A stretch of 64,000 nt of DNA from Flavobacteriales bacterium (lineage in GTDB: Bacteria > Bacteroidota > Bacteroidia > Flavobacteriales_D > JAUILH01): contig CAXRGQ010000016.1 of NCBI GenBank assembly GCA_964230215.1, forward strand, positions 291,982-355,981. Reading direction: 5' to 3'. Shown here piece after piece: positions 1-64,000 of the stretch. Below the pieces are notes generated by a model, which worked only from the letters and a program-made list of their open reading frames with translations, had not been told where the DNA came from and did no database searches. Both the position numbers and the translations under genes were made by a program. Within the stretch, counting starts at the first letter, position 1; each line of letters starts with the position of its first letter.

Positions 1-498
1 GTAGACCTTAAGTATGTTAGGGCAGTTAAGTCAGGTGCAAGCCTAAATGGAACACGTCAAAGAAAGACGTACTTGGTATGTTTTTCTAACATGGAAATTA
101 CAAACAACACCATGTATTTCGATGAAGCAAAAGAGGGTCAATACTACGTAATTGCTGATTTTGAGGGGGAGATTATCGAAGGTATGGACAACGAGCCAAA
201 AGAAATAGAGGCAGGTAACTTTATTCCGGGTACCATGTTTGACGATGGAAACATTATCAATATGAAAGCATGGGTTGGCACAGCCGATAAGTGGAAACCT
301 ACAATGCTTATTCAGAATAACAGAGAGGACGAAGGTTCAGCTAAGCTTACTCATGTGGGTGATGGACACATTTGCGGTTCATTTAATGTAAAATCAGACG
401 GACTTGAGATTACTGGAAGCTTCTCAACGCCTATTGAAGATGATTTGTGGGAGAAAGCACAAGAATTAAAAGCTAAAATGAAGGAGTTAAGTAAATAA
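1..498 (+). CDS. hypothetical protein, probably 5'-partial (frame open to the window edge)
   Basis: Frame 1 has no stop codon from nt 1 to the TAA at 496-498. The ORF-track start at 73 is a TTG. A strong terminator hairpin follows. No recognisable motif. Confidence 0.5.
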   Translation, partial: VDLKYVRAVKSGASLNGTRQRKTYLVCFSNMEITNNTMYFDEAKEGQYYVIADFEGEIIEGMDNEPKEIEAGNFIPGTMFDDGNIINMKAWVGTADKWKPTMLIQNNREDEGSAKLTHVGDGHICGSFNVKSDGLEITGSFSTPIEDDLWEKAQELKAKMKELSK

Positions 499-522
499 AC
501 TTAGCCATTAATAGATAGGATT

Positions 523-551
523 GCGCCCGACTAGTCGGGCGCTTTTATTTT
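523..551 (+). terminator. rho-independent terminator
   Basis: Perfect 20-nt GC-rich palindrome GCGCCCGACTAGTCGGGCGC (523-542) followed by TTTTATTTT. Confidence 0.8.
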
Positions 552-558
552 ATATTTG
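551..558 (+). promoter_or_regulatory. Bacteroidota-type -7 promoter box TATATTTG (TAnnTTTG)
   Basis: Exact match to TAnnTTTG, 5 nt upstream of the ATG at 564. No clear -33 TTTG at canonical spacing. Confidence 0.4.
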
Positions 559-563
559 TCTTT

Positions 564-2042
564 ATGAGAAATTTTGTATCCGCACTCTTAGTTTCATTAA
601 CTCTATTTGGATTGACGGCAAATGCCCAATCTGATAGTTTAAATGGCGATTTCAGCCAACAATCAGCACAAGAATTAGCAGCTATGTTAGAAGCTGACTC
701 ACTTCCGAGTGAAGCAAAGATTGTAGAACAATCCAACATTGGTCCAGTTGATGAAACAGTCAATGAGGATGCTAGTTCTCCCAAGGAAGAAAAATCTGCA
801 GAAGAAAAAGAACCATTTTTCGATAACTCGGCCGTTGTATTCGGCATAATGTGCCTTATGATGGGCTTCTTGTTTTACACGGCAGGCTTAGAGAAATGGA
901 AAAAATTCTATTCGATTTTCCCAGTGCTAGTATTGTGCTATTTGATTCCTGCTGTCCTCAATACATTCGGTGTTATAGATGGCGAATCCATTGGACTCTA
1001 TCCTCCCATAAAGACCTTTCTGCTCCCTGCCAGTTTAGTTTTAATGACTTTGGGAATCGATTTTAAGGGTATCGCACGTCTCGGTAAGAAAGCCATTATT
1101 ATGTTCTTCACGGCAACCGTAGGAATCATAATTGGAGGTCCTATCGCCATGTTAATTGTTGGTGGATTTAGTCCCGAGACTGTTGGAGGAGCGGGCAATG
1201 AAGCGGCTTGGAAAGGGTTCGCCACGCTAGCTGGTAGCTGGATTGGTGGAGGTGCTAATCAACAAGCCATGTTGGACTTGTATGAATACAAAATGGATCT
1301 ATATGGCGGCATGGTGGCAGTAGATATAGGAGTAGCGGCAATTTGGATGACCATTCTCCTTTATCTAGCTGGTAGAGCTCATAAAATTGACAAATGGCTA
1401 AAGGCGGATTCGTCTGCCATCACAAAACTTCAAAACGATCTTAGCGATTATCAAGGCAGTATTTCACGTGTGCCCGTTACAAGAGATTTGATGGTGATTT
1501 TAGGCATTGCGTTTGGAGCAGTTGGAATCGCACATTTCTTTGGCGACGAACTAAGCGAATGGTTTGTAGAAACCTTTCCCAAGAACCTAGACATGCCATT
1601 TGCAAGTCAATTCTTTTGGGTGGTCGTCATTACAACAACAATCGGTTTAATCCTCTCCACAACAAAAATGCGGAAATACGAGGGAGCTGGTGCATCTAAA
1701 ATAGGTACCGTATTTATCTATCTACTTGTAATAGCCATAGGAATGAATATGGATCTGGGCAAGGTAGTAGAGAAACCAAGTCTATTGTTAGTTGGGCTAA
1801 TTTGGATGGCTATTCACGTCTTGTTATTATTCATAGTCGCGAAGATTATAAAAGCGCCATTCTTCTTTGTAGCAGTGGGATCCAAAGCGAATGTTGGAGG
1901 GGCTGCATCAGCTCCAGTAGTTGCAGGAGCCTTCCACCCTAGCCTAGCGCCTGTTGGAGCCCTCTTAGCTGTGTTAGGATATGCCGTTGGAACTTATGGC
2001 GCCATATTATGTGCCGAAATGATGAAAGTTGTTGCACCTTAA
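564..2042 (+). CDS. DUF819-family integral membrane protein with N-terminal signal peptide and acidic extension
   Basis: 492-aa multi-TM ORF. The C-terminal GSKANVGGAASAPVVAGAF...LGYAVGTYGA and the FPVLVLCYLIPAVLNTFGVI region resemble DUF819 proteins. The first ~90 aa are a signal peptide plus an acidic low-complexity stretch. Confidence 0.65.
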   Translation: MRNFVSALLVSLTLFGLTANAQSDSLNGDFSQQSAQELAAMLEADSLPSEAKIVEQSNIGPVDETVNEDASSPKEEKSAEEKEPFFDNSAVVFGIMCLMMGFLFYTAGLEKWKKFYSIFPVLVLCYLIPAVLNTFGVIDGESIGLYPPIKTFLLPASLVLMTLGIDFKGIARLGKKAIIMFFTATVGIIIGGPIAMLIVGGFSPETVGGAGNEAAWKGFATLAGSWIGGGANQQAMLDLYEYKMDLYGGMVAVDIGVAAIWMTILLYLAGRAHKIDKWLKADSSAITKLQNDLSDYQGSISRVPVTRDLMVILGIAFGAVGIAHFFGDELSEWFVETFPKNLDMPFASQFFWVVVITTTIGLILSTTKMRKYEGAGASKIGTVFIYLLVIAIGMNMDLGKVVEKPSLLLVGLIWMAIHVLLLFIVAKIIKAPFFFVAVGSKANVGGAASAPVVAGAFHPSLAPVGALLAVLGYAVGTYGAILCAEMMKVVAP

Positions 2043-2044
2043 CA

Positions 2045-4039
2045 ATGTACAGACTCCTGCTCCTAATAATATTCCTTGCTTCTGTTAATCTCAGGGCTCA
2101 AATTGAATTTGATAAAATCATCCATGATCATGGTGTGATAAGGGAAAATGGAGATAAGGTACAAGCCGATTTCATCGCGAAAAACACGAGTAGCAGTAAT
2201 GTAGAATTAATGACGGTTCAGCCAACGTGTGGATGTACACTTGGTAAATTCACAAAAAAGATTATTCCGCCGAATGACTCTAGTATAATATCTCTCGTTT
2301 ACGACCCTAAAGATCGTCCAGGGCAGTTTTTTAAGCCTGCTGAAATCACCTTTTCACAGGGTGGTAAAACCATCAGGCGAACTATTGCCGTTAAAGGATT
2401 CACGCTAGGTGAAGACACTCAGTTAGGCCAGAAAACAGAGACTAATTATCACATTGAAATTGCACCCTTTACGTTTAACCTTGACTATGCGGACAATTGG
2501 GTTATTAAAGATCAATCGAGATACAATGAACTGCTTAATGACTTCACCTTTATAATTGACCAGCATAATTTTGTTACCATCGTTTTGGACGTTCACTACC
2601 GTGAGAAAATCGACACTAATCTTGTTTTAAAAGGACTGGAAAAATTTAAAACCAAGGTGTACAACGACTTCAAATTACGCGCCTACCCCTCCAAAAACAT
2701 TGGCTTTAAAGTAAACCTGCTTGAAGATCTAGATCTGGATAACAACTATGACGCAAGGGTTGAAATGTATTCGAAACGCTTTACCAACCATAAGCTAGAA
2801 AGCTCAATTATAAGAGACACAACACGGGATGAGGGCAATGTGGAGTCCGTTGACTACTCTGAAAGACTGATGCATTATATTGACATAAGCGGAAAACAGA
2901 AAATACACAAATCACCCAACTACGATCAGTTTATTAATAGATGCAGACGAAATGCTATACAGCAACACGCAATTTATCTGGGTGCAGTCATCTATAATCA
3001 AACAAATGCTAAGAGCAAGTTCATAGATAAACAGATTAAAAAGGTGCGCAAGGAATTAATAAAACAGGGCATTCCAGATGATATTATTAAAATAATTCAA
3101 TTTGATACCGTGGATCTTGACACTAACAATTTAAGAATAGGCGAATTTCTGCCGCCCTACAACGATAGTCTTGACATCCCGTCAAAAATAGATACAATAA
3201 ACATCTTTCAACATTCCAATTCGAACGATAATTTAAACGTTCAAAAACTGCCTTCTTACTTCCAGCAGATAAAGGGAACAATCACACGCGTTGATACGAG
3301 CAACAAGTTTTTTATTAGCATGATGGACAACATTATCACTCAAATAAAAAACGGTACGCCTATCCAGTTTGTGATGGAGAGTAGCGCATCCAAGGCGCCA
3401 GCAAATCTTGCAGATGTAGGCAATGTTTATGTGGCTAGGTTGCGGGCAAAAGAATCGGTTGAGATAGTGAATACCTACTTAAAATCACGTGGAATTAAGG
3501 ATAAAGATATCGAGTGGAAAGAGGTTATTCCTTTAGTCTCTGGACCCGAATATGATTTACAAAAGTACCTGCCGCAGTATTACTATTACTTTCAGTACCT
3601 CAAAATCATTCCGATTTATAAGAATGATTACAAAGACCATTTCATTTCTCCTTACAAACTTAACTTCAGTTCAAACAGCACAGAAATACTTGAACATTCT
3701 GCACAGTTTCAACATTTTCTTGACCATTTAACAAGACGAATAATGGAGAAAGGATATGTTAAGTTAATTATCGAATCAAGTACATCTAGAGTGCCTCCAG
3801 GCAGAGAGTTTGGACTTAACCATCATCTTGCTTATCACAGAGCACAAATGGCGAAAAACATGATTTACGAGGGTATAAAAGAACGTGGATTTAATCCATC
3901 CAAGGTAGTGTTTACAGAAGAACGATTTTTAGAGCAGGGCCCAGATTTCGATAAACAGAAAGACAAAGGAAGCGACGAGAAATACATGCCCTTCCAGTAC
4001 ATAAAAATCCTTCCAACAGAGAATATTACCGAAAATTAA
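2045..4039 (+). CDS. secreted DUF1573 domain-containing protein (large uncharacterised C-terminal region)
   Basis: The ATG at 2045 gives signal peptide MYRLLLLIIFLASVNLRAQ. The N-terminal HDHGVI...QPTCGCT pattern is typical of DUF1573. The rest is unrecognised and contains two similar ESS(A/T)S(K/R)xP...RA modules. Confidence 0.6.
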   Translation: MYRLLLLIIFLASVNLRAQIEFDKIIHDHGVIRENGDKVQADFIAKNTSSSNVELMTVQPTCGCTLGKFTKKIIPPNDSSIISLVYDPKDRPGQFFKPAEITFSQGGKTIRRTIAVKGFTLGEDTQLGQKTETNYHIEIAPFTFNLDYADNWVIKDQSRYNELLNDFTFIIDQHNFVTIVLDVHYREKIDTNLVLKGLEKFKTKVYNDFKLRAYPSKNIGFKVNLLEDLDLDNNYDARVEMYSKRFTNHKLESSIIRDTTRDEGNVESVDYSERLMHYIDISGKQKIHKSPNYDQFINRCRRNAIQQHAIYLGAVIYNQTNAKSKFIDKQIKKVRKELIKQGIPDDIIKIIQFDTVDLDTNNLRIGEFLPPYNDSLDIPSKIDTINIFQHSNSNDNLNVQKLPSYFQQIKGTITRVDTSNKFFISMMDNIITQIKNGTPIQFVMESSASKAPANLADVGNVYVARLRAKESVEIVNTYLKSRGIKDKDIEWKEVIPLVSGPEYDLQKYLPQYYYYFQYLKIIPIYKNDYKDHFISPYKLNFSSNSTEILEHSAQFQHFLDHLTRRIMEKGYVKLIIESSTSRVPPGREFGLNHHLAYHRAQMAKNMIYEGIKERGFNPSKVVFTEERFLEQGPDFDKQKDKGSDEKYMPFQYIKILPTENITEN

Positions 4040-4938
4040 TGAGAGTATTCTGGGATACGCCTTATTGCCTTGACTTACCAGAAGGACATAGATTTCCGAT
4101 GGAAAAGTATAGTCTCATCCCTCAGCAATTACTCAGAGAAGGAATTATAGAGAACACGCAATTACGTGTTCCAACACCATGCGCTTGGGAGGACGCTTCA
4201 CTCTGCCATGATGACGCCTATCTATATAAGCTCAAACATCTTAAGTTGAGTAAGGCAGAACAAAGGCGTTCTGGTTTTCCGCTTAGTCAGGCGCTTATTG
4301 ACAGAGAGTTGCTTATTGTTGGTGGTACAATGCAAGCAGTTGAATATGCGCTAAAAAACGGCATTGCTTATAACGTTGCAGGGGGAACGCATCATGCATA
4401 TTCGGACAGGGCTGAAGGTTTCTGCCTATTAAACGATATCGCCATTTCTTCTATGTACGCCCTGAAAAATTTAGAGGTCAAAAAAGTATTGGTTGTGGAT
4501 TTGGATGTACATCAAGGCAACGGTACCGCTCAAATCTTTAGCGATAATGACAAAGTATTTACCTTCTCAATGCACGGCGCTCACAACTACCCATTAAAAA
4601 AAGAGCAAAGTGATTTAGATCTTCCAATGCCAGATGATTGTAGCGACGATGAATACCTGAGTACTTTAAACAACATCTTACCTCAACTAATTTCTAAGAC
4701 ACGTCCTGACCTCATTCACTATCAATGCGGGGTGGATGTATTAAAAAGTGATAAACTTGGAAGATTAGGCCTTAGTATAGAAGCTTGTAAAGAAAGGGAT
4801 CAAATAGTCTTGTCGCTGACCCACAATAAAGGGGTTCCAACCGTTTGCACAATGGGAGGTGGCTATTCTCCCGATATTAAAACTATTGTGAATGCACATG
4901 TTGAGACTTACAGAATCGGGGCCAACTTACACCTATAA
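4039..4938 (+). CDS. histone deacetylase-family (HDAC/AcuC-like) amidohydrolase
   Basis: GGTHHAYSDRAEGFCLLNDIA, DLDVHQGNGT and MGGGY motifs of the deacetylase fold. The start overlaps the upstream stop (TAATG). Confidence 0.85.
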   Translation: MRVFWDTPYCLDLPEGHRFPMEKYSLIPQQLLREGIIENTQLRVPTPCAWEDASLCHDDAYLYKLKHLKLSKAEQRRSGFPLSQALIDRELLIVGGTMQAVEYALKNGIAYNVAGGTHHAYSDRAEGFCLLNDIAISSMYALKNLEVKKVLVVDLDVHQGNGTAQIFSDNDKVFTFSMHGAHNYPLKKEQSDLDLPMPDDCSDDEYLSTLNNILPQLISKTRPDLIHYQCGVDVLKSDKLGRLGLSIEACKERDQIVLSLTHNKGVPTVCTMGGGYSPDIKTIVNAHVETYRIGANLHL

Positions 4939-5733
4939 TTATTCAACGATTTTATATTTCTGGCGAGCACTATCGCGAGTGCAGCTGTTAAAGTGCCACC
5001 ATTCGGTTTGAATATTGAAAAACCCAGCTCGTCCCATCACAGAGCGTAACAATCGTCTATTGTCTATATGTTTTTGTGTGATTTCACCTTTCGCTAAGAG
5101 CTCCTGCTCCTTCACTGGCCAGGCGTTAATGGAAGGATCATCAAAACCTGCTCCCATATCCAAAGGATCTCCATTTCCATCGATTATGCTCAAATCCACC
5201 GCTGCACCAAAATTATGGATAGAACCGTATTTGGGATTCGAGACAAACTTCACTTTCTGGTTAATGGGCATATCCAATACATCCCACATTACTTGCTGCA
5301 CCGAGCGTGGTCTAACAGCATCATACACCACCAAACTTAAACTGGAATCTTTCTCCTTTAAAAAAGCTTGTGCCTTCGCTAATTTTTGCGCGACATCCTC
5401 TTGTAAATAGGCATTTTCTAGACCACCATACACATCTCGTCCAATAAAATTATCTTCTGTCGTGTAGGCTAAGCGAACTGCAATTGTGCTATCTACAGCT
5501 TGAATGTTTATCAATCCAGCATCTATCAATCGTTGTTCCAGAGTATCAATATGTAAGGACGTTTCCAAGACAGCCGAATCGTAGACTAGTTCGTTAGAAG
5601 AATCTGTGGGCATCTCCACGGAAGCGGAATCCTTGGTCTCATTTTGTATTTGCTTAGATGCAGACGCATCCTCTTTTTTATTGCTTGAGCATGCTAAAAG
5701 GAACAAAATACATATGTAAGAAATACGATACAT
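4939..5733 (-). CDS. D-alanyl-D-alanine dipeptidase (peptidase M15D, VanX/DdpX-like), predicted lipoprotein
   Basis: Lipobox LFLLACSS. GSIHNFGAAVD (SxHxxGxAxD) and EWWHF motifs. Confidence 0.8.
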   Translation of the reverse strand: MYRISYICILFLLACSSNKKEDASASKQIQNETKDSASVEMPTDSSNELVYDSAVLETSLHIDTLEQRLIDAGLINIQAVDSTIAVRLAYTTEDNFIGRDVYGGLENAYLQEDVAQKLAKAQAFLKEKDSSLSLVVYDAVRPRSVQQVMWDVLDMPINQKVKFVSNPKYGSIHNFGAAVDLSIIDGNGDPLDMGAGFDDPSINAWPVKEQELLAKGEITQKHIDNRRLLRSVMGRAGFFNIQTEWWHFNSCTRDSARQKYKIVE

Positions 5734-5760
5734 TTACGCTAAGAAACAAAAAATGATGGC

Positions 5761-6672
5761 ATGCAAGCACCAGAAAGCATTATAATGATTCGCCCAAAGC
5801 ACTTTGGATTTAACCTGGAAACCTCATCTAGTAACGCTTTTCAGAATCAATCTGAAGACAAAGATGTGCTTGCAAAAGCCATTAGTGAGTTTGATGAAAT
5901 GCTTACAACACTCCAGAATGCTGGTATAGACTGTAAGGTGTTTGATGATAATGACGTGCCTGTAACGCCAGACTCCATTTTTCCGAATAATTGGTTCTCG
6001 ACTCATAGAGACGGTCACTTAGTTATTTATCCTATGGCGACGAAAAATAGACAAGCAGAAATCCGGACAGATCTTATTGAATTCTTAAAAGCAAATTACC
6101 ACGTTAAAGAGACGATAGATTTAAGTCCATGCCATACCGAAGAAATTTATCTTGAAGGCACGGGAAGTATCGTCTTTGATCATATTACACGCACTGCCTA
6201 TGCATGTGAATCTCCTCGAACCAATGTAAAGCAGTTCACTCAGCTCTGCGCTAAACTGGGGTACTTGCCAATAAGTTTTTTAGCACAAGATTTACAGGGG
6301 CAAGCCATTTATCACACCAATGTAATGTTATCAGTCGGCTCAGATATCGTTATCATTTGCAGCGACTCCATCAGTGATCCTGTTGAACGAAAAATGACAC
6401 TTAAAGAGTTATCAAAGTCCAAAAAGCTTGTAATTGATGTCGACTTTAAAACCATGAATAATTTCGCGTGTAATGCTATAGAACTGAAAGCAAACACGGG
6501 AGAATCTGTATTAGCCATAAGCTCAAGAGCATGGGATGTAATGGACGCTGACCACAAGTTTAAAATAGAGCGGTATTTAAAAGTGCTACCTATCAGCATT
6601 CCTACAATTGAAAAAGTTGGTGGCGGGAGTGTGCGTTGCATGATAGCTGGGGTTCATTTTAAATCAAAATAA
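5761..6672 (+). CDS. amidinotransferase / arginine deiminase-related protein (CtlX-like guanidino-group modifying enzyme)
   Basis: 303 aa. C-terminal GGGSVRCM catalytic-Cys motif of the GME superfamily. The N-terminal IMIRPxxFGFN pattern is typical of this family. Confidence 0.7.
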   Translation: MQAPESIIMIRPKHFGFNLETSSSNAFQNQSEDKDVLAKAISEFDEMLTTLQNAGIDCKVFDDNDVPVTPDSIFPNNWFSTHRDGHLVIYPMATKNRQAEIRTDLIEFLKANYHVKETIDLSPCHTEEIYLEGTGSIVFDHITRTAYACESPRTNVKQFTQLCAKLGYLPISFLAQDLQGQAIYHTNVMLSVGSDIVIICSDSISDPVERKMTLKELSKSKKLVIDVDFKTMNNFACNAIELKANTGESVLAISSRAWDVMDADHKFKIERYLKVLPISIPTIEKVGGGSVRCMIAGVHFKSK

Positions 6673-6685
6673 CTAACTTTAGACT

Positions 6686-7174
6686 ATGGCATCATTCGAT
6701 ATTGTAAGCAAAATTGACGTTCAAACTCTTGACAACGCAGTAAACTCAGCTAAAAGAGAGATAGAAACACGATATGACTTTAGAGGTTCTAATAGTACTA
6801 TAGATTTGGATAAAAAATCAATGGTAATTCATATCACCACTGAGGACGATATGCGCATGGATAGCATTGAGAAAGTAATCATTGGTCGTTTTGTAAAGCA
6901 AAAATTAGATCCCTCTGCCCTGGATTTTGGGAAAGAACAATATGCCGCCGGAAAAAACATCAAGAAAGACATACTTGTCAAGCAAGGCATTGATAAAGAA
7001 AGTGCCAAGAAAATCGTTAAAACCATTAAGGATTTGAAGTTAAAAGTTCAGCCAAGTATTATGGATGATCAAGTCCGTGTAAACGGTAAAAAGATAGATG
7101 ATCTACAGGCCTGCATTGCTGCTCTTAGAACTGCGGATGTTGGGATTCCTTTGCAGTTTGTGAATATGAAGTAG
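6686..7174 (+). CDS. yajQ: YajQ-family nucleotide (c-di-GMP)-binding protein
   Basis: N-terminus MASFDIVSKIDVQTLDNAVNSAKREIETRYDFRGS and a length of 162 aa are characteristic of UPF0234/YajQ. Confidence 0.85.
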   Translation: MASFDIVSKIDVQTLDNAVNSAKREIETRYDFRGSNSTIDLDKKSMVIHITTEDDMRMDSIEKVIIGRFVKQKLDPSALDFGKEQYAAGKNIKKDILVKQGIDKESAKKIVKTIKDLKLKVQPSIMDDQVRVNGKKIDDLQACIAALRTADVGIPLQFVNMK

Positions 7175-7175
7175 T

Positions 7176-7466
7176 TTATTTCTTTACAATCTGTCTCAAA
7201 GCCTCCAAGTGCTCCCCAAACGCCTTCTGTCCCTTTGATGTCAACGCATACTCCGTGCGTGGTCTTGCACCTGCAAACTTTCTTTTTTGCTTGAGCATCT
7301 TTTTATCTCGTAAGGCTTTAATGCGTCCTGCTAGCATACCGTCCGAAACGCCACACGCCTCTTTTAACTCGCTGTATGACTTCCACACATCTGGGTAGAG
7401 CGCATAAGCAATGCTCAAACTCACCTTATTCTCAAAGGCTTTATTGTATTTAGAAAGTAGTTCCAA
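7176..7466 (-). CDS. small winged-helix transcriptional regulator
   Basis: 96 aa with SYSELKEACGVSDGMLAGRIKALRDKKMLKQK...EYALTSKG (wHTH pattern). The start codon is TTG. A TAACTTTG -7 box lies at 7491-7484. Confidence 0.55.
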   Translation of the reverse strand: MELLSKYNKAFENKVSLSIAYALYPDVWKSYSELKEACGVSDGMLAGRIKALRDKKMLKQKRKFAGARPRTEYALTSKGQKAFGEHLEALRQIVKK

Positions 7467-7498
7467 TTAATAACTATTAAATTCAAAGTTAACTGAAT

Positions 7499-7801
7499 TT
7501 AATAGTTAGTGCATGCCGAAATGAATAAAATTACATTACACAACCAGACTAAACTGATGAGAAGTCCGAGAAGTCTCTGCCCCTTCATGCGTGTATATTG
7601 CTTGTGATCCGAATTGATAAAAAATGCAATACTCGGCAGCATTAGAAGAAATATAATACTTAAAATAAGTGATTTAAGAGGCGTATAGTTTATTATGGCA
7701 TCATTATGAACAAACAATGACACACCCAACAACATAAACGAATACACTGCTGGCAATACGCAGAAAAATCCAATTAATATTCTTGGTGAAAGTTGTCTCA
7801 T
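7499..7801 (-). CDS. hypothetical membrane protein (3 predicted TM segments)
   Basis: 100-aa hydrophobic ORF, co-directional with its neighbours. No recognisable motif. Confidence 0.45.
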   Translation of the reverse strand: MRQLSPRILIGFFCVLPAVYSFMLLGVSLFVHNDAIINYTPLKSLILSIIFLLMLPSIAFFINSDHKQYTRMKGQRLLGLLISLVWLCNVILFISACTNY

Positions 7802-7899
7802 ACTATATTTTTAAAAGTAGTATGAAAACTAAAGTATATAAAATTCAAAGAGATACTCTAAGCATGAATTTTGATTATTAACCATGAAATGTTGAATAT

Positions 7900-8094
7900 C
7901 TACAAACTAGAAAGTAGCCATGCCAATAATGCAATTAGCACAAGTGCCAGAAATACCTTTGGGTTTTTATACAAAGGTTTAGGACGTCTGGTCAAAGACT
8001 CGAACCTATGCGAGAGCTTACCAAAATCCTTGTAGCGATTAATTGTTTCATCGCTTGGCTGAGTATTGTCCTTATTTAATTTATATTTTTTCAT
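7900..8094 (-). CDS. small single-pass membrane protein, possible anti-sigma partner of the upstream ECF sigma
   Basis: 64 aa with a basic N-terminal region and a C-terminal TM (VFLALVLIALLAWLL). Its start overlaps the sigma gene stop by 4 nt (ATGA). Confidence 0.4.
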   Translation of the reverse strand: MKKYKLNKDNTQPSDETINRYKDFGKLSHRFESLTRRPKPLYKNPKVFLALVLIALLAWLLSSL

Positions 8095-8645
8095 GCGCCC
8101 ATTTCCTTTTTTAATTTATCTAAGGCACGGTATGTTTTGATTTTGGCATTGCCTGCACTTATTCCCAAAATTACAGCCATTTCTTTAAATGAACACTTAT
8201 CGAAAAATCTTAATTCAATTAATCGCTGATCTGCTGCCTTTAATTTTGATAAGGCTTCAAGCATTCGCTCTATTTCAGTATCATCCGACTCGTTTATTTC
8301 AATTTCTCGCATTACAACGCTCGCATCATTCACCTGAATTTCTACAGTTTGTGTTTTCTTACTTGCCCTGTAATGCATATTAATCTCATTGATGGCAATT
8401 CGGTATAACCAAGATGAAAACGGATAGCCCATGCATTTATAGCCAGGCAATTTGGTAAGTGCCTTCAAAAATATAGTCGAACATAACTCACCACTTAAAT
8501 TTTCATCTGCAACACGCTTTAGAACAAATAAATATATCTGCTTAAAGTAGGCGTCATATAACAAGCCGAAGACTCTGTGGTCTTTCTGAGCTCGTTTTAT
8601 GATACGCTCTTCTTCTTCTATGCTATATTTTCTGTTACCTCCCAA
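8091..8645 (-). CDS. RNA polymerase ECF-type sigma-70 factor
   Basis: Region 2 (FGLLYDAYFKQIYLFVLKRV...FLKALTKL, SWLYRIAINE) and region 4 (LSKLKAADQRLIELRFFDKCSFKEMAVILGISAGNAKIKTYRAL). Apparent TTG start. Confidence 0.85.
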   Translation of the reverse strand: MGGNRKYSIEEEERIIKRAQKDHRVFGLLYDAYFKQIYLFVLKRVADENLSGELCSTIFLKALTKLPGYKCMGYPFSSWLYRIAINEINMHYRASKKTQTVEIQVNDASVVMREIEINESDDTEIERMLEALSKLKAADQRLIELRFFDKCSFKEMAVILGISAGNAKIKTYRALDKLKKEMGA

Positions 8646-8709
8646 AGTCGCGTTTAACTATAAAATGCTTATATTTAAAAATGGTACACTTTTTTCTACA
8701 TTAGTTGTA

Positions 8710-10059
8710 ATGAGTATAGTGCAAAGTAAAATATTATTCGTTCTCTATCTAGCGTGTCTGCCTCTTTTAACTTTTTCACAAGAGTATAAGTTAAGTGATC
8801 CCCTGTTTAAATCGGGGCACTCGGATTTCTCGCCATGCTTCAGAAATGATCAATTGGTGTTTACATCTACCATGCCAACCCAATACAGCAAAAAGGAAGT
8901 GGCCAACATCTTCTATTACAATGATGGAGAATTCGAATTAGTGTCTGAGAAGTTAAGCTCTAGTCTACATGACGGCCCGGCGAGTTTTAGCGCAGATGGA
9001 AATACTATTTGTTACTCGTCCAACCAAAATGGGGCGGTAAGTGAAAATCAAAAATTAAATATCGGTCTATACTTTAGTACTTATGTGGATGGTGAATGGA
9101 CGGATCCAATAGAATTTAAGCACAACAGTCCCAATTTTAGTAATGCCTACCCTAGTCTGAGTGCTGACGGTAAAACATTAATTTTCTCCTCTACCAGACC
9201 TGGGGGATTTGGAGGGACTGATTTATATGTATCTTTCAAAGATGATAATGGCTGGTCTCAACCTCAAAACCTTGGTGGAAAAATCAATTCTGAACTAAAC
9301 GAGTCATTCCCATTTCTGCACAGCTCTGGCAGATTATACTTTTCATCTAATGCAGGAACACGTTACGGTGGTCTGGATATTTTTTATAGCGATTCGCTAA
9401 GCGATGGTTGGACGGTACCGGATCCCCTTCCAAGTCCATTAAATTCTAATGGAGACGATTTTGGGATTGTATTTGACGCTTCCCAAGCGAGTGGCTACAT
9501 CAGTTCGTCGAGAAAGAAAGGCCGGGATATGATTTATCCCTTTACCCTACAAACACCGAAATCTAAAAAATGTGAATCTGTGGCATTTGAGCCCGAGACC
9601 ATTACTTTCTTTGAAGCTGGTCCAGAGAGCGAGCGAGATATCACACATCTTAACTATATCTGGGAAATAAATAATGAAACATTCAATTCCCATGAGGTCG
9701 CCTATACCTTCAATCAACCTGGGTCTTTCCCCGTTAAGTTATACTTGCGCGACTCGCTTTTGAGAGACACCACATTGGTAGCGGAGTATGATCACGTGGT
9801 AAAACACAAATCGGATATTGAGATTTCATATCATTCATCTGCCTCAAATGACTATTTAATGATTGATAAAGTCCATTTATCGAATAATCAGAACTTAAAC
9901 TACGTTTGGACAGTAAACGAAACAAATTATGTAGGCAGAAAATGTCCGCTTCCGAATGACAAAAATGCCAAAATAAAGCTGTATATTGCTAGTAATGATG
10001 AAAAGCTTTCCTATCGCTGCTATGAGATTTCTGCTTCTGACTTTGTTGGGAGTGAGTAG
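8710..10059 (+). CDS. secreted PD40 (TolB-like WD40 beta-propeller repeat) domain protein
   Basis: The ATG at 8710 gives a signal peptide (ILFVLYLACLPLLTFSQ). Repeated ...SADGNTICYSS / SLSADGKTLIFSSTRPGGFGGTDLYVS / SGRLYFSS motifs match PD40 repeats. The C-terminal part looks Ig/PKD-like. Confidence 0.65.
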   Translation: MSIVQSKILFVLYLACLPLLTFSQEYKLSDPLFKSGHSDFSPCFRNDQLVFTSTMPTQYSKKEVANIFYYNDGEFELVSEKLSSSLHDGPASFSADGNTICYSSNQNGAVSENQKLNIGLYFSTYVDGEWTDPIEFKHNSPNFSNAYPSLSADGKTLIFSSTRPGGFGGTDLYVSFKDDNGWSQPQNLGGKINSELNESFPFLHSSGRLYFSSNAGTRYGGLDIFYSDSLSDGWTVPDPLPSPLNSNGDDFGIVFDASQASGYISSSRKKGRDMIYPFTLQTPKSKKCESVAFEPETITFFEAGPESERDITHLNYIWEINNETFNSHEVAYTFNQPGSFPVKLYLRDSLLRDTTLVAEYDHVVKHKSDIEISYHSSASNDYLMIDKVHLSNNQNLNYVWTVNETNYVGRKCPLPNDKNAKIKLYIASNDEKLSYRCYEISASDFVGSE

Positions 10060-10975
10060 CCATAATGCTTTTTCTCAAGGTATCCCGTCTAAAGAAGAAA
10101 ACATCCCTTTCTTAATCACTTTCTCTAAAAAAGGTTCAAAGTCTTGGGGAGATGATGACAACAAACAAGTCTTCTATTTTTTAATTCCTAAGAATTACAA
10201 TCAACCCTTTTATATAAGAGTAATGGACCCAGATGTGGGCGGTGAAAATGACGAAAAGAAAGGCGAGTTTAATTCAACTACTAAGTTCACTGTATACGGA
10301 GGAAAAGGATGTTATACTGACGAACAAAGTCGAATATCAGATCCCGAAGGCGATTACAAGTCGGGAACAATGTTAGCGTCCAAAGCCTTTGGCGTAGATG
10401 CAAAATACGATGGCAAATGGTATTCGTTTGGACCCTTCGACCCTTCATCAGGTGAAACTATAGATGAGTTCAATGCGCACTGTTTTAAGATTGTTTGTGA
10501 AGGTTTATCAGGAGACGATGGAAATCTTTATCGTTATTTCCTTAGCACAAGCAAAGAGAAGAATATAGCTATTGAAGGTGCGAATGCGTTCACGTTTGAA
10601 TATGCATTTAGATTGCATGATGATGCCAATCAGACATCTCATATTTATCCATACATAGACAATGATGTGGTTACCATGAAGCAGTCAAATTTTGATTGGG
10701 ATTCTGACGGCGCTATTCGATTAATCTCGAAAACGCACAAAGGAGAAATAATGAAGGCCTCAGGAGATAATGCATGGGCTATGTCTAAAGTGCAAATTAA
10801 TTCGGGAGACCAAAACAGCTCAGCAGATATTCAGTTTATCAAGGACAAAAACAAGAAGATCAAAAACAACAATGTGGTCTTTAATGTGACTAACCAATAC
10901 GGAAAATACTTACCTTTCTACTCAATTCCAATAGGCGGGGTGCCTAAATATGCATATAAGATTGGTACAAAATAG
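9995..10975 (+). CDS. hypothetical secreted protein
   Basis: Signal peptide MMKSFPIAAMRFLLLTLLGVSSHNAFSQ. Overlaps the upstream CDS by about 65 nt and stops 1 nt before the next start. No recognisable family. Confidence 0.5.
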   Translation: MMKSFPIAAMRFLLLTLLGVSSHNAFSQGIPSKEENIPFLITFSKKGSKSWGDDDNKQVFYFLIPKNYNQPFYIRVMDPDVGGENDEKKGEFNSTTKFTVYGGKGCYTDEQSRISDPEGDYKSGTMLASKAFGVDAKYDGKWYSFGPFDPSSGETIDEFNAHCFKIVCEGLSGDDGNLYRYFLSTSKEKNIAIEGANAFTFEYAFRLHDDANQTSHIYPYIDNDVVTMKQSNFDWDSDGAIRLISKTHKGEIMKASGDNAWAMSKVQINSGDQNSSADIQFIKDKNKKIKNNNVVFNVTNQYGKYLPFYSIPIGGVPKYAYKIGTK

Positions 10976-10976
10976 G

Positions 10977-13900
10977 ATGCGACAACTACTGTTACTTTTT
11001 ACACTCATTGGTTTTTCAAGCTTTGCCCAAAAGTCGATTGAAATAGATCAATTTGGTAAAAACTCAGGCATCACTCAACCCTTTATTTACAGCATTAATC
11101 AGGATAATCACGGTTACCTATGGATAGGTACTGGTGAAGGCGTTTTTAAATATAATGGATTTGAATTTGAACCCGTATTTGTGGGCGATAGTTTAACTGA
11201 AAACTATATTTCAATTGGTTACACAGACACCGATGGTAGAATCTGGTGGGGGCATCAAGAAGGAGGTCTAACGAGTTACAAGGACGGTGAATTCGAAACC
11301 TACCCCGGCAACGACCAGCGTTATGGAAAAATAACAGCCTTTTCTCAGGACGAGTCTGGAGATATTTGGTACTCACTGCAGAGTAACGGTGTAGTGCATA
11401 TCGATAGCGAAGGTGAATTTCATCACTACAAGGACCCATTCGAAAACATGATTATCTATGATATTGAGTTTGCTTATGGTGACTTAATGTTAATTGCCAC
11501 CGATAATGGCTTATTTCTTTACCAAGCCGTTAAACATGGCCCTCCAAGAAAAGTAATGCAAATTCGCCAGATACCCACGACGACAATTCACCACATATCT
11601 AAGGCAAATACGGAAGATAATTACTGGATTGGAACAGAGGATGAAGGCCTATTCAAAATTAAAGTGCATCCAAAAACTAAGGGCTTTATAGAAGTTATGC
11701 CTGTTGGTGAAGGATATAGCCTGAACGATAAATTCATAAAACATATCCTAGAAGATCGGAATGGTAATTTATGGATATCCACTTACGGAGAGGGAATTTT
11801 TAAAGCCAGCTACTCGGCATCATCTCAAGCGTATATTGATATTCAACTAATTGGTGAAAACTACAAGCTCTCATCGCTAAATATCAATATGGTATTTGAA
11901 GATAGGGAAGGAAACATTTGGGCTGGTTCTCACGGAGGATCGCTCTACTTTATAAAAGACAATTTATTTGAGCAGTATATCGAGACACTTAGCCATCACA
12001 ACTTTAAAAGTGTAAGGGCTATTTTGGTGGACACTTCATACTATTACTACGGAACGCGCGGAAGAGTAATCATCGAGAAAAAGAGCGATAATACCTCATT
12101 TGAATATGATTCGACCTACGGTGTGCCAAATAATTTAATTACGGCAATTTACAAGGACAAAAGAGGCGATTTGTGGCTGGGTACTGACGATAGCGGTACA
12201 TACGTGATGCCCAATGGAGAAAATCGCTTTAAACGCCTAAAACTGTCTTTGGATAATCTAGCGAACTCAGTAAATTCCATAACGGGTGGTGATCAATTCA
12301 TCTGGATAGCTACTAAGTTTGGGCTGTTTAAATACAATACGATTACAGATACGTACGAGAAGCTCTCAACCGAGAATCAATTAAAACATAATAATATATC
12401 GCAGCTTTATAAAGACCCAGAAACACAAGATATTTGGGTAGCTACACAAAGCAATTACCTATCCCGCATAAGAGGGTCAGAGATTGTTGACTTCATGATT
12501 AAAGAAAGTTCCTCAATCCTCAATATATCAAGTGTATGCGGTGATTCGAAAGACAATATATGGATTGCAACGCTTGGTAATGGTGTATATCGATTTGATA
12601 AAAATAAACAAGAATTCTATCATTTTGATCTAGGAAAACAACTGCTAAGTGATTATTGCTATTCCTTAATTGTTGATGACAGCAATCATGTGTGGATAGG
12701 ACATAGAGGGGGTATAAGCCGTATTAACCCGAATAGGAATGAGGTAAAAACCTACGGTCCTTTAGACGGTTTTACTGGAGACTGCTACCCTAACTCCATT
12801 TTTAAAGATAGTGATAACAATATATGGTTCGGGACAAATGATGGTGCCTTTAAATTTGTACAAACCAAGGATATCGTTAATACCATTCCACCACTAACCG
12901 ATTTAATTAGAGTTTTTGTTGCCAGTGGAAACGAAGAGAATTATTATCAGTCAGGTCCAGTAAGTCTTCCGTATGGCACGTATAAAGTAAGGTTTGAGTT
13001 TATCGGTTTATCATTTAAGAACAGTAATGCGGTTACCTACTCTTACAGGCTAAGGGGGCACGAACAAGAATGGACTGAACTTTCCACGAATAACTTTGCG
13101 CAATACAACAATCTGGCGGAAGGCGAATATGTATTTGAAGTTAAATCATGTAATAGCGATGGTTATTGTAGTGTTGATGCCACCGAATTCTCTATAACCA
13201 TTGCTACACCAATATGGAAAAAGTGGTGGTTTATAGCCTTGTGCGTTTTGTTTGTCCTGGCCATTGTATTCTTCTACATTCGGTACAGAGATAAGCGTCA
13301 AAAGCAGATTCAACTATATCTACAAACAGAGCTAGATGCCCGTACTAGAGAGGTTGTTCATCAAAAAGAGCAATTAGAGCACAAAAACAAGGACATTACG
13401 GATAGTATCAACTATGCACAGCGTATACAAAGAGCAGTTATCCCGAAATACACGGAATTAAAAGCAATTTTCCCTGAATCATATGTCTTCTTTAAACCGA
13501 GAGACATTGTATCTGGAGATTTTTATTGGATGTCAAGACCAAATGAAGACACAGTACTTATTGCATGTGCAGATGCAACTGGGCACGGAGTTCCGGGTGC
13601 CTTTATGAGTTTGATTGGCTCAACTGTACTCCAAGATGCGGTTAGACGACCTGAGGTAGTTTCTCCTCAACACATCCTAGAAACCCTTGAACAGGAAGTT
13701 CTAAACATGCTTACATCAGATGGTAAAGAGGATAACCCAAAAGATGGAATGGACATATCTGTTTGTGAAATCAATACAAAAACCAATGTTATCCGTATTT
13801 GCTCTGCCATGCGTCCGGTGTTCTTGATTAAAGATGGAGAGTTAATAAACGTAAAAGCAAATAGGAACCCTATTGGCGGTGGCTATAAAAACTTTGAAAA

Positions 13901-14150
13901 AACCTTTGACATGGAGACTTTCCAGCTTAAAAAAGGAGACGGTATCTACATGTTTACAGATGGTTATCCTGATCAATTTGGCGGCGAAAACGGAAAAAAA
14001 TTCAAAGTGAGTAAGCTTAAACAAATCTTCACCGAAAGTCACGGAAAATCTGCTAACGAACAATATGAGCGTTTAGACAGAGAATTCTATATGTGGACAG
14101 AAGGCTACTCGCAAATTGATGATGTCTTGGTTATAGGCATTACTTTGTAG
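10977..14150 (+). CDS. membrane sensor PP2C/SpoIIE-family phosphatase with periplasmic two-component-regulator beta-propeller and Y_Y_Y domains
   Basis: Signal peptide. Many D..G.LWIGT / NIWFGT propeller repeats. Y_Y_Y-like YSYRLRGHEQEWTE. One TM (WWFIALCVLFVLAIVFFYI), a coiled coil, then SpoIIE motifs (SGDFYW, ADATGHGVPGAFMS, MFTDGYPDQFGG, DDVLVIGI). Confidence 0.8.
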   Translation: MRQLLLLFTLIGFSSFAQKSIEIDQFGKNSGITQPFIYSINQDNHGYLWIGTGEGVFKYNGFEFEPVFVGDSLTENYISIGYTDTDGRIWWGHQEGGLTSYKDGEFETYPGNDQRYGKITAFSQDESGDIWYSLQSNGVVHIDSEGEFHHYKDPFENMIIYDIEFAYGDLMLIATDNGLFLYQAVKHGPPRKVMQIRQIPTTTIHHISKANTEDNYWIGTEDEGLFKIKVHPKTKGFIEVMPVGEGYSLNDKFIKHILEDRNGNLWISTYGEGIFKASYSASSQAYIDIQLIGENYKLSSLNINMVFEDREGNIWAGSHGGSLYFIKDNLFEQYIETLSHHNFKSVRAILVDTSYYYYGTRGRVIIEKKSDNTSFEYDSTYGVPNNLITAIYKDKRGDLWLGTDDSGTYVMPNGENRFKRLKLSLDNLANSVNSITGGDQFIWIATKFGLFKYNTITDTYEKLSTENQLKHNNISQLYKDPETQDIWVATQSNYLSRIRGSEIVDFMIKESSSILNISSVCGDSKDNIWIATLGNGVYRFDKNKQEFYHFDLGKQLLSDYCYSLIVDDSNHVWIGHRGGISRINPNRNEVKTYGPLDGFTGDCYPNSIFKDSDNNIWFGTNDGAFKFVQTKDIVNTIPPLTDLIRVFVASGNEENYYQSGPVSLPYGTYKVRFEFIGLSFKNSNAVTYSYRLRGHEQEWTELSTNNFAQYNNLAEGEYVFEVKSCNSDGYCSVDATEFSITIATPIWKKWWFIALCVLFVLAIVFFYIRYRDKRQKQIQLYLQTELDARTREVVHQKEQLEHKNKDITDSINYAQRIQRAVIPKYTELKAIFPESYVFFKPRDIVSGDFYWMSRPNEDTVLIACADATGHGVPGAFMSLIGSTVLQDAVRRPEVVSPQHILETLEQEVLNMLTSDGKEDNPKDGMDISVCEINTKTNVIRICSAMRPVFLIKDGELINVKANRNPIGGGYKNFEKTFDMETFQLKKGDGIYMFTDGYPDQFGGENGKKFKVSKLKQIFTESHGKSANEQYERLDREFYMWTEGYSQIDDVLVIGITL

Positions 14151-17100
14151 TTAAGTCCTTAGGCCAAAGCTTATTACCGTCCAAATCATAAATGGATAAC
14201 TGATCTGACTTAAAAGTATAGAACCTATTGTCGCTATAATGAACAGCGTCATGCACAAATGGCACCGTTTTATCAGATTCAAATCTCGATACACTCCCCC
14301 ACAAAGAAGGATATCGCATTAAATAATAATCATCTACTCTCCTACCCTCCCTGTATTCGAAAGGAATGATTGTTTTTCCATCTTTTTCTACACCCGCTAA
14401 CCTTCCATCATGCAGAATTTCAATAAGCTCTTTTTTATATACTGAAGGCGCTCTGTATTTGCTTATACTAGCTGTACCATCGGGCGAATAGTAGGATATT
14501 TTGTTTCCGTTTTGCCATATCGAGCCGTCCACTGAAACATCTTTTTCTCCTGACACCAAATCTTCAATAATCCAATTATTTCCATCCATGTAACTTACTA
14601 CCTGCTCAATTATATTATCTACTTCTTGGTATTCTTTGCTCCTATTTAAGTTATACTTTGTGATAAACGAATACGTGCCATTATGAGACAAAACTACACC
14701 TCCGCTATGCACCCTATGGATATTTGTACGTCTTAATTTCTTTTGCTGGTCACTTAAAAGATTCTTAAGAATCACCTTCCCTCTTTTTTCCGTTACCATC
14801 AATCCCCCCTTTATATAAAACGACAGATCATCCGCCCCATTAAACATATTTTCGCCATCCATAGAGTACATTGAAATGCTTCCGCCTCCAACAAATCGAA
14901 TCATATTATCTATCGTATCCAGTTCAGCATACTGAATTTTTTCAAGCCATTTACCTGACGCCGTAAGTATGCCAACTCGGTTTTTCGAATGGACGCTATA
15001 CAGTTTATCGCTAAGGCGGTTTATTTCATCCGCGCCCACTTTAACCAGCGTATCTTGATCATGGTTTAGTACAGTTAGTTCTCTTTTGTTTAATTGATAA
15101 CACAGCACTTCTGATAGAGGATAAATCTTTTCATCAGATTCAGCTACTACCTCAGCCTTCGTATTTCTAATACGGTATTTCCCGTCACTATCATAACTTG
15201 CAAAATGATTGGATTTAACAGCGTAGACATCATCCAAATCCATTAATTTTTCGCCTGATAAGGTGTATACTGCCTCTTTGGAATTATAGATTGCAGCTAC
15301 AAATTTTGCACTTTTCCCGTCTGTGCTAATTAGGGTGTCATAAAACTCAGGCATTATTATCTTGTTTGAATCCGAAACCACTCCGAATCGCCCGTTTCGT
15401 TTAAAAGGGAAATACTTGTCTTGATGATTTGCAGTAAAATCAAATTGCTCTGTGCCAAACCAATGGTTCCTATTGCTTTCTCTAAATCGAGCTTGTGTAA
15501 AGCTCCATTTTCCTCCAACGGGGTGTACGTATGTGGAGTCATTAAGCAACTCTCGATACACTTCCACACTGTCTGGGAATACAGTATACGTGCTAAACAC
15601 GCGGGCATAATAATCCCCAAATGTCTCAGGAGACGGAACGGTGCTTAAAACCAACTTACCTCCTTTGTATAATTTTGCTTTGTAATCCAGATCTGGCTCA
15701 CAGTATTGTAATTGATTAATGTAATGAGTGCTGTAATCTGCAATTCGAGTTAGATTAACCTTTGTATGGTGGTTAAATAGTTTATTAAAAGCGTAAGCAT
15801 CATGGAATTCTGTTGCAACAAAATGCTTATTTGTGAATGTCCCAGCTTGACCTGCGCTGATATAATCCAAGCTTTTGTCTGTTTTCCAAGTTCTATTCAC
15901 ATGATAATACCGCGTTGCTTTAGTGTTGTTTAGAGATAAGACATGGCCACTATTGTGTATTTCTTGAGCCACTGGTCTAATATGCCAATCTGTTCTGTAA
16001 TTATACTTTGCACCCCACTTTTCACTTGGTACGTGATAAGATAAATTAGACAATTCCAGCCCAAATGGATACCTTCTATTAAAGTGAATGGATGCAGCAG
16101 AATCTACCACCGCATATGAAGGTATGGCGCCATAATCATATTTGATGTGTTTATTTGAAGCCGAATCGAACTCGTAAACAACTACTCTATTTCCTTCATA
16201 AAGCTTCACTAAATCATCTGATATAAAAACGTTTTTATTGTTTCTACATAGATTTTCTGTGCTAGTTCTTACAGTTTTGTTGTTTCCATTATACCCTACA
16301 CAATATCTTCCTACAACATTAACATCTGGAAAAGAACATCCTAAAATTTCACGACCAGAATCCAGATCAGCAATACCATAGAGATTATTCCTATATAAGT
16401 AGACATATGGCGCATTATGGACCACAAACACACCATCATATTTGCATGGAAGAATTTGTTTTCCTGAGTCGATTGCTAAGCCTTCATGCCCATTATGCGT
16501 AATAATATAATAGGATGAACTATCAACGTCCTTATGGAATTTAACGGCATCATAGGAGGGCGGAATCAATGTGTCTCCATAAAGATTGCATGTACCTTGT
16601 TTACCTGTAGATGCGGTAAAAATAAACTCATCTTTTTCTTTTGACCCAATAGCAATGTTGCTAAATCGGGGCTCGATTAGCATTGATCCACTACTATCAA
16701 TGACACCAACACGCGCAGAATCATCAAAAATTGCGATATACTTAGCGTTTAGCACTGCATAATTGTATTCAGCTGATGCATGTACGGGCTGATTAATGTG
16801 TTTAAAGAGCCTATAGTCATTCTCTGAAATCAATTTATAATACCCGTCTGTCATCAACACAATACTATCGTTTTGTCTATCTATCATAGCACCACTATAA
16901 TCGAAATACTCCCAAACACCATTTTTTCGTGCTCTAATCAGATTATGATTTACAACTGGCAAAACATGTTCCCACTCGCAGTCAAGAAGTTTTTCACCCG
17001 TGTACCTTTTGTGTGCTCCTAACTTGCTATTCTTTTCAGTTAAGATAAAATCTCCAAAATATCCAATGGTGTTATACAGTGCTGTTACTAAAACCTCCCC

Positions 17101-17526
17101 ATCTGACTCCATAAGACCCCATCCTTGCTTGGTTTTATATTTATATATCCCTTTGTAAGGTTGAATGTCGATATAGCTCTTAGATAGGGCATAACCACAT
17201 GAATCTAGCAATTTGCATTGTGAACCTTGATGCGCTATAAAGCCACCATTCTCTGCGATCAATCTACTATACTTAAAAGGCACATTCACATCTCCGCTTG
17301 GTGAAATACATCCCCATAAGCCCTTGCTCTTACAAAGAAAATTATACCCATCCTGCAGACTTATTATGGTATCATATTTAGCTGCACTTAACACTATCGC
17401 CTCATCATTTGCTAAGGTCCAGTAATCACCAACTTTAACAGGATATACATTGTTTTTAGTCCAATAACTTTGGGCAGAAACGAGGGTTCCAATTAATAGC
17501 AAGGGGATTACTAACAATAGTCTCAT
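14140..17526 (-). CDS. secreted WG-repeat (KWG) containing protein, 1128 aa
   Basis: Signal peptide. Recurrent GLWG/GWGL...G.(I/V)..P.(Y/F)D motifs (e.g. KGLWGCISPSGDVNVPFKY, QGWGLMESDGEVLV) across the whole protein. Confidence 0.7.
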   Translation of the reverse strand: MRLLLVIPLLLIGTLVSAQSYWTKNNVYPVKVGDYWTLANDEAIVLSAAKYDTIISLQDGYNFLCKSKGLWGCISPSGDVNVPFKYSRLIAENGGFIAHQGSQCKLLDSCGYALSKSYIDIQPYKGIYKYKTKQGWGLMESDGEVLVTALYNTIGYFGDFILTEKNSKLGAHKRYTGEKLLDCEWEHVLPVVNHNLIRARKNGVWEYFDYSGAMIDRQNDSIVLMTDGYYKLISENDYRLFKHINQPVHASAEYNYAVLNAKYIAIFDDSARVGVIDSSGSMLIEPRFSNIAIGSKEKDEFIFTASTGKQGTCNLYGDTLIPPSYDAVKFHKDVDSSSYYIITHNGHEGLAIDSGKQILPCKYDGVFVVHNAPYVYLYRNNLYGIADLDSGREILGCSFPDVNVVGRYCVGYNGNNKTVRTSTENLCRNNKNVFISDDLVKLYEGNRVVVYEFDSASNKHIKYDYGAIPSYAVVDSAASIHFNRRYPFGLELSNLSYHVPSEKWGAKYNYRTDWHIRPVAQEIHNSGHVLSLNNTKATRYYHVNRTWKTDKSLDYISAGQAGTFTNKHFVATEFHDAYAFNKLFNHHTKVNLTRIADYSTHYINQLQYCEPDLDYKAKLYKGGKLVLSTVPSPETFGDYYARVFSTYTVFPDSVEVYRELLNDSTYVHPVGGKWSFTQARFRESNRNHWFGTEQFDFTANHQDKYFPFKRNGRFGVVSDSNKIIMPEFYDTLISTDGKSAKFVAAIYNSKEAVYTLSGEKLMDLDDVYAVKSNHFASYDSDGKYRIRNTKAEVVAESDEKIYPLSEVLCYQLNKRELTVLNHDQDTLVKVGADEINRLSDKLYSVHSKNRVGILTASGKWLEKIQYAELDTIDNMIRFVGGGSISMYSMDGENMFNGADDLSFYIKGGLMVTEKRGKVILKNLLSDQQKKLRRTNIHRVHSGGVVLSHNGTYSFITKYNLNRSKEYQEVDNIIEQVVSYMDGNNWIIEDLVSGEKDVSVDGSIWQNGNKISYYSPDGTASISKYRAPSVYKKELIEILHDGRLAGVEKDGKTIIPFEYREGRRVDDYYLMRYPSLWGSVSRFESDKTVPFVHDAVHYSDNRFYTFKSDQLSIYDLDGNKLWPKDLTTK

Positions 17527-17531
17527 AGTGT

Positions 17532-18950
17532 TTATATTAAGGATAATACGTGGTCAATATCTTTTGCAGAATTCAGCTTTGTGTCCATTACCTTTAGCTT
17601 GAATGTGTATTCAGTTCTTTCATTTTGAGAAAACTGGGATAGAGATAGATTATCAAAATCAGCTTGGCTAAATGTAGCCACCTTACTATCAGGCAGAATA
17701 GCGATCATTTTATTGTCATCATCTGGGTTAAACCTGAAATTTCCATATGTACTTGGGGTGTATTGAACTACAGCCGTTCCATTACCAGTAATAAGAAATA
17801 CGGAAATGTTGCTGCCTTCGAAATCTTCTCCGCTATATTCAAATTTTGCCAGTACTTGTAACATAGGGTTGTATTTATACTGGCGATCGTAATTATAAAT
17901 ACCCATGTTTTTAATTGAGAACGCTCTAACGATATCAGACTCTCTCTCTATTCTTTCGCGCTCCTTCTTGTAAGTCTCCATACGTTCGTTAAACTCAACT
18001 AGGCGCTGATTAAATTTCATATCTGCTTTTTCTAAAAGTTTTCCTCTAAAAACCGGACGTGCTGTTGTGAATGCAGTCGTATCATCATTTTGAACGGTAA
18101 TACTATATACACCCGTTTCATCCTCATCAGGTACAATGCTCGCGTAGTTCCATTCTCTTGAAAAAAGTTTGGGATTCAAAAGTGGATTAGATGATGTGTC
18201 CGTACCAGTATATTGCCAAACTAAACCCATTAAATCTCTGAAGCCGGAAAAGTGATTATAATCTATATTCAGATCAAAATACTTACCATCGGATGAGTAC
18301 CTAAGAGGTACGTTGGGTTTTACTATACTATCAATTCTTTGATCTATGAGCTGCATTGCTGCGCGCTTATCGGTATTTTCAACGGGATCTGGATTACCTA
18401 AATAATTCCAAGGCAATTCTCTATTAGGTTTATGATAGAAATTGAAATCGCCTGATTTAAAACTTGCCAATTCAACATCTATTGACTTATCCTTCGCTAA
18501 GACAAGCTCCTCTCCACTTTGATAGGCATATATTTCAAACATACCAGCAGATTCAAAATCGATTTTAATACCGGCCGAATCGTAGTTCATAGGTATTCCA
18601 CTTGCAATGATATCCCCAGCAGAATGGTATTCATTAAAGACCACCTCAACTTCACCTTCAACAGGTCTCCCATCCTTATACACAAATGCCTGAGCAGGAA
18701 TACTTACTTTAGTTCCTGTTTCCTTCACAATTTCAATATCAGATTCTGCCTGATAGTACTCGGCAGGCGCTTCATTAAAATTGAAAGTTGTAGGTGCACC
18801 TAATTCTGCTGTTTCATCAGAAAAGTTCTTTTTTTGTTTAAGCTCCGAAACATCTTCCTTAAGCTCTTTATTTTGACGAGAAGATTCGTCTGAGTTGCAT
18901 GAAGAAATTAATAATGAGATAGTGCCAACTAAAAGTAACTGTAATTTCAT
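17532..18950 (-). CDS. hypothetical lipoprotein
   Basis: Lipobox LLISSCNS. 472-aa ORF ending 5 nt upstream of the WG-repeat gene start. No recognisable domain. Confidence 0.55.
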   Translation of the reverse strand: MKLQLLLVGTISLLISSCNSDESSRQNKELKEDVSELKQKKNFSDETAELGAPTTFNFNEAPAEYYQAESDIEIVKETGTKVSIPAQAFVYKDGRPVEGEVEVVFNEYHSAGDIIASGIPMNYDSAGIKIDFESAGMFEIYAYQSGEELVLAKDKSIDVELASFKSGDFNFYHKPNRELPWNYLGNPDPVENTDKRAAMQLIDQRIDSIVKPNVPLRYSSDGKYFDLNIDYNHFSGFRDLMGLVWQYTGTDTSSNPLLNPKLFSREWNYASIVPDEDETGVYSITVQNDDTTAFTTARPVFRGKLLEKADMKFNQRLVEFNERMETYKKERERIERESDIVRAFSIKNMGIYNYDRQYKYNPMLQVLAKFEYSGEDFEGSNISVFLITGNGTAVVQYTPSTYGNFRFNPDDDNKMIAILPDSKVATFSQADFDNLSLSQFSQNERTEYTFKLKVMDTKLNSAKDIDHVLSLI

Positions 18951-18978
18951 GTGGTAAAGATTTATTGTTGTTTGTATA

Positions 18979-19851
18979 ATGTATCAACGAAAAAAAGTAA
19001 CACATTTGTGTATGAATTATTCCCAATTGACTGCACGCGCCAAGCGTTTGATTGTGCTAACACTCTTGTTGAGCATAAGTTCCTGCACATCAAATGAAAA
19101 ACAAACGAATAACAATAATTCCGGCCATAACAAGCTTGAGCCAAGTCAAGTCTTATTGAAATCATGCCTAAATTTGGTAGAAACACTATATCCTCAAGAT
19201 TATGGCCAATACAAGCATACGTTTGAAAATGATTCTATCCTGCCAGGCGATAGTGATTACGGTATAGGTGCTTTTGATTTAGGCGAACTCCCCATACATT
19301 TAGAATTCTACAAATTAAACCTTCAGGGAGACGACAAGGAAGAATATGCCGCTTTTGTGTTCTTTGGTCCTATAATGAGTTGGGAAAACTATGGTATTAT
19401 CTTTAACGATAAGTTGGAAGCTATTGACACCCTGCAAATATTAAGCAAAGACGGGCTTTGTCAAGTTGACTTTAAACACTTACACTCACCTGATCACTAT
19501 ACTATAATCACAGATTGGGAACAAAGTATATCTGTTTATAGAGATGCAGGTCTAAATATGTATCGATTAGCTGATGATTCGATAGACGACATTCTCTACC
19601 TTAACACGCTTCATGAAGATCGCGGTCATCACGGAAATCCAAAAGATTTAAAGGAAGGTCAGATATGGCTATCTACGTCTGAACTTAAGTACCTGGATAA
19701 CGACAACGGTACGCAGAGATTTGAATATCACACACTGATTACATTAGACAAAGAGCGCCAGGACACTCTGCGCCACACGATAAAGGAATACAACTGGTCG
19801 CAAAAACTAGATAAGTTTGACATTACTCCAGTTGTGAGTTACGCCTTGTGA
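18979..19851 (+). CDS. hypothetical lipoprotein
   Basis: Lipobox LLLSISSCTS. The start may be the ATG at 19012 instead (MNYSQLTARAKR...). No recognisable domain. Confidence 0.5.
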   Translation: MYQRKKVTHLCMNYSQLTARAKRLIVLTLLLSISSCTSNEKQTNNNNSGHNKLEPSQVLLKSCLNLVETLYPQDYGQYKHTFENDSILPGDSDYGIGAFDLGELPIHLEFYKLNLQGDDKEEYAAFVFFGPIMSWENYGIIFNDKLEAIDTLQILSKDGLCQVDFKHLHSPDHYTIITDWEQSISVYRDAGLNMYRLADDSIDDILYLNTLHEDRGHHGNPKDLKEGQIWLSTSELKYLDNDNGTQRFEYHTLITLDKERQDTLRHTIKEYNWSQKLDKFDITPVVSYAL

Positions 19852-20432
19852 CGCGACTCAAGTACGGTGATTATATCCGATAAACTAAATCCTTTCGCTC
19901 TAAGCAGTACCAAGTAGTGAAATAATAAATCTGAGGCTTCTTCTTTAAACAGGGCATCCTCTTTTCGCATGGCTTCTATTACTAACTCGACGGCTTCTTC
20001 ACCCACTTTTTGAGCCACTTTATTAATACCAGAATCGACTAGGGACTTGACATAAGACTTATCACTATTGCCATCTAACCTGTTATTAATCGTTGCTTCT
20101 AATGTACCCAAGAAGGAATAATCGGCCGGATTCTCCTCTCCCCAACATGTATCCGTTCCTTTGTGACATGTCGGTCCTTTCGGATTTACGCGCACTAAAA
20201 GACTGTCCGAATCGCAGTCTAACTTAATGTCTATCAGCTCAAGATAGTTACCACTCTCCTCTCCTTTTGTCCAAAGACGATTTTTTGACCTACTGAAAAA
20301 CGTTACTTTTTTTATCTCAAGGGTTTTGTGATAAGCGTCTTCATTCATATAACCCAGCATCAGAACTTGCCTAGTTTTAGCGTCTTGAATTATCGCAGGA
20401 ACCAATCCATTTCCTTTCTCAAAATCTATCAT
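19839..20432 (-). CDS. hisIE: bifunctional phosphoribosyl-AMP cyclohydrolase / phosphoribosyl-ATP pyrophosphatase
   Basis: Conserved LVPAIIQD...[12 protein letters not shown]..(T)CW and the C-terminal PRA-PH helical part ([10 protein letters not shown]...LLFHYLVLL). Last gene of the his operon. Confidence 0.9.
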
Positions 20433-21184
20433 AATCTAACGGGTATATCATTATCATTTAAAGTCCTTTTTAATTCGTCTATGCCTATTTCACCGAAATG
20501 AAATACACTTGCTGCTAGTGCTGCATCCGCCTTGCCCACAGTAAAAACATCCACAAAATCCTGAATACTCCCAGCACCTCCAGAAGCAATTATAGGAACC
20601 GAAACTAATTCACTTAGGCGAGATAATTCCTCGTTTGAAAAGCCTTGTTTCGTTCCATCGTGGTCCATGGAAGTAAACAACAATTCACCTGCCCCCAATC
20701 GCACTAATTCTTGTGCCCACTCAAACAAAGTTAAGTCGGTTTTATATCGCCCTCCTCCAATGTAAACGGGGTAGTCATCTCCTTCTCTTTTTGCATCTAT
20801 GGCAGCCACCACACACTGGCTTCCGTACTTTTTCGCCAAATCATTCACCAATTGTGGTTTTTTAACGGCAGCCGAATTAATGGCGATTTTATCTGCCCCC
20901 GCACCCAATATCCTTCCTGCATCTTCAAGCGAACCTACGCCTCCGCCCACTGTAAAAGGTATATTGATGTTTTGGGCCACCGCACGCACCCAGTCAAGTT
21001 GAGTATCCCGATTTTCATAACTAGCTGTAATATCAAGGAATACTAATTCGTCTGCGCCGCCCTGAGCATAGGCTATAGCCAACTCAACCGGGTCGCCAGC
21101 ATCCACCAGATTAACAAAATTAATCCCCTTAACAGTGCGCCCGTCTTTCACGTCTAAACAGGGTACAATTCTTTTTTTAAGCAT
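20429..21184 (-). CDS. hisF: imidazole glycerol phosphate synthase cyclase subunit
   Basis: [27 protein letters not shown] and ASGGAG motifs. Confidence 0.95.
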
Positions 21185-21905
21185 AGTCCTCTATTAAGGT
21201 TTGTAATTTTGATAAAGGAATTGTTCCATCCAACAAGGCTTTGCCAACGATGGCGCCTTCACAACCAATATCTGCAAGTTGTTTAATGTCATTCAAATCT
21301 GACACGCCTCCACTTGCTATCAAATTTAATTCTGGGTTTTGATTTATTAATGTCTTGTAAAGATCTAATGACGGACCGGCCATCATGCCGTCTTTTTCAA
21401 TATCCGTGGCTATACAGTATCGCAATCCCTTGTTTAGCCATTGTGAAATGAATTCGTTCACAGTATCATCACTTGTCTCTAACCAACCATGCGTGGCAAT
21501 TCTACCTGCCTTACTATCCGCTCCAAGGATTATCTTATCACTGCCGTACTTAGCTATCCACTCCAGCACAATCTCCGGGGATTTAACTGCAATACTACCT
21601 GCCGTGATTTGATTCGCACCAGACTCGAATGCAATGCGAATGTCCTCATCCGATTTAACCCCTCCTCCAAAATCTATTTTTAGGGATGTTGCTGTACAGA
21701 GTTCTTCTAAGACTTTTGAGTTCACTATTCTAGACGCTTTTGCACCATCTAAGTCAACCAAGTGCAAATACTGGACGCCTGCATCTTCGTAGGACTTTGC
21801 AATTTCTAGCGGACTACCATTATAGCTGGTTTTCCTTCCATAATCACCCTGTGCTAAACGAACACACTTTCCGTCAATTATATCTATCGCTGGAATGATT
21901 CTCAT
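21177..21905 (-). CDS. hisA: 1-(5-phosphoribosyl)-5-[(5-phosphoribosylamino)methylideneamino]imidazole-4-carboxamide isomerase
   Basis: [25 protein letters not shown] and IASGGVS motifs. Operon position. Confidence 0.95.
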
Positions 21906-22480
21906 AATTTCATAAAGTTTTTGAGTATTGTCTCACCGAGTTCCCCAGATTTTTCAGGGTGGAGCTGACATGCATAAAAATTACCTTTTTCTAAGGCCGC
22001 TGAGAAAGGTGTACCGTAATCGCACTCAGCAATTGTATGATTGCATATGTCTGCCTTAAAGCTATGGACAAAATATACATCTCCCCCCTCAACTCCTTCA
22101 AACAATGGTGATTTAAGTTTACTGATGGTGTTCCAACCCATATGAGGGATTTTCGGTACATCCGTAAACGCTCTAACTTGCACGTCAAAAATTCCAAGCC
22201 CCTCGACCATACTTTCTTCAGTTGATTTGCATAATAGTTGCATGCCCAAACAAATGCCAAATACATCTTGTTTCAAGTTTGGGATTAGTACATCTAAACC
22301 AGAATTTTTCAGCGCATTCATTGCATATGCGGCTTCTCCAACTCCTGGAAAAAAGACCTTGTCTGCCGATGAAATCTCTTCTACATTAGAGCTCAGCTTG
22401 GACTCCACTCCAATGCGTTCAAGGGCAAAAGCTAAACTTTGCACGTTGCCTGCTCCGTAATCTATGATAATCGTCTTCAT
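21902..22480 (-). CDS. hisH: imidazole glycerol phosphate synthase glutamine amidotransferase subunit
   Basis: IIDYGAGNVQS, GICLGMQLL (catalytic Cys), HMGWN and YFVHSF motifs. Confidence 0.95.
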   Translation of the reverse strand: MKTIIIDYGAGNVQSLAFALERIGVESKLSSNVEEISSADKVFFPGVGEAAYAMNALKNSGLDVLIPNLKQDVFGICLGMQLLCKSTEESMVEGLGIFDVQVRAFTDVPKIPHMGWNTISKLKSPLFEGVEGGDVYFVHSFKADICNHTIAECDYGTPFSAALEKGNFYACQLHPEKSGELGETILKNFMKL

Positions 22481-23584
22481 TTATAACACTCCTTTTGTAC
22501 TCGGAATTGAGTTATTGCTCGCATCCTTCTTCACCGCTTGTTTAACTGCTCTGGCAAAGGCCTTAAATATGCTTTCAATTTTGTGGTGATCGTTCTCCCC
22601 TGTACATTTTATATTCAAATTACACTTGGCCTCATCACTAAATGACTTGAAAAAATGATGAAACATATTCGCATCAATGCTTCCAATTTGAGCTTGAGAA
22701 AACTCAACATCCCACACCAGCCATGGCCGACCGCCAAAATCTATACTTACACTCGCTTCACAATCATCCATGGGGAGCACGAATGCATAACGTTCAATTC
22801 CCGCTTTTTTCCCTAGCGCAAGTCTAAATGCGCTTCCCAATGCAAGTGCTGTATCTTCAATAGTGTGATGTTCATCAATCTCTAAATCACCTTTGACTTG
22901 TAGGTTTAGACCAATGCCACCATGACGCATTACCTGATCTAACATGTGATTGAAAAAAGGAATTTCCGTGTTTATTGAACTATTGCTTGTATCGTCAAGA
23001 TTAAGCTCTATCTGAATCTTGGTTTCATTTGTATTCCTAAGCACTTTAGACTTTCGGTTGAGCCCAGTTAAAAAACGATAAATCTCATTCCACGATTTAG
23101 TCACAAGGCTTGCTGAACTGTCCCTTGCGTCTTCTTCGGTACCAATAAATATTCCTTGCGCCCCCAAGTTCTTAGCAAGCTCGATATCGCTCCATCTATC
23201 ACCAATCACAAGCGAATTTTCCAAGTCATAGTCTCCATTCAAGTATCGCGTAAGCATTGCTGTACCTGGCTTCCTAGTGGGGGCGTTTTGTTCAGGAAAC
23301 GTCCTGTCAATATGCACATCTGCGAATACGATTCCCTCATTTTTAAAGGCTTGTATTATTTTATTGTGGGCTGGCCAAAAGGTGTCTTCTGGAAATGAAT
23401 CTGTGCCCAAGCCGTCTTGGTTGGTTACCATTACAATTTCATAATCCAGCTCTTTTGCAATTTTTGAGAGGTTTGAAAAGACACCAGGGTAATACTCAAG
23501 CTTTTCTAAACTATCCAATTGATAATCCAATGGCGGCTCAATAACCAAGGTGCCGTCTCGATCTATAAAGAGTACTTTTTTCAT
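22481..23584 (-). CDS. hisB: bifunctional histidinol-phosphatase / imidazoleglycerol-phosphate dehydratase
   Basis: HAD motif FIDRDGTL directly after the ATG at 23584, which overlaps the hisC stop as ATGA. IGPD motifs DxHHxxE (IDEHHTIED) and [16 protein letters not shown]. The ORF-track N-terminal extension is rejected. Confidence 0.9.
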
Positions 23585-24603
23585 TTTTCTAGTTTTTTGA
23601 GTGCTGAAATTAATTGGCTGTTTTCCTCTGGTGTTCCTATTGAAATTCGCAGACAATTTTCACAATTATATTGATTTGATCGATTGCGCACAACTATCCC
23701 TTCATTAACAAGCGATTTATAAATGGTGTTCGCATCATTGAATCGTGCCAGTATAAAGTTTGCGTCAGAAGGAAATACTTCAGAGATATAATTTATGTTT
23801 TGAAGCTCAGATGCCAATCGAGAACGCTCTGATTTAATAATTTGCAGTTCCTTTTCCACATCCACCCTATTCTTAAGGCGATTTATTGCTGCAATTTGAT
23901 TCAGAACACTCACATTATAGGGCATTTTCATTTTATTAAGTGTCGCTATGATTGCTTTAGATGCCACCGCACACCCTACTCTAATTCCCGCCATTCCGTA
24001 TGCCTTGGATAAGGTTCTGCTCACGATCAAATTTGGAAACTTCTCAAGCAAACACACAGCAGATGGTTTTTCCGCAAATTCGATATATGCTTCATCCACA
24101 ACCACAAGACTAGTTGTCGCCCCACAAATTTGTTCAATGCTTTCAAATGGAATTAGCTCACCAGTTGGATTATTGGGCGAGCACAATACAATGACTTTGG
24201 TTTTGGGTGAAATTGCTGACACCAATTCGCCCGCATCCAGAGAAAAATCACTTTTGAGTTTCACCGCATTAATCACTACACTATTAATGTCTGCAAGCAC
24301 CTTATACATTCCATAGCTAGGGTCAATAGTTAAAATCTCATCTTGTTTTGGTTCGCAATAAGAGCGAATTATCATGTCTAGAATCTCATCACTCCCATTC
24401 CCGACAACCATATTAGCTGCATTACAGCCAATCGCTTCACTCCATAATGATCTAAGTTCTGTGTGACGGGGATCTGGATAGCGGTTCACCTCCGTTTCAA
24501 AAGGATTTTCATTAGCATCCAAATACACGTCCGCTATATCTGTAAATTGATCTCTAGCCGAACTATAAGGAGTTAATTTCTCAATGTTATCTCTTGCTTT
24601 CAT
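23581..24603 (-). CDS. hisC: histidinol-phosphate aminotransferase
   Basis: Class II aminotransferase pattern: [28 protein letters not shown] (PLP Lys). Operon position. Confidence 0.9.
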
Positions 24604-25874
24604 TTCAAAGTGTTTAAGCGAACTGTAACAGCATTTTTGTGTGCGTCCAAGCCTTCATTTTCTGCCATTACTTCTACGATTCTACCAATATTCTGAATAC
24701 CTTTCTTACTCAATTTTTGGAAGGTTATTTGTTTTTGAAAACTCGCCAAATTCACTCCAGAATACGCGCGGGCATAGCCATTCGTTGGCAAGGTGTGATT
24801 CGTTCCGGAGGCATAATCACCAACACTTTCGGGCGAATATGGGCCGACAAAAACGGAGCCTGCATTAACGATTCCTGCTAACAAATCATCAGCATTAGAT
24901 GTATTTATTATAAGGTGTTCGGGTGCATATTGATTGCTTACTTGTACACATTCATTCAACGAGTCCAGAACAATAATGCGTGCAAATTTCAATGCTTCAC
25001 GAGCAATCTCTTTACGTAATAAATCTTCCAATTGTGTGTAAGTAACTTCCTTGACTTTCTTAGCTAGTTCTTGCGAATCAGTTAGAAGGATTACCTGACT
25101 ATCTTCACCGTGTTCAGCCTGGGACAATAAATCTGCCGCAATAAACTCAGGATTTGCTAATTCATCTGCGATTACAAGCACTTCAGATGGACCTGCCGGC
25201 ATATCTATAGCGACTCCATATTTTTGCGCATATTGTTTTGCATAGGTTACATATTGATTACCTGGGCCGAATAATTTATTGACCGCAGAAATACTCTCTG
25301 TACCTAGTGTCATTGCTGCAATGGCTTGCGCACCTCCTACAAGATTCACTTCAGATAATCCAGAGACTTCTAGGGCATATGCGATGGCTGGATTGAGTCC
25401 GCCTTCAGCATTTGGCGGCGTGCACACTACAACTTCTTTGCAGCCCGCAATATCTGCAGGAATAGCAAGCATAAGCACAGTAGAGAATAAGGGGGCTGAA
25501 CCTCCAGGAATATAGATACCAACTTTCTCAATTCCAACGGATTCTCTCCAACATTCAACGCCAGGCATAGTTTCAACCACGGCCTTACTAGATTGTTGTG
25601 CAGCGTGGAACTCTCGAATATTCGAACTGGCTTTAGAAATAGCCGATTTTAATTCGGGTGACAATTGACTCCCATAGCCCATGCAGGACACCTTTTGTTT
25701 AAGCGCTGGACATTGATCGAACTTCTTACCAAGCAGCACCAGCGCTTCATCTCCGTATTCTCGAACTGCATCAAAGACATCTTTTATTGTAGCTTCAAGA
25801 TTAGCTTGCTCCACAACTGGCCTTTGCATAGCCTTTCTTAGCTCATTGGCTTCTGGTTTAACTAGAATATCCAT
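24600..25874 (-). CDS. hisD: histidinol dehydrogenase
   Basis: GIYIPGG.APL, SQAEHGEDSQ, APEHL and HTLPT motifs. Confidence 0.95.
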   Translation of the reverse strand: MDILVKPEANELRKAMQRPVVEQANLEATIKDVFDAVREYGDEALVLLGKKFDQCPALKQKVSCMGYGSQLSPELKSAISKASSNIREFHAAQQSSKAVVETMPGVECWRESVGIEKVGIYIPGGSAPLFSTVLMLAIPADIAGCKEVVVCTPPNAEGGLNPAIAYALEVSGLSEVNLVGGAQAIAAMTLGTESISAVNKLFGPGNQYVTYAKQYAQKYGVAIDMPAGPSEVLVIADELANPEFIAADLLSQAEHGEDSQVILLTDSQELAKKVKEVTYTQLEDLLRKEIAREALKFARIIVLDSLNECVQVSNQYAPEHLIINTSNADDLLAGIVNAGSVFVGPYSPESVGDYASGTNHTLPTNGYARAYSGVNLASFQKQITFQKLSKKGIQNIGRIVEVMAENEGLDAHKNAVTVRLNTLK

Positions 25875-26731
25875 TATGCAATCATTTTTTGAATAGGTAC
25901 TATTAGAATGCCTTCTGCTCCAGCATCTCTCAATGATTCGATTCTATCCCAAAAATCATCCTCATTGATCACTGAGTGCACCGAACTCCAGCCTTCTTCT
26001 TTAAGTGGCATTACTGTCGGACTTTTCACGCCGGGTAATAAGGCGCAAATGGTCTCTAGTTTATCGTTAGGCGCATTCAATAACACATATTGATTTTTCT
26101 TCGCAGCAAGTACCGATTTTATTCTAAAACAAAGACGTTCGAGAATTGCAGATTGTTCATCCCCAAGTTTCATATTTCTTACAAGCTCTGCTTCACTTTT
26201 AAGAATTACAAAACTTTCCTTTAATCCATTTTTGAAGAGTGTACTGCCGCTACTCACAATATCACAGATAGCATCCGCAATACCAATATTGGGTGCAATT
26301 TCTACCGAGCCTCCAATTGCGTGAATCTCTGCGGTAATACCCTTGCTTTCAAGAAAACTATTAAGTGTTACAGGATATGAAGTTGCTATTCGCTTTCCAT
26401 TAAAGTAGTCTATACCGCCAACCTCAGCGTCCTTAGGAACGGCCAGAGATACCCGACATTTGCTAAATCCTAGTTTAAGGGCAGATTCGGCTTTTCCAGG
26501 TTGCTCCACCAAGGTGTTTCCGCCGAGTATAGCACAATCTACCACTCCGGATGCCACGTATTTAGGGATGTCCGAGTTTCTTAAGAATAGTATGTCCAAT
26601 GGAAAGTTAGGTGATGCAGCTTTTAGCTGATCTTTGCTGTTATCAATATCGATTCCGCACTCCTTAAGAAGTTTAATCGATCCATCTTTAAGTCTACCTG
26701 ATTTTTGTACGGCTAATTGTAATCGTTTCAT
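25874..26731 (-). CDS. hisG: ATP phosphoribosyltransferase (long form)
   Basis: LAVQKSGRL, DIVSSGSTL and a C-terminal regulatory domain (285 aa). First gene of the operon. Confidence 0.9.
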   Translation of the reverse strand: MKRLQLAVQKSGRLKDGSIKLLKECGIDIDNSKDQLKAASPNFPLDILFLRNSDIPKYVASGVVDCAILGGNTLVEQPGKAESALKLGFSKCRVSLAVPKDAEVGGIDYFNGKRIATSYPVTLNSFLESKGITAEIHAIGGSVEIAPNIGIADAICDIVSSGSTLFKNGLKESFVILKSEAELVRNMKLGDEQSAILERLCFRIKSVLAAKKNQYVLLNAPNDKLETICALLPGVKSPTVMPLKEEGWSSVHSVINEDDFWDRIESLRDAGAEGILIVPIQKMIA

Positions 26732-26765
26732 AATTTTTCAATTTGGCCGTCTGAAGAGATGAGAT

Positions 26766-26795
26766 AAAAAAAGCCCGTCTTTTCAGACGGGCTTT
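26766..26795 (-). terminator. his operon attenuator terminator (between leader peptide and hisG)
   Basis: Minus strand AAAGCCCGTCT-GAAA-AGACGGGCTTT forms an 11-bp stem with a GAAA tetraloop and runs into a 7-U tract, 34 nt upstream of the hisG ATG. Confidence 0.8.
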
Positions 26796-26837
26796 ATACT
26801 AGTTTCTATATTATTCTACATAGCATCTTAAGCTCGT

Positions 26838-26885
26838 CTATTGACAAGTATAATGATGATGCATATGTAAACTACTGTTTCTCAT
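26838..26885 (-). CDS. hisL: his operon leader peptide MRNSSLHMHHHYTCQ (15 aa)
   Basis: ATG AGA AAC AGT AGT TTA CAT ATG CAT CAT CAT TAT ACT TGT CAA TAG read directly from the minus strand. 4 of 15 codons are His, three of them consecutive. It lies between a TATATTTG box and the attenuator hairpin. Confidence 0.7.
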   Translation of the reverse strand: MRNSSLHMHHHYTCQ

Positions 26886-26923
26886 TTCTGTCGGTAAATA
26901 TAAAACAAAGGATTTTAAATCTC

Positions 26924-26931
26924 CAAATATA
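26924..26931 (-). promoter_or_regulatory. candidate -7 box TATATTTG for the his leader transcript
   Basis: Exact TAnnTTTG on the minus strand, 38 nt upstream of the leader ATG. No clear -33 element. Confidence 0.35.
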
Positions 26932-26955
26932 TGTTCATGTTTGCTATGACTTAGC

Positions 26956-26963
26956 TACCTTTG
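26956..26963 (+). promoter_or_regulatory. -7 promoter box TACCTTTG
   Basis: Exact TAnnTTTG, 5 nt upstream of the ATG at 26969. Confidence 0.4.
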
Positions 26964-26968
26964 CACGC

Positions 26969-28099
26969 ATGAGCGAAACGCCTGGAAGGTTTGATTTACT
27001 TGGAGAAAGACTGCGTGAAAATATTTTTCAAAAAGCCAAGTTTTTACTCAAAGTTGACCGCAGGATTAAGTGGTTGGGCGCTGGGATGTTCTGTTTTGCT
27101 CTCTTCAGTGTAATGTCCTTTTATCCAGAACTGGTTGAGAAATACTACTCTCAAGGTCTATTCCCAATTATTCGCACAGCCTATGATTACACCATTGGAA
27201 TTTTACCATTTTCTGCTACTATCTGGCTAAATCTGGTGTTTTTTATCTGGTTTTCATTCAAACTATTTAAGTACATCAATTTTAACATCAGTAATAGGGA
27301 TGTAAGCATTATCAATCGCGTAAAGTACTCTGCCTTAGCGGCTGGCTCTTTTTTAGGTAAAATCTCTGTTGTATTCTTTGTAGGCTGGGGTTTCAATTAT
27401 TATCGAACGCCAATTGAAGACTACACACAAATTGAAATGCGCTCGCTTACCACTCAAGATATGGTAGTAGAAGCCAATATTGCCAGAAAACTAATAATCG
27501 AAAAAAGAAAACAAATTCCAAACCTAGCTCCGAATCAGCCATTTGACGCGAGTTTCTTGCCTGATGATATTGAGAATGTAATGCGCTACAACCTAAATAA
27601 AGCCATGTACATGATGGGCTATCCCACCCCGGGTAATGTTCGTTGTAGAATAATCAATAACGATTATTGGTTAAGGACGGTAGGTTATACAGGGATGTAT
27701 GTAAGTTTTTATGGTGAAGCCCTAGTCAGCGACAAAATTGCGCCAGTATTTAGACCCTTTTTTATTGCGCATGAAATGGCACACGGCTATGGTTTCTTTG
27801 ATGAAGCAGATGCCAATTTCTTTGCATATATGGCATGTTTGCAATCGGATGACCCTGCAATAAACTACAGTGGAATGATTGCTCATCTTATATATATACA
27901 ACATGAGTTAGAAGGCATAACATTTGTTTATCCAGATGCGATTCGTACAGATTTGCGATCGAATGGAATGTTCGGTAGCCAAGAAGAATATAACCGAATG
28001 ATACTACTCGTTCATGCATGGCGCCAGAAATATCCGATGAAGATGAAAACGGTGATTCACCCCCATAAGAAGGATATTGAGAGAGATTATTCTTATTAG
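26969..28099 (+). CDS. DUF3810-like membrane protein with HExxH metalloprotease-type motif
   Basis: N-terminal TM segments and FFIAHEMAHGYGF (HExxH). Size and layout are typical of Bacteroidota DUF3810 proteins. Confidence 0.65.
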   Translation: MSETPGRFDLLGERLRENIFQKAKFLLKVDRRIKWLGAGMFCFALFSVMSFYPELVEKYYSQGLFPIIRTAYDYTIGILPFSATIWLNLVFFIWFSFKLFKYINFNISNRDVSIINRVKYSALAAGSFLGKISVVFFVGWGFNYYRTPIEDYTQIEMRSLTTQDMVVEANIARKLIIEKRKQIPNLAPNQPFDASFLPDDIENVMRYNLNKAMYMMGYPTPGNVRCRIINNDYWLRTVGYTGMYVSFYGEALVSDKIAPVFRPFFIAHEMAHGYGFFDEADANFFAYMACLQSDDPAINYSGMIAHLIYIQHELEGITFVYPDAIRTDLRSNGMFGSQEEYNRMILLVHAWRQKYPMKMKTVIHPHKKDIERDYSY

Positions 28100-28135
28100 G
28101 GATTTGACTAGATGACTGGTTGATTAGTTGATTAG

Positions 28136-28165
28136 AAAAAAAGCCTCTCCAAATTGGAAAGGCTT
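28136..28165 (-). terminator. rho-independent terminator for rocD (possibly bidirectional)
   Basis: AAGCCTCTCC-AAATT-GGAAAGGCTT hairpin with one mismatch. The A7 tract on the plus side gives U7 after the stem on the minus strand. Confidence 0.6.
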
Positions 28166-28192
28166 ATAAATTCGAATCATTGAAATCAGGCC

Positions 28193-29470
28193 TTAAGCAC
28201 TGTATTCCATCAAAGTTTTTTCGATAATTGCTACACACTGCATCAATTCATCTTCCGTCATAACCAAAGGTGGCGCAAAACGAATGATATTACCGTGTGT
28301 TGGTTTCGCTAACAAACCGTTATCTCTCAGCTGCAAACAAATATTCCATGCTGTTTTGCTGTCTGGTGTATCGTTAATCAGAATTGCATTCAACAATCCT
28401 TTCCCGCGCACTGCATTCACTAAATCTGTTTTTTCGATAATGCGGTTCATCTCATTTCTGAAAATCTCCCCTAACTTATATGCGTTCTCCGCGAGCTTTT
28501 CATTCTTGACAACTTCTAAAGCAGCAACAGCAACTTTAGCAGCCACTGGATTCCCGCCGAATGTTGATCCATGCTGTCCTGGTTGAATTACATCCATAAT
28601 GTGATTATCACATAAAACAGCTGATACAGGATACATTCCGCCAGACAACGCTTTTCCAAGAATCAAAATATCTGGTTTTACCTCTGGTTCACCTGAACAG
28701 TTTTTATCAGCACATGAGCAGTTCCCACATGTTGCTAATAATCTTCCAGTCCTAGCAATACCAGTCTGCACTTCATCCGCAATAAAAAGAACATCTTTCT
28801 CTTTACACATTTCACGTGCAGTCTTTAAGTATCCTTCATCCGGAACAAATACGCCAGCTTCACCTTGAATTGGTTCTACCATGAATCCAGCGATATTCTC
28901 TTCATTTAGAGCTTTCTCCAGAGCTTCCAAATCATTATGCGGAATACTGATAAAACCTGGAGTAAATGGCCCAAAGTTATTTCTTGCATCTGGATCATTC
29001 GAAAAACTAACTATTGTAGTTGTTCTGCCGTGGAAGTTATCTTCACACACAATGATTTTAGCTTCATTGGTCGGAATTCCTTTCACTTCATATGACCATT
29101 TTCTACAAATTTTTATAGCAGTTTCAACAGCTTCCGCTCCTGTATTCATTGGCAATACTTTATCAAAACCAAAGAAATCAGTGATATATTTTTCATACGG
29201 TCCTAGTGCATCATTATAAAATGCTCTTGATGTTAAAGCCAATGTTGATGCCTGATCATTCATTGCTTTCACAATTGCAGGATGACAGTGCCCCTGATTT
29301 ACGGCTGAATATGCTGAAAGGAAGTCAAAGTATTTTTTGCCTTCACAATCCCACACATACACACCTTCTCCTCTACTTAATACAACCGGAAGGGGATGAT
29401 AATTATGAGCCCCGTGTTTATCCTCAAGGCGTATCGCTTCTTCCGAACTTAGTTTTGTTGCAGTTTCCAT
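28193..29470 (-). CDS. rocD: ornithine--oxo-acid aminotransferase
   Basis: Class III aminotransferase motifs: [43 protein letters not shown]. Contains a Cys-rich insertion (see findings). Confidence 0.9.
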
Positions 29471-29510
29471 AACTAAACGATTTTAAGATTAATAAATACG
29501 TCCTCGTCGC

Positions 29511-29557
29511 GGAGAGAGACCATCCTTTCCTCATTTTTGGAGAGAAATCATCCTTCT
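29511..29557. repeat. imperfect 19-nt direct repeat in the rocD upstream region
   Basis: GGAGAGAGACCATCCTTTC (29511-29529) and GGAGAGAAATCATCCTTCT (29539-29557) match at 15 of 19 positions, with a 28-nt period. Confidence 0.6.
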
Positions 29558-29624
29558 TTACAAATATAATGAGATGCTTGAGAAATTCCGTACTTTTAGG
29601 CTACAAATCCAAGAATATAAGATT

Positions 29625-30167
29625 ATGAGTGCATCCCAAGAAAAGGAAATTGAAGTAGCTGAGTTTACGCCGAAAATCAAAACCTATATTCTTCTTCAAA
29701 TAGCTTTTTATCTTGTTGTATCTGTAATTGGAATACCCCTTGCCATCTTATGGTTTTTAGGTATCGGACAATGGTACGGAAGACGCTACTACAAAAGTTT
29801 GGTATGTGATTTAACGGAAAAGCATTTACGTTTTAGAAAAGGCGTAATTTTTAAGGTCGAGAAAACTATTCCACTAGAAAACATCCAGAATTTAACCTTT
29901 ATTGAAAATCCATTATTATCATGGCTTGAGTTGCGCATTCTAAAAATTGAAACTGCCGGGCAAAGCAATCCGCACGGCAGTGATATGAAATTAGTAGGAA
30001 TTATTGGCTCAGGTGATTTCAAAGACCGCGTTCTTAAACAACGATCTTTACTACTTAAAAAGGAGAGCTCTGGCTCAAATGATTCAACGTACAATTCGAC
30101 CATAAAAGCTAGTTTGGATGAGATCACTCAATTACTAAAGGACATTAAAGCAAATACAAGCAAATGA
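29625..30167 (+). CDS. membrane-anchored bacterial PH domain (bPH_2 / YdbS-like) protein
   Basis: Two N-terminal TM helices followed by a ...LRFRKGVIFKVEKTIPLENIQNL... pattern typical of bPH_2. The start is uncertain (29574 or 29625). Confidence 0.6.
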   Translation: MSASQEKEIEVAEFTPKIKTYILLQIAFYLVVSVIGIPLAILWFLGIGQWYGRRYYKSLVCDLTEKHLRFRKGVIFKVEKTIPLENIQNLTFIENPLLSWLELRILKIETAGQSNPHGSDMKLVGIIGSGDFKDRVLKQRSLLLKKESSGSNDSTYNSTIKASLDEITQLLKDIKANTSK

Positions 30168-30676
30168 AAGATTACCCGTTCGACGAATACTTCAAGTATT
30201 ACCGTGATTTAGTTAAAGTTGAGGATCCGGTGCAAGCAATGAAAGCTTCATTTGAAGTAAATGCGCTCATGCTAAAAGAGATATCGGATGAAATCGGGAA
30301 TCATACCTATGCTGAGGGGAAATGGTCGGTTAAACAATTAATTATGCACATAATTGACACTGAGCGCGTATTTAACTATCGTGCTATGTGTATTGCCAGA
30401 GATGGTGGTGACAATCTACCAGGCTTTGACCATGATTTGTTCGCCGAACACCGCTATCACAACGTAAAACCAATGGCTCAAATCCTCCGTGAATACGTTA
30501 CCACAAGAGCTGCGTCTATAGAATTATTCTCTGGTTTTTTAGATGAGGAAATGGAAAAAGTAGGCAGTGCCAATGGTCTCAAGATTGATGTAGAAACACT
30601 TGCTTTTTTAATTACAGGTCACGAAATGCATCACATGTCAGTATTAAGTGATAAATATTTGCAAGCTTTCGCCTAA
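30164..30676 (+). CDS. DinB-family protein
   Basis: 170 aa with conserved His spacing (HIIDTERVF...HEMHH) typical of DinB_2. 4-nt overlap with the upstream gene. Confidence 0.7.
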   Translation: MKDYPFDEYFKYYRDLVKVEDPVQAMKASFEVNALMLKEISDEIGNHTYAEGKWSVKQLIMHIIDTERVFNYRAMCIARDGGDNLPGFDHDLFAEHRYHNVKPMAQILREYVTTRAASIELFSGFLDEEMEKVGSANGLKIDVETLAFLITGHEMHHMSVLSDKYLQAFA

Positions 30677-30694
30677 TATTTGTTGTTTTGCAGC

Positions 30695-32119
30695 ATGAAA
30701 AAAGGAGAGCTCATTCAGCTACGAATTACGGATTACGCTTTCGGCGGCAAAGGAATTGCCAAGGTGGATGATGGCGAGAACAAGTTTGTGTATTTTATTG
30801 AGAACACCATTCCTGGGCAACTAGTTGAAGCGCAGATTGTAAAAAAGCGTAAACGCTATGCCGAGTGCAGACTTATCAATATTATAGAGCGTTCGCCGGA
30901 TGAAGTGGAGATTCCTTATCAAGCTATATCTGGTTCACCCTATATTACCTTACCCATAGAAAAGCAGGAAAGCTATAAAAAGGATACTGTATTGGAGCTG
31001 TTTAAAAGAATTGGCCATATTGACAATGTAGATAGTCTTTTTGACACATTTCTTTCATCTCCCAGCCATTGGTTTTATCGCAATAAGATGGAATACTCCT
31101 TCTCCTCTATTTGCCATAACATTGAAACAGATGAAGAGTATGATGGATTCGGCTTAGGGTTTAAAAGAAGAGGAACTTGGTGGAAGGTTGAGAATTTAGA
31201 CAAGGCAAGTGGTTTGTTTGATGAGGAATTCGAAACGAAACTAAAAGAGATTCGACTCTGGTGTGAAGCGACAGGTTTACCGGCTTGGCATCCACCACGA
31301 AAAACGGGATTCTTTAGACATATTGTAGTCCGTAAATCTTTTGCTAGCAATCAGCTCTTGGTGCATCTTGTTACATCATCTGAAGGCTTAAAAAAGTTTG
31401 ATTTAAATGGTTTTAAAGATAAAATCTTAAGTCTGTTTGGTAATAGGATTGCTGGTCTACAACATACCGTAAATGATAATGTTGCTGACAGGGCAAAGAT
31501 TGAAAACGGTAACACCACACTGCTTCATGGTGAGGACGTAATTATTGAAAAACTATTAGGCTTGTCATTTGAGATTAGCATGGAAAGTTTCTTTCAGACC
31601 AACCCCATGAGTGCAGAAAAGCTATACTCTAAGGTAATTGATTATGCCCTTGAGGATAACTCTGTGGATGATGAGGTTGTGATGGATCTTTTCTGCGGAA
31701 CTGGTACCATTGGTCAGATATTAGCATCCCGCACCAATAACACCAAGATTATAGGGGTCGATATTGTTGAAGAAGCTATTGAAAATGCGAAAAGAAATGC
31801 AAAACTGAATGGTATCGAAGACGTTGAATTTTACGCAGCTGATGTAGGTAAATTTTTACTTGAGTACCCAGAATATGAAGGTAAAATATCTACAATTGTG
31901 CTAGATCCTCCGCGCGGGGGCATTGCTCCTAAAACACTTAGAAAGGTTATGAGACTTGGTGCTAAAAGGATTGTATATGTTTCATGTAACCCTTCCACAC
32001 AAGCAAGAGATCTTATCGCTTTAGACGAATTCGGCTATCAACTTAATAAGTTTACTCTGGTTGATCAATTCCCTCATACTGCGCATATTGAATCAATTGC
32101 TTTGCTTGAGAAAAAATAA
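30695..32119 (+). CDS. rlmD: 23S rRNA (uracil-5-)-methyltransferase RumA/RlmD family
   Basis: N-terminal TRAM domain (ITDYAFGGKGIAKV), FFQTN, SAM motif DLFCGTGTIG, DPPRGG and C-terminal VSCNPSTQARD...VDQFPHTAHIES. Confidence 0.85.
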   Translation: MKKGELIQLRITDYAFGGKGIAKVDDGENKFVYFIENTIPGQLVEAQIVKKRKRYAECRLINIIERSPDEVEIPYQAISGSPYITLPIEKQESYKKDTVLELFKRIGHIDNVDSLFDTFLSSPSHWFYRNKMEYSFSSICHNIETDEEYDGFGLGFKRRGTWWKVENLDKASGLFDEEFETKLKEIRLWCEATGLPAWHPPRKTGFFRHIVVRKSFASNQLLVHLVTSSEGLKKFDLNGFKDKILSLFGNRIAGLQHTVNDNVADRAKIENGNTTLLHGEDVIIEKLLGLSFEISMESFFQTNPMSAEKLYSKVIDYALEDNSVDDEVVMDLFCGTGTIGQILASRTNNTKIIGVDIVEEAIENAKRNAKLNGIEDVEFYAADVGKFLLEYPEYEGKISTIVLDPPRGGIAPKTLRKVMRLGAKRIVYVSCNPSTQARDLIALDEFGYQLNKFTLVDQFPHTAHIESIALLEKK

Positions 32120-32160
32120 ATATTCATTATCTTGCAAGTAACAAATCAAACTATGTAATA

Positions 32161-32430
32161 ATGAAAAAAATATTTTTACTAGCAATTTTACCACTTGCGA
32201 TTACTGCATGTGGCGGTGACAAAGAAGGAGATGATAAGGAAGGTGGTGACAAAAAAGCAGCCTTAGATGAGTGTGAATGTTTACATGCTAGCATGGCAGA
32301 TCGTTCGAAAGAATGTACCCAGTGGAGACAAACTGTTATCAATGAAATTAAAGCCGATTTAGGCGATAATGCGGATGATTTAGATGCTATTGACGCTGAG
32401 TTGGAAAAGTTAAAGGCTGAGTGCGAATAG
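32161..32430 (+). CDS. small hypothetical lipoprotein
   Basis: Lipobox LAITACGG, a charged KEGDDKEGGDKK linker and four Cys. Followed by a terminator. Confidence 0.5.
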   Translation: MKKIFLLAILPLAITACGGDKEGDDKEGGDKKAALDECECLHASMADRSKECTQWRQTVINEIKADLGDNADDLDAIDAELEKLKAECE

Positions 32431-32457
32431 GCAATCACTTTTTAAATTAATTTTGAG

Positions 32458-32486
32458 GCACTGCAAACTATTGTAGTGCTTTTTTT
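32458..32486 (+). terminator. rho-independent terminator
   Basis: GCACTGCAA-ACTA-TTGTAGTGC (one G-U pair) followed by T7. The T tract ends directly at the ATG at 32487. Confidence 0.65.
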
Positions 32487-33062
32487 ATGCTTAATTCAGA
32501 TTACTGGAATCAACGATACAAAGAGAAAGAAACGGGCTGGGATTTAGGCGCTCCTAGTTTACCATTAGCCAAGTATATCTCTCAGCTGGATAATCCGTTT
32601 TTGGAAATATTGATCCCAGGGTGCGGACGAGCGTATGAAGGAGAATTATTGTGGGAATCTGGATTTGACAATGTGTATTTGTTAGATTTTGCTGAATCAA
32701 GTAAAGCAGCCTTTTTAGAGCGCGTTCCCGATTTTCCTGAAGAACAGTTTATTGTTGGTGACTTTTTTGAATTAGAAGGACAGTTCGATTTGATTCTGGA
32801 ACAAACATTCTTCTGTGCTCTTAACCCTGAATTACGCCCAGCCTATGCAAAAAAAATGGCTGAATTGCTTAAACTAGGGGGGAAGCTGGTTGGCGTCTTA
32901 TTCAATGATAAGCTAAATGACGATCATCCACCATTTGGAGGTTCAACACTTGAGTATCTTGGATATTTTCAACCACATTTTTCAGAGGTTAAAATGGCGC
33001 CATGTAAGAATTCTATCGAACCTAGAATGGGGCGTGAACTGTTCATTAAGTTGACACGCTAA
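32487..33062 (+). CDS. SAM-dependent methyltransferase, TPMT (thiopurine/halide methyltransferase) family
   Basis: YWNQRYKEKETGWDLGAPS..., the LIPGCGRAYEG SAM motif and a length of 191 aa. Confidence 0.7.
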   Translation: MLNSDYWNQRYKEKETGWDLGAPSLPLAKYISQLDNPFLEILIPGCGRAYEGELLWESGFDNVYLLDFAESSKAAFLERVPDFPEEQFIVGDFFELEGQFDLILEQTFFCALNPELRPAYAKKMAELLKLGGKLVGVLFNDKLNDDHPPFGGSTLEYLGYFQPHFSEVKMAPCKNSIEPRMGRELFIKLTR

Positions 33063-34141
33063 TCCAATACTACTCTTCCATTCTTTGAATAGATATCAAT
33101 TGTTAGGCTTCCGCCCGTTCCTATCATTCCGCCATAGGTCATAATCTTGTCCATTCCATTTTCAGATTCGATTTTGATATTCGATCCATAATTAAATGAC
33201 TTGCCATGATCCATTACAACCGTAAATTTAGAATTGGGGCTTTCATCAATTTCAATATCTGTATAGGTACTCACAATTTTAAATAGCTTACAATTCTGCC
33301 CAATCTCGTCTATTTCAACACTTCCGAATTTAGTAGTTAATTGACAGCGCTCTATTAGCTTATCAATCTCAACATCACTCAACATAAAACTTCCAGTTAA
33401 GTCTTTAATTGACTCAATTTCAATTTCATCGTTTTTTGAGTCTATTACCAGCCTATCTATTTCTTGAATTGATATATCCGATTTAATCGTGCTCAACCTG
33501 AGCTTATCAGCCTTTTCAATCTTTAGTTTTCCAAAACTGTGTTCGATTTTAGCGTCTTTTACATTACGACAACGAATGTCACCATACTTCACCGTAATAT
33601 TCGCGTCATCATTGATATCGTAAGCCGCTAAATCACCATGGTTAAGAAACAATTCGAGCTCGCTATGAACATTATCAAGCCTCACATCACCAAAAGAATT
33701 ATCTATATGTAACTCCACTGATTTGGGTACATACACGGTATAATCTACATGGATTTTAGCATTGCTTACACTCTGTTTAATTTCTTCAAGCGACCTTTTG
33801 ATAACGCCATAACCGTCACTCCAATCCGTCATTGCAGTTACTCCGTTTGAGTTCCCGTCAATTTTAACCACTATGGCATCTACCTTTTCTTTAACCTTCA
33901 TTATGTCGTCTCCTTCAGACTTAATGATAATATTTAATACAATGCTGTCCTTATCCCAATTGTTAATGGTTATATCTCCATATTTATTCTCTATATGAAG
34001 GTCTGCACCACTTACAACCTTAAAGCCTTTTTTAATCTGTTTTGATTCTGCGAACGGGTAGGTACTCCCCTCAGCGAAAATACTTCCGCTAAAACCAACG
34101 ATTAAGGCGAGTATACTATATTTCAATTTCCACTTCATCAT
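33059..34141 (-). CDS. DUF4097-like beta-strand repeat protein (putative adhesin/LiaG-like)
   Basis: Signal peptide from MMKWKLKYSILALIVGFSGSIFA. Repeated (Y/F)GD(I/V)... units (YGDITIN, FGDVRLD, YGDIRCR, FGKLKIE, FGSVEID). Confidence 0.6.
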   Translation of the reverse strand: MMKWKLKYSILALIVGFSGSIFAEGSTYPFAESKQIKKGFKVVSGADLHIENKYGDITINNWDKDSIVLNIIIKSEGDDIMKVKEKVDAIVVKIDGNSNGVTAMTDWSDGYGVIKRSLEEIKQSVSNAKIHVDYTVYVPKSVELHIDNSFGDVRLDNVHSELELFLNHGDLAAYDINDDANITVKYGDIRCRNVKDAKIEHSFGKLKIEKADKLRLSTIKSDISIQEIDRLVIDSKNDEIEIESIKDLTGSFMLSDVEIDKLIERCQLTTKFGSVEIDEIGQNCKLFKIVSTYTDIEIDESPNSKFTVVMDHGKSFNYGSNIKIESENGMDKIMTYGGMIGTGGSLTIDIYSKNGRVVLD

Positions 34142-34694
34142 CTGTGTTTTTAATAGTTCTGAGCACATCCTCAAGCACCATCAACTTTAGTCGATAATTC
34201 TCAATCATGGCTTCTATAATTTTTTCATCGTCACCACCTTTACCAAGTTCTTGGCTTAGCGATTTGTATTCTTCTTCAAGTGTTTCGATAGTCTCAGCAA
34301 TAGCTGGATCTGTTTGATACTTTTTTAAGTCATCCATCCTATCATTAACTTGTGACACATAATAGGCCTCAATCTCTGCAAGCTCAGGTGAAATTTCACT
34401 TAGATTATGCTCGACTACATCTGGCGCTTTAATACTGGCAATATCAGTAGTGCTTTCTCTGGTCGCATGACTCGTCTCAGTGCGATTGAATAAGATCATT
34501 CCAACGATAATCAATACTGAAGCAGCCACGCCAGAATACACCCACCATTTTCTAAGTTTGATGTATTTACCATCTTTAGACTCATGGCCCTTATTTTTAT
34601 CAAGAGATGCTTCAATATCCGCCCACATATTGTCGTCTGCTTTGACGTCAAAGGCCTCTTTATTCTCCTGTATAAACTTTTTCATTTCATCCAT
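34116..34694 (-). CDS. putative anti-sigma factor (single-pass membrane protein)
   Basis: 192 aa with a central TM (WWVYSGVAASVLIIVGMILF). 8-nt overlap with the upstream ECF sigma gene. Confidence 0.5.
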   Translation of the reverse strand: MDEMKKFIQENKEAFDVKADDNMWADIEASLDKNKGHESKDGKYIKLRKWWVYSGVAASVLIIVGMILFNRTETSHATRESTTDIASIKAPDVVEHNLSEISPELAEIEAYYVSQVNDRMDDLKKYQTDPAIAETIETLEEEYKSLSQELGKGGDDEKIIEAMIENYRLKLMVLEDVLRTIKNTDDEVEIEI

Positions 34695-35229
34695 ACTGCG
34701 TATTATTTAAAATGATTTCCTTAATTCGTTGTTTTGCCCTTTTATACTGCGTTTTAGAGGTAGACTCCGAAATATCGAGTGCATCTGCTATTTCTTTATG
34801 ACTGTAATCTTCAAAAGCGTAGAGGGAGAACACAGTTCTGAATCCAGGTGACAGTTGCTCGAGAGCACTTTTAACCATCTCTATGGTGTATTCAGGTTCT
34901 GCACTGCTATCCTCCTCAATATGTATTTCACTTAAATCTTGAAAAAACTGTCGTTGTCTCTTCACATAATTCAGTGATTTATTAATAGTGATGCGCTTTA
35001 ACCAACCCTCAAAACTACCTTGCCCAGCAAACATTTCAATCTTTGTAAAGGCATCAATAAAGGCTTCTTGGGTAATGTCTTTTGCATCTTCTTTATTCCC
35101 AGTGATTCTCACTGCACATCCCAACATTGCACCAGCATACAAGTCAAACACTTTCTTTTGACTCATTCGATTGCCATTTTTACAGCCCTCAATTAAGAGC
35201 GTCTCGCTTATATTGGAAATGTCCGTCAC
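34687..35229 (-). CDS. RNA polymerase ECF-type sigma-70 factor
   Basis: Region 2 (VFDLYAGAMLGCAVRITGNKEDAKDITQEAFIDAF, GWLKRITINKS) and region 4 (LSPGFRTVFSLYAFEDYSHKEIADALDISESTSKTQYKRA). Confidence 0.85.
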   Translation of the reverse strand: MTDISNISETLLIEGCKNGNRMSQKKVFDLYAGAMLGCAVRITGNKEDAKDITQEAFIDAFTKIEMFAGQGSFEGWLKRITINKSLNYVKRQRQFFQDLSEIHIEEDSSAEPEYTIEMVKSALEQLSPGFRTVFSLYAFEDYSHKEIADALDISESTSKTQYKRAKQRIKEIILNNTQYG

Positions 35230-35230
35230 T

Positions 35231-35851
35231 TTAGAACCAACCTAGTTTTAGTGTTATGTTACCACCTAAACCACTCATGTTTGTTTTATCGCCCTGAAGA
35301 TACACATCAGATGTCAATCTATAATTCACTCCAGCCGCTAAACGCATGAATCTGAATAAATTTAACTCAACATTGGCGCCTAGTTGCCCTATCATAAAAT
35401 AGTCTGCACTTGCAATACTAGAATCATAATCCCATTGCCAATCATACACTCTGTGCTCTCCCAGCGCTACTACACCTGCCCCAAGTGTACAAGGAAAGGC
35501 AAAATGTACTTTGGAGTTGCCGAATAAAATAGGTTCAATGAATAAACCGCCATAGCCCAACTCCCAGAAGTAGGGATTTCCATTTAAATCAGTATAGTTG
35601 CTAAAAGCATCCGTTGCTACCACTTGTCCCGCGAACCCAATATTTAGTTTTCTACCAAAATTCAAGGCTGCTTCACCACCAAATCCAAACGCTGCCTCAC
35701 CCTTTAAATCGAAATACTGCGAGCTAAGGCCTACGTGCCCACCCTTTAACTTCATATCACCAAAGATGGTCTCAGGTTTATCATCTTCTCTCTGTGCATT
35801 TACCGTTAAGGCAGAACACGCTAAAATTACTGTTACTAGTATTCTTTTCAT
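35231..35851 (-). CDS. outer-membrane beta-barrel (porin-family) protein
   Basis: Signal peptide, alternating beta-strand pattern rich in G and aromatic residues, C-terminal ...ITLKLGWF. Confidence 0.65.
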   Translation of the reverse strand: MKRILVTVILACSALTVNAQREDDKPETIFGDMKLKGGHVGLSSQYFDLKGEAAFGFGGEAALNFGRKLNIGFAGQVVATDAFSNYTDLNGNPYFWELGYGGLFIEPILFGNSKVHFAFPCTLGAGVVALGEHRVYDWQWDYDSSIASADYFMIGQLGANVELNLFRFMRLAAGVNYRLTSDVYLQGDKTNMSGLGGNITLKLGWF

Positions 35852-35862
35852 TATTTCTTATT

Positions 35863-36570
35863 TTACATTTCGATTATATTCCCGCTACCACTCGTATTAG
35901 TGCTAACCGATGGAGGATTTCCCCAATAATAGATATCTCCAGATCCAGTGATATTGCACACTAATGAGTTTAGCGCTGTTACGCGAATATCTCCGCTACC
36001 ATCAAGGTCAACAAACACGTCCTGAGCAACTAGATTTTTACAATTGACATTTCCACTGCCCTCTAGTTCAATGTTACAATCATTGGCTGTCCCGGTAATA
36101 TCAATATCACCCGAACCATCAAGATTAGTAGTAAGAGTTGTCAATAAATCAAAATCCAAATCAATATTTCCAGAACCCTTTAGCTTAACAAATACTTGAT
36201 TGGATAAAAGATGTTCACCATAAATATCACCCGATCCTTTTAATTCAATTTCATTGATATAGTGCGCAGACACATAAACACGAACTGTTTTATTCCGGAT
36301 GAAATGATGAGTTCTTTCATCTATTCTTAATTCGTGGTTTGATAAAGCTGTGTAGATGTATGGCATCACATTTTCGCCTGCCTCAACACGCACATCATAG
36401 TTAGTGTCTTGAGTTATATACACATCAAACGAGCCATTAGCCTGAATTGAGGTAACTGAATCAGCTAATACGCGATCTTCCACAATCACCTGACCAGCGT
36501 CCAAGGGTTTTTGACAAGCATAAAAGCTAGCCACTGTTATACTTAAAATTCCAATAATTGCTTTATTCAT
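35863..36570 (-). CDS. DUF2807 / head GIN domain protein (putative beta-helical adhesin-like lipoprotein)
   Basis: Repeated GSG(D/N)I units (KGSGDIY, KGSGNID, DGSGDID, EGSGNVN, DGSGDIR, TGSGDIY, SGSGNII). N-terminal lipobox-like SFYAC. Confidence 0.7.
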   Translation of the reverse strand: MNKAIIGILSITVASFYACQKPLDAGQVIVEDRVLADSVTSIQANGSFDVYITQDTNYDVRVEAGENVMPYIYTALSNHELRIDERTHHFIRNKTVRVYVSAHYINEIELKGSGDIYGEHLLSNQVFVKLKGSGNIDLDFDLLTTLTTNLDGSGDIDITGTANDCNIELEGSGNVNCKNLVAQDVFVDLDGSGDIRVTALNSLVCNITGSGDIYYWGNPPSVSTNTSGSGNIIEM

Positions 36571-36690
36571 AATATCTAGTTTTTATACTCTAGACACAGA
36601 AAAAATAAAAAGTTGCAAGCAGGTAGATATTTTTTTTATTTCTCAGAAATATCTTCAAAAATCACAATCGAAAATGACTAAATTAGCGTC

Positions 36691-37188
36691 ATGGATTCAC
36701 CGGTAATTGTATTGAGTGCAGAACAAATCAGGCAAAAAACTGAAAGGTTAGCGCATCAAATTAATGAACTGCATCACGCCGAAGAGGAGATAATATTACT
36801 CGGTATCGCCAAGAAGGGATATGAATTTGCTGAACGATTGCATGGAGTTTTAACAGGTGTATTTGAAAACAAAGCCGTATTAGGTTCTATAGCACTTCAT
36901 CCAGAGCACCCGTTCCAACAGGATTGTACATATAGCATCAATCCAGATGATATGATGAACAAAACTGTGATTCTAATTGATGATGTACTTAATTCAGGTA
37001 AGACCTTAATTTACGCCTGTAAACATATTCTTGAGCATCAACCTAAAAGAGTCAATACAGTTGTTTTAGTAGACAGAAGACACAGACGATTCCCCATTAG
37101 AGCGGACTTGGTCGGTTTAACCTTATCTACTACTATGGAAGAGCATATTACGGTTGATATGCAGAAAAATGAAGCTTATTTGAGTTGA
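36691..37188 (+). CDS. phosphoribosyltransferase-family protein (PyrR-like)
   Basis: PRPP-binding loop VILIDDVLNSGKTL. The N-terminal LSAEQIRQKTERLAHQINE...ILLGIAKKGYEFAERL resembles PyrR/UPRTase regulators. Confidence 0.65.
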   Translation: MDSPVIVLSAEQIRQKTERLAHQINELHHAEEEIILLGIAKKGYEFAERLHGVLTGVFENKAVLGSIALHPEHPFQQDCTYSINPDDMMNKTVILIDDVLNSGKTLIYACKHILEHQPKRVNTVVLVDRRHRRFPIRADLVGLTLSTTMEEHITVDMQKNEAYLS

Positions 37189-37682
37189 TGTTTTATCAAT
37201 TGAACTAAACTTTCGACAGGCAAAGTACCATCAACTGTGTAATCAGCTTGTAAGTAATAATGTTTTCGTTCTTCCAACTTATTGCTTATTAAGGATTTTA
37301 TCCCAGCTTTATCTAGCCCATTGATTAAAGGTCGTTTTCCATCATTTTGATTGCCGAGTCGTTTTAACAATTCCTCCTCAGTTAGGTATAAATAAAAACT
37401 AATGCCAGATTTTTTGATGAAATCGATATTGTCATCCGAACAGAATGTTCCTCCCCCCAATGCTATGACAAGCTTGTCTCCAGTTATTGATTGAAGCACT
37501 TCAACTTCTACATCTCTGAAATAAGCTTCTCCTTTAGTTTCGAATATCTCTGAAATGGATAAGCCTTCCTTTTTTACAATTTGTTCATCAAGGTCTACAA
37601 AGCGGTAGGACAAAGCACTTGCGAGACTTTGGCCTAAAGTTGACTTTCCACTTCCCATAAAACCTGTTAGATATACGCGCAT
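37176..37682 (-). CDS. aroK: shikimate kinase
   Basis: Walker A GFMGSGKSTLG, DLD, and the GGG lid (ALGGGTF). 168 aa. Confidence 0.9.
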   Translation of the reverse strand: MRVYLTGFMGSGKSTLGQSLASALSYRFVDLDEQIVKKEGLSISEIFETKGEAYFRDVEVEVLQSITGDKLVIALGGGTFCSDDNIDFIKKSGISFYLYLTEEELLKRLGNQNDGKRPLINGLDKAGIKSLISNKLEERKHYYLQADYTVDGTLPVESLVQLIKHQLK

Positions 37683-37687
37683 TATAT

Positions 37688-37695
37688 TAAATTTG
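37688..37695 (+). promoter_or_regulatory. -7 promoter box TAAATTTG
   Basis: Exact TAnnTTTG, 18 nt upstream of the ATG at 37714. The ORF-track TTG start lies inside this box. Confidence 0.35.
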
Positions 37696-37713
37696 TCTCA
37701 TCAATCTACAAAG

Positions 37714-38886
37714 ATGCAGATAAAAGAAGTCGCTAGTAAGCAGGATATCAAATTGTTTCATAAGCTGCCCTGGCAAATATACAAGGATGATAAGAACTGG
37801 ATTCCGCATCTTAAGCAAGATATCGAAAAGATTTTCGACCCAAAGAAAAACAAGAAGTGGAGAAAAGGTGAAGCTAAAAGGTGGTTACTAATTAATGACG
37901 GAAAAGTCTGTGGACGGATTGCTGCCTTTGTAGATGGCTCGAACAAAGAATATGCTAGCGGTATCGGATTCTTTGAGTGTATCAATAATAAGGAATTCGC
38001 TTTTGCTTTATTTGACAAGGCCAAGGAATGGTTGATCTCAAAGGGGGCAACGCGCATGGATGGTCCTATTAACTTTGGAGAAAACCACCAATACTGGGGA
38101 TTGATCATAGAGAATTTTGATGAGCCCCCCTACTATATGCAAAACTACAACCCTGCCTACTATGTAGATTTTTTTGAAGCCTATGGTTTTGAGATATATT
38201 ACAAACAGGAGATTTTTTACCGAGACGTTACGCGCAAGTTGGAGGATAAGTTTACGGAGCGTGCAAGGCGATTAATGAAAAACCCAGAGTATAGGGTTGA
38301 GCATATCGACCTAAAGCGAATAGATAAATACACAGAAGATTTCAGAACCATCTACAACAGAGCGTGGGCGAATAGAGAAAAAGGCTTCAGTACTATGAGT
38401 GCCGTTCAGGCTAAGGCTGTAATGGCCAGTCTTAAGCCTATTCTTGACCCAGAGATTGTATACTTTGCCTACCACAATGATAAGCCCATAGGCATGTATA
38501 TTCAGCTTCCTGAAATCAATCAAATCTTTAGACACGTACACGGAAATTTGAACTTGATAGGAAAATTGAAATTCCTTTATCATAAAAAAGCCAAGACCGT
38601 AGACAGGTGTTTTGGAATGGTATTCGGTATAGATCCAGACTATCAAGGAAAAGGTGTAGAAGGCATGATCTTTAAATACATGGAATCAATTGTTCACCGT
38701 GATTATCGCTATAAAGATTTGGTGATTACCTGGATTGGTGATTTTAATCCTAAAATGATCTCCATTGTTAAATCACTGGGCACGACAAAATTACGTGAGA
38801 TGGCTACATACCGTTATTTATTTGATCGCACTGCGGAGTTCAAACGAAAGCCAATAGCCAACATCACGCCGAGTGGGGAGTTGTAG
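37714..38886 (+). CDS. GNAT-like N-acetyltransferase family protein (conserved Bacteroidota ~390-aa family)
   Basis: MQIKEV...FHKLPWQIYKDDKNWIPHL...GRIAAF...FGFFEC pattern. C-terminal GNAT motif A-like GIDPDYQGKGVEGMIF. Confidence 0.5.
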   Translation: MQIKEVASKQDIKLFHKLPWQIYKDDKNWIPHLKQDIEKIFDPKKNKKWRKGEAKRWLLINDGKVCGRIAAFVDGSNKEYASGIGFFECINNKEFAFALFDKAKEWLISKGATRMDGPINFGENHQYWGLIIENFDEPPYYMQNYNPAYYVDFFEAYGFEIYYKQEIFYRDVTRKLEDKFTERARRLMKNPEYRVEHIDLKRIDKYTEDFRTIYNRAWANREKGFSTMSAVQAKAVMASLKPILDPEIVYFAYHNDKPIGMYIQLPEINQIFRHVHGNLNLIGKLKFLYHKKAKTVDRCFGMVFGIDPDYQGKGVEGMIFKYMESIVHRDYRYKDLVITWIGDFNPKMISIVKSLGTTKLREMATYRYLFDRTAEFKRKPIANITPSGEL

Positions 38887-38926
38887 AAAGCAATTCTCAA
38901 TTTTTTTCCATTTTTTCCAATTTAAC

Positions 38927-38957
38927 TTTGCGATATTAAACCAGACTATTATATTTG
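38927..38957 (+). promoter_or_regulatory. Bacteroidota sigma-A promoter for tRNA-Lys (-33 TTTG / -7 TATATTTG)
   Basis: TTTG at 38927-38930 and TATATTTG at 38950-38957, separated by 19 nt, about 50 nt upstream of the tRNA. Confidence 0.5.
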
Positions 38958-39006
38958 CACTCGCTTTTCGCATGACGCTAAAGCTTCAGCGAATAAATTA
39001 GCGGAT

Positions 39007-39079
39007 GATCTCCTAGCTCAGCTGGTAGAGCATATCCCTTTTAAGGATAGGGTCCTGGGTTCGAACCCCAGGGGGATCA
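39007..39079 (+). tRNA. tRNA-Lys (anticodon UUU)
   Basis: Cloverleaf folded by hand. Acceptor GATCTCC/GGGGATC (one G-U pair), D arm GCTC-AGCTGGTA-GAGC, anticodon arm TATCC-CTTTTAA-GGATA, 5-nt variable loop, T arm CTGGG-TTCGAAC-CCCAG, discriminator A. CCA is not encoded. Confidence 0.9.
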
Positions 39080-39089
39080 CGAAACAAAA

Positions 39090-39124
39090 AGAGGAATTAA
39101 CACTTGGTTAATTCCTCTTTTTTT
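39090..39124 (+). terminator. rho-independent terminator after tRNA-Lys
   Basis: 12-bp stem AGAGGAATTAAC / GTTAATTCCTCT, loop ACTTG, followed by T7. Confidence 0.8.
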
Positions 39125-39246
39125 ATTGAAACCTTTGATAATTAAGGCTTTAAAAACCTCCTTGTATTCCTTGCTTATAGTTTAGCACTAATATAATAGT
39201 ATCATATTGTGCAAACAATCGTGCAATCATTTGCCTAAGCTCGCAC

Positions 39247-39534
39247 TCATTCATTAATCTCATTACTAATGTTTATAACATTTTCATCACCAAACCATTC
39301 TTTTGCTTTGGCTATAACTTGATCGCTTGGAGAGTGAAAGTATACTGCCAAACTTTCCTTAGACCGCGTGCAACAGACATAAAATATCTTTTGAGTTCTA
39401 TTCAGCACAGATTGCGATCCGCTTCCCAAAAATAGATTCTCAAAGTTGTATTTATTCCAATTCCCATAGTCAAGTATGACTAATACATTATCGAACTCAC
39501 TTCCTTTGGTTTTATTATTCCCCCTCAGAGTCAC
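39247..39534 (-). pseudogene. C-terminal remnant of a UvrD/PcrA-like superfamily-1 helicase
   Basis: Only about 95 codons. KGSEFDNVLVIL and IFYVCCTRSKESLAVYF match the UvrD_C motifs (KG.EFD.V.. and YVA.TRA...L). There is an in-frame stop 9 codons upstream (39562-39564), no ATPase domains, and the nominal start is GTG. Confidence 0.6.
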
Positions 39535-39680
39535 TCGAAGAGGACTTTGAGCTCCAAACCCTCAATGCACTTATTAACAATAATCAAAACACCCAATAAT
39601 CGAACAATTCAACTCCTAAATAGAATCAACGCTCTAATGACCACCCCAACCGATTTAAATATTTATTATCTTTTGCAATC

Positions 39681-40052
39681 ATGCGCATAGACAAATACAC
39701 ATGGTGTGTACGCCTATTCAAAACCAGATCTAAGGCGACCACGGCTTGTAACAAAGAACAAGTGAGACTCAACGGTGAGACTGTTAAACCGAGCAAGCCG
39801 GTACAAGAAAAAGATGTAATTTCTATTAAACATGGTGCTTTTATGCGTGAGTACAAGGTGCTTGATATTCCAAAATCGCGAGTAGGAGCTAAACTGGTTT
39901 CTGCTCTGTATGTGGAAATAACGCCGGCAGATATATTGGACCAGATACTAGTTGTCGAAAAAATAAATCGTGAGAATAGTGCTCTGGGAATTAAAGGACG
40001 ACCCACCAAAAAGGATCGGAGAGATTTAGATAAAACACGCTTTAACTTTTAA
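39681..40052 (+). CDS. S4-domain RNA-binding protein (Hsp15/HslR-like)
   Basis: MRIDKYTWCVRLFKTRSKATTACNKEQVRLNGETVKPSKPV is the typical S4 alpha-L motif. 123 aa with a basic tail. Confidence 0.8.
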   Translation: MRIDKYTWCVRLFKTRSKATTACNKEQVRLNGETVKPSKPVQEKDVISIKHGAFMREYKVLDIPKSRVGAKLVSALYVEITPADILDQILVVEKINRENSALGIKGRPTKKDRRDLDKTRFNF

Positions 40053-40115
40053 TTACACTGATTTTATTTAGATAATTGTTTGATTTTTGTTACCTGCTCG
40101 GCTAAGCGAGTATCC

Positions 40116-40123
40116 TATTTTTG
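40116..40123 (+). promoter_or_regulatory. -7 promoter box TATTTTTG
   Basis: Exact TAnnTTTG, 5 nt upstream of the ATG at 40129. Confidence 0.4.
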
Positions 40124-40128
40124 ACATT

Positions 40129-41346
40129 ATGAAGAAGATTATTGTCATTGGCGGAGGAACAGCAGGAATAAGTGTTTCAGCCAGACTCTTAAAGGATAAC
40201 AAGGAAGTTGAAATTACCCTTTTTGAACCATCGGATCACCATTATTATCAGCCTCTTTACACATTGGTAGGTGCGGGAGCTGACAAAAAAGAGAAGACAC
40301 AGCGTTTAATGTCTGAGCTCATTCCCAATGGTGTATATTGGATAAAGCGGCGGATAGCAAGGTTTGACCCTGACAATAATTTAGTTATATGCGAAAAGGG
40401 CGAAAACCACGTATATGACTTTCTTGTGGTTGCTCCCGGTATTCAACTTGATTGGCACCTCATTGAAGGACTTAAAGACACATTAGGTAAAAATGGTGTG
40501 TGTAGTATTTACGGCTACCATGAGGCAGAGGAGACATTCAATACATTAAAGGCATTTAAGGGCGGAGACGCCATATTTACCGCGGGAAGTACCCCTGTGA
40601 AATGTGGAGGTGCTTCACAAAAAATAATGTACTTAGCAGATGCCTATTTTAGAAAGCAAGGTATAAGAGATAAAACCAATATTTTATTTGCATCAGCTGG
40701 TACTAGACTTTTTGGTGTTCCTGGGTTCTATGAAGCTTTGCAAAAGGTTGTTAAGAAAAAGGATATTGAGACGCGGTTTTTCCATGAACTTGTTAAAGTA
40801 GACGGTGATAATAAAATTGCACATTTTAAGGTAAAACAATTTAGAGATGGAGAGCAAACACACATCTCTGATGAAACGATAAAATTTGATTTGCTCCACG
40901 TAGTGCCTCCTCAAAGTGCCCCAGACTTCATCAAGGAAAGTGAATTATCAATACAAGATGGAAATCTTAAAGGTTGGCTTGACGTTGACCATTATTCTCT
41001 TCAACATAATAAATATCCTAATATTTTTGGTCTAGGTGATGTTTGTGGACTTCCGACCGCCAAAACAGGAGCAGCCATTCGTAAACAGTTCACTGTGGTG
41101 GCAAACAATATTCGCTTATTGATTAGTGATAAAAATGTAAGCAGCACTGATGTGTACAATGGATACTCGGCCTGCCCTATTCTCACCGACTATTCTCACG
41201 TGATTATGGCTGAGTTTGAATATGGCAACAAACCAAAGCCATCGTTCTTTTTTAATACTAAAAAACCGCTATGGATAATGTATCTGTTAAAGCACTATTT
41301 GCTTCCATGGATGTATTGGAATAGAATGATGAAGGGAAAACAATAA
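40129..41346 (+). CDS. FAD-dependent sulfide:quinone oxidoreductase (type II SQR-like)
   Basis: Rossmann IIVIGGGTAGIS. HHYYQPLYTLVGAG resembles the SQRDL-type motif. Second dinucleotide site and GDVCGLPTAKTGAA. The ORF-track N-terminal extension is rejected. Confidence 0.75.
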   Translation: MKKIIVIGGGTAGISVSARLLKDNKEVEITLFEPSDHHYYQPLYTLVGAGADKKEKTQRLMSELIPNGVYWIKRRIARFDPDNNLVICEKGENHVYDFLVVAPGIQLDWHLIEGLKDTLGKNGVCSIYGYHEAEETFNTLKAFKGGDAIFTAGSTPVKCGGASQKIMYLADAYFRKQGIRDKTNILFASAGTRLFGVPGFYEALQKVVKKKDIETRFFHELVKVDGDNKIAHFKVKQFRDGEQTHISDETIKFDLLHVVPPQSAPDFIKESELSIQDGNLKGWLDVDHYSLQHNKYPNIFGLGDVCGLPTAKTGAAIRKQFTVVANNIRLLISDKNVSSTDVYNGYSACPILTDYSHVIMAEFEYGNKPKPSFFFNTKKPLWIMYLLKHYLLPWMYWNRMMKGKQ

Positions 41347-41374
41347 TTCATCGCAAAAAAAAATAGATAAAAAA

Positions 41375-41404
41375 AGCCCTGACATTTCTGTCAGGGCTTT
41401 CTTA
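41375..41404. terminator. bidirectional rho-independent terminator
   Basis: AGCCCTGACA-TTTC-TGTCAGGGCT is flanked by an A-run upstream and TTTCTT downstream. It sits between convergent genes. Confidence 0.75.
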
Positions 41405-41418
41405 TTAAATCTATGATT

Positions 41419-44400
41419 TTACTTACGAACTACCACTCTAATAGTTTGTGTTTTGTCATCAGATCTAAACTCTACAAAGTAGATGCCTGATTCGTTAACA
41501 TTCAAGCTAACATCTGTCTGATTTCCAATCACGTTCTGAACATGTACTTCACGTCCTAATGCATCACGAACGATTAGCTGTCCATGATTAACATTTGATA
41601 CAAGTGTAAAGTCACCATTCGATGGGTTTGGATATAAGTTGATAGCCAATCCATCTTGCTCATAAACGCTCACCTGAGTTCCAACAATTACTTGAGCAGT
41701 TGTTGTACAGCCATTATCATCAGTGATAGTAACATCATACGTTCCAGCTTCAAGACCAGTTGGATCTTCATCCGTAGATGTAAATCCGTTTGGTCCAGTC
41801 CATGAGAACGTGTAAGGTGCTGTTCCACCAGTAGCTGTTAAGTCAATTGTTCCATCCATACCCATTAACTCATCAGTAGATGTTCCTGATCCGCTTAGGG
41901 CAGTTGGCTCATTGATTGTTACTGACGTAGTTTCAACACATCCGTTACCATCTGTAATTGTAACCGTATAAGTTCCGGCAGCAACACCAGCAAAAACACC
42001 TGTTGATTGTGCTCCTGCACCTAAGTCAAACGTGTAAGGTGATGTTCCACCAGTAGCTGAAACAGCAAGTTCTCCATCACTTAATCCGTTACATGTAACA
42101 TCCATAGTAGAGTCAATTGCACTAACAATTGCTGTTGGTTCTGTAACCGTAACTGATGTTGAAGCTACACAGCTATTGTTATCAGTAACTGTTACGCTGT
42201 ATGTTCCAGCACCAACACCCGATAAATCTTCAGTTGTAGTTGCTCCTGCATCATCCCAAAGGTATGTTGCAGATGTAGCACCACCATTAAGCACAACGTC
42301 TATTTGAATGTCTCCATTCGCATCTCCGTTACAAAGAAGTGCTAAAGTAGAACTTGCTCCATCAACAGTAATAGTAGGTCCATTAGGATCAGACAATGAA
42401 ACTGTAGTTGTCTCAACACAGCCGTTGTCATCTGTTACTGTTAACTGAATACTTCCAGCTGGCATATCAATTGGATCTTCAACTGAAGATGTGTAAGTAC
42501 CACCATCAGACCAGCTATAAGTGTAGGCTCCTGAAATTGTTCCACCACTTACCGTAACTGAAGCAGTTCCATCAGCTACACCACATCCTGTCGGATTAGT
42601 AGTGCCATCAACTGTGATGGCTATTGCTGTAGGCTCTGTTACAGTAACAGCAGCAGAAGCTGTACATCCGTTGGCATCAGTGATGTCAACATTATATGTT
42701 CCAGCCATTAAGCCAGTTAAATCTTCTGAAGTAGATGCTCCTGCATCATCCCATAAGAAAGAGTAAGCAGAAGTTCCGCCAGTCACTGTTAAGTCGGCAG
42801 CACCTGTTGAAGCACCGTTACAATCAACAGCTGTTTCAACCACAGTACCAGCAAGATCAGTTGTTACAGTTACTATTTGAACATCAGTAGTCTGATTTCC
42901 AGCAGCATCTGTAACCGTCCAAGTTACTGTAGTTGATCCCAGTGGGAAAGTAGCTGGCGCGTCATTTGTTACAGTCTCTCCTGAACAGTTATCGGCAGCA
43001 GTTGGAGAACCAAGTGATACACCTGTTGCAGAACATCCCGCTGCATTTGCAAGCACATTCACTGCTGATGGAGCTGTAATTGTTGGGAATTCATCATCTG
43101 TAATTGTCACATCAAAAGATGCAGAAACAGATTGTCCATTGCCGTCTGTATATTCATACGTAACAGTAGTTGTTCCAATTGGGAATAAAGTACCAGATGC
43201 TTGACCAGCTGTCATTGTACCATTCAATCCAGTACCGTCACAATCATCATCAAATGTAGGATCTGTGTAGTTCACGATTGCACCACATTGACCAGCATCA
43301 ACTCCCATAGACATGTTTGTTGGGGCAGCTGCCACTGTAGGCGCATTATCCTGAACAGTAACTGTTTCAATTGTAGTCATCTCAGACTCACACGCACACC
43401 CAGGTGAACCATACACCCAATCGGTAGCAGGATCCATGTTAGTTAGTGTACCATCAAAGTTTCCAGTGATATCTGAAGCAGTTGTACCCGCGCCATCGTT
43501 AAAGTTGTACGCCGCAATTAAATCTGTCTCAGTACCTGAAATACAGTTATTCATATTTGCTGCAACCTCACTAGCAGTTAGCGGTGAATTCCAGATTCTT
43601 AAATTATCAACATTTCCATTAAATTCTGCTCCGCCCCATGGAACATTACCAATGCTAATTTGACCTGTTCCAGCATAATCAGCACCAGAAACGTCTGCTG
43701 CAACTTGCGTACCGTCCATATATATGGTTCTTGCATTTGTAACAGCATCATAAGTAACTGCATAGTGGTGCCAGTTCATATCCGTAACTGGGCCTGCATC
43801 CAAGTCATTTGCCCAGAAAGCAAACGTAAAGTTGTTAGAGCCTCCTCTAAATCCAATATGCAAAGCTTGGTTTGTTGTGTTTACGCCATTGTATTGACCA
43901 ATAACAAAGTCATTTCCACCAATAGCTGAACGTTTAGCCCAGAACTCTATTGAGAACGATTGATTTGCAAAATCTACTCCTGTTACATCTACTTGCTCAT
44001 TAGCACCGTTGAAATCTAATCCAAGTGTGTTAGTTGCTAGCACATTATAAGATGTAGTCGCTGACAGGTTACCAGTATTCATGTTCAATGCACTACCGTT
44101 TCCAGCAGTTGGTCCTTCAATAATCGCGTCATTCGAATCATCTCTTAAGAAATAGAATGCTCCGTTTTGAGATGAACCTAAATCAATAGTAGTAGCTGTG
44201 TTAGGGCAAACAGTTGATGAAGCAGCAGTCACAGTCTCGTCATTCAACGGATCAATAGTAACAGTAGCTGTTGTACTCATATCCATTGAACATGCTCCAC
44301 ATGTATTTGCTCCAGCAACCCAACTTGTCGCAGGATCAAGTAACGTCAACGTTCCGTGGTTTCCACCAGCAAAGTCAATTACTTGTGTAGAGTTCACACC

Positions 44401-46434
44401 TGACTCAAGGCTGTAGTTAGCAACTAAACCTGCATCATTATTATCTACGCATTTGTCCATGTATTCTTTGATTTGGTAACTAGAACGTCCAGTATTCCAT
44501 AATCTAACGTTATCAATAGCACCATTGTGGTGAGAATGATCAACGTCAGCTGCACCTATTGTTAATGGAGCTGCAGAAGAGTTTGGCGCAACAGCATAAG
44601 TTGTTGAACCACTCAACTCGCCATTTATATATAAATGACAATCATTTCCAACTCTTGTACCTGCAATATGATACCACTGCCCAGGCACTACGCTTCCAGC
44701 AGCTGTTATGTTCATGTTAGCTGATCCATACATCTGCCATAGTACATCACCACTTTGGTTATACCACAAGCCATACGTTCTGTCTGAGCCATTTCCTTTT
44801 CCAACAATACGTACCCAGTCCGGTACATATGCGTCAATGTATATCCAAGCTTCAACTGTGATGTCTCCTGTAATGTCAAACTCGGGTGCGTTTCCACAAT
44901 CAATATATCCATCAACACCATCGATTTGAATTGCATCTGAAGATCCTCCAGCGTTATGTGCAATTACATTATAAGTAGTAGTTGCTGAAATGGTTCCAGT
45001 CTCTAAATCAATAGAACCACCGTTACCAGCCACTGGTCCGTCAACAATCATATTTGTTGCGTCATCTCTTAAGAAGTACTCAACTCCAGTTTCAGAAGAA
45101 GCTAGGTTAATATTAGTTGCTCCGTTACAAATGATATTGCTTGTACCTGCAGCAACAGTCTGATCAACAGGTGTGTTTGCTACCGAAACAATAACTTCTT
45201 GTCTATCACTTTCACATCCACTACCATCCACTTGAGAAACTAAGTATGTTGCTGTACCAGCAGAAGCTGTGTTTGGCGTAGGTGCCGTAGTTGTATAACC
45301 TGCACCGTATGTAGTTGTATAGAATCTAAGTGATGTGCCTGTTCCTGAAAGTGTTCCCGAAAGCGGAGATGCTGGCTCACCAACACAATAGTATTGCGAA
45401 CTTGCAGCCGGTGCAGCTGGAGGTGTACCTGATGAAATAACATGCAATGTTCCACCAACTGTGTGCCATGTACTTGCACTTGATTGCATTACTACTGACG
45501 TAATTGGAATATAACTTGTCAAATCAATATTATGTGGTGACGCAAACGTTCCAATGTTACTTCCGTTAACGAAAAGCGTGTACGAACCAGCAAACCAAAT
45601 TGAACCATTCCATATGTTCGCAGCACCCTCAAGGTATACCTGAGATTGACAAGAACTAATATGGTTAAAATCGATTTGTGCTATTTGACCACCATTAACA
45701 CCAGTACCTCCATTATACACCACCTGAGGATCACATGGCAATCCACCAACCCACATTGGGTTTGACACTAGCGTTCCATCATAGCCATTTCCAGTTCTAT
45801 CAACTAATGTCGATCCTGAACCTGACTCGAAATCATACTGAGCAAGTAATCCACCAGGATTGAAGTCAAAACAAACGTCTTTGGTCATAGCGATTTGCAA
45901 GTCACTTCTCGTAACATTCCAAATTCTCACTCGATCAATCATACCGTCCATATACTCAGAACCAGTTAAACTCCCTCCGATTCGGAAATTATTTGATGTT
46001 GCGGGAAATGCGCCAGATACCGCTGCTGTATTCTCAAGGGCGCCGTTAACGTATACCTTAAGATTGGTTCCGTCCCACGAACCAGCAATGTGCGTCCACG
46101 TTCCAACTGGAATAGTAGTTGTCCCGGTCACATTTTGAAAACCAGAGCCGTTATCAACCCAGAAGCGAGCAAAACCATTGTCAATTCTCAGCAGAAACTG
46201 CATTCCACTATTATAGTTACCAGCTATGGTCCTATACGTACCTGAGCTTTCCAAGTTAACCCAACCTTCTACTGTAATTGCACTTGTTCCAGTGAATACT
46301 GAATTTATACTAGTACCGGCATCAACGTACTGGCCGGAACTCTCTTCAAAGTCCAATGCGGACTGACCGTAGGATAATTGCCAACAACCCAAACTGAGCA
46401 TGACTATCCCGATTTTTTTTAGATGTTTTTTCAT
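41419..46434 (-). CDS. giant secreted cell-surface protein: LamG/ConA-like jellyroll domains, HYR domains, SprB-type repeats and a T9SS type-A C-terminal sorting domain
   Basis: Signal peptide. Three or more LamG-like signatures (MIDRVRIWN, AIDNVRLWN, NVDNLRIWN). HYR-like GTTTVTYEYTD/GSTTVTWTVTD. Five CNG...GG.(S/A)PY.(F/Y).W...G.Y.V.(I/V)TD.NGC repeats. C-terminus NLYPNPSNGDFTL...GIYFVEF...IRVVVRK. Confidence 0.8.
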   Translation of the reverse strand: MKKHLKKIGIVMLSLGCWQLSYGQSALDFEESSGQYVDAGTSINSVFTGTSAITVEGWVNLESSGTYRTIAGNYNSGMQFLLRIDNGFARFWVDNGSGFQNVTGTTTIPVGTWTHIAGSWDGTNLKVYVNGALENTAAVSGAFPATSNNFRIGGSLTGSEYMDGMIDRVRIWNVTRSDLQIAMTKDVCFDFNPGGLLAQYDFESGSGSTLVDRTGNGYDGTLVSNPMWVGGLPCDPQVVYNGGTGVNGGQIAQIDFNHISSCQSQVYLEGAANIWNGSIWFAGSYTLFVNGSNIGTFASPHNIDLTSYIPITSVVMQSSASTWHTVGGTLHVISSGTPPAAPAASSQYYCVGEPASPLSGTLSGTGTSLRFYTTTYGAGYTTTAPTPNTASAGTATYLVSQVDGSGCESDRQEVIVSVANTPVDQTVAAGTSNIICNGATNINLASSETGVEYFLRDDATNMIVDGPVAGNGGSIDLETGTISATTTYNVIAHNAGGSSDAIQIDGVDGYIDCGNAPEFDITGDITVEAWIYIDAYVPDWVRIVGKGNGSDRTYGLWYNQSGDVLWQMYGSANMNITAAGSVVPGQWYHIAGTRVGNDCHLYINGELSGSTTYAVAPNSSAAPLTIGAADVDHSHHNGAIDNVRLWNTGRSSYQIKEYMDKCVDNNDAGLVANYSLESGVNSTQVIDFAGGNHGTLTLLDPATSWVAGANTCGACSMDMSTTATVTIDPLNDETVTAASSTVCPNTATTIDLGSSQNGAFYFLRDDSNDAIIEGPTAGNGSALNMNTGNLSATTSYNVLATNTLGLDFNGANEQVDVTGVDFANQSFSIEFWAKRSAIGGNDFVIGQYNGVNTTNQALHIGFRGGSNNFTFAFWANDLDAGPVTDMNWHHYAVTYDAVTNARTIYMDGTQVAADVSGADYAGTGQISIGNVPWGGAEFNGNVDNLRIWNSPLTASEVAANMNNCISGTETDLIAAYNFNDGAGTTASDITGNFDGTLTNMDPATDWVYGSPGCACESEMTTIETVTVQDNAPTVAAAPTNMSMGVDAGQCGAIVNYTDPTFDDDCDGTGLNGTMTAGQASGTLFPIGTTTVTYEYTDGNGQSVSASFDVTITDDEFPTITAPSAVNVLANAAGCSATGVSLGSPTAADNCSGETVTNDAPATFPLGSTTVTWTVTDAAGNQTTDVQIVTVTTDLAGTVVETAVDCNGASTGAADLTVTGGTSAYSFLWDDAGASTSEDLTGLMAGTYNVDITDANGCTASAAVTVTEPTAIAITVDGTTNPTGCGVADGTASVTVSGGTISGAYTYSWSDGGTYTSSVEDPIDMPAGSIQLTVTDDNGCVETTTVSLSDPNGPTITVDGASSTLALLCNGDANGDIQIDVVLNGGATSATYLWDDAGATTTEDLSGVGAGTYSVTVTDNNSCVASTSVTVTEPTAIVSAIDSTMDVTCNGLSDGELAVSATGGTSPYTFDLGAGAQSTGVFAGVAAGTYTVTITDGNGCVETTSVTINEPTALSGSGTSTDELMGMDGTIDLTATGGTAPYTFSWTGPNGFTSTDEDPTGLEAGTYDVTITDDNGCTTTAQVIVGTQVSVYEQDGLAINLYPNPSNGDFTLVSNVNHGQLIVRDALGREVHVQNVIGNQTDVSLNVNESGIYFVEFRSDDKTQTIRVVVRK
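41690..42840 (-). repeat. five tandem ~75-80-aa SprB-type coding repeats inside the giant gene (approximate borders)
   Basis: Protein-level periodicity (…TVTGGTSAYSFLWDD…, …VSGGTISGAYTYSWSD…, …LNGGATSATYLWDD…, …ATGGTSPYTFDLG…, …ATGGTAPYTFSWTG…), each unit ending in TD(A/D/G/N)NGC…V(T/S)…P. Confidence 0.5.
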
Positions 46435-46583
46435 AGATTATAGTTTTACTCAAAAAAACAAAAGCACAATTAATAAACTGAAATTAATGTTGTGAAATAC
46501 ACGATTTTGTATGCGAAATGCAGAGGTGATTTTTGCGATTATATTTCCTTGATATGTTTAAGAAATATTCACTATTAATTCAA

Positions 46584-46591
46584 TATTTTTG
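46584..46591 (+). promoter_or_regulatory. -7 promoter box TATTTTTG
   Basis: Exact TAnnTTTG, 4 nt upstream of the ATG at 46596. Confidence 0.4.
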
Positions 46592-46595
46592 ATCC

Positions 46596-47888
46596 ATGAT
46601 AAAATTCCTAACTGTAGTATTTGCGCTCATTTCCATTCACGGAATTGGACAAACTTACACATCATACCACACTGGGTCTGTAACAGACACACCTGGAAAT
46701 GCGATGGGAGGCATTTGCCTAATGGGAGGTGCAAGTGAAAATGACAACGCCATGATATGGTTTCTTAATAGAGCAAATGGTGGAGATGTTCTAGTTTTAA
46801 GAGCCTCAGGAAGTGATGGATATAATAATTATATGTATAGCACTCTAGGAGTGACACTTAATTCGGTCGAAACTATAGTCTGTAATTCTCCTGCGGCTAG
46901 TTATGACGCTTATGTGATTGATAAAATAAGTAAAGCTGAGGCGATATGGTTTGCAGGTGGAGATCAATGGGACTACATATCATATTGGAGAAATACACCG
47001 GTTGACAGCGCAATTAATGCGGGCATCCAAAATAGAAACATAGCCATTGGTGGGACAAGTGCGGGTATGGCAATTCAAGGTGGTAGCTACTTTTCTGCTC
47101 AAAATGGAACAGTAAGTTCTGCAGCAGCACTTTCCAATCCTTTCACCACTAATGTCACGGTAGATCACACGGACTTTATAAACCACCCTGTTTTAGATAA
47201 GGTAATTACCGATACACATTATGATAATCCCGACCGTCGGGGAAGGCAAGTAGTATTCCTAGCCCGTATGCAACAAGATTTTGGAACACATGTTAAGGGT
47301 ATTGCCTGTGACGAATATACTGCTGTATGTATTGATAATAATGGCATGGCGAGCGTATATGGTGAATATCCAAGCTATGATGACTTTGCCTATTTCATTC
47401 AGAGTAATTGTGAGTTATCATCTTTTACTCCAGAAGACTGCTCTTCAGGCAATCCTTTAAATTGGAATTTAAATGGAGAAGCGCTTAAAGTGTTTAAAGC
47501 TAATGGAACTGTGAACGGCTCCACAAGTTTTAATTTGAATGATTGGCAAACAGCAAACGGAGGTGAATGGCAAAATTGGTCGGTTGACCAAGGAACGCTT
47601 GTAACGACTAGCGGAACTCAAATAAATTGCGCCAATAGCTCGATGGAAATAGAGACAATAAACATCAGCATATATCCCAATCCATCCAACGGTATTATTG
47701 TACTCAAGGGCGCTCCGCTAAATTCGAATATCGACATTTACGATAGCAGAGGGCGTCATGTCGCTAGATATATTGCAAACAATCATGTAATAAGTATTGA
47801 TTGCACAAATCTTGATGATGGTATTTACTCCGCCAAGGTGAGTGATTCTAATTCGAGTCAATCCAAACTCTTTAGTGTTACAAAATAG
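46596..47888 (+). CDS. secreted peptidase S51 (cyanophycinase-like) family protein with T9SS C-terminal sorting domain
   Basis: Signal peptide. MGGASEND...VLVLRASG...IWFAGGDQW...IGGTSAGMAI (GxSAG nucleophile elbow). C-terminal IYPNPSNGIIVL...DGIYSAKV...LFSVTK. Confidence 0.65.
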   Translation: MIKFLTVVFALISIHGIGQTYTSYHTGSVTDTPGNAMGGICLMGGASENDNAMIWFLNRANGGDVLVLRASGSDGYNNYMYSTLGVTLNSVETIVCNSPAASYDAYVIDKISKAEAIWFAGGDQWDYISYWRNTPVDSAINAGIQNRNIAIGGTSAGMAIQGGSYFSAQNGTVSSAAALSNPFTTNVTVDHTDFINHPVLDKVITDTHYDNPDRRGRQVVFLARMQQDFGTHVKGIACDEYTAVCIDNNGMASVYGEYPSYDDFAYFIQSNCELSSFTPEDCSSGNPLNWNLNGEALKVFKANGTVNGSTSFNLNDWQTANGGEWQNWSVDQGTLVTTSGTQINCANSSMEIETINISIYPNPSNGIIVLKGAPLNSNIDIYDSRGRHVARYIANNHVISIDCTNLDDGIYSAKVSDSNSSQSKLFSVTK

Positions 47889-47962
47889 CTGAGTCACCTT
47901 CTTCACAGCCATTTTGGACAAATAATATTAATGCCAGGTTCACGATTATATCGGCAATTACG

Positions 47963-47970
47963 TACCTTTG
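47963..47970 (+). promoter_or_regulatory. -7 promoter box TACCTTTG
   Basis: Exact TAnnTTTG, 4 nt upstream of the ATG at 47975. Confidence 0.4.
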
Positions 47971-47974
47971 AACT

Positions 47975-48598
47975 ATGATACAGTTTAGATTTATAGCTTT
48001 GGTAATCATTGTTTTGAGCATTTATTCGTGCGGGAATACCGAGTCGAGTAATTCAAACTCTGAAGAGGCGTCTCCTACAAAAGACACCACGGCTATTGAG
48101 CATACAGATACGGTTATCACAAGTCAGCCTAAAAAACTACTATCTCCAAGAAAAATTGCAAGAGGCAATACCGTAGTTGGTGAAATTGAAGTTGATTATG
48201 GTGCGCCTAGTGTAAGAGGACGAAAAATATGGGGTGAGCTTGTGCCTTATGATTCGCTATGGCGTGCTGGAGCTAATGAAACTACTGCTATTACCTTTGA
48301 AAACAACGTTTCGATTGGAGGGACAAATTTGCAAGCAGGTACTTATGGCTTCTTTGTATACCCAACAGACTCTGGTAAATGGACTATTATTCTAAACACA
48401 AAATGGCATAAAGACAAACACGATATGTGGGGCACCTATGGTTATAACCCTGAGCATGATGTTTTGCGTTATGATGTTACCCCGATTAAAAATAATAGCC
48501 AGCAAGAGACACTACTATATGAAATCTCAAATAATGCCTCAATTCAGTTAATTTGGGATTCATTAACAGTTGAAGTACCTGTTCATCAAGCTAAATAA
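47975..48598 (+). CDS. DUF2911 domain-containing lipoprotein
   Basis: Lipobox SIYSCG. YGAPSVRGRKIWGELVPYDSLWRAGANETTAITF...GTYGFFVYP...WTIILN is the typical DUF2911 signature. Confidence 0.7.
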   Translation: MIQFRFIALVIIVLSIYSCGNTESSNSNSEEASPTKDTTAIEHTDTVITSQPKKLLSPRKIARGNTVVGEIEVDYGAPSVRGRKIWGELVPYDSLWRAGANETTAITFENNVSIGGTNLQAGTYGFFVYPTDSGKWTIILNTKWHKDKHDMWGTYGYNPEHDVLRYDVTPIKNNSQQETLLYEISNNASIQLIWDSLTVEVPVHQAK

Positions 48599-48619
48599 AT
48601 AGTCAATTTGGTGCACTCT

Positions 48620-48634
48620 TTTTCAAAATGAAAA
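48620..48634. promoter_or_regulatory. palindrome TTTTCA-AAA-TGAAAA, candidate enhancer (UAS) for the sigma-54 activator
   Basis: Perfect 6+6 inverted repeat about 110 bp upstream of the -24 GG at 48737. The same arms recur upstream of the second sigma-54 promoter. Confidence 0.4.
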
Positions 48635-48735
48635 TAATTTAAAGTTGTTTCAATAATAATACCTTAGCACTCATTCGTCATAACTAACTGTATACCTACA
48701 TCTTACCTCCCTCTCACCGAAAACCTCACATTTGA

Positions 48736-48751
48736 TGGCACAAGCTTAGCA
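48736..48751 (+). promoter_or_regulatory. sigma-54 (-24/-12) promoter TGGCAC-AAGCT-TAGCA
   Basis: GG (48737-38) and GC (48749-50) are separated by exactly 10 nt. 22 nt upstream of the ATG at 48773. Confidence 0.7.
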
Positions 48752-48772
48752 GTTGAATGAAAAACTGCAATT

Positions 48773-49192
48773 ATGAAAACAACTTATTTTAATATAGCCA
48801 TCTTAGACGATAGTGACTTCTACAACCATTTAATCACAAAGCAAATTAGTAGTTATGCAGAAGCATTATCGACCTATCACAACGCTGTGATCACTATCGA
48901 ATCATTTACCGATCACTTGAAATTCAAGAAATATTTGCAAGCCAATTTAGACGTAGTCATTTTAGACTACTACTTAGGTGGAGGTTATACTGCACTTGAT
49001 ATGTTGCATGAGATCGAAAATGCATCTCCTGATTGCCAGGTCTTAGTCCTATCACAGCAACGTAACATGTTTACTGCTCACAGAACCATAACAGAAGGAG
49101 CAAGCCAATTCATACATAAATCGGATAAATATGCATTGCCGAAAGCCTGCTTTTTTATAGAAAATCAATTATCTAAAAAAACAAGGGCATAG
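48773..49192 (+). CDS. stand-alone response regulator receiver protein
   Basis: REC signature: ILDDSD, acceptor VVILDYYL, VLVLSQQ (T/S position) and IHKSD (Lys). No output domain. Confidence 0.8.
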   Translation: MKTTYFNIAILDDSDFYNHLITKQISSYAEALSTYHNAVITIESFTDHLKFKKYLQANLDVVILDYYLGGGYTALDMLHEIENASPDCQVLVLSQQRNMFTAHRTITEGASQFIHKSDKYALPKACFFIENQLSKKTRA

Positions 49193-49229
49193 AATTGTCA
49201 ATCAATTATTTGTTGTAAATTATTAAGCC

Positions 49230-51662
49230 ATGGTATTAAAGAAATCCAAATTCAAATTTGAGTATAGAATTATCTTATTCATGTTAACAGCATTGTCACT
49301 AATCTGTGTTAGTGGAATATATACCTATAGTAAGATCAGCAAAACGGTTGAAAACATACAGTTGGAAGCTGGTCAGGATCTTAGGTTGGCGTTAGCGGAA
49401 TCAATTCAAAGTGAATCTTTGGAAGCTGAGAGTAATGTCAAATCTTTCAACATATCGGAAGACTCGAGTTTTATACGCAGCTATTATATGAATGTAAAGA
49501 AGGTAGAAGAAAAACTCATTTATTTAGACGAGATTCAAACAAACAGCCCCATATTTTCATTCAATGTAGATAGCTTAAAATCCTTACTAAACCGGAAATT
49601 TGACGTACTTGAACAATTAATGAGTTTGCGAGCGGACTTTCGGAATGAAATATCTATTGACAATATAGCAGACAAAATTGAATTAAAATCACAAGCAGCT
49701 ACGCTAAACAGTGAGGAGAAAGGACTCTTAAAACGAATCTTTAAAAAATCCACAAACAGTAAAACCTCTACCGTTGTTGAGTTTCGTGACGTTAACAGGG
49801 AGCTAGCAAAGATGAAACTACGTGAGGACAGTTTAAGAGAACAGTTAAGAACTAAAGAATTCGAGTTGCTAGTTACGGACATTGAGATTTCTCATACCAT
49901 AAAGAATATGATAGACAAGCTTGAATTATCATCCAAACAACAATTGCAATATCAAGAGGCAGCATTAGAAGAACAGATGATCAGTATTAATAGGCAAATT
50001 GCGATATTCTGTATTGCAATGTGTGTAATGCTGTTGTTCATGTCATACACCATTTACAATTATGTGCGCAAAAACAAGAGCTACCGAAAAGCGTTAAGAC
50101 TTGCAAAAATTCAAGCAGAAGACCTTGCGGTTACTAAGGAACGATTCTTATCTAACATGAGTCATGAGATAAGAACCCCGATGAATGCTATTGCCGGGTT
50201 TACGGATCAAATTGCTCAAGGAAAACTTAATGAAAGTCAACGAGAACATGTTGGAATGATTCAAAAATCAATTGAACACCTACTCTACCTTATTAATGAC
50301 GTTTTAGATATATCAAAGCTAGATGCTGGAAAACTTAAACTAGAGAAAATTGCATTTAACTCGAGAGACACTATAACTGAAGTGGTTTCTTTTGTAAAAC
50401 AGATAGCGAAAGACAAGGACATAGATGTAAGTTTGGACATTGATGATAATGTTGCTCCCATTTTGATTGGGGACCCATACAGATTGCGTCAAATTTTGCT
50501 AAATGTTATGAGTAATTCAGTAAAATTCACTGACAATGGCTCAGTAGAACTCGTTGTGAACAAATGCGTAAAATCCGACCAACATACCATAAGATTTGAA
50601 ATAAAAGATACTGGTATTGGTATGAGTGACCATCAAATAAATAAAGTGTTTGAACAATTTGAACAAGCTGAAGTAAGTACAACTAGAAATTATGGTGGTA
50701 CTGGTCTTGGACTATCAATAACAAACAAACTTGTTGACTTACATGAAGGTAAAATCTTCCTAAAAAGTAAATCTGGTGAGGGAACAACTGTAATTATCGA
50801 GTTACCATATGAAATTGGCAGTCCATCTGATTTAACTGTCGAAAAATCAAATGCTGATAAGCTTATGGTTAAAGATGGCTTGAATATTTTAATTGTAGAT
50901 GACGCAGAGTTTAACAGAAAACTACTCACTACAATATTCGACAAACACCCTGTAAACTATGACACCGCTGATGATGGCATTAAAGCCATTGAAGCCGTAA
51001 AAAAGAAAAAATACGATCTTATACTTATGGATATTCGTATGCCTAAAATGGGCGGTATTGAGGCAACAAAAGCGATAAGAAAACTAGAGCAAAATGATTC
51101 ACAACAGGTGAATATTATTGCGCTGACAGCTGCTGTGATGAGAGAAGACGTTGAATCATATTATTCCGCAGGTATGAATGGTTTCTTGTCCAAACCAATT
51201 ACGGAAGATAAATTAATCAAAGAACTGTCTCATATACTATGTGAATCACCTGAGAGTAATGGAGTAAGAAAAGAAATTGAATCAACTAGCGAAACCGAAC
51301 AAATAGCATCAGCATCTGTAAATTTTGATCAGTTAAAAGATATAAGTAATGGTGACCGGGCATTCTATCTTGACATGCTTGAAACATTTATTTCTGGCAC
51401 CAATGAAGGGATTGAAAACATTGAAAATGCGCTTGAAATTGAAGACTGGAATGCCTTAGCCAACTATGCGCACAAAATTTCATCTCCATGCAAACACATG
51501 GGAGCTGAAGGCATGTATCAAATTCTTAAAAGACTAGAACACAACTGCAGAAACGGTGAAAACCTTAGCAATTGTTATGGATTAGTCAATAAACTAAAAT
51601 CACAATCTGAAGTAGTTCTCGGACTGGTTAAAATTGAAAAAGAAAACACAAACTCGATCTAG
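49230..51662 (+). CDS. hybrid sensor histidine kinase (2 TM with ~220-aa periplasmic coiled-coil region, HisKA, HATPase_c, REC, HPt)
   Basis: H-box FLSNMSHEIRTPMNAI. N/G boxes (LLNVMSNSVKFT, DTGIGM, GGTGLGLSI). REC (ILIVDDAEFNR...LILMDIRMP...SKP). C-terminal HPt (AHKISSPCKHMGA). Confidence 0.9.
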   Translation: MVLKKSKFKFEYRIILFMLTALSLICVSGIYTYSKISKTVENIQLEAGQDLRLALAESIQSESLEAESNVKSFNISEDSSFIRSYYMNVKKVEEKLIYLDEIQTNSPIFSFNVDSLKSLLNRKFDVLEQLMSLRADFRNEISIDNIADKIELKSQAATLNSEEKGLLKRIFKKSTNSKTSTVVEFRDVNRELAKMKLREDSLREQLRTKEFELLVTDIEISHTIKNMIDKLELSSKQQLQYQEAALEEQMISINRQIAIFCIAMCVMLLFMSYTIYNYVRKNKSYRKALRLAKIQAEDLAVTKERFLSNMSHEIRTPMNAIAGFTDQIAQGKLNESQREHVGMIQKSIEHLLYLINDVLDISKLDAGKLKLEKIAFNSRDTITEVVSFVKQIAKDKDIDVSLDIDDNVAPILIGDPYRLRQILLNVMSNSVKFTDNGSVELVVNKCVKSDQHTIRFEIKDTGIGMSDHQINKVFEQFEQAEVSTTRNYGGTGLGLSITNKLVDLHEGKIFLKSKSGEGTTVIIELPYEIGSPSDLTVEKSNADKLMVKDGLNILIVDDAEFNRKLLTTIFDKHPVNYDTADDGIKAIEAVKKKKYDLILMDIRMPKMGGIEATKAIRKLEQNDSQQVNIIALTAAVMREDVESYYSAGMNGFLSKPITEDKLIKELSHILCESPESNGVRKEIESTSETEQIASASVNFDQLKDISNGDRAFYLDMLETFISGTNEGIENIENALEIEDWNALANYAHKISSPCKHMGAEGMYQILKRLEHNCRNGENLSNCYGLVNKLKSQSEVVLGLVKIEKENTNSI

Positions 51663-51697
51663 TCTGAATTCAATTCTTTATTACTACCTTTAATTTG

Positions 51698-53038
51698 ATG
51701 ACGGATAAAGCCTTTACAGTATTTGTTCTTGAAGACAATGAATGGTATAACAAACTACTGGTTCATAATATTCAATTGAACCCAGAGTTAATCGTTAAAA
51801 GTTATACGAATGGAAAAGATTTGATGAACGCCATTCATGAATCTCCTAATTTAGTTACACTAGATTATCGATTACCAGACACTACTGGAGAGAAGCTGTT
51901 AAAAGAAATAAAATCTGCTAATCCCAATATTGAGGTTGTGATAATTTCTGAACAAGAAGACATTGAAACTGCCGTTGAACTATTGCGTCTGGGTGCATAT
52001 GATTATTTCGTTAAATCGGATGATATTAAAGATCGGCTTCACAACACCATAAACCATCTAATTAATAACGATGGTCTAAAAAAAGAAGTTGAAAGCCTTC
52101 GTCGTGAAGTAGCACGGAAATATCAATTCGACAAAAGTATCATAGGCGAAAGTCCTGCTCTTCAAAAAATTGGTAAGTTGCTTGAAAAGGCTGTTAATAC
52201 ATCCATCACTGTCTCACTTACTGGCGAAACAGGGACTGGGAAAGAAGTGATTGCTAAATCCATACATTATAATTCTAACAGAAAAAGTAAACCCTTTGTA
52301 GCCGTTAACATGGCAGCCATACCTGCTGAATTAATAGAAAGCGAATTATTTGGTCATGAAAAAGGTGCATTTACCGGGGCCAATACACGAAGAATCGGCA
52401 AATTTGAAGAAGCCAACGGAGGCACCTTATTCCTGGATGAAATTGGTGAAATGGACATCAACTTTCAAGCAAAACTACTGCGAGCTCTTCAGGAAAAAGA
52501 AATTGTCCGTGTTGGTAGTAATTCACCTGTCAAAATTGATAGTAGAATCATAGTCGCTACAAACCGAGATCTCCAAGAAGAAGTAAAAAATGGAAATTTT
52601 AGAGAGGATCTCTACTACCGTTTAATTGGTTTGCCAATACACCTGCCCCCACTAAGAGAACGCGGGAAGGATGTATTGTTACTTGCTAATTATTTTATCG
52701 ATAATTTCTGCAAGTCGAATAAAATGAGCACAAAAAAGCTTAGCAGTGATGCCAAGAAAAAGCTGTTGAGCTATGATTTTCCTGGTAATATACGTGAGTT
52801 AAAATCAATAATAGAGCTTGCTGTTGTATTAGCAGATAATGATGACATATCAGACACAGACCTTAATCTTAATACATCTAATCCACTCCCCAACCTCATT
52901 AGCAAGAATATGACTCTGAGAGAGTACAGTAGGGAGATTATTGGCATCTATATGGAGCGATTTAACAAGGACACTAAGAAAGTTGCTGATGCGCTTGATA
53001 TCGGTCAAACGACAGTCTATCGCTATTTAAAAGACTAA
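51698..53038 (+). CDS. sigma-54-dependent response regulator (NtrC-family enhancer-binding protein: REC, AAA+, Fis-type HTH)
   Basis: REC (VFVLEDNE...[10 protein letters not shown]). Walker [15 protein letters not shown] loop (EKGAFTGA). [17 protein letters not shown]-terminal [19 protein letters not shown]. Confidence 0.9.
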
Positions 53039-53062
53039 ACTAAGGTCTTATTTTCCTCTTTA

Positions 53063-53085
53063 GTCATTTTCATTTTGAAAATGAC
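53063..53085. promoter_or_regulatory. palindrome GTCATTTTC-ATTTT-GAAAATGAC (core TTTTCA-TTT-TGAAAA), candidate UAS
   Basis: 9-bp perfect inverted repeat about 95 bp upstream of the -24 GG at 53168. It shares the TTTTCA-N3-TGAAAA core with 48620-48634. A weaker ATTTC-N7-GAAAT lies at 53087-53103. Confidence 0.45.
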
Positions 53086-53166
53086 AATTTCATTCTGGGA
53101 AATCCCGCTCCCAACCCCAAAACACTAAACGTTCATTTTCAGCGACTTAAGGTCGCTTATTTGCCG

Positions 53167-53182
53167 TGGCACATATATCGCA
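53167..53182 (+). promoter_or_regulatory. sigma-54 (-24/-12) promoter TGGCAC-ATATA-TCGCA
   Basis: GG (53168-69) and GC (53180-81) are separated by exactly 10 nt. 33 nt upstream of the ATG at 53215. It lies inside the ORF-track N-terminal extension, which is therefore rejected. Confidence 0.7.
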
Positions 53183-53214
53183 ATTACTATAAGCGAATCA
53201 GTAAACTAAAGAAA

Positions 53215-53643
53215 ATGAAGAATATAAAAATAGTAATTGTTGAAGATGACCTTTATTACAATAAGGCACTCACTAAATATGTACAAACCATTTGTAACGA
53301 GAAAACTTATAGTGGACTCAAGTTTGAAATATGTTCTTATCTGAACGCACATGACTGTATTGAAGCCATGGATGATAGTATGGATATTATGATTCTTGAC
53401 TATTTCCTAGTTAATCATGACGAAGAAGATGTGTTAACTGGTGAAGATGTGCTAAAAGAACTCAAAACATACGCACCTAATTGTAAAGTAATTGTCGTGA
53501 GTGCTCAACAAAGTGCTTCTAAAACTGCACACTTAATGCGCAACGGCATCTATGATTACGTTGATAAAAATGTGAGTTCGAAAAACAGAGTTGGTGCTTT
53601 GCTACAAAAATTATTGCGTACGGAATTTTTACAACCAGCCTAA
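53215..53643 (+). CDS. stand-alone response regulator receiver protein
   Basis: REC signature: IVIVEDD, acceptor IMILDYFL, VIVVSAQ and YVDKN. No output domain. Confidence 0.8.
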   Translation: MKNIKIVIVEDDLYYNKALTKYVQTICNEKTYSGLKFEICSYLNAHDCIEAMDDSMDIMILDYFLVNHDEEDVLTGEDVLKELKTYAPNCKVIVVSAQQSASKTAHLMRNGIYDYVDKNVSSKNRVGALLQKLLRTEFLQPA

Positions 53644-53669
53644 GTATAACTTTTAAAATACCAGATAAA

Positions 53670-54344
53670 ATGAAAACTACACGAATAAAACTATTAATAG
53701 CCGGATTTATAAGTCTGGTGAGTTCTGAAATTTTTGCACAAAGCTCAGGATTTCATTACGGTGGACGTTTTGCCCTTGGTGAGAGTAAGCTAATAATGGA
53801 TGGCGCCACTGGAGAAGAAAGCAAGCTCCTGATTAGTGGGGGTATTGCTACTAACTACCAATTCAACCGCATAGTGGGTATAAAAGCTGACTTTTTATTG
53901 ACTGGCAAGGGAGGTAAATACAGCGGTACCACTTACGAATCAGGTCCACTAGGAGAAACAGCTTATCACTATCAGGATAATTACAAACTCTTATATGGTG
54001 AGCTTCCAATTATGGGTAAACTAGCTCTACCACTAGGTGAGAACTTACAAGTAGAAGCTTTCGCCGGACCAAGCATCAACTTTAATTTAATTGGCTTACA
54101 AGATCGTGTGTATGATAATAGAAATTATCATGAGGACAATGGCTACTATGATGCTAGGATGCAGAACCTTGAGACTGTTCATTACGGAATGGTGTATGGT
54201 GCAGGAATAGACGTACTAAACGAAGGCGGCAGAACTCTATTTCTAGATTTTAGATTGAGTAGATCCATGGGGACCATTGGTACAATTAACGGATATGAAA
54301 CCTCAAGTAACTACTTTATGGTCGGTGCCGGCTATATGTTTTAA
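53670..54344 (+). CDS. outer-membrane beta-barrel protein (small porin-family/OMP_b-brl-like)
   Basis: Signal peptide (LLIAGFISLVSSEIFAQ), alternating amphipathic beta-strands, C-terminal VGAGYMF. Confidence 0.65.
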   Translation: MKTTRIKLLIAGFISLVSSEIFAQSSGFHYGGRFALGESKLIMDGATGEESKLLISGGIATNYQFNRIVGIKADFLLTGKGGKYSGTTYESGPLGETAYHYQDNYKLLYGELPIMGKLALPLGENLQVEAFAGPSINFNLIGLQDRVYDNRNYHEDNGYYDARMQNLETVHYGMVYGAGIDVLNEGGRTLFLDFRLSRSMGTIGTINGYETSSNYFMVGAGYMF

Positions 54345-54375
54345 TCCTAATTACTAACTAATTAAACATAATATT

Positions 54376-54891
54376 ATGAAACGAATTACAAGTATATTAT
54401 TCGCCCTATTTATAAGTATAACTGGGCACACACAAGATGGTTTAGCCATTGAAGGTCAATCTTACAAAACAGCTATAGGACTGAGAGCGGGAGGAACCTC
54501 CGGACTTACTGTAAAACACTTTGTTGGCAATAGAGCCGCAATTGAGGGTATTGTAGGTGTCTGGAATAGAGGATTGAGCGCAACAGTACTATACGAACGT
54601 CACATAAATGCCTTTGATGTTTCAGGACTTAACTGGTACTACGGTGGAGGTGGACACATTGCCTTTAGAACAGGTCACTATGTAGGACTTTATCATGAAA
54701 ATCATCCGCATTACTACCGCTATAATGAAAGCATGACCCTAGGTGTTGATGGTGTTATAGGGCTTGAATACAAGGTAAGAAACGCACCGTTTGCATTCAG
54801 TCTTGACTTTAAACCATTTATAGAAGTAAACTCAGAATATGGAGCATGGACAGGTTTAGATCCTGGTTTGGGTATAAAAGTAACCCTATAG
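54376..54891 (+). CDS. small outer-membrane beta-barrel-like protein
   Basis: Signal peptide (ILFALFISITGHTQ) and a G/aromatic-rich strand pattern (GLRAGGTSGLTVKHF, WYYGGGGHIAF, GVDGVIGLEYK). Terminator follows. Confidence 0.5.
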   Translation: MKRITSILFALFISITGHTQDGLAIEGQSYKTAIGLRAGGTSGLTVKHFVGNRAAIEGIVGVWNRGLSATVLYERHINAFDVSGLNWYYGGGGHIAFRTGHYVGLYHENHPHYYRYNESMTLGVDGVIGLEYKVRNAPFAFSLDFKPFIEVNSEYGAWTGLDPGLGIKVTL

Positions 54892-54914
54892 ATTCCATGT
54901 AGTTTGTTTGTTGG

Positions 54915-54945
54915 ATCCCCAGATTTATGCTGGGGATTTTTTCTT
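54915..54945 (+). terminator. rho-independent terminator
   Basis: ATCCCCAG-ATTTATG-CTGGGGAT followed by TTTTTTCTT. Confidence 0.75.
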
Positions 54946-55015
54946 CGTAACATACTGAATGCCTAAAATCAATACTGGAAAGTAACCTTTACATTGTATC
55001 TCAGTACAAGCTTAA

Positions 55016-55969
55016 ATGCAATCAGTCTGGATTACTCGCATACTATTACTCTTGATATTTCAAGTTCAGCCGCTTATTTCTTATTGTCAGTTAAATGAAG
55101 TAAAGAATTTTGGCAAGAATCCGGGAAACCTAAAGATGTACATGCATATGCCTAAAATTTTCATCGATTCTACTGCATTACCGCTTGTAGTTGCCTTACA
55201 TGGATGTTATCAAGATGCCAGTGAAATTGCCAATGAGAGTGGATGGAATTCGCTTGCCGATAAATACGGTTTTGTGGTTATTTATCCTGAACAAAAAAGA
55301 GTGAATAATGGGTACAAATGCTTTAACTGGTTTAGATCAGCCGACAATAAGAGAGATAAAGGTGAATCCGCCTCAATAAAGGAAATGATTGATTATACTA
55401 TAAATGGTTCTCTTATAGATACTAGTAGAATTTACATTTATGGATTGTCTGCAGGAGCAGTTATGACGGTTCAAATGTTGGGTAACTATCCCGAATTGTT
55501 TAATGCTGGTGTAACCCTTGCTGGTGCACCCTATAATAGTGCAAATAACTCAATGGAAGCCATGAAAGCCATGATTAATGGAATTGATAAAGACTCGACT
55601 GAGTTAACAGCAGGAATGAACGCCGAAAAATATCCTAAACTTATCATTGGTCATGGTACGGCAGATAATGTGGTAGAGTATGACAATTCATTAGTTTTAC
55701 TTGCTCAATGGTGTGCGCTACACAAGATTAAATCATCCCCAAAAACGGAAGAATGTAACTTTATGATGAATGAAAATGTATGTAGATTTGCATACGGAAA
55801 TCAGGATGTTATCTTTTATAGATATTTAAATATTGGACATGTATTACCTGTGGATCCCGGTGAAGGCGAATTTAATGGAGGACATATTGGTCGGTTTGCG
55901 AAAGATTTTGATTTTTTCTCGACTTACTACATAGCCAAAGATTTACAACTAATCCCAGATTCAGAATGA
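55016..55969 (+). CDS. secreted PHB-depolymerase-family esterase (alpha/beta hydrolase, LpqC-like)
   Basis: Signal peptide. LVVALHGCYQDA...GWNSLADKYGFVVIYPEQ...CFNWF. Nucleophile elbow GLSAGA. Confidence 0.75.
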   Translation: MQSVWITRILLLLIFQVQPLISYCQLNEVKNFGKNPGNLKMYMHMPKIFIDSTALPLVVALHGCYQDASEIANESGWNSLADKYGFVVIYPEQKRVNNGYKCFNWFRSADNKRDKGESASIKEMIDYTINGSLIDTSRIYIYGLSAGAVMTVQMLGNYPELFNAGVTLAGAPYNSANNSMEAMKAMINGIDKDSTELTAGMNAEKYPKLIIGHGTADNVVEYDNSLVLLAQWCALHKIKSSPKTEECNFMMNENVCRFAYGNQDVIFYRYLNIGHVLPVDPGEGEFNGGHIGRFAKDFDFFSTYYIAKDLQLIPDSE

Positions 55970-56625
55970 GACGACTTTATATACTAGTCATATTAGGTTT
56001 TATTAGCAATAATATTGCAGCACAAGACAGCCACTTAGGTGCATGGTACATTTACTTTGGCGATATTAAAGTCAAAGAGAAATTTCATATTCATTATGAG
56101 GCACAATACCGGAATTATGATATGATGGGTGATTTAGAACAGTTATTATTGCGCACTGGGATTGGCTATGATATTAACAATCATCATCAAGTACTTCTTG
56201 GCTATGGCAATATAACTGCGGAAAACTACACAGGGTACTTTGATGAAAAAACACGGACTAATGAAAATAGGATTTTCCAACAATACATAGGCAAACATAA
56301 CCATGGCAGATTTTCATTTCTTCATAGAGTAAGGTTTGAACAGCGGTTTTTTAAGAATGATTTCTTAACCCGTTTTAGGTATTTTATTGCACCAAAAATT
56401 GCTCTAAATAACAAAGCTTTTGACGATAACACTGTATACTTGAGTCTCTACAATGAAATATTCATTGGAGGGCGTGAAGATTATCAATTCAATATAAACC
56501 GTGTTTACGGAGGAGTTGGATACAAACTCAATTCAAAGCTTAAATTTGAAATTGGATATATGAATCAAATGTTTAAATTGTTTAATAGAGATCAGTTAAA
56601 TTTTATTTGTGCACTAAACTTATAG
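55966..56625 (+). CDS. DUF2490 domain-containing (outer-membrane-like) protein
   Basis: Signal peptide. GAWYIYFGDIKVKEKFHIHYEAQYRNYD and the repeated R.R(Y/F) pattern are typical of DUF2490. 4-nt overlap (ATGA) with the esterase gene. Confidence 0.65.
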   Translation: MRRLYILVILGFISNNIAAQDSHLGAWYIYFGDIKVKEKFHIHYEAQYRNYDMMGDLEQLLLRTGIGYDINNHHQVLLGYGNITAENYTGYFDEKTRTNENRIFQQYIGKHNHGRFSFLHRVRFEQRFFKNDFLTRFRYFIAPKIALNNKAFDDNTVYLSLYNEIFIGGREDYQFNINRVYGGVGYKLNSKLKFEIGYMNQMFKLFNRDQLNFICALNL

Positions 56626-56628
56626 AAA

Positions 56629-57165
56629 ATGACACGCATATTTTTATTAATTGCCTTATCATCTATGCTTTTACAATCTTGCAGAAAAGCAGATAGATTG
56701 ACCCAATTTAATGTACAATACACAAGTACAGCTACAATATCGAGCTCTGCCACAGTGAGCGTGCCTTTTGTAGTTATTACACCGGATGTTGAAACGAATT
56801 CGGAAGCAACTTTTGCGGTGAACGACACGAGAAAAGACAAGATTCAAGAAATACAATTGACTTCATTAAACATACAAATTACAAACCCTCAATCACAAGA
56901 CTTCAATTTTCTTAAAGAAGTGGAAATATTTATTAATGCAGATGGGCTAAGTGAGATTTTATTGGCTAGCAAGTATAATCTTCAAAACACCAATACACAG
57001 TATTTAGAACTTGACGTAAGTGAAAACGACTTTCAAGAGTACATCAAAAAGGAAGAGTTTACTCTGCGCGTGAGAACTGTAACAGATGAGGCATTGCTAA
57101 ATGATGTTGACATTGAAATAAACAGCGATTTCTGGGTGAACGCCAAGCTAATTGGCAAAGCCTAA
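56629..57165 (+). CDS. hypothetical lipoprotein
   Basis: Lipobox MLLQSC. Starts 3 nt after the upstream gene. No recognisable domain. Confidence 0.5.
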   Translation: MTRIFLLIALSSMLLQSCRKADRLTQFNVQYTSTATISSSATVSVPFVVITPDVETNSEATFAVNDTRKDKIQEIQLTSLNIQITNPQSQDFNFLKEVEIFINADGLSEILLASKYNLQNTNTQYLELDVSENDFQEYIKKEEFTLRVRTVTDEALLNDVDIEINSDFWVNAKLIGKA

Positions 57166-57578
57166 TGTGGTAATTTCGCTCTCAATAGACCGTATAAAAA
57201 CGTACCGATCAACGCCCCCGCAATTACAATTAAAATACTCCACACACCTGTTCCCACTAAAACAAACATAGGTCCAGGACACGCACCACTTAGCGCCCAG
57301 CCCAACCCGAATATAGTTCCTCCAAGGATATACCTCCAATAGGATTTATGCTTTGGTGTAAAGGTGATTTCTACGCCATCTACATCTTTCATTTTGTATC
57401 GTTTGATAAGCTGAACCGCCACAAGTCCAAGAGCTACAGCTGTTCCTATAATACCGTACATATGAAACGACTCAAATCTGAACATTTCAAAAATTCGGTA
57501 CCATGAAACCGCCTGTGATTTGAACATAATTATGCCAAATAACAAACCAACACTAAATAATCTAATTCCTTTCATCAC
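57162..57578 (-). CDS. YeeE/YedE-family sulfur-compound transporter, second half (DUF6691-like)
   Basis: 4 TM with the conserved LSGACPGP motif. Immediately follows the first half-gene. Confidence 0.75.
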   Translation of the reverse strand: MMKGIRLFSVGLLFGIIMFKSQAVSWYRIFEMFRFESFHMYGIIGTAVALGLVAVQLIKRYKMKDVDGVEITFTPKHKSYWRYILGGTIFGLGWALSGACPGPMFVLVGTGVWSILIVIAGALIGTFLYGLLRAKLPH

Positions 57579-58133
57579 TTAAAATATTATTGGCAATAGC
57601 ACATGCGTCATGAATAATCCTCCTATAAAGAAACCAATCACAGCAATAAGCGATGGTAACTGTAAATCACTTAATCCACTGATGGCATGACCACTTGTAC
57701 ATCCACCTGCATACCGCGATCCAAAACCAACCAAAACACCCGCCAATAACAGTATCCCGACAACAGATATATCCATGTTCTCAAAACTGTACAATTCGGA
57801 TGGAACATACGCATCCCCGGCATTGTTGAAGCCCATTTCCTTAAGTGCCACAACAGTGTCAGGGTTTAAATCTATTTTGCTTGATGTGCTCAGGAATTCG
57901 CTTGCTACAAATCCTCCCACAATCGCTCCTGCCACTACAATTAGATTCCATCTTTGAGATTTCCAATCGAACTTAAAGAAGTCAGCAAATTTACCTGCGC
58001 CTCCAATGGTGCATAAGGTTCTGAGATTGGCCGACATTCCAAAATTCTTACCCAGTCCTAATAATAAGAACATCACCAATGCAATCAAGGGACCAGAAAC
58101 GTACCATGGCCATGGTTCTAAAATAAATTCCAT
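57579..58133 (-). CDS. YeeE/YedE-family thiosulfate/sulfur transporter, first half
   Basis: Multi-TM with the conserved YAGGCTSGHAISG motif. Confidence 0.8.
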   Translation of the reverse strand: MEFILEPWPWYVSGPLIALVMFLLLGLGKNFGMSANLRTLCTIGGAGKFADFFKFDWKSQRWNLIVVAGAIVGGFVASEFLSTSSKIDLNPDTVVALKEMGFNNAGDAYVPSELYSFENMDISVVGILLLAGVLVGFGSRYAGGCTSGHAISGLSDLQLPSLIAVIGFFIGGLFMTHVLLPIIF

Positions 58134-58138
58134 ATCGA

Positions 58139-58969
58139 TTAATAAATAAGAATTGGGGCAGCTATATGGTTGAGGATGTTTGCCTCTAATTGCCCATTTA
58201 ACATTGAGTATTCCTTGTTTTTCGCGTGCTGCTTAAATGCACTAATGCACGGATTATGTTTGCTAATTAGAAACTGAACACCATCAAATGCTGTTTCTGC
58301 CTCCGCCACAACAAACTCCACATTCTTTGCCTCCAGGTTATTCTTGCTCACATAAGACGTCATTTCTCTGATAATGTCTTCCTCGCTAGCATTACTTTTA
58401 TCGGTATTAATCCGAGCAAGTAATAAATCTAAATCAAAAGCACTTATTAAGGATTTTATTACATCCAAGTCCTCCGTTATGGCGCGTTTAAACTCCCCTA
58501 CAATCATTATTTTATCCATCACCATCTTGGATCTATCACATTTCAATGATAGTAATGGCTTACCACTTGTCTCCATTAATTCATGGACAAAACTATGTGT
58601 AAATACGTCTTCGAAAACAGTTGTTTCATGTGCTCCTGAGACTATTAAATCAACATCTTTCTCTGAGGCAAAACTGCGAATAATACGGTGAGGATTACCG
58701 ACTAAAGACTGAACCTCAACATTATTCATATTGATATACGCATTCTTTATTGAGGCCTGATTCTCATTCGCTTTATTATGATAGGCAGATAGATCAAATT
58801 CGGTACAAAAATCCAATACTTGACCATTCTCTTTTAGCGGAATTTCTCCGGGTACAGAAACTACATTCAGGGCAAGGAGATTACCTCCCAGTCCCGAATG
58901 TAACTTACTTGCAAAGCTATTAACATGAGCGTCAATCTCCCCCATTTTATGTAAGGCAAGAATATTCAT
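58139..58969 (-). CDS. tandem universal stress protein (UspA-family)
   Basis: 276 aa with two Usp-like halves (..DLIVSGAHETT..PLLSLK ; ..PCISAF...IAAPILIY). Moderate motif match only. Confidence 0.5.
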   Translation of the reverse strand: MNILALHKMGEIDAHVNSFASKLHSGLGGNLLALNVVSVPGEIPLKENGQVLDFCTEFDLSAYHNKANENQASIKNAYINMNNVEVQSLVGNPHRIIRSFASEKDVDLIVSGAHETTVFEDVFTHSFVHELMETSGKPLLSLKCDRSKMVMDKIMIVGEFKRAITEDLDVIKSLISAFDLDLLLARINTDKSNASEEDIIREMTSYVSKNNLEAKNVEFVVAEAETAFDGVQFLISKHNPCISAFKQHAKNKEYSMLNGQLEANILNHIAAPILIY

Positions 58970-58975
58970 AGAGAA

Positions 58976-59260
58976 TTACATTAAATTTTGCCATGCCCCT
59001 GCATTATGCGCTGTGATGTTGGCTCTTTGTAAATATGATTGTGCTTGTCCTGCTCTTCCTCCAGATCGACAAACCAGCACTACTTCTTCTCCCGCTTTAA
59101 GCTTTTTACTCCAAGACTCAATTTTATCCAAAGGCCAATTCTGCGATCCTTTTACGTGTCCACTTCTGAATTCTTGCGGTGTTCTTACGTCTATTACTTT
59201 AGCACCGCTTTCAACGATAGCTTTATAATCAACTTTAGTTCTATTAAATAATCCAAACAT
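58976..59260 (-). CDS. rhodanese-like sulfurtransferase domain protein
   Basis: Active-site loop CRSGGRAG. VIDVRTPQEFRSGHVKGS. The ATG at 59260 is preferred over the TTG at 59284. Confidence 0.8.
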   Translation of the reverse strand: MFGLFNRTKVDYKAIVESGAKVIDVRTPQEFRSGHVKGSQNWPLDKIESWSKKLKAGEEVVLVCRSGGRAGQAQSYLQRANITAHNAGAWQNLM

Positions 59261-59409
59261 ATTTTTTGTGTTGCGATGGGGCAAACTAAATCACTCCATC
59301 TATTATTATCATTTTTGTTACAACAAATTTACAGCGGGATCATTTATCTTGGTGTAACCAAGGTGACATAAAGGCATCAAACCTGTATTTTACATGGGAA
59401 TTGAGGCTC

Positions 59410-60042
59410 CTAAAATTCCATAACCTCTATTCTATTTCTTTTGATTTTCAGTTTGCCGTCCTTTTCCATCTTTTTAAGCAAACGAGAAATAACCACTCTA
59501 GAAGAGTTTAAGTCGTATGCTATATCCTGATGAGAAGTTTCTATTTCAGTGCTGCCAAGCACCTTCACCTTATCAGAAAGGTATTTAGAGAGACGTTCAT
59601 CCATATTCATAAAAGCCAAGCTATCAATAGCTTCTAACATTTCCGAGAGTCTTGAGTTGTAACTTTCAAAAACATAGGAACGCCAGCTTGGATATTTTAC
59701 CATCCAGTCGTCCATCTTATTTGTAGGAACCACCACAATTTCAGAGTCGATTTCTGCAATGGCGCGAATCTCGCTTTTTGTATTCCCCAAGCAACACGTC
59801 ATAGTCATGGCACAGGTATCTCCTCTCTCTAGGTAATATAAAACAAGTTCATCGCCATCATCATCTTCTCTCATTACTTTGATTACACCGCTTATCATTA
59901 TGGGCATCATTTCTATCTTCTGACCTAGATCAATGATAATATCTCCAGCCTTTATGACTTTCAACTTGCCACATTCAACAATTTCATCAATCAGTTTGTC
60001 TTCAAACAGAAATCCGTAGTTCTCTTGTAGTTTCTCTCTCAT
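59410..60042 (-). CDS. Crp/Fnr-family transcriptional regulator
   Basis: cNMP-binding-like beta-roll, then a C-terminal HTH (SHQDIAYDLNSSRVVISRLLKKMEKDG). No FNR-type N-terminal Cys cluster. Confidence 0.85.
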   Translation of the reverse strand: MREKLQENYGFLFEDKLIDEIVECGKLKVIKAGDIIIDLGQKIEMMPIMISGVIKVMREDDDGDELVLYYLERGDTCAMTMTCCLGNTKSEIRAIAEIDSEIVVVPTNKMDDWMVKYPSWRSYVFESYNSRLSEMLEAIDSLAFMNMDERLSKYLSDKVKVLGSTEIETSHQDIAYDLNSSRVVISRLLKKMEKDGKLKIKRNRIEVMEF

Positions 60043-60090
60043 TTCGGGTATAATTCGGATGGTAAAGTTACTGAATAATGGGGGATATCA

Positions 60091-60831
60091 TTAATGACAA
60101 GATTTTTTTGGAGGTGCTGGTGCTACTTCTCCATCAGCAGTGTTTTGCTGCTCTAATTTCATAGTGTCTTGATGTGGGCTAAGGTAAGGAATGTCCATCC
60201 CCAATCCCCTCAACACAAATAGAGCACCCACTATTATAGTCACCACTGGAAGAATTTTGGAAGGATTTAATTTCATCTTGGACACCATGAATCCTTTTAT
60301 TAAAGGAAGTGCCGCCATCATAGGAATAGTACCTAGGCCAAACAGTGCCATGTAAATGGCTCCGTCTACCGCGCTACCCGTTAGCAAAGCACCTGCTAAT
60401 GCAAGGTAAACCAAGCCGCATGGGAGCAAGCCATTCATTATTCCTAACAACAAAAAACCGAGTGAATTCTTAGAGGACAGTAAGGACCTAATCTTTGCCC
60501 GTAGCCATCCCATCCATGCGCTATTAGCAATGGATGATTTAAACGTTTTGGGAGCCACTAAGGGAAATAATACACTGAGCACCATTATGGCTCCTACAAC
60601 TAATGAGACACCTTGATGAAGCCCTGCGAGATGAATTCCCATTCCAAACATCCCAAACACAAGTCCTATGATTGCATAGGTAATGACGCGCCCCAAGTTG
60701 TACAGGCTTACTATAGACAGTTTACCTAAGGCACTTCTTTTTTCTATGGGCAACACCATCGTTATAGGCCCGCACATACCTGCACAATGCAGACTACCCA
60801 AAAAACCAAATATTAGTGCGGTTGCAAACAT
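60091..60831 (-). CDS. TauE/SafE / DsbD_2-like membrane protein associated with cbb3 oxidase biogenesis
   Basis: N-terminal FLGSLHCAGMCGPI motif and 6 or more TM segments. Its position after fixH/ccoG is typical of Flavobacteriia. Confidence 0.65.
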   Translation of the reverse strand: MFATALIFGFLGSLHCAGMCGPITMVLPIEKRSALGKLSIVSLYNLGRVITYAIIGLVFGMFGMGIHLAGLHQGVSLVVGAIMVLSVLFPLVAPKTFKSSIANSAWMGWLRAKIRSLLSSKNSLGFLLLGIMNGLLPCGLVYLALAGALLTGSAVDGAIYMALFGLGTIPMMAALPLIKGFMVSKMKLNPSKILPVVTIIVGALFVLRGLGMDIPYLSPHQDTMKLEQQNTADGEVAPAPPKKSCH

Positions 60832-60835
60832 ATTA

Positions 60836-61267
60836 CTATGGCTTTATCAATTGCTCGTAATAATAGGTCTTCCCTGCTACCTCAAGGTGAATTTTAATCA
60901 CATTATTGCCGTCGGCTAAATCACTAATTGGAAAGTTGAATGCCATTAAATTCTCTTTTATAGGATACTTTTTATCCTTTGCAGCATCACTAGGTACATA
61001 AATTTGAATTGCTCCATTCATCTCTTGTCCATAAAAGTCTGAAGGGAAGTTAACTACTACTTCTTCGTTTTGCTTTACTACATTGAAACCACCAATTAAG
61101 TCACTGGTGTTTTGTTTTGCTTTTATGCGTGATTGGTAATCCAGTTCTTGTTGGTAATAGTCTTCGGCAACTAAATCCGACTCAACGCTAAACGAATTAA
61201 TTACCATATATAGAATGAATGCCATAAAGGCCATCATTCCAAACATTAATCTATATCCCCAGTTCAT
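60836..61267 (-). CDS. FixH-family protein (CcoH-like)
   Basis: MNWGYRLMFGMMAFMAFILYMV N-terminal anchor. 143 aa, directly downstream of ccoG. Confidence 0.7.
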   Translation of the reverse strand: MNWGYRLMFGMMAFMAFILYMVINSFSVESDLVAEDYYQQELDYQSRIKAKQNTSDLIGGFNVVKQNEEVVVNFPSDFYGQEMNGAIQIYVPSDAAKDKKYPIKENLMAFNFPISDLADGNNVIKIHLEVAGKTYYYEQLIKP

Positions 61268-61270
61268 ATC

Positions 61271-62680
61271 TTATAGTATTGGTCCAATAAAATCTATTTC
61301 AACTTCATCAATTTTTTCGCCATTTGCATATACGCCGATATCCAAATACTCTTTTGCCTCATCGATCTCACTCTTCGGCAAAATGACGATAAAACGTCTT
61401 GAAAATTCTTCATCTTTTAACAAACGCCAATTGTCTCCAATGGTCTCAATCTTTCCGTTGCCAGATTCAATCTTAAGTTCTATCTCTAAGTCCTCACCCA
61501 TCTTGTTTACAACTGCTATATCGTAAATATTGGTGATTTCGCCCTCAGCTGTTTTTCCGTAATCAGACCCTCTTGCTCTAAGTACTGTTATCCCTAAGGG
61601 TGATCGGGTAAAAATGAGCACAGCCACTACAATAGTTAAGGCTGCTAATACAACCGTATAGGCTTTGGCTTTTACAGAGAATTTAAATGGAGTACGTGTT
61701 TTTATCGACTCATCAGAGGCATACCGAATTAATCCTGGCTCTAGCCCTGTTTTATCCATAATGGAATCACAGGCATCTATACATGCGGTGCAATTCACAC
61801 ATTCTAGTTGCGTTCCGTTGCGAATATCAATTCCCGTTGGGCAGACTCTAACACACAAGCCACAATCGATACAATCGCCTTTCCCTTCTGCTTCTCTATC
61901 CTCTCCTTTTCTGAATTTAGAGCGATTTTCTCCCCTTGCGTAATCATATGATATCACCATTGAGTTTTTATCCAGCAACACCCCTTGCAGCCTACCATAG
62001 GGACATACCGTTGTACAGACTTGCTCTCTCATAAAGGCGAACACAGCATAAAACGCAAATGAAAATGCTATTATGGCGATAAACCCTCCTAAATGCTCCG
62101 CAGGTGGCGCCGTGATAATGTTCACCAATTCATCACTTCCGATTATATAAGCCAAAAAGGTGTTTGAGATTAAAAACGAAATGGTAAAAAACAAAAAGTG
62201 TTTGAGCGATTTCTTAAAAATCTTATTCGCATCCCATTCAGATCTGTTTAGCTTCTTTTGATGATTAGCATCTCCTTCTATCCAATACTCAATGCGTCTG
62301 AATAGCATTTCCATGAATATTGTTTGAGGGCATACCCATCCGCAAAACAATCGGCCGAACACTAGGGTAAATAGGATAATACCTACTACACCTGTTATCA
62401 TCAATAGCGCAAATAAATAGAACTCCTGTGGAAAGAATACTTGTCCAAATAAACTAAACTTACGTTCAATTACATTGAACATGAAGATTTGATTTCCTCC
62501 AATCTTAATCCAAGGCATTGCAAACAAGAGAGTAAGTAGTATGTAACTCACAATCTTGCGTTTATTGTAGTAACTGCCTTTGGGTTTTACTGGATAAATC
62601 CAATTCCTCTTACCATCTTCGTTAACAGTAGCTATTCGGTCTCTAAATGACTCGTCTTTATGCTCCTCTTCTGCACTCAT
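61271..62680 (-). CDS. ccoG: cytochrome c oxidase accessory protein CcoG (4Fe-4S ferredoxin-type membrane protein)
   Basis: CGWVCPQT, CTTVCPYGRLQ, CIDCGLCVRVCPTGIDIR and CVNCTACIDAC cluster motifs. Confidence 0.9.
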   Translation of the reverse strand: MSAEEEHKDESFRDRIATVNEDGKRNWIYPVKPKGSYYNKRKIVSYILLTLLFAMPWIKIGGNQIFMFNVIERKFSLFGQVFFPQEFYLFALLMITGVVGIILFTLVFGRLFCGWVCPQTIFMEMLFRRIEYWIEGDANHQKKLNRSEWDANKIFKKSLKHFLFFTISFLISNTFLAYIIGSDELVNIITAPPAEHLGGFIAIIAFSFAFYAVFAFMREQVCTTVCPYGRLQGVLLDKNSMVISYDYARGENRSKFRKGEDREAEGKGDCIDCGLCVRVCPTGIDIRNGTQLECVNCTACIDACDSIMDKTGLEPGLIRYASDESIKTRTPFKFSVKAKAYTVVLAALTIVVAVLIFTRSPLGITVLRARGSDYGKTAEGEITNIYDIAVVNKMGEDLEIELKIESGNGKIETIGDNWRLLKDEEFSRRFIVILPKSEIDEAKEYLDIGVYANGEKIDEVEIDFIGPIL

Positions 62681-62694
62681 TTTTTTATTTAAAT

Positions 62695-63963
62695 CTATTG
62701 CAGAGTATCCAATACCAAAGTATCAGAAGTTACAGTGTCTGCCGGAATGGGTTCCAAGTCTATATCACTATCATTGTCCTGATCACCTTCATTAGCACCA
62801 TCTTCTATGAGTACTGCATTTTGCTCAGGCGCTTTACCTCCTTCAGCTAAAGTTATTGGGGTATCAAACTTCACTAGGATATATGATGCCACATTCTGAA
62901 TTTGAAGTGGGTTTAACTGTCCACTCCATGTTGGCATACCGTTTTCTCCTCCATCACTAATTACACCGAATAAGTCCCCAATTTGATTGCCGTTTATCCA
63001 GTACTTATCGGTTAGGTTTGCTCCCGTTCCACCTTGACCTCTGTCTCCATGACATGTAACACATTTTGCTTGGTAGATTTTCTCACCTTCTGACAATCCT
63101 GCACCATCTGTAATTAATACTGCTGAGCTTGATGTTATGTTCATTCCTGCCTTTTTCTTGTATTCATCTATTTCAATTTGAGCAGCTGCTACGTCCTTTT
63201 CATACTCTGCCTCTTGAAGATCACCTGTCTTTAACACATGATAGTGCATTAGGTATACCACGGCAAATACAATAGTTCCGTAGAACATCCATAACCACCA
63301 TGGCGGCAAGGTATTGTCTAATTCCTGAATTCCATCATACTCGTGGTGCATTAGAATATCCTTCTCTTCACTCACTTTCACAGACTTTGTAAGGAGATGA
63401 CTAAAGCCTTTAAACTTCTTGCGCATAATCGTCACACGCGGCGCTTTTATCCCTTTGTTCTCTAAAAGAGTATTCAACAAGTTCTTCATGTAAAGCGCTA
63501 CTCCCAGAAGAATTAGATCGATAGTAATCACGATCCATATCATTGTGTTAGAGATTCTAAAGAAGTGCTCATTCCCCATATCGTCGGGTATAACAACATC
63601 TGAGGAGAATCCATAAGCCGGTACCATCATTAAAAGAAGCAGAGTCAGCATCTTACCTGCATTTGAAGAATTATCCTTTTTGTCCTTGTATAAATCACTT
63701 GTTAGAATGTCTCTAATAGCAGTTGAAAGCGTTAGAATCATTGCGATTAATACCACAGCGATAACCAGCAACACAGTGACAATTTTAAGATTCTGGTCAT
63801 AGTCAGGAATTAACTCGTACTCAGCTTCCTCTGAAGGTGCTGATGCCGTTTCCTTCTTTTTATCTGCGGCTTCTTCTGCTGCTGCGTCATAGTCATCCAT
63901 GTATTGCAATGCTGCATCAATTTGCTCATTGCTCAAATCTTCAAACATTTGCATTTCGCCCAC
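62695..63963 (-). CDS. ccoP: cbb3-type cytochrome c oxidase subunit CcoP-like (mono-haem) with a long N-terminal membrane extension; start uncertain
   Basis: FixP_N motif HEYDGIQELDNTLPPWWLWMFYGT at about aa 207. Single CVTCH haem site and GMPTW. The nominal start is GTG and the frame stays open to the window edge. Confidence 0.7.
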   Translation of the reverse strand: MGEMQMFEDLSNEQIDAALQYMDDYDAAAEEAADKKKETASAPSEEAEYELIPDYDQNLKIVTVLLVIAVVLIAMILTLSTAIRDILTSDLYKDKKDNSSNAGKMLTLLLLMMVPAYGFSSDVVIPDDMGNEHFFRISNTMIWIVITIDLILLGVALYMKNLLNTLLENKGIKAPRVTIMRKKFKGFSHLLTKSVKVSEEKDILMHHEYDGIQELDNTLPPWWLWMFYGTIVFAVVYLMHYHVLKTGDLQEAEYEKDVAAAQIEIDEYKKKAGMNITSSSAVLITDGAGLSEGEKIYQAKCVTCHGDRGQGGTGANLTDKYWINGNQIGDLFGVISDGGENGMPTWSGQLNPLQIQNVASYILVKFDTPITLAEGGKAPEQNAVLIEDGANEGDQDNDSDIDLEPIPADTVTSDTLVLDTLQ

Positions 63964-64000
63964 AAAAGATGTTGGTCGGCTCTGCAGGTAGGGGTCGTCA

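Follow-up and report, generated by a model that had tools for sequence, protein, structure and literature searches.

A conserved six-gene cassette of Bacteroidota, predicted to be an autoregulated sigma-54 phosphorelay with outer-membrane outputs

Six signalling and outer-membrane genes in two predicted transcription units

In a 64,000-nucleotide stretch of a Flavobacteriales bacterium genome (the window, meaning the whole stretch analysed), six open reading frames lie on the forward strand in the order RR1-HK-EBP-RR2-OMP1-OMP2 (Table 1). An earlier note on this DNA had placed six co-directional genes in two units, an arrangement with which the gap sizes (26-37 nt within units versus 176 nt separating unit 1 from unit 2) and the terminator agree. 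The strong terminator previously placed at position 54915 is a hairpin of 10 pairs, five of them G-C, at -14.7 kcal/mol (z = -3.1) with a T run behind it. Independent gene calls in assembly GCA_041255245.1 give identical products for HK, EBP, RR2, OMP1 and OMP2 (810, 446, 142, 224 and 171 amino acids, respectively), RR1 lying beyond the loci compared. The open reading frame list of the window begins EBP at a TTG, at 51695.

Table 1. Genes and predicted regulatory features of the cassette, in window coordinates
Feature	Position	Strand	Basis
Unit 1 palindrome (predicted activator site), TTTTCAAAATGAAAA	48620-48634	.	Motif scan
P1, sigma-54 type -24/-12 promoter (predicted), TGGCACAAGCTTAGCA	48736-48751	+	Motif scan
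RR1, single-domain receiver, 139 aa	48773-49192	+	Pfam PF00072
HK, hybrid (unorthodox) histidine kinase, 810 aa	49230-51662	+	Pfam domains, motif positions, hydropathy
EBP, NtrC-family enhancer-binding response regulator, 446 aa	51698-53038	+	Pfam domains and motifs
Unit 2 distal palindrome (predicted activator site), TTTTCATTTTGAAAA	53067-53081	.	Motif scan
Degenerate proximal half of tandem site (predicted), ATTTCATTCTGGGAA	53087-53101	.	2 mismatches
P2, sigma-54 type -24/-12 promoter (predicted), TGGCACATATATCGCA	53167-53182	+	Motif scan
RR2, single-domain receiver, 142 aa; leads the output operon	53215-53643	+	Pfam, alignment, motifs
OMP1, outer-membrane beta-barrel protein, 224 aa	53670-54344	+	PF13568
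OMP2, small barrel protein, 171 aa; conserved core target of the cassette	54376-54891	+	Homologues, AlphaFold2 model
Intrinsic terminator ending unit 2, GGATCCCCAG...CTGGGGATTT then TTTTCTTC	54913-54947 (hairpin 54913-54939)	+	Scan, folding

Kinase, receivers and enhancer-binding protein

The kinase consists of a first transmembrane segment, a helical CHASE3-like periplasmic domain, a second transmembrane segment, then HisKA, HATPase, receiver and HPt domains, with hydrophobic segments at residues ~13-33 and ~252-278; the order TM-periplasmic-TM-HisKA-HATPase-receiver-HPt is as read from the sequence before. HisKA, HATPase_c, Response_reg and Hpt all exceed their Pfam cut-offs, and the residues of a complete relay are found on the single polypeptide: H312, an N-box (425-433), G1 (460-465), G2 (489-495), D601 and H748. 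The CHASE3 match of the sensor is sub-threshold (26.7 bits versus 28; PDB 3va9 at E 0.23). Full-length alignments were obtained for 56 of 58 orthologues, and by NCBIfam equivalog cut-offs the kinase falls in none of the named sensor families BarA, TorS, ArcB, RcsC and LuxQ, the best score being 403 against the 890 needed for BarA.

Examination of EBP by Pfam identified Response_reg, Sigma54_activat, AAA_lid_14 and a C-terminal helix-turn-helix (HTH). Its receiver (PF00072, E 1.5e-16) has E12, D13, D56 (in LDYRL), S84 and K106, and its AAA+ domain (PF00158, E 1.6e-71) has a Walker A motif (GETGTGKE, 176-183), FLDEIG at 245-250 and, at residues 223-228, the intact GAFTGA loop that had been reported. 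Of 58 orthologues, 56 read GAFTGA or GSFTGA at this loop. The HTH gives weak matches at residues 428-447, with an HTH motif at 435-444. Among solved structures, the closest to EBP are Aquifex NtrC4 (4l4u, E 2e-92) and NtrC1 (1ny5, E 1e-88), and every NCBIfam equivalog cut-off is missed (NtrC 385 versus 558.6, AtoC 376 versus 714, LuxO 361 versus 800, ZraR 330 versus 760).

RR1 and RR2 contain a receiver domain only, as judged by Pfam. Key residues are D12, D13, D65 (in LDYYLG), S94 and K116 in RR1, where all five active-site positions are retained in 25 orthologues, and D11, D12, D62 (in LDYFL), S96 and K118 in RR2. Within the window, the closest paralogue of RR2 is the EBP receiver (30% identity, E 8e-19). 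The acceptor context LDY(Y/F/R)L, described earlier as common to three receivers, is indeed found in RR1 (LDYYL), EBP (LDYRL) and RR2 (LDYFL), as opposed to MDIRM in the kinase receiver.

Predicted sigma-54 promoters and upstream palindromes

Scanning the 64 kb window for TGGCAC-N5-TNGCW returned exactly two matches, one at 48736 and one at 53167, compared with 0.13 expected from shuffled sequence (0 of 100 shuffles reached two). These are the TGGCAC-N5-T(A/C)GCA elements said to head both units, and they occur nowhere else in the window. Both P1 and P2 fit GG-N10-GC, the pattern looked for in target promoters of the NtrC family. Transcription is predicted to start at ~48761 from P1, whose GG is 36 nt ahead of the RR1 ATG, and at ~53192 from P2, whose GG is 47 nt ahead of the RR2 ATG, the latter being the modal distance among the 107 orthologous promoters described below. 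Across these 107 sites, the unconstrained positions match the consensus (T before the GG in 77%, T at -15 in 68%), and the -12 position is mostly non-canonical (A in 41%, C in 28%). The Bacteroidetes sigma-A type TAnnTTTG box is absent from both intergenic regions. A gene for sigma-54 itself, rpoN, is absent from the 64 kb window, and lies ~8 kb from the cassette in seven Ekhidna loci.

The palindrome TTTTCA-N3-TGAAAA also has exactly two matches in 64 kb, at 48620 and 53067 (0.04 expected from shuffles). As the earlier note had it, the same palindrome thus lies about 100 bp upstream of both units, with its centre 110 nt from the GG of P1 and 94 nt from that of P2. Palindromes at a spacing of 108-111 nt also precede orthologous RR1 and DUF4382 operons, and the class most often seen at promoters of orthologous RR2 and OMP2 is 93-95 nt. 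The candidate proximal site of unit 2 follows the distal site by 20 nt, and is centred 74 nt from the P2 GG; tandem sites 20 nt apart and a spacing class of 73-76 nt are common among relatives. The distal palindrome of unit 2 is contained in a 10-bp hairpin immediately past the EBP stop codon, which as RNA would fold at -10.6 kcal/mol, without a U tract. The unit 1 palindrome folds no better than shuffled sequence.

Outer-membrane proteins

OMP1 has a signal peptide, a match to PF13568 (OMP_b-brl_2) over residues 22-200 (40 bits versus a cut-off of 27) and a C-terminus ending in GYMF. Its orthologues are found behind RR2 at three loci (L005, L010 and L016) and behind the EBP gene at a fourth (L030). 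OMP2 has no Pfam match at E <= 0.01 and no NCBIfam match at E <= 0.001. A protein search gave 331 homologues, none functionally named, and Pfam annotation is present in none of the 120 homologues listed. Profile comparison with the PF13568-type family gave 66% probability, over the N-terminus only.

The N-terminus of OMP2 is hydrophobic and ends as a signal peptide (...TGHTQ|D). An AlphaFold2 model predicts eight strands (pLDDT 85, pTM 0.77), with best Foldseek matches to the OmpA transmembrane domain, NspA, OmpX and OmpW. The C-terminal residue is L in the window protein and F in nearly all family members; a signal peptide, eight strands and an aromatic or hydrophobic residue at the C-terminus are together what would be expected of a small eight-stranded barrel. 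OMP2 thus models as an OmpA-like eight-stranded barrel with a Tyr/Arg-rich surface loop. Conserved charged residues alternate along the strands of the model. The earlier description of both products as signal-peptide beta-barrels accordingly holds for OMP2 on the eight-stranded model, and for OMP1 by PF13568 only, its single-sequence AlphaFold2 model having a pLDDT of 31. We define OMP2 here as a widespread outer-membrane family that has had no database model.

Conservation of the cassette across Bacteroidota

To get a comparative perspective on the cassette, we examined the 80 best OMP2 loci, which come from Flavobacteriales and Cytophagales as well as other Bacteroidota. A hybrid kinase and an orthologous EBP are encoded directly upstream of OMP2 in 59 of the 80, with EBP less than 3.5 kb away on the same strand. 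The same loci contain 107 palindrome-plus-promoter pairs, versus none in block-shuffled loci, so that the motifs, whose lack of conservation had been named as a refuting observation, are conserved. The pairs precede OMP2 (42 loci), a DUF4382 lipoprotein gene (25), RR2 (20) and RR1 (10). Distances from palindrome to GG are helically phased, with clusters at 63, 74, 84, 94, 109 and 130 nt, and the spacings of 74, 94 and 110 nt in the window belong to these orthologous classes. In Flavobacteriales as in Cytophagales, the kinase/EBP operon is headed by a palindrome and promoter of its own, in line with the positive autoregulation proposed earlier.

All Flavobacteriales versions of the cassette conserve RR1 and RR2, and those of Vicingaceae have two extra receivers. 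Cytophagales versions lack RR1 and RR2, yet retain kinase, EBP, OMP2, palindrome and promoter. The invariant core is therefore kinase, EBP and OMP2. Relatives add genes for DUF4382, Cbp1-family, PF13568 and HExxH lipoprotein products, so that the cassette in the window is a reduced local version; the statement that its only outputs are two outer-membrane proteins stands for the local cassette and fails for relatives. The module spans at least two orders, and cultured strains that carry it include Ekhidna lutea DSM 19307, Marinoscillum furvescens DSM 4134, Reichenbachiella agariperforans DSM 26134 and Crocinitomix algicola. None of the 80 best OMP2 loci is from Flavobacterium. The six-gene signalling cassette is real and conserved across several orders of Bacteroidota, and by comparative genomics of orthologous loci the earlier interpretation as a whole is largely supported, with corrections to its outputs and wiring.

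The same loci link the palindrome to the regulator. Where the EBP recognition helix is GQTTVYR, the palindrome is of the TTTTCA type, in 19 loci without exception; where the helix is GQSTIYR, the palindrome is of the TTCTCA type in 21 loci, with three loci mixed and one carrying the T type only. This covariation ties the palindrome to the EBP of the cassette, and suggests that the EBP HTH recognises the upstream palindromes. The covariation could stem from a single evolutionary event or a handful of them. The pairing of T/C in the palindrome with TT/ST in the helix provides a ready-made case for studying how the Fis-type HTH domains of EBPs read DNA.

A proposed mechanism and its alternatives

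These observations probably describe a self-contained, autoregulated sigma-54 phosphorelay in two transcription units that remodels the cell surface, behaving like a textbook enhancer-dependent two-component system. Judging from domain content alone, a periplasmic or envelope signal would be sensed by the CHASE3-like domain of the kinase, and the phosphoryl group would pass from H312 to D601, to H748 of the HPt domain and on to D56 of EBP. Activated EBP would bind the tandem TTTTCA-N3-TGAAAA sites centred ~74, 94 and 110 nt ahead of the GG in the two promoters, and its GAFTGA loop would drive open-complex formation by sigma-54 RNA polymerase. Transcription from P1 would yield RR1, kinase and EBP, constituting positive autoregulation, and transcription from P2 would yield RR2, OMP1 and OMP2 before stopping at the terminator at 54913. 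The expected output is an altered protein composition of the outer membrane and cell surface; in relatives, the same regulator would also drive the DUF4382, Cbp1-family, PF13568 and HExxH lipoprotein genes. Autoregulation by sigma-54 alone needs a source of basal transcription, for which the one candidate identified is read-through from the DUF2911 gene.

The feed-forward output proposed in the earlier note does not fit this wiring. Because RR2 would be induced together with the outputs, the arrangement looks more like feedback via competition for phosphoryl groups. As far as domain content can suggest, RR1 and RR2 most likely compete for phosphoryl groups of the HPt domain and so shape the response, RR2 as negative feedback and RR1 as a buffer or threshold; that they act as phosphate sinks is pure inference.

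Alternatively, RR1 and RR2 could themselves be the main outputs, as diffusible CheY-, DivK- or CpdR-like effectors, with the outer-membrane proteins secondary. The machinery suggested for such effectors is gliding motility, proteolysis or another kinase. Both receivers retain all active-site residues, they persist in every Flavobacteriales version, further receivers accompany them in Vicingaceae, and RR2 comes first behind the output promoter. We nevertheless consider this unlikely, as Cytophagales cassettes keep the core and the motifs while both receivers are missing, which makes the receivers accessory to the conserved core; moreover, the nearest relative of RR1 and RR2 is the EBP receiver, with the same acceptor context, which fits competition for one HPt.

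We give still less credence to the palindromes being bound by another regulator, such as a Kdp/trehalose-type EBP paralogue, with the adjacency of EBP and OMP genes incidental or only partly relevant. In metagenomic contigs of other Bacteroidota, an identical tandem palindrome and a sigma-54 promoter precede kdpF/kdpA and a fused trehalose-6-phosphate synthase/phosphatase gene, and the EBP adjoining these targets is 37-38% identical to the window EBP, with the HTH sequence IGLTTLYRK. A different EBP thus uses the same palindrome, so that the palindrome alone does not identify its regulator and cross-talk with a paralogue in this genome is possible. Against this alternative, the palindrome variant tracks the recognition helix of the neighbouring EBP in at least 40 loci, 59 of 80 loci, from more than one order, have the EBP gene immediately ahead of the target, the palindrome lies tens of bases from the EBP stop codon, and neither a kdp-type EBP nor a kdp gene was seen within the window.

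That the motifs are chance or structural features (AT-rich hairpin terminators), with transcription from sigma-A promoters, is extremely improbable: the genome is AT-rich and a terminator scan flagged the unit 2 hairpin behind the EBP stop, but the occurrence of each motif at these two places only in 64 kb, the 107 phased pairs against none in shuffled loci, the folding of the unit 1 palindrome no better than shuffled sequence and the missing TAnnTTTG boxes all argue the other way, and conservation effectively refutes it.

Envelope-stress and surface-remodelling signalling in Bacteroidota is poorly understood, and most sigma-54 activators there have no assigned targets. The autoregulated phosphorelay favoured here supplies a complete regulon hypothesis: sensor, relay, activator, a site with a protein-DNA specificity pair, promoters and targets. 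The mechanism is a standard one, so what is gained is annotation and a way towards a physiological role, and no new principle. More speculatively, and with considerable doubt, the module of kinase, EBP and OMP2, joined in relatives by DUF4382, Cbp1-family and PF13568 products, might constitute a sigma-54 programme, specific to the phylum Bacteroidota, for envelope or cell-surface stress, a functional counterpart of Cpx, Rcs or Zra of Proteobacteria, with the previously undescribed OMP2 barrel and its Tyr/Arg-rich loop as the hallmark effector and perhaps a DNA-recognition code shared with the Kdp/trehalose osmostress regulon. If true, a code in common with that sigma-54 regulon would point to a shared trigger, ionic or osmotic.

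Comparison with known systems

Like the OmpA transmembrane domain, OmpX/Ail, NspA, OmpW and PagL, OMP2 is predicted to have a signal peptide followed by eight antiparallel strands, and its modelled fold matches 2jmm, 1qjp and 1p4t (probability 1.0, TM 0.52-0.67). Unlike them, it has only 10-16% sequence identity with weak Foldseek E values (3e-3 to 5e-2), an NWYYGxGGH strand and a Tyr/Arg-rich loop 3 of its own, and no periplasmic OmpA_C domain.

The best solved full-length relatives of EBP, NtrC1 and NtrC4 of Aquifex aeolicus, have the same domain order and GAFTGA loop, but their targets and partner kinases are unrelated. The receiver represses the ATPase in NtrC1 and activates it in NtrC. 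As in the Vibrio LuxQ/LuxU/LuxO system, a hybrid kinase would relay His-Asp-His to a sigma-54 EBP, LuxO in that case (5ep0 matches EBP at E 2e-84), and the window kinase shares the HisKA-HATPase-REC-HPt order with BarA, TorS and ArcB. In Vibrio, however, the HPt resides on a protein of its own, the targets of LuxO are small RNAs and the sensor domains differ, and the cassette proteins fall below the BarA (kinase) and LuxO (EBP) equivalog cut-offs. In the compact ZraS/ZraR-ZraP envelope-stress cassette of Enterobacteria, an NtrC-family response regulator similarly activates sigma-54 promoters of its own kinase/regulator operon and of a small envelope protein, and ZraR matches EBP across AAA+ and HTH (PDB 1ojl, E 1e-73). 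ZraS is nevertheless a classical kinase without receiver or HPt, the Zra system lacks additional single-domain receivers and puts out a chaperone-like protein of the periplasm where the cassette has outer-membrane barrels, the phylum is another, and EBP is no ZraR equivalog (330 bits, below the cut-off of 760).

The sigma-54 kdp/trehalose regulon of other Bacteroidota, seen in metagenomic contigs, combines the identical tandem TTTTCA-N3-TGAAAA with a TGGCAC-N5-T(T/A)GGCA promoter and a REC-AAA+-HTH EBP that also has TT in its recognition helix; its targets, by contrast, are K+ uptake and compatible-solute synthesis, and OMP2, RR1 and RR2 genes are not nearby. In Flavobacterium psychrophilum, mapped -24/-12 promoters precede genes for envelope proteins, chaperones, OmpA-like lipoproteins and unknown exported proteins, and three EBPs have no assigned targets (PMC9723704); for this sigma-54 regulon of the same phylum, the paper lists neither the cassette nor the OMP2 family. 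Control of the bacterial exterior has been proposed for sigma-54 in a comparative study (PMC3162934).

Organization of the cassette

Each of the six co-directional genes that an earlier note had placed in this region corresponds to an open reading frame at the position proposed for it. Unit 1 comprises a single-domain receiver (RR1), a hybrid kinase (HK) and an NtrC-type enhancer-binding response regulator (EBP); unit 2 comprises a second single-domain receiver (RR2) and two small outer-membrane barrels (OMP1 and OMP2). Genes within a unit are separated by 26-37 nt, and EBP and RR2 by 176 nt. A motif check found the catalytic and acceptor residues all intact in HK, EBP, RR1 and RR2, and the gene calls of assembly GCA_041255245.1 (contig JBETBM010000007.1) give the same products for five of the cassette genes within the loci compared. 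Neither EBP nor HK reached a named NCBIfam equivalog. By hydropathy, HK has two membrane segments (approximately residues 13-33 and 252-278), and its N-terminal region has a sub-threshold Pfam match to CHASE3; this CHASE3-like domain would be the sensor of the cassette. Comparison of the periplasmic domain with PDB sequences returned 3va9 as the only match (E 0.23), with no indication of a ligand.

Features of the window and related loci. Plain coordinates refer to the window; L-numbers denote loci of relatives (L001-L080) or loci from the metagenome scan (L092-L165).
Feature	Location	Strand	Description
tRNA-Lys	39007-39080		Lone tRNA gene
Surface protein	41419-46434	-	1671 aa, repetitive
S51-peptidase-like protein	46596-47888	+	Type IX secretion C-terminal sorting domain (PF18962)
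DUF2911 gene	47975-48598		Upstream of the cassette
Unit 1 palindrome	48620		TTTTCA-N3-TGAAAA
Unit 1 promoter	48736		TGGCAC-N5-TNGCW
RR1	48773-49192	+	Receiver domain only (Pfam); D12, D13, D65, S94, K116
HK	49230-51662	+	HisKA, HATPase_c, Response_reg, Hpt (Pfam); H312, N/G1/G2 boxes, D601, HPt H748
EBP	51698-53038	+	Response_reg, Sigma54_activat, AAA_lid_14, C-terminal HTH; D56, Walker A 176-183, GAFTGA 223-228
Unit 2 hairpin	53063-53085		Perfect 10-bp stem
Unit 2 palindrome	53067		TTTTCA-N3-TGAAAA
Second unit 2 palindrome	53087		Degenerate (relaxed pattern), 20 nt past the first
Unit 2 promoter	53167		TGGCAC-N5-TNGCW
RR2	53215-53643	+	Receiver domain only (Pfam); D11, D12, D62, S96, K118
OMP1	53670-54344	+	PF13568 match
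OMP2	54376-54891	+	Without match in Pfam or NCBIfam
OMP2 strand 5-6 loop	54664-54738		Predicted; residues 97-121
OMP2 3' terminator	54913-54939		-14.7 kcal/mol, then T run
Esterase and DUF2490 genes	55016-56625		PHB-depolymerase-type esterase; DUF2490 protein
Putative lipoprotein	56629-57165		178 aa, no Pfam match; 1.7 kb downstream of OMP2
Ekhidna RpoN-box ORF	L042:17847-19280		Equivalents in L046, L047, L048, L059, L061, L066
kdp loci among matches listed	L096, L098, L102, L110, L121-L123, L131, L134, L135, L139, L165
Trehalose loci among matches listed	L092, L127, L129, L130, L154

The repetitive surface protein and the PF18962 protein encoded upstream are consistent with a Bacteroidota chromosome carrying a type IX secretion system. 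Within the 64-kb window, rpoN was absent, both by Pfam searches of all 400-500 aa ORFs and by a six-frame RpoN-box search. Seven Ekhidna genomes carry a 477-479 aa ORF with an RpoN box (RRT[VIL][ATS]KYR) about 8 kb downstream of their kinase-EBP-OMP2 cassette.

Putative promoters and palindromes in the window

Both putative sigma-54 promoter elements, both palindromes and the terminator that had been described are present. The promoter pattern TGGCAC-N5-TNGCW and the palindrome TTTTCA-N3-TGAAAA each occur exactly twice in 64 kb, where shuffled sequence would give 0.13 and 0.04 sites, respectively; no further palindrome-plus-promoter pair appears in the window with both patterns relaxed. In the window promoters, the GC of the -12 element is intact and the second T of TTGC is missing. 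Both cassette intergenic regions are free of TAnnTTTG, the housekeeping -7 box of Bacteroidetes.

The unit 2 palindrome lies within a perfect hairpin, GTCATTTTCA TTT TGAAAATGAC (-10.6 kcal/mol as RNA), 25 nt 3' of the EBP stop codon, and in relatives the palindrome is likewise found directly 3' of the preceding gene's stop. That it is a terminator and nothing else was rejected, as a U tract is lacking and conservation covers the core palindrome but not the extended stem. The hairpin could act, in addition, as an attenuator of read-through from the unit 1 promoter.

Conservation at orthologous loci

A scan with the OMP2 family alignment, using one genome per species, detected 416 relatives; 80 loci were retained, the window's own genome not being among them, and the best OMP2 identities were 58-60%. 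In 59 of these 80 loci, an EBP orthologue with 53-67% identity is encoded on the same strand within 3.5 kb upstream, and in all but one of the 59 a full-length hybrid kinase precedes it. The hosts belong to the Flavobacteriales (Vicingaceae, Crocinitomicaceae, Parvicellaceae and Crocinitomix), the Cytophagales (Ekhidna, Marinoscillum, Reichenbachiella and Cyclobacteriaceae) and unclassified Bacteroidota. Three OMP2-bearing contigs carry record titles assigning them to Henriciella pelagia (L019), Clostridia (L045) and Comamonadaceae (L073), labels that are probably binning errors in public MAGs. The invariant core across loci is kinase, EBP and OMP2; RR1 and RR2 are present in Flavobacteriales-type versions and missing from Cytophagales versions, and Vicingaceae loci have two extra receivers.

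In the closest relatives, a palindrome, often a tandem pair 20 nt apart, followed by TGGYAY-N5-T.G, stands ahead of RR1, RR2 and OMP2. A strict TGGCAC-N5-TTGC search missed most of these genomes; the pattern was relaxed because reading of the intergenic regions showed the -12 element to be usually T(T/G)G(A/T). Conservation of promoter and palindrome, set beforehand as a refutation test, was borne out: 107 palindrome-plus-promoter pairs were found over 1.45 Mb of loci, versus none in block-shuffled loci. The pairs precede OMP2 (42 loci), a DUF4382 lipoprotein gene (25), RR2 (20), RR1 (10) and a Cbp1-family gene (3). Distances from the palindrome centre to the GG of the -24 element cluster at 63, 74, 84, 94, 109 and 130 nt, mostly in steps of 10-11 nt, as expected for face-of-helix phasing. 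The window spacings (94 and 74 nt in unit 2, 110 nt in unit 1) match classes of the orthologous promoters, and the GG-to-start-codon distance of RR2, 47 nt, equals their modal value. The -12 position in the 107 orthologous promoters is A in 41%, C in 28% and T in 17%, placing the canonical C in the minority; the G preceding it was fixed by the search pattern. At positions that the pattern left unconstrained, T precedes GG in 77%, and T is found five bases before -12 in 68%.

The kinase/EBP operon of the Cytophagales, in which DUF4382 is the first gene, has its own palindrome and promoter, and positive autoregulation, as proposed in the earlier note, would therefore be a conserved property of the system. 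RR1, RR2 and the EBP receiver resemble each other more than any of them resembles the receiver of HK. The unusual LDY acceptor context ascribed to these three receivers was recovered as a common D-Y-x-L that is kept in orthologues, as LDYYL in RR1, RR2 and the extra receivers and as LD(Y/F)RL in EBP; this fits a scheme in which all three would draw on the same HPt. RR1 and RR2 would then modulate phosphoryl flux to EBP, and in place of the feed-forward output suggested previously, we infer that the wiring may combine positive autoregulation with a co-induced competitor.

Which protein reads the palindrome

Cytophagales loci have TTCTCA-N3-TGAGAA (C-type) in place of TTTTCA-N3-TGAAAA (T-type), and the palindrome type varies with the recognition helix of the neighboring EBP. 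Sites are T-type in 19 of 19 loci with a GQTTVYR helix, whereas the 25 loci with GQSTIYR-type helices have C-type sites only (21), mixed sites (3) or T-type sites only (1). The window combines a GQTTVYR helix with T-type sites. Of the available evidence, this covariation, which could stem from just a few evolutionary events, speaks most strongly for regulation by the cassette's own EBP.

A metagenome scan for palindrome-plus-promoter pairs recovered this cassette in only two of the 80 matches listed, the others being mostly different systems (kdp and trehalose) and sites without a downstream ORF. A repeated group among the ORF-less matches resembles conserved coding sequence. At the kdp loci, the same tandem palindrome and sigma-54 promoter precede a 31-aa ORF, another short ORF that may be kdpF, and KdpA; in L127, the same site is also found before a divergent fused trehalose-6-phosphate synthase/phosphatase gene and a GH15 trehalase-like gene. 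The set looks like a sigma-54 osmotic/K+ regulon in other Bacteroidota, which thus has this palindrome type in common with the cassette, so that the site alone does not name its regulator. The EBP adjoining these sites is 37-38% identical to the window EBP and has the helix IGLTTLYRK; LTTLYRK with a T-type site would be consistent with a TT-to-T recognition rule. Cross-talk by a paralogous EBP could occur in the window's genome.

Outputs of the system

At least 331 homologues of OMP2 were found; every taxon named is from Bacteroidota, and no functional name appears among the homologues listed. Their alignment is good and contains 31 invariant positions. As the earlier note proposed small outer-membrane barrels, the AlphaFold2 model of OMP2 is an eight-stranded barrel (pLDDT 85, pTM 0.77) and OMP1 is a PF13568 protein. 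The nearest solved folds to OMP2 are the OmpA transmembrane domain, NspA, OmpX, OmpW and PagL, with weak scores and 10-16% sequence identity. A long, low-confidence loop between strands 5 and 6 occupies the same alignment columns across the family and is variable in sequence, rich in Tyr (21% versus 6% overall) and Arg (15% versus 4%), and in some members also in His; in the topology typical of eight-stranded barrels, it would point outward. The single-sequence model of OMP1 has a pLDDT of 31, and its placement rests on Pfam. Profile comparison of the OMP1 family with the OMP2 family gave 66% probability over the N-terminus only; the two were treated as separate families and are not demonstrably related.

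The view that the two barrels are the only outputs holds for the local cassette but not for relatives, whose same promoters or clusters also include DUF4382 and coiled-coil lipoproteins (55 loci each), PF13568 barrels (25), HExxH lipoproteins (17), DUF4142 and a member of the OmpA family. The coiled-coil lipoprotein scores above the cut-off that NCBIfam sets for the family of the collagen adhesin Cbp1, which is described in PMC3949742. The DUF4382, Cbp1-like, HExxH lipoprotein, DUF4142 and OmpA-coiled-coil proteins gave no tblastn match in the window. Judged from these gene contents, everything the system appears to drive is an envelope or surface protein, and the local cassette of the window genome is a reduced version.

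Among neighboring genes, homologues of the 178-aa lipoprotein occur within the OMP2 gene cluster of L077 and L080, and homologues of the DUF2911 gene adjoin the cassette in L028 and L035. Neither these two genes nor the esterase and DUF2490 genes have a palindrome or sigma-54 promoter in the window.

Comparison with known systems

No paper was found on the cassette or the OMP2 family, and the module does not feature in a 2025 survey of sigma-54 regulons (PMC12316311). In Flavobacterium psychrophilum, sigma-54 promoters have been mapped before genes for chaperone, envelope and unknown exported proteins, and three EBPs are without assigned targets (PMC9723704); a comparative study proposed sigma-54 as a general controller of the cell exterior (PMC3162934). 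The observation as a whole is real, its interpretation passes the conservation test, and what is gained is a newly delimited target family, OMP2, and a protein-DNA specificity pair that is clean and testable. The cassette belongs to a well-understood class, of which it is a conserved, not previously characterized member, and its mechanism is ordinary. EBP is an NtrC-family activator, closest among solved structures to Aquifex NtrC4 and NtrC1. The succession of hybrid kinase, HPt and sigma-54 activator resembles LuxQ/LuxU/LuxO, and the system closest in logic is ZraSR-ZraP, in which a sigma-54 two-component system turns on its own genes and that of a small envelope protein.
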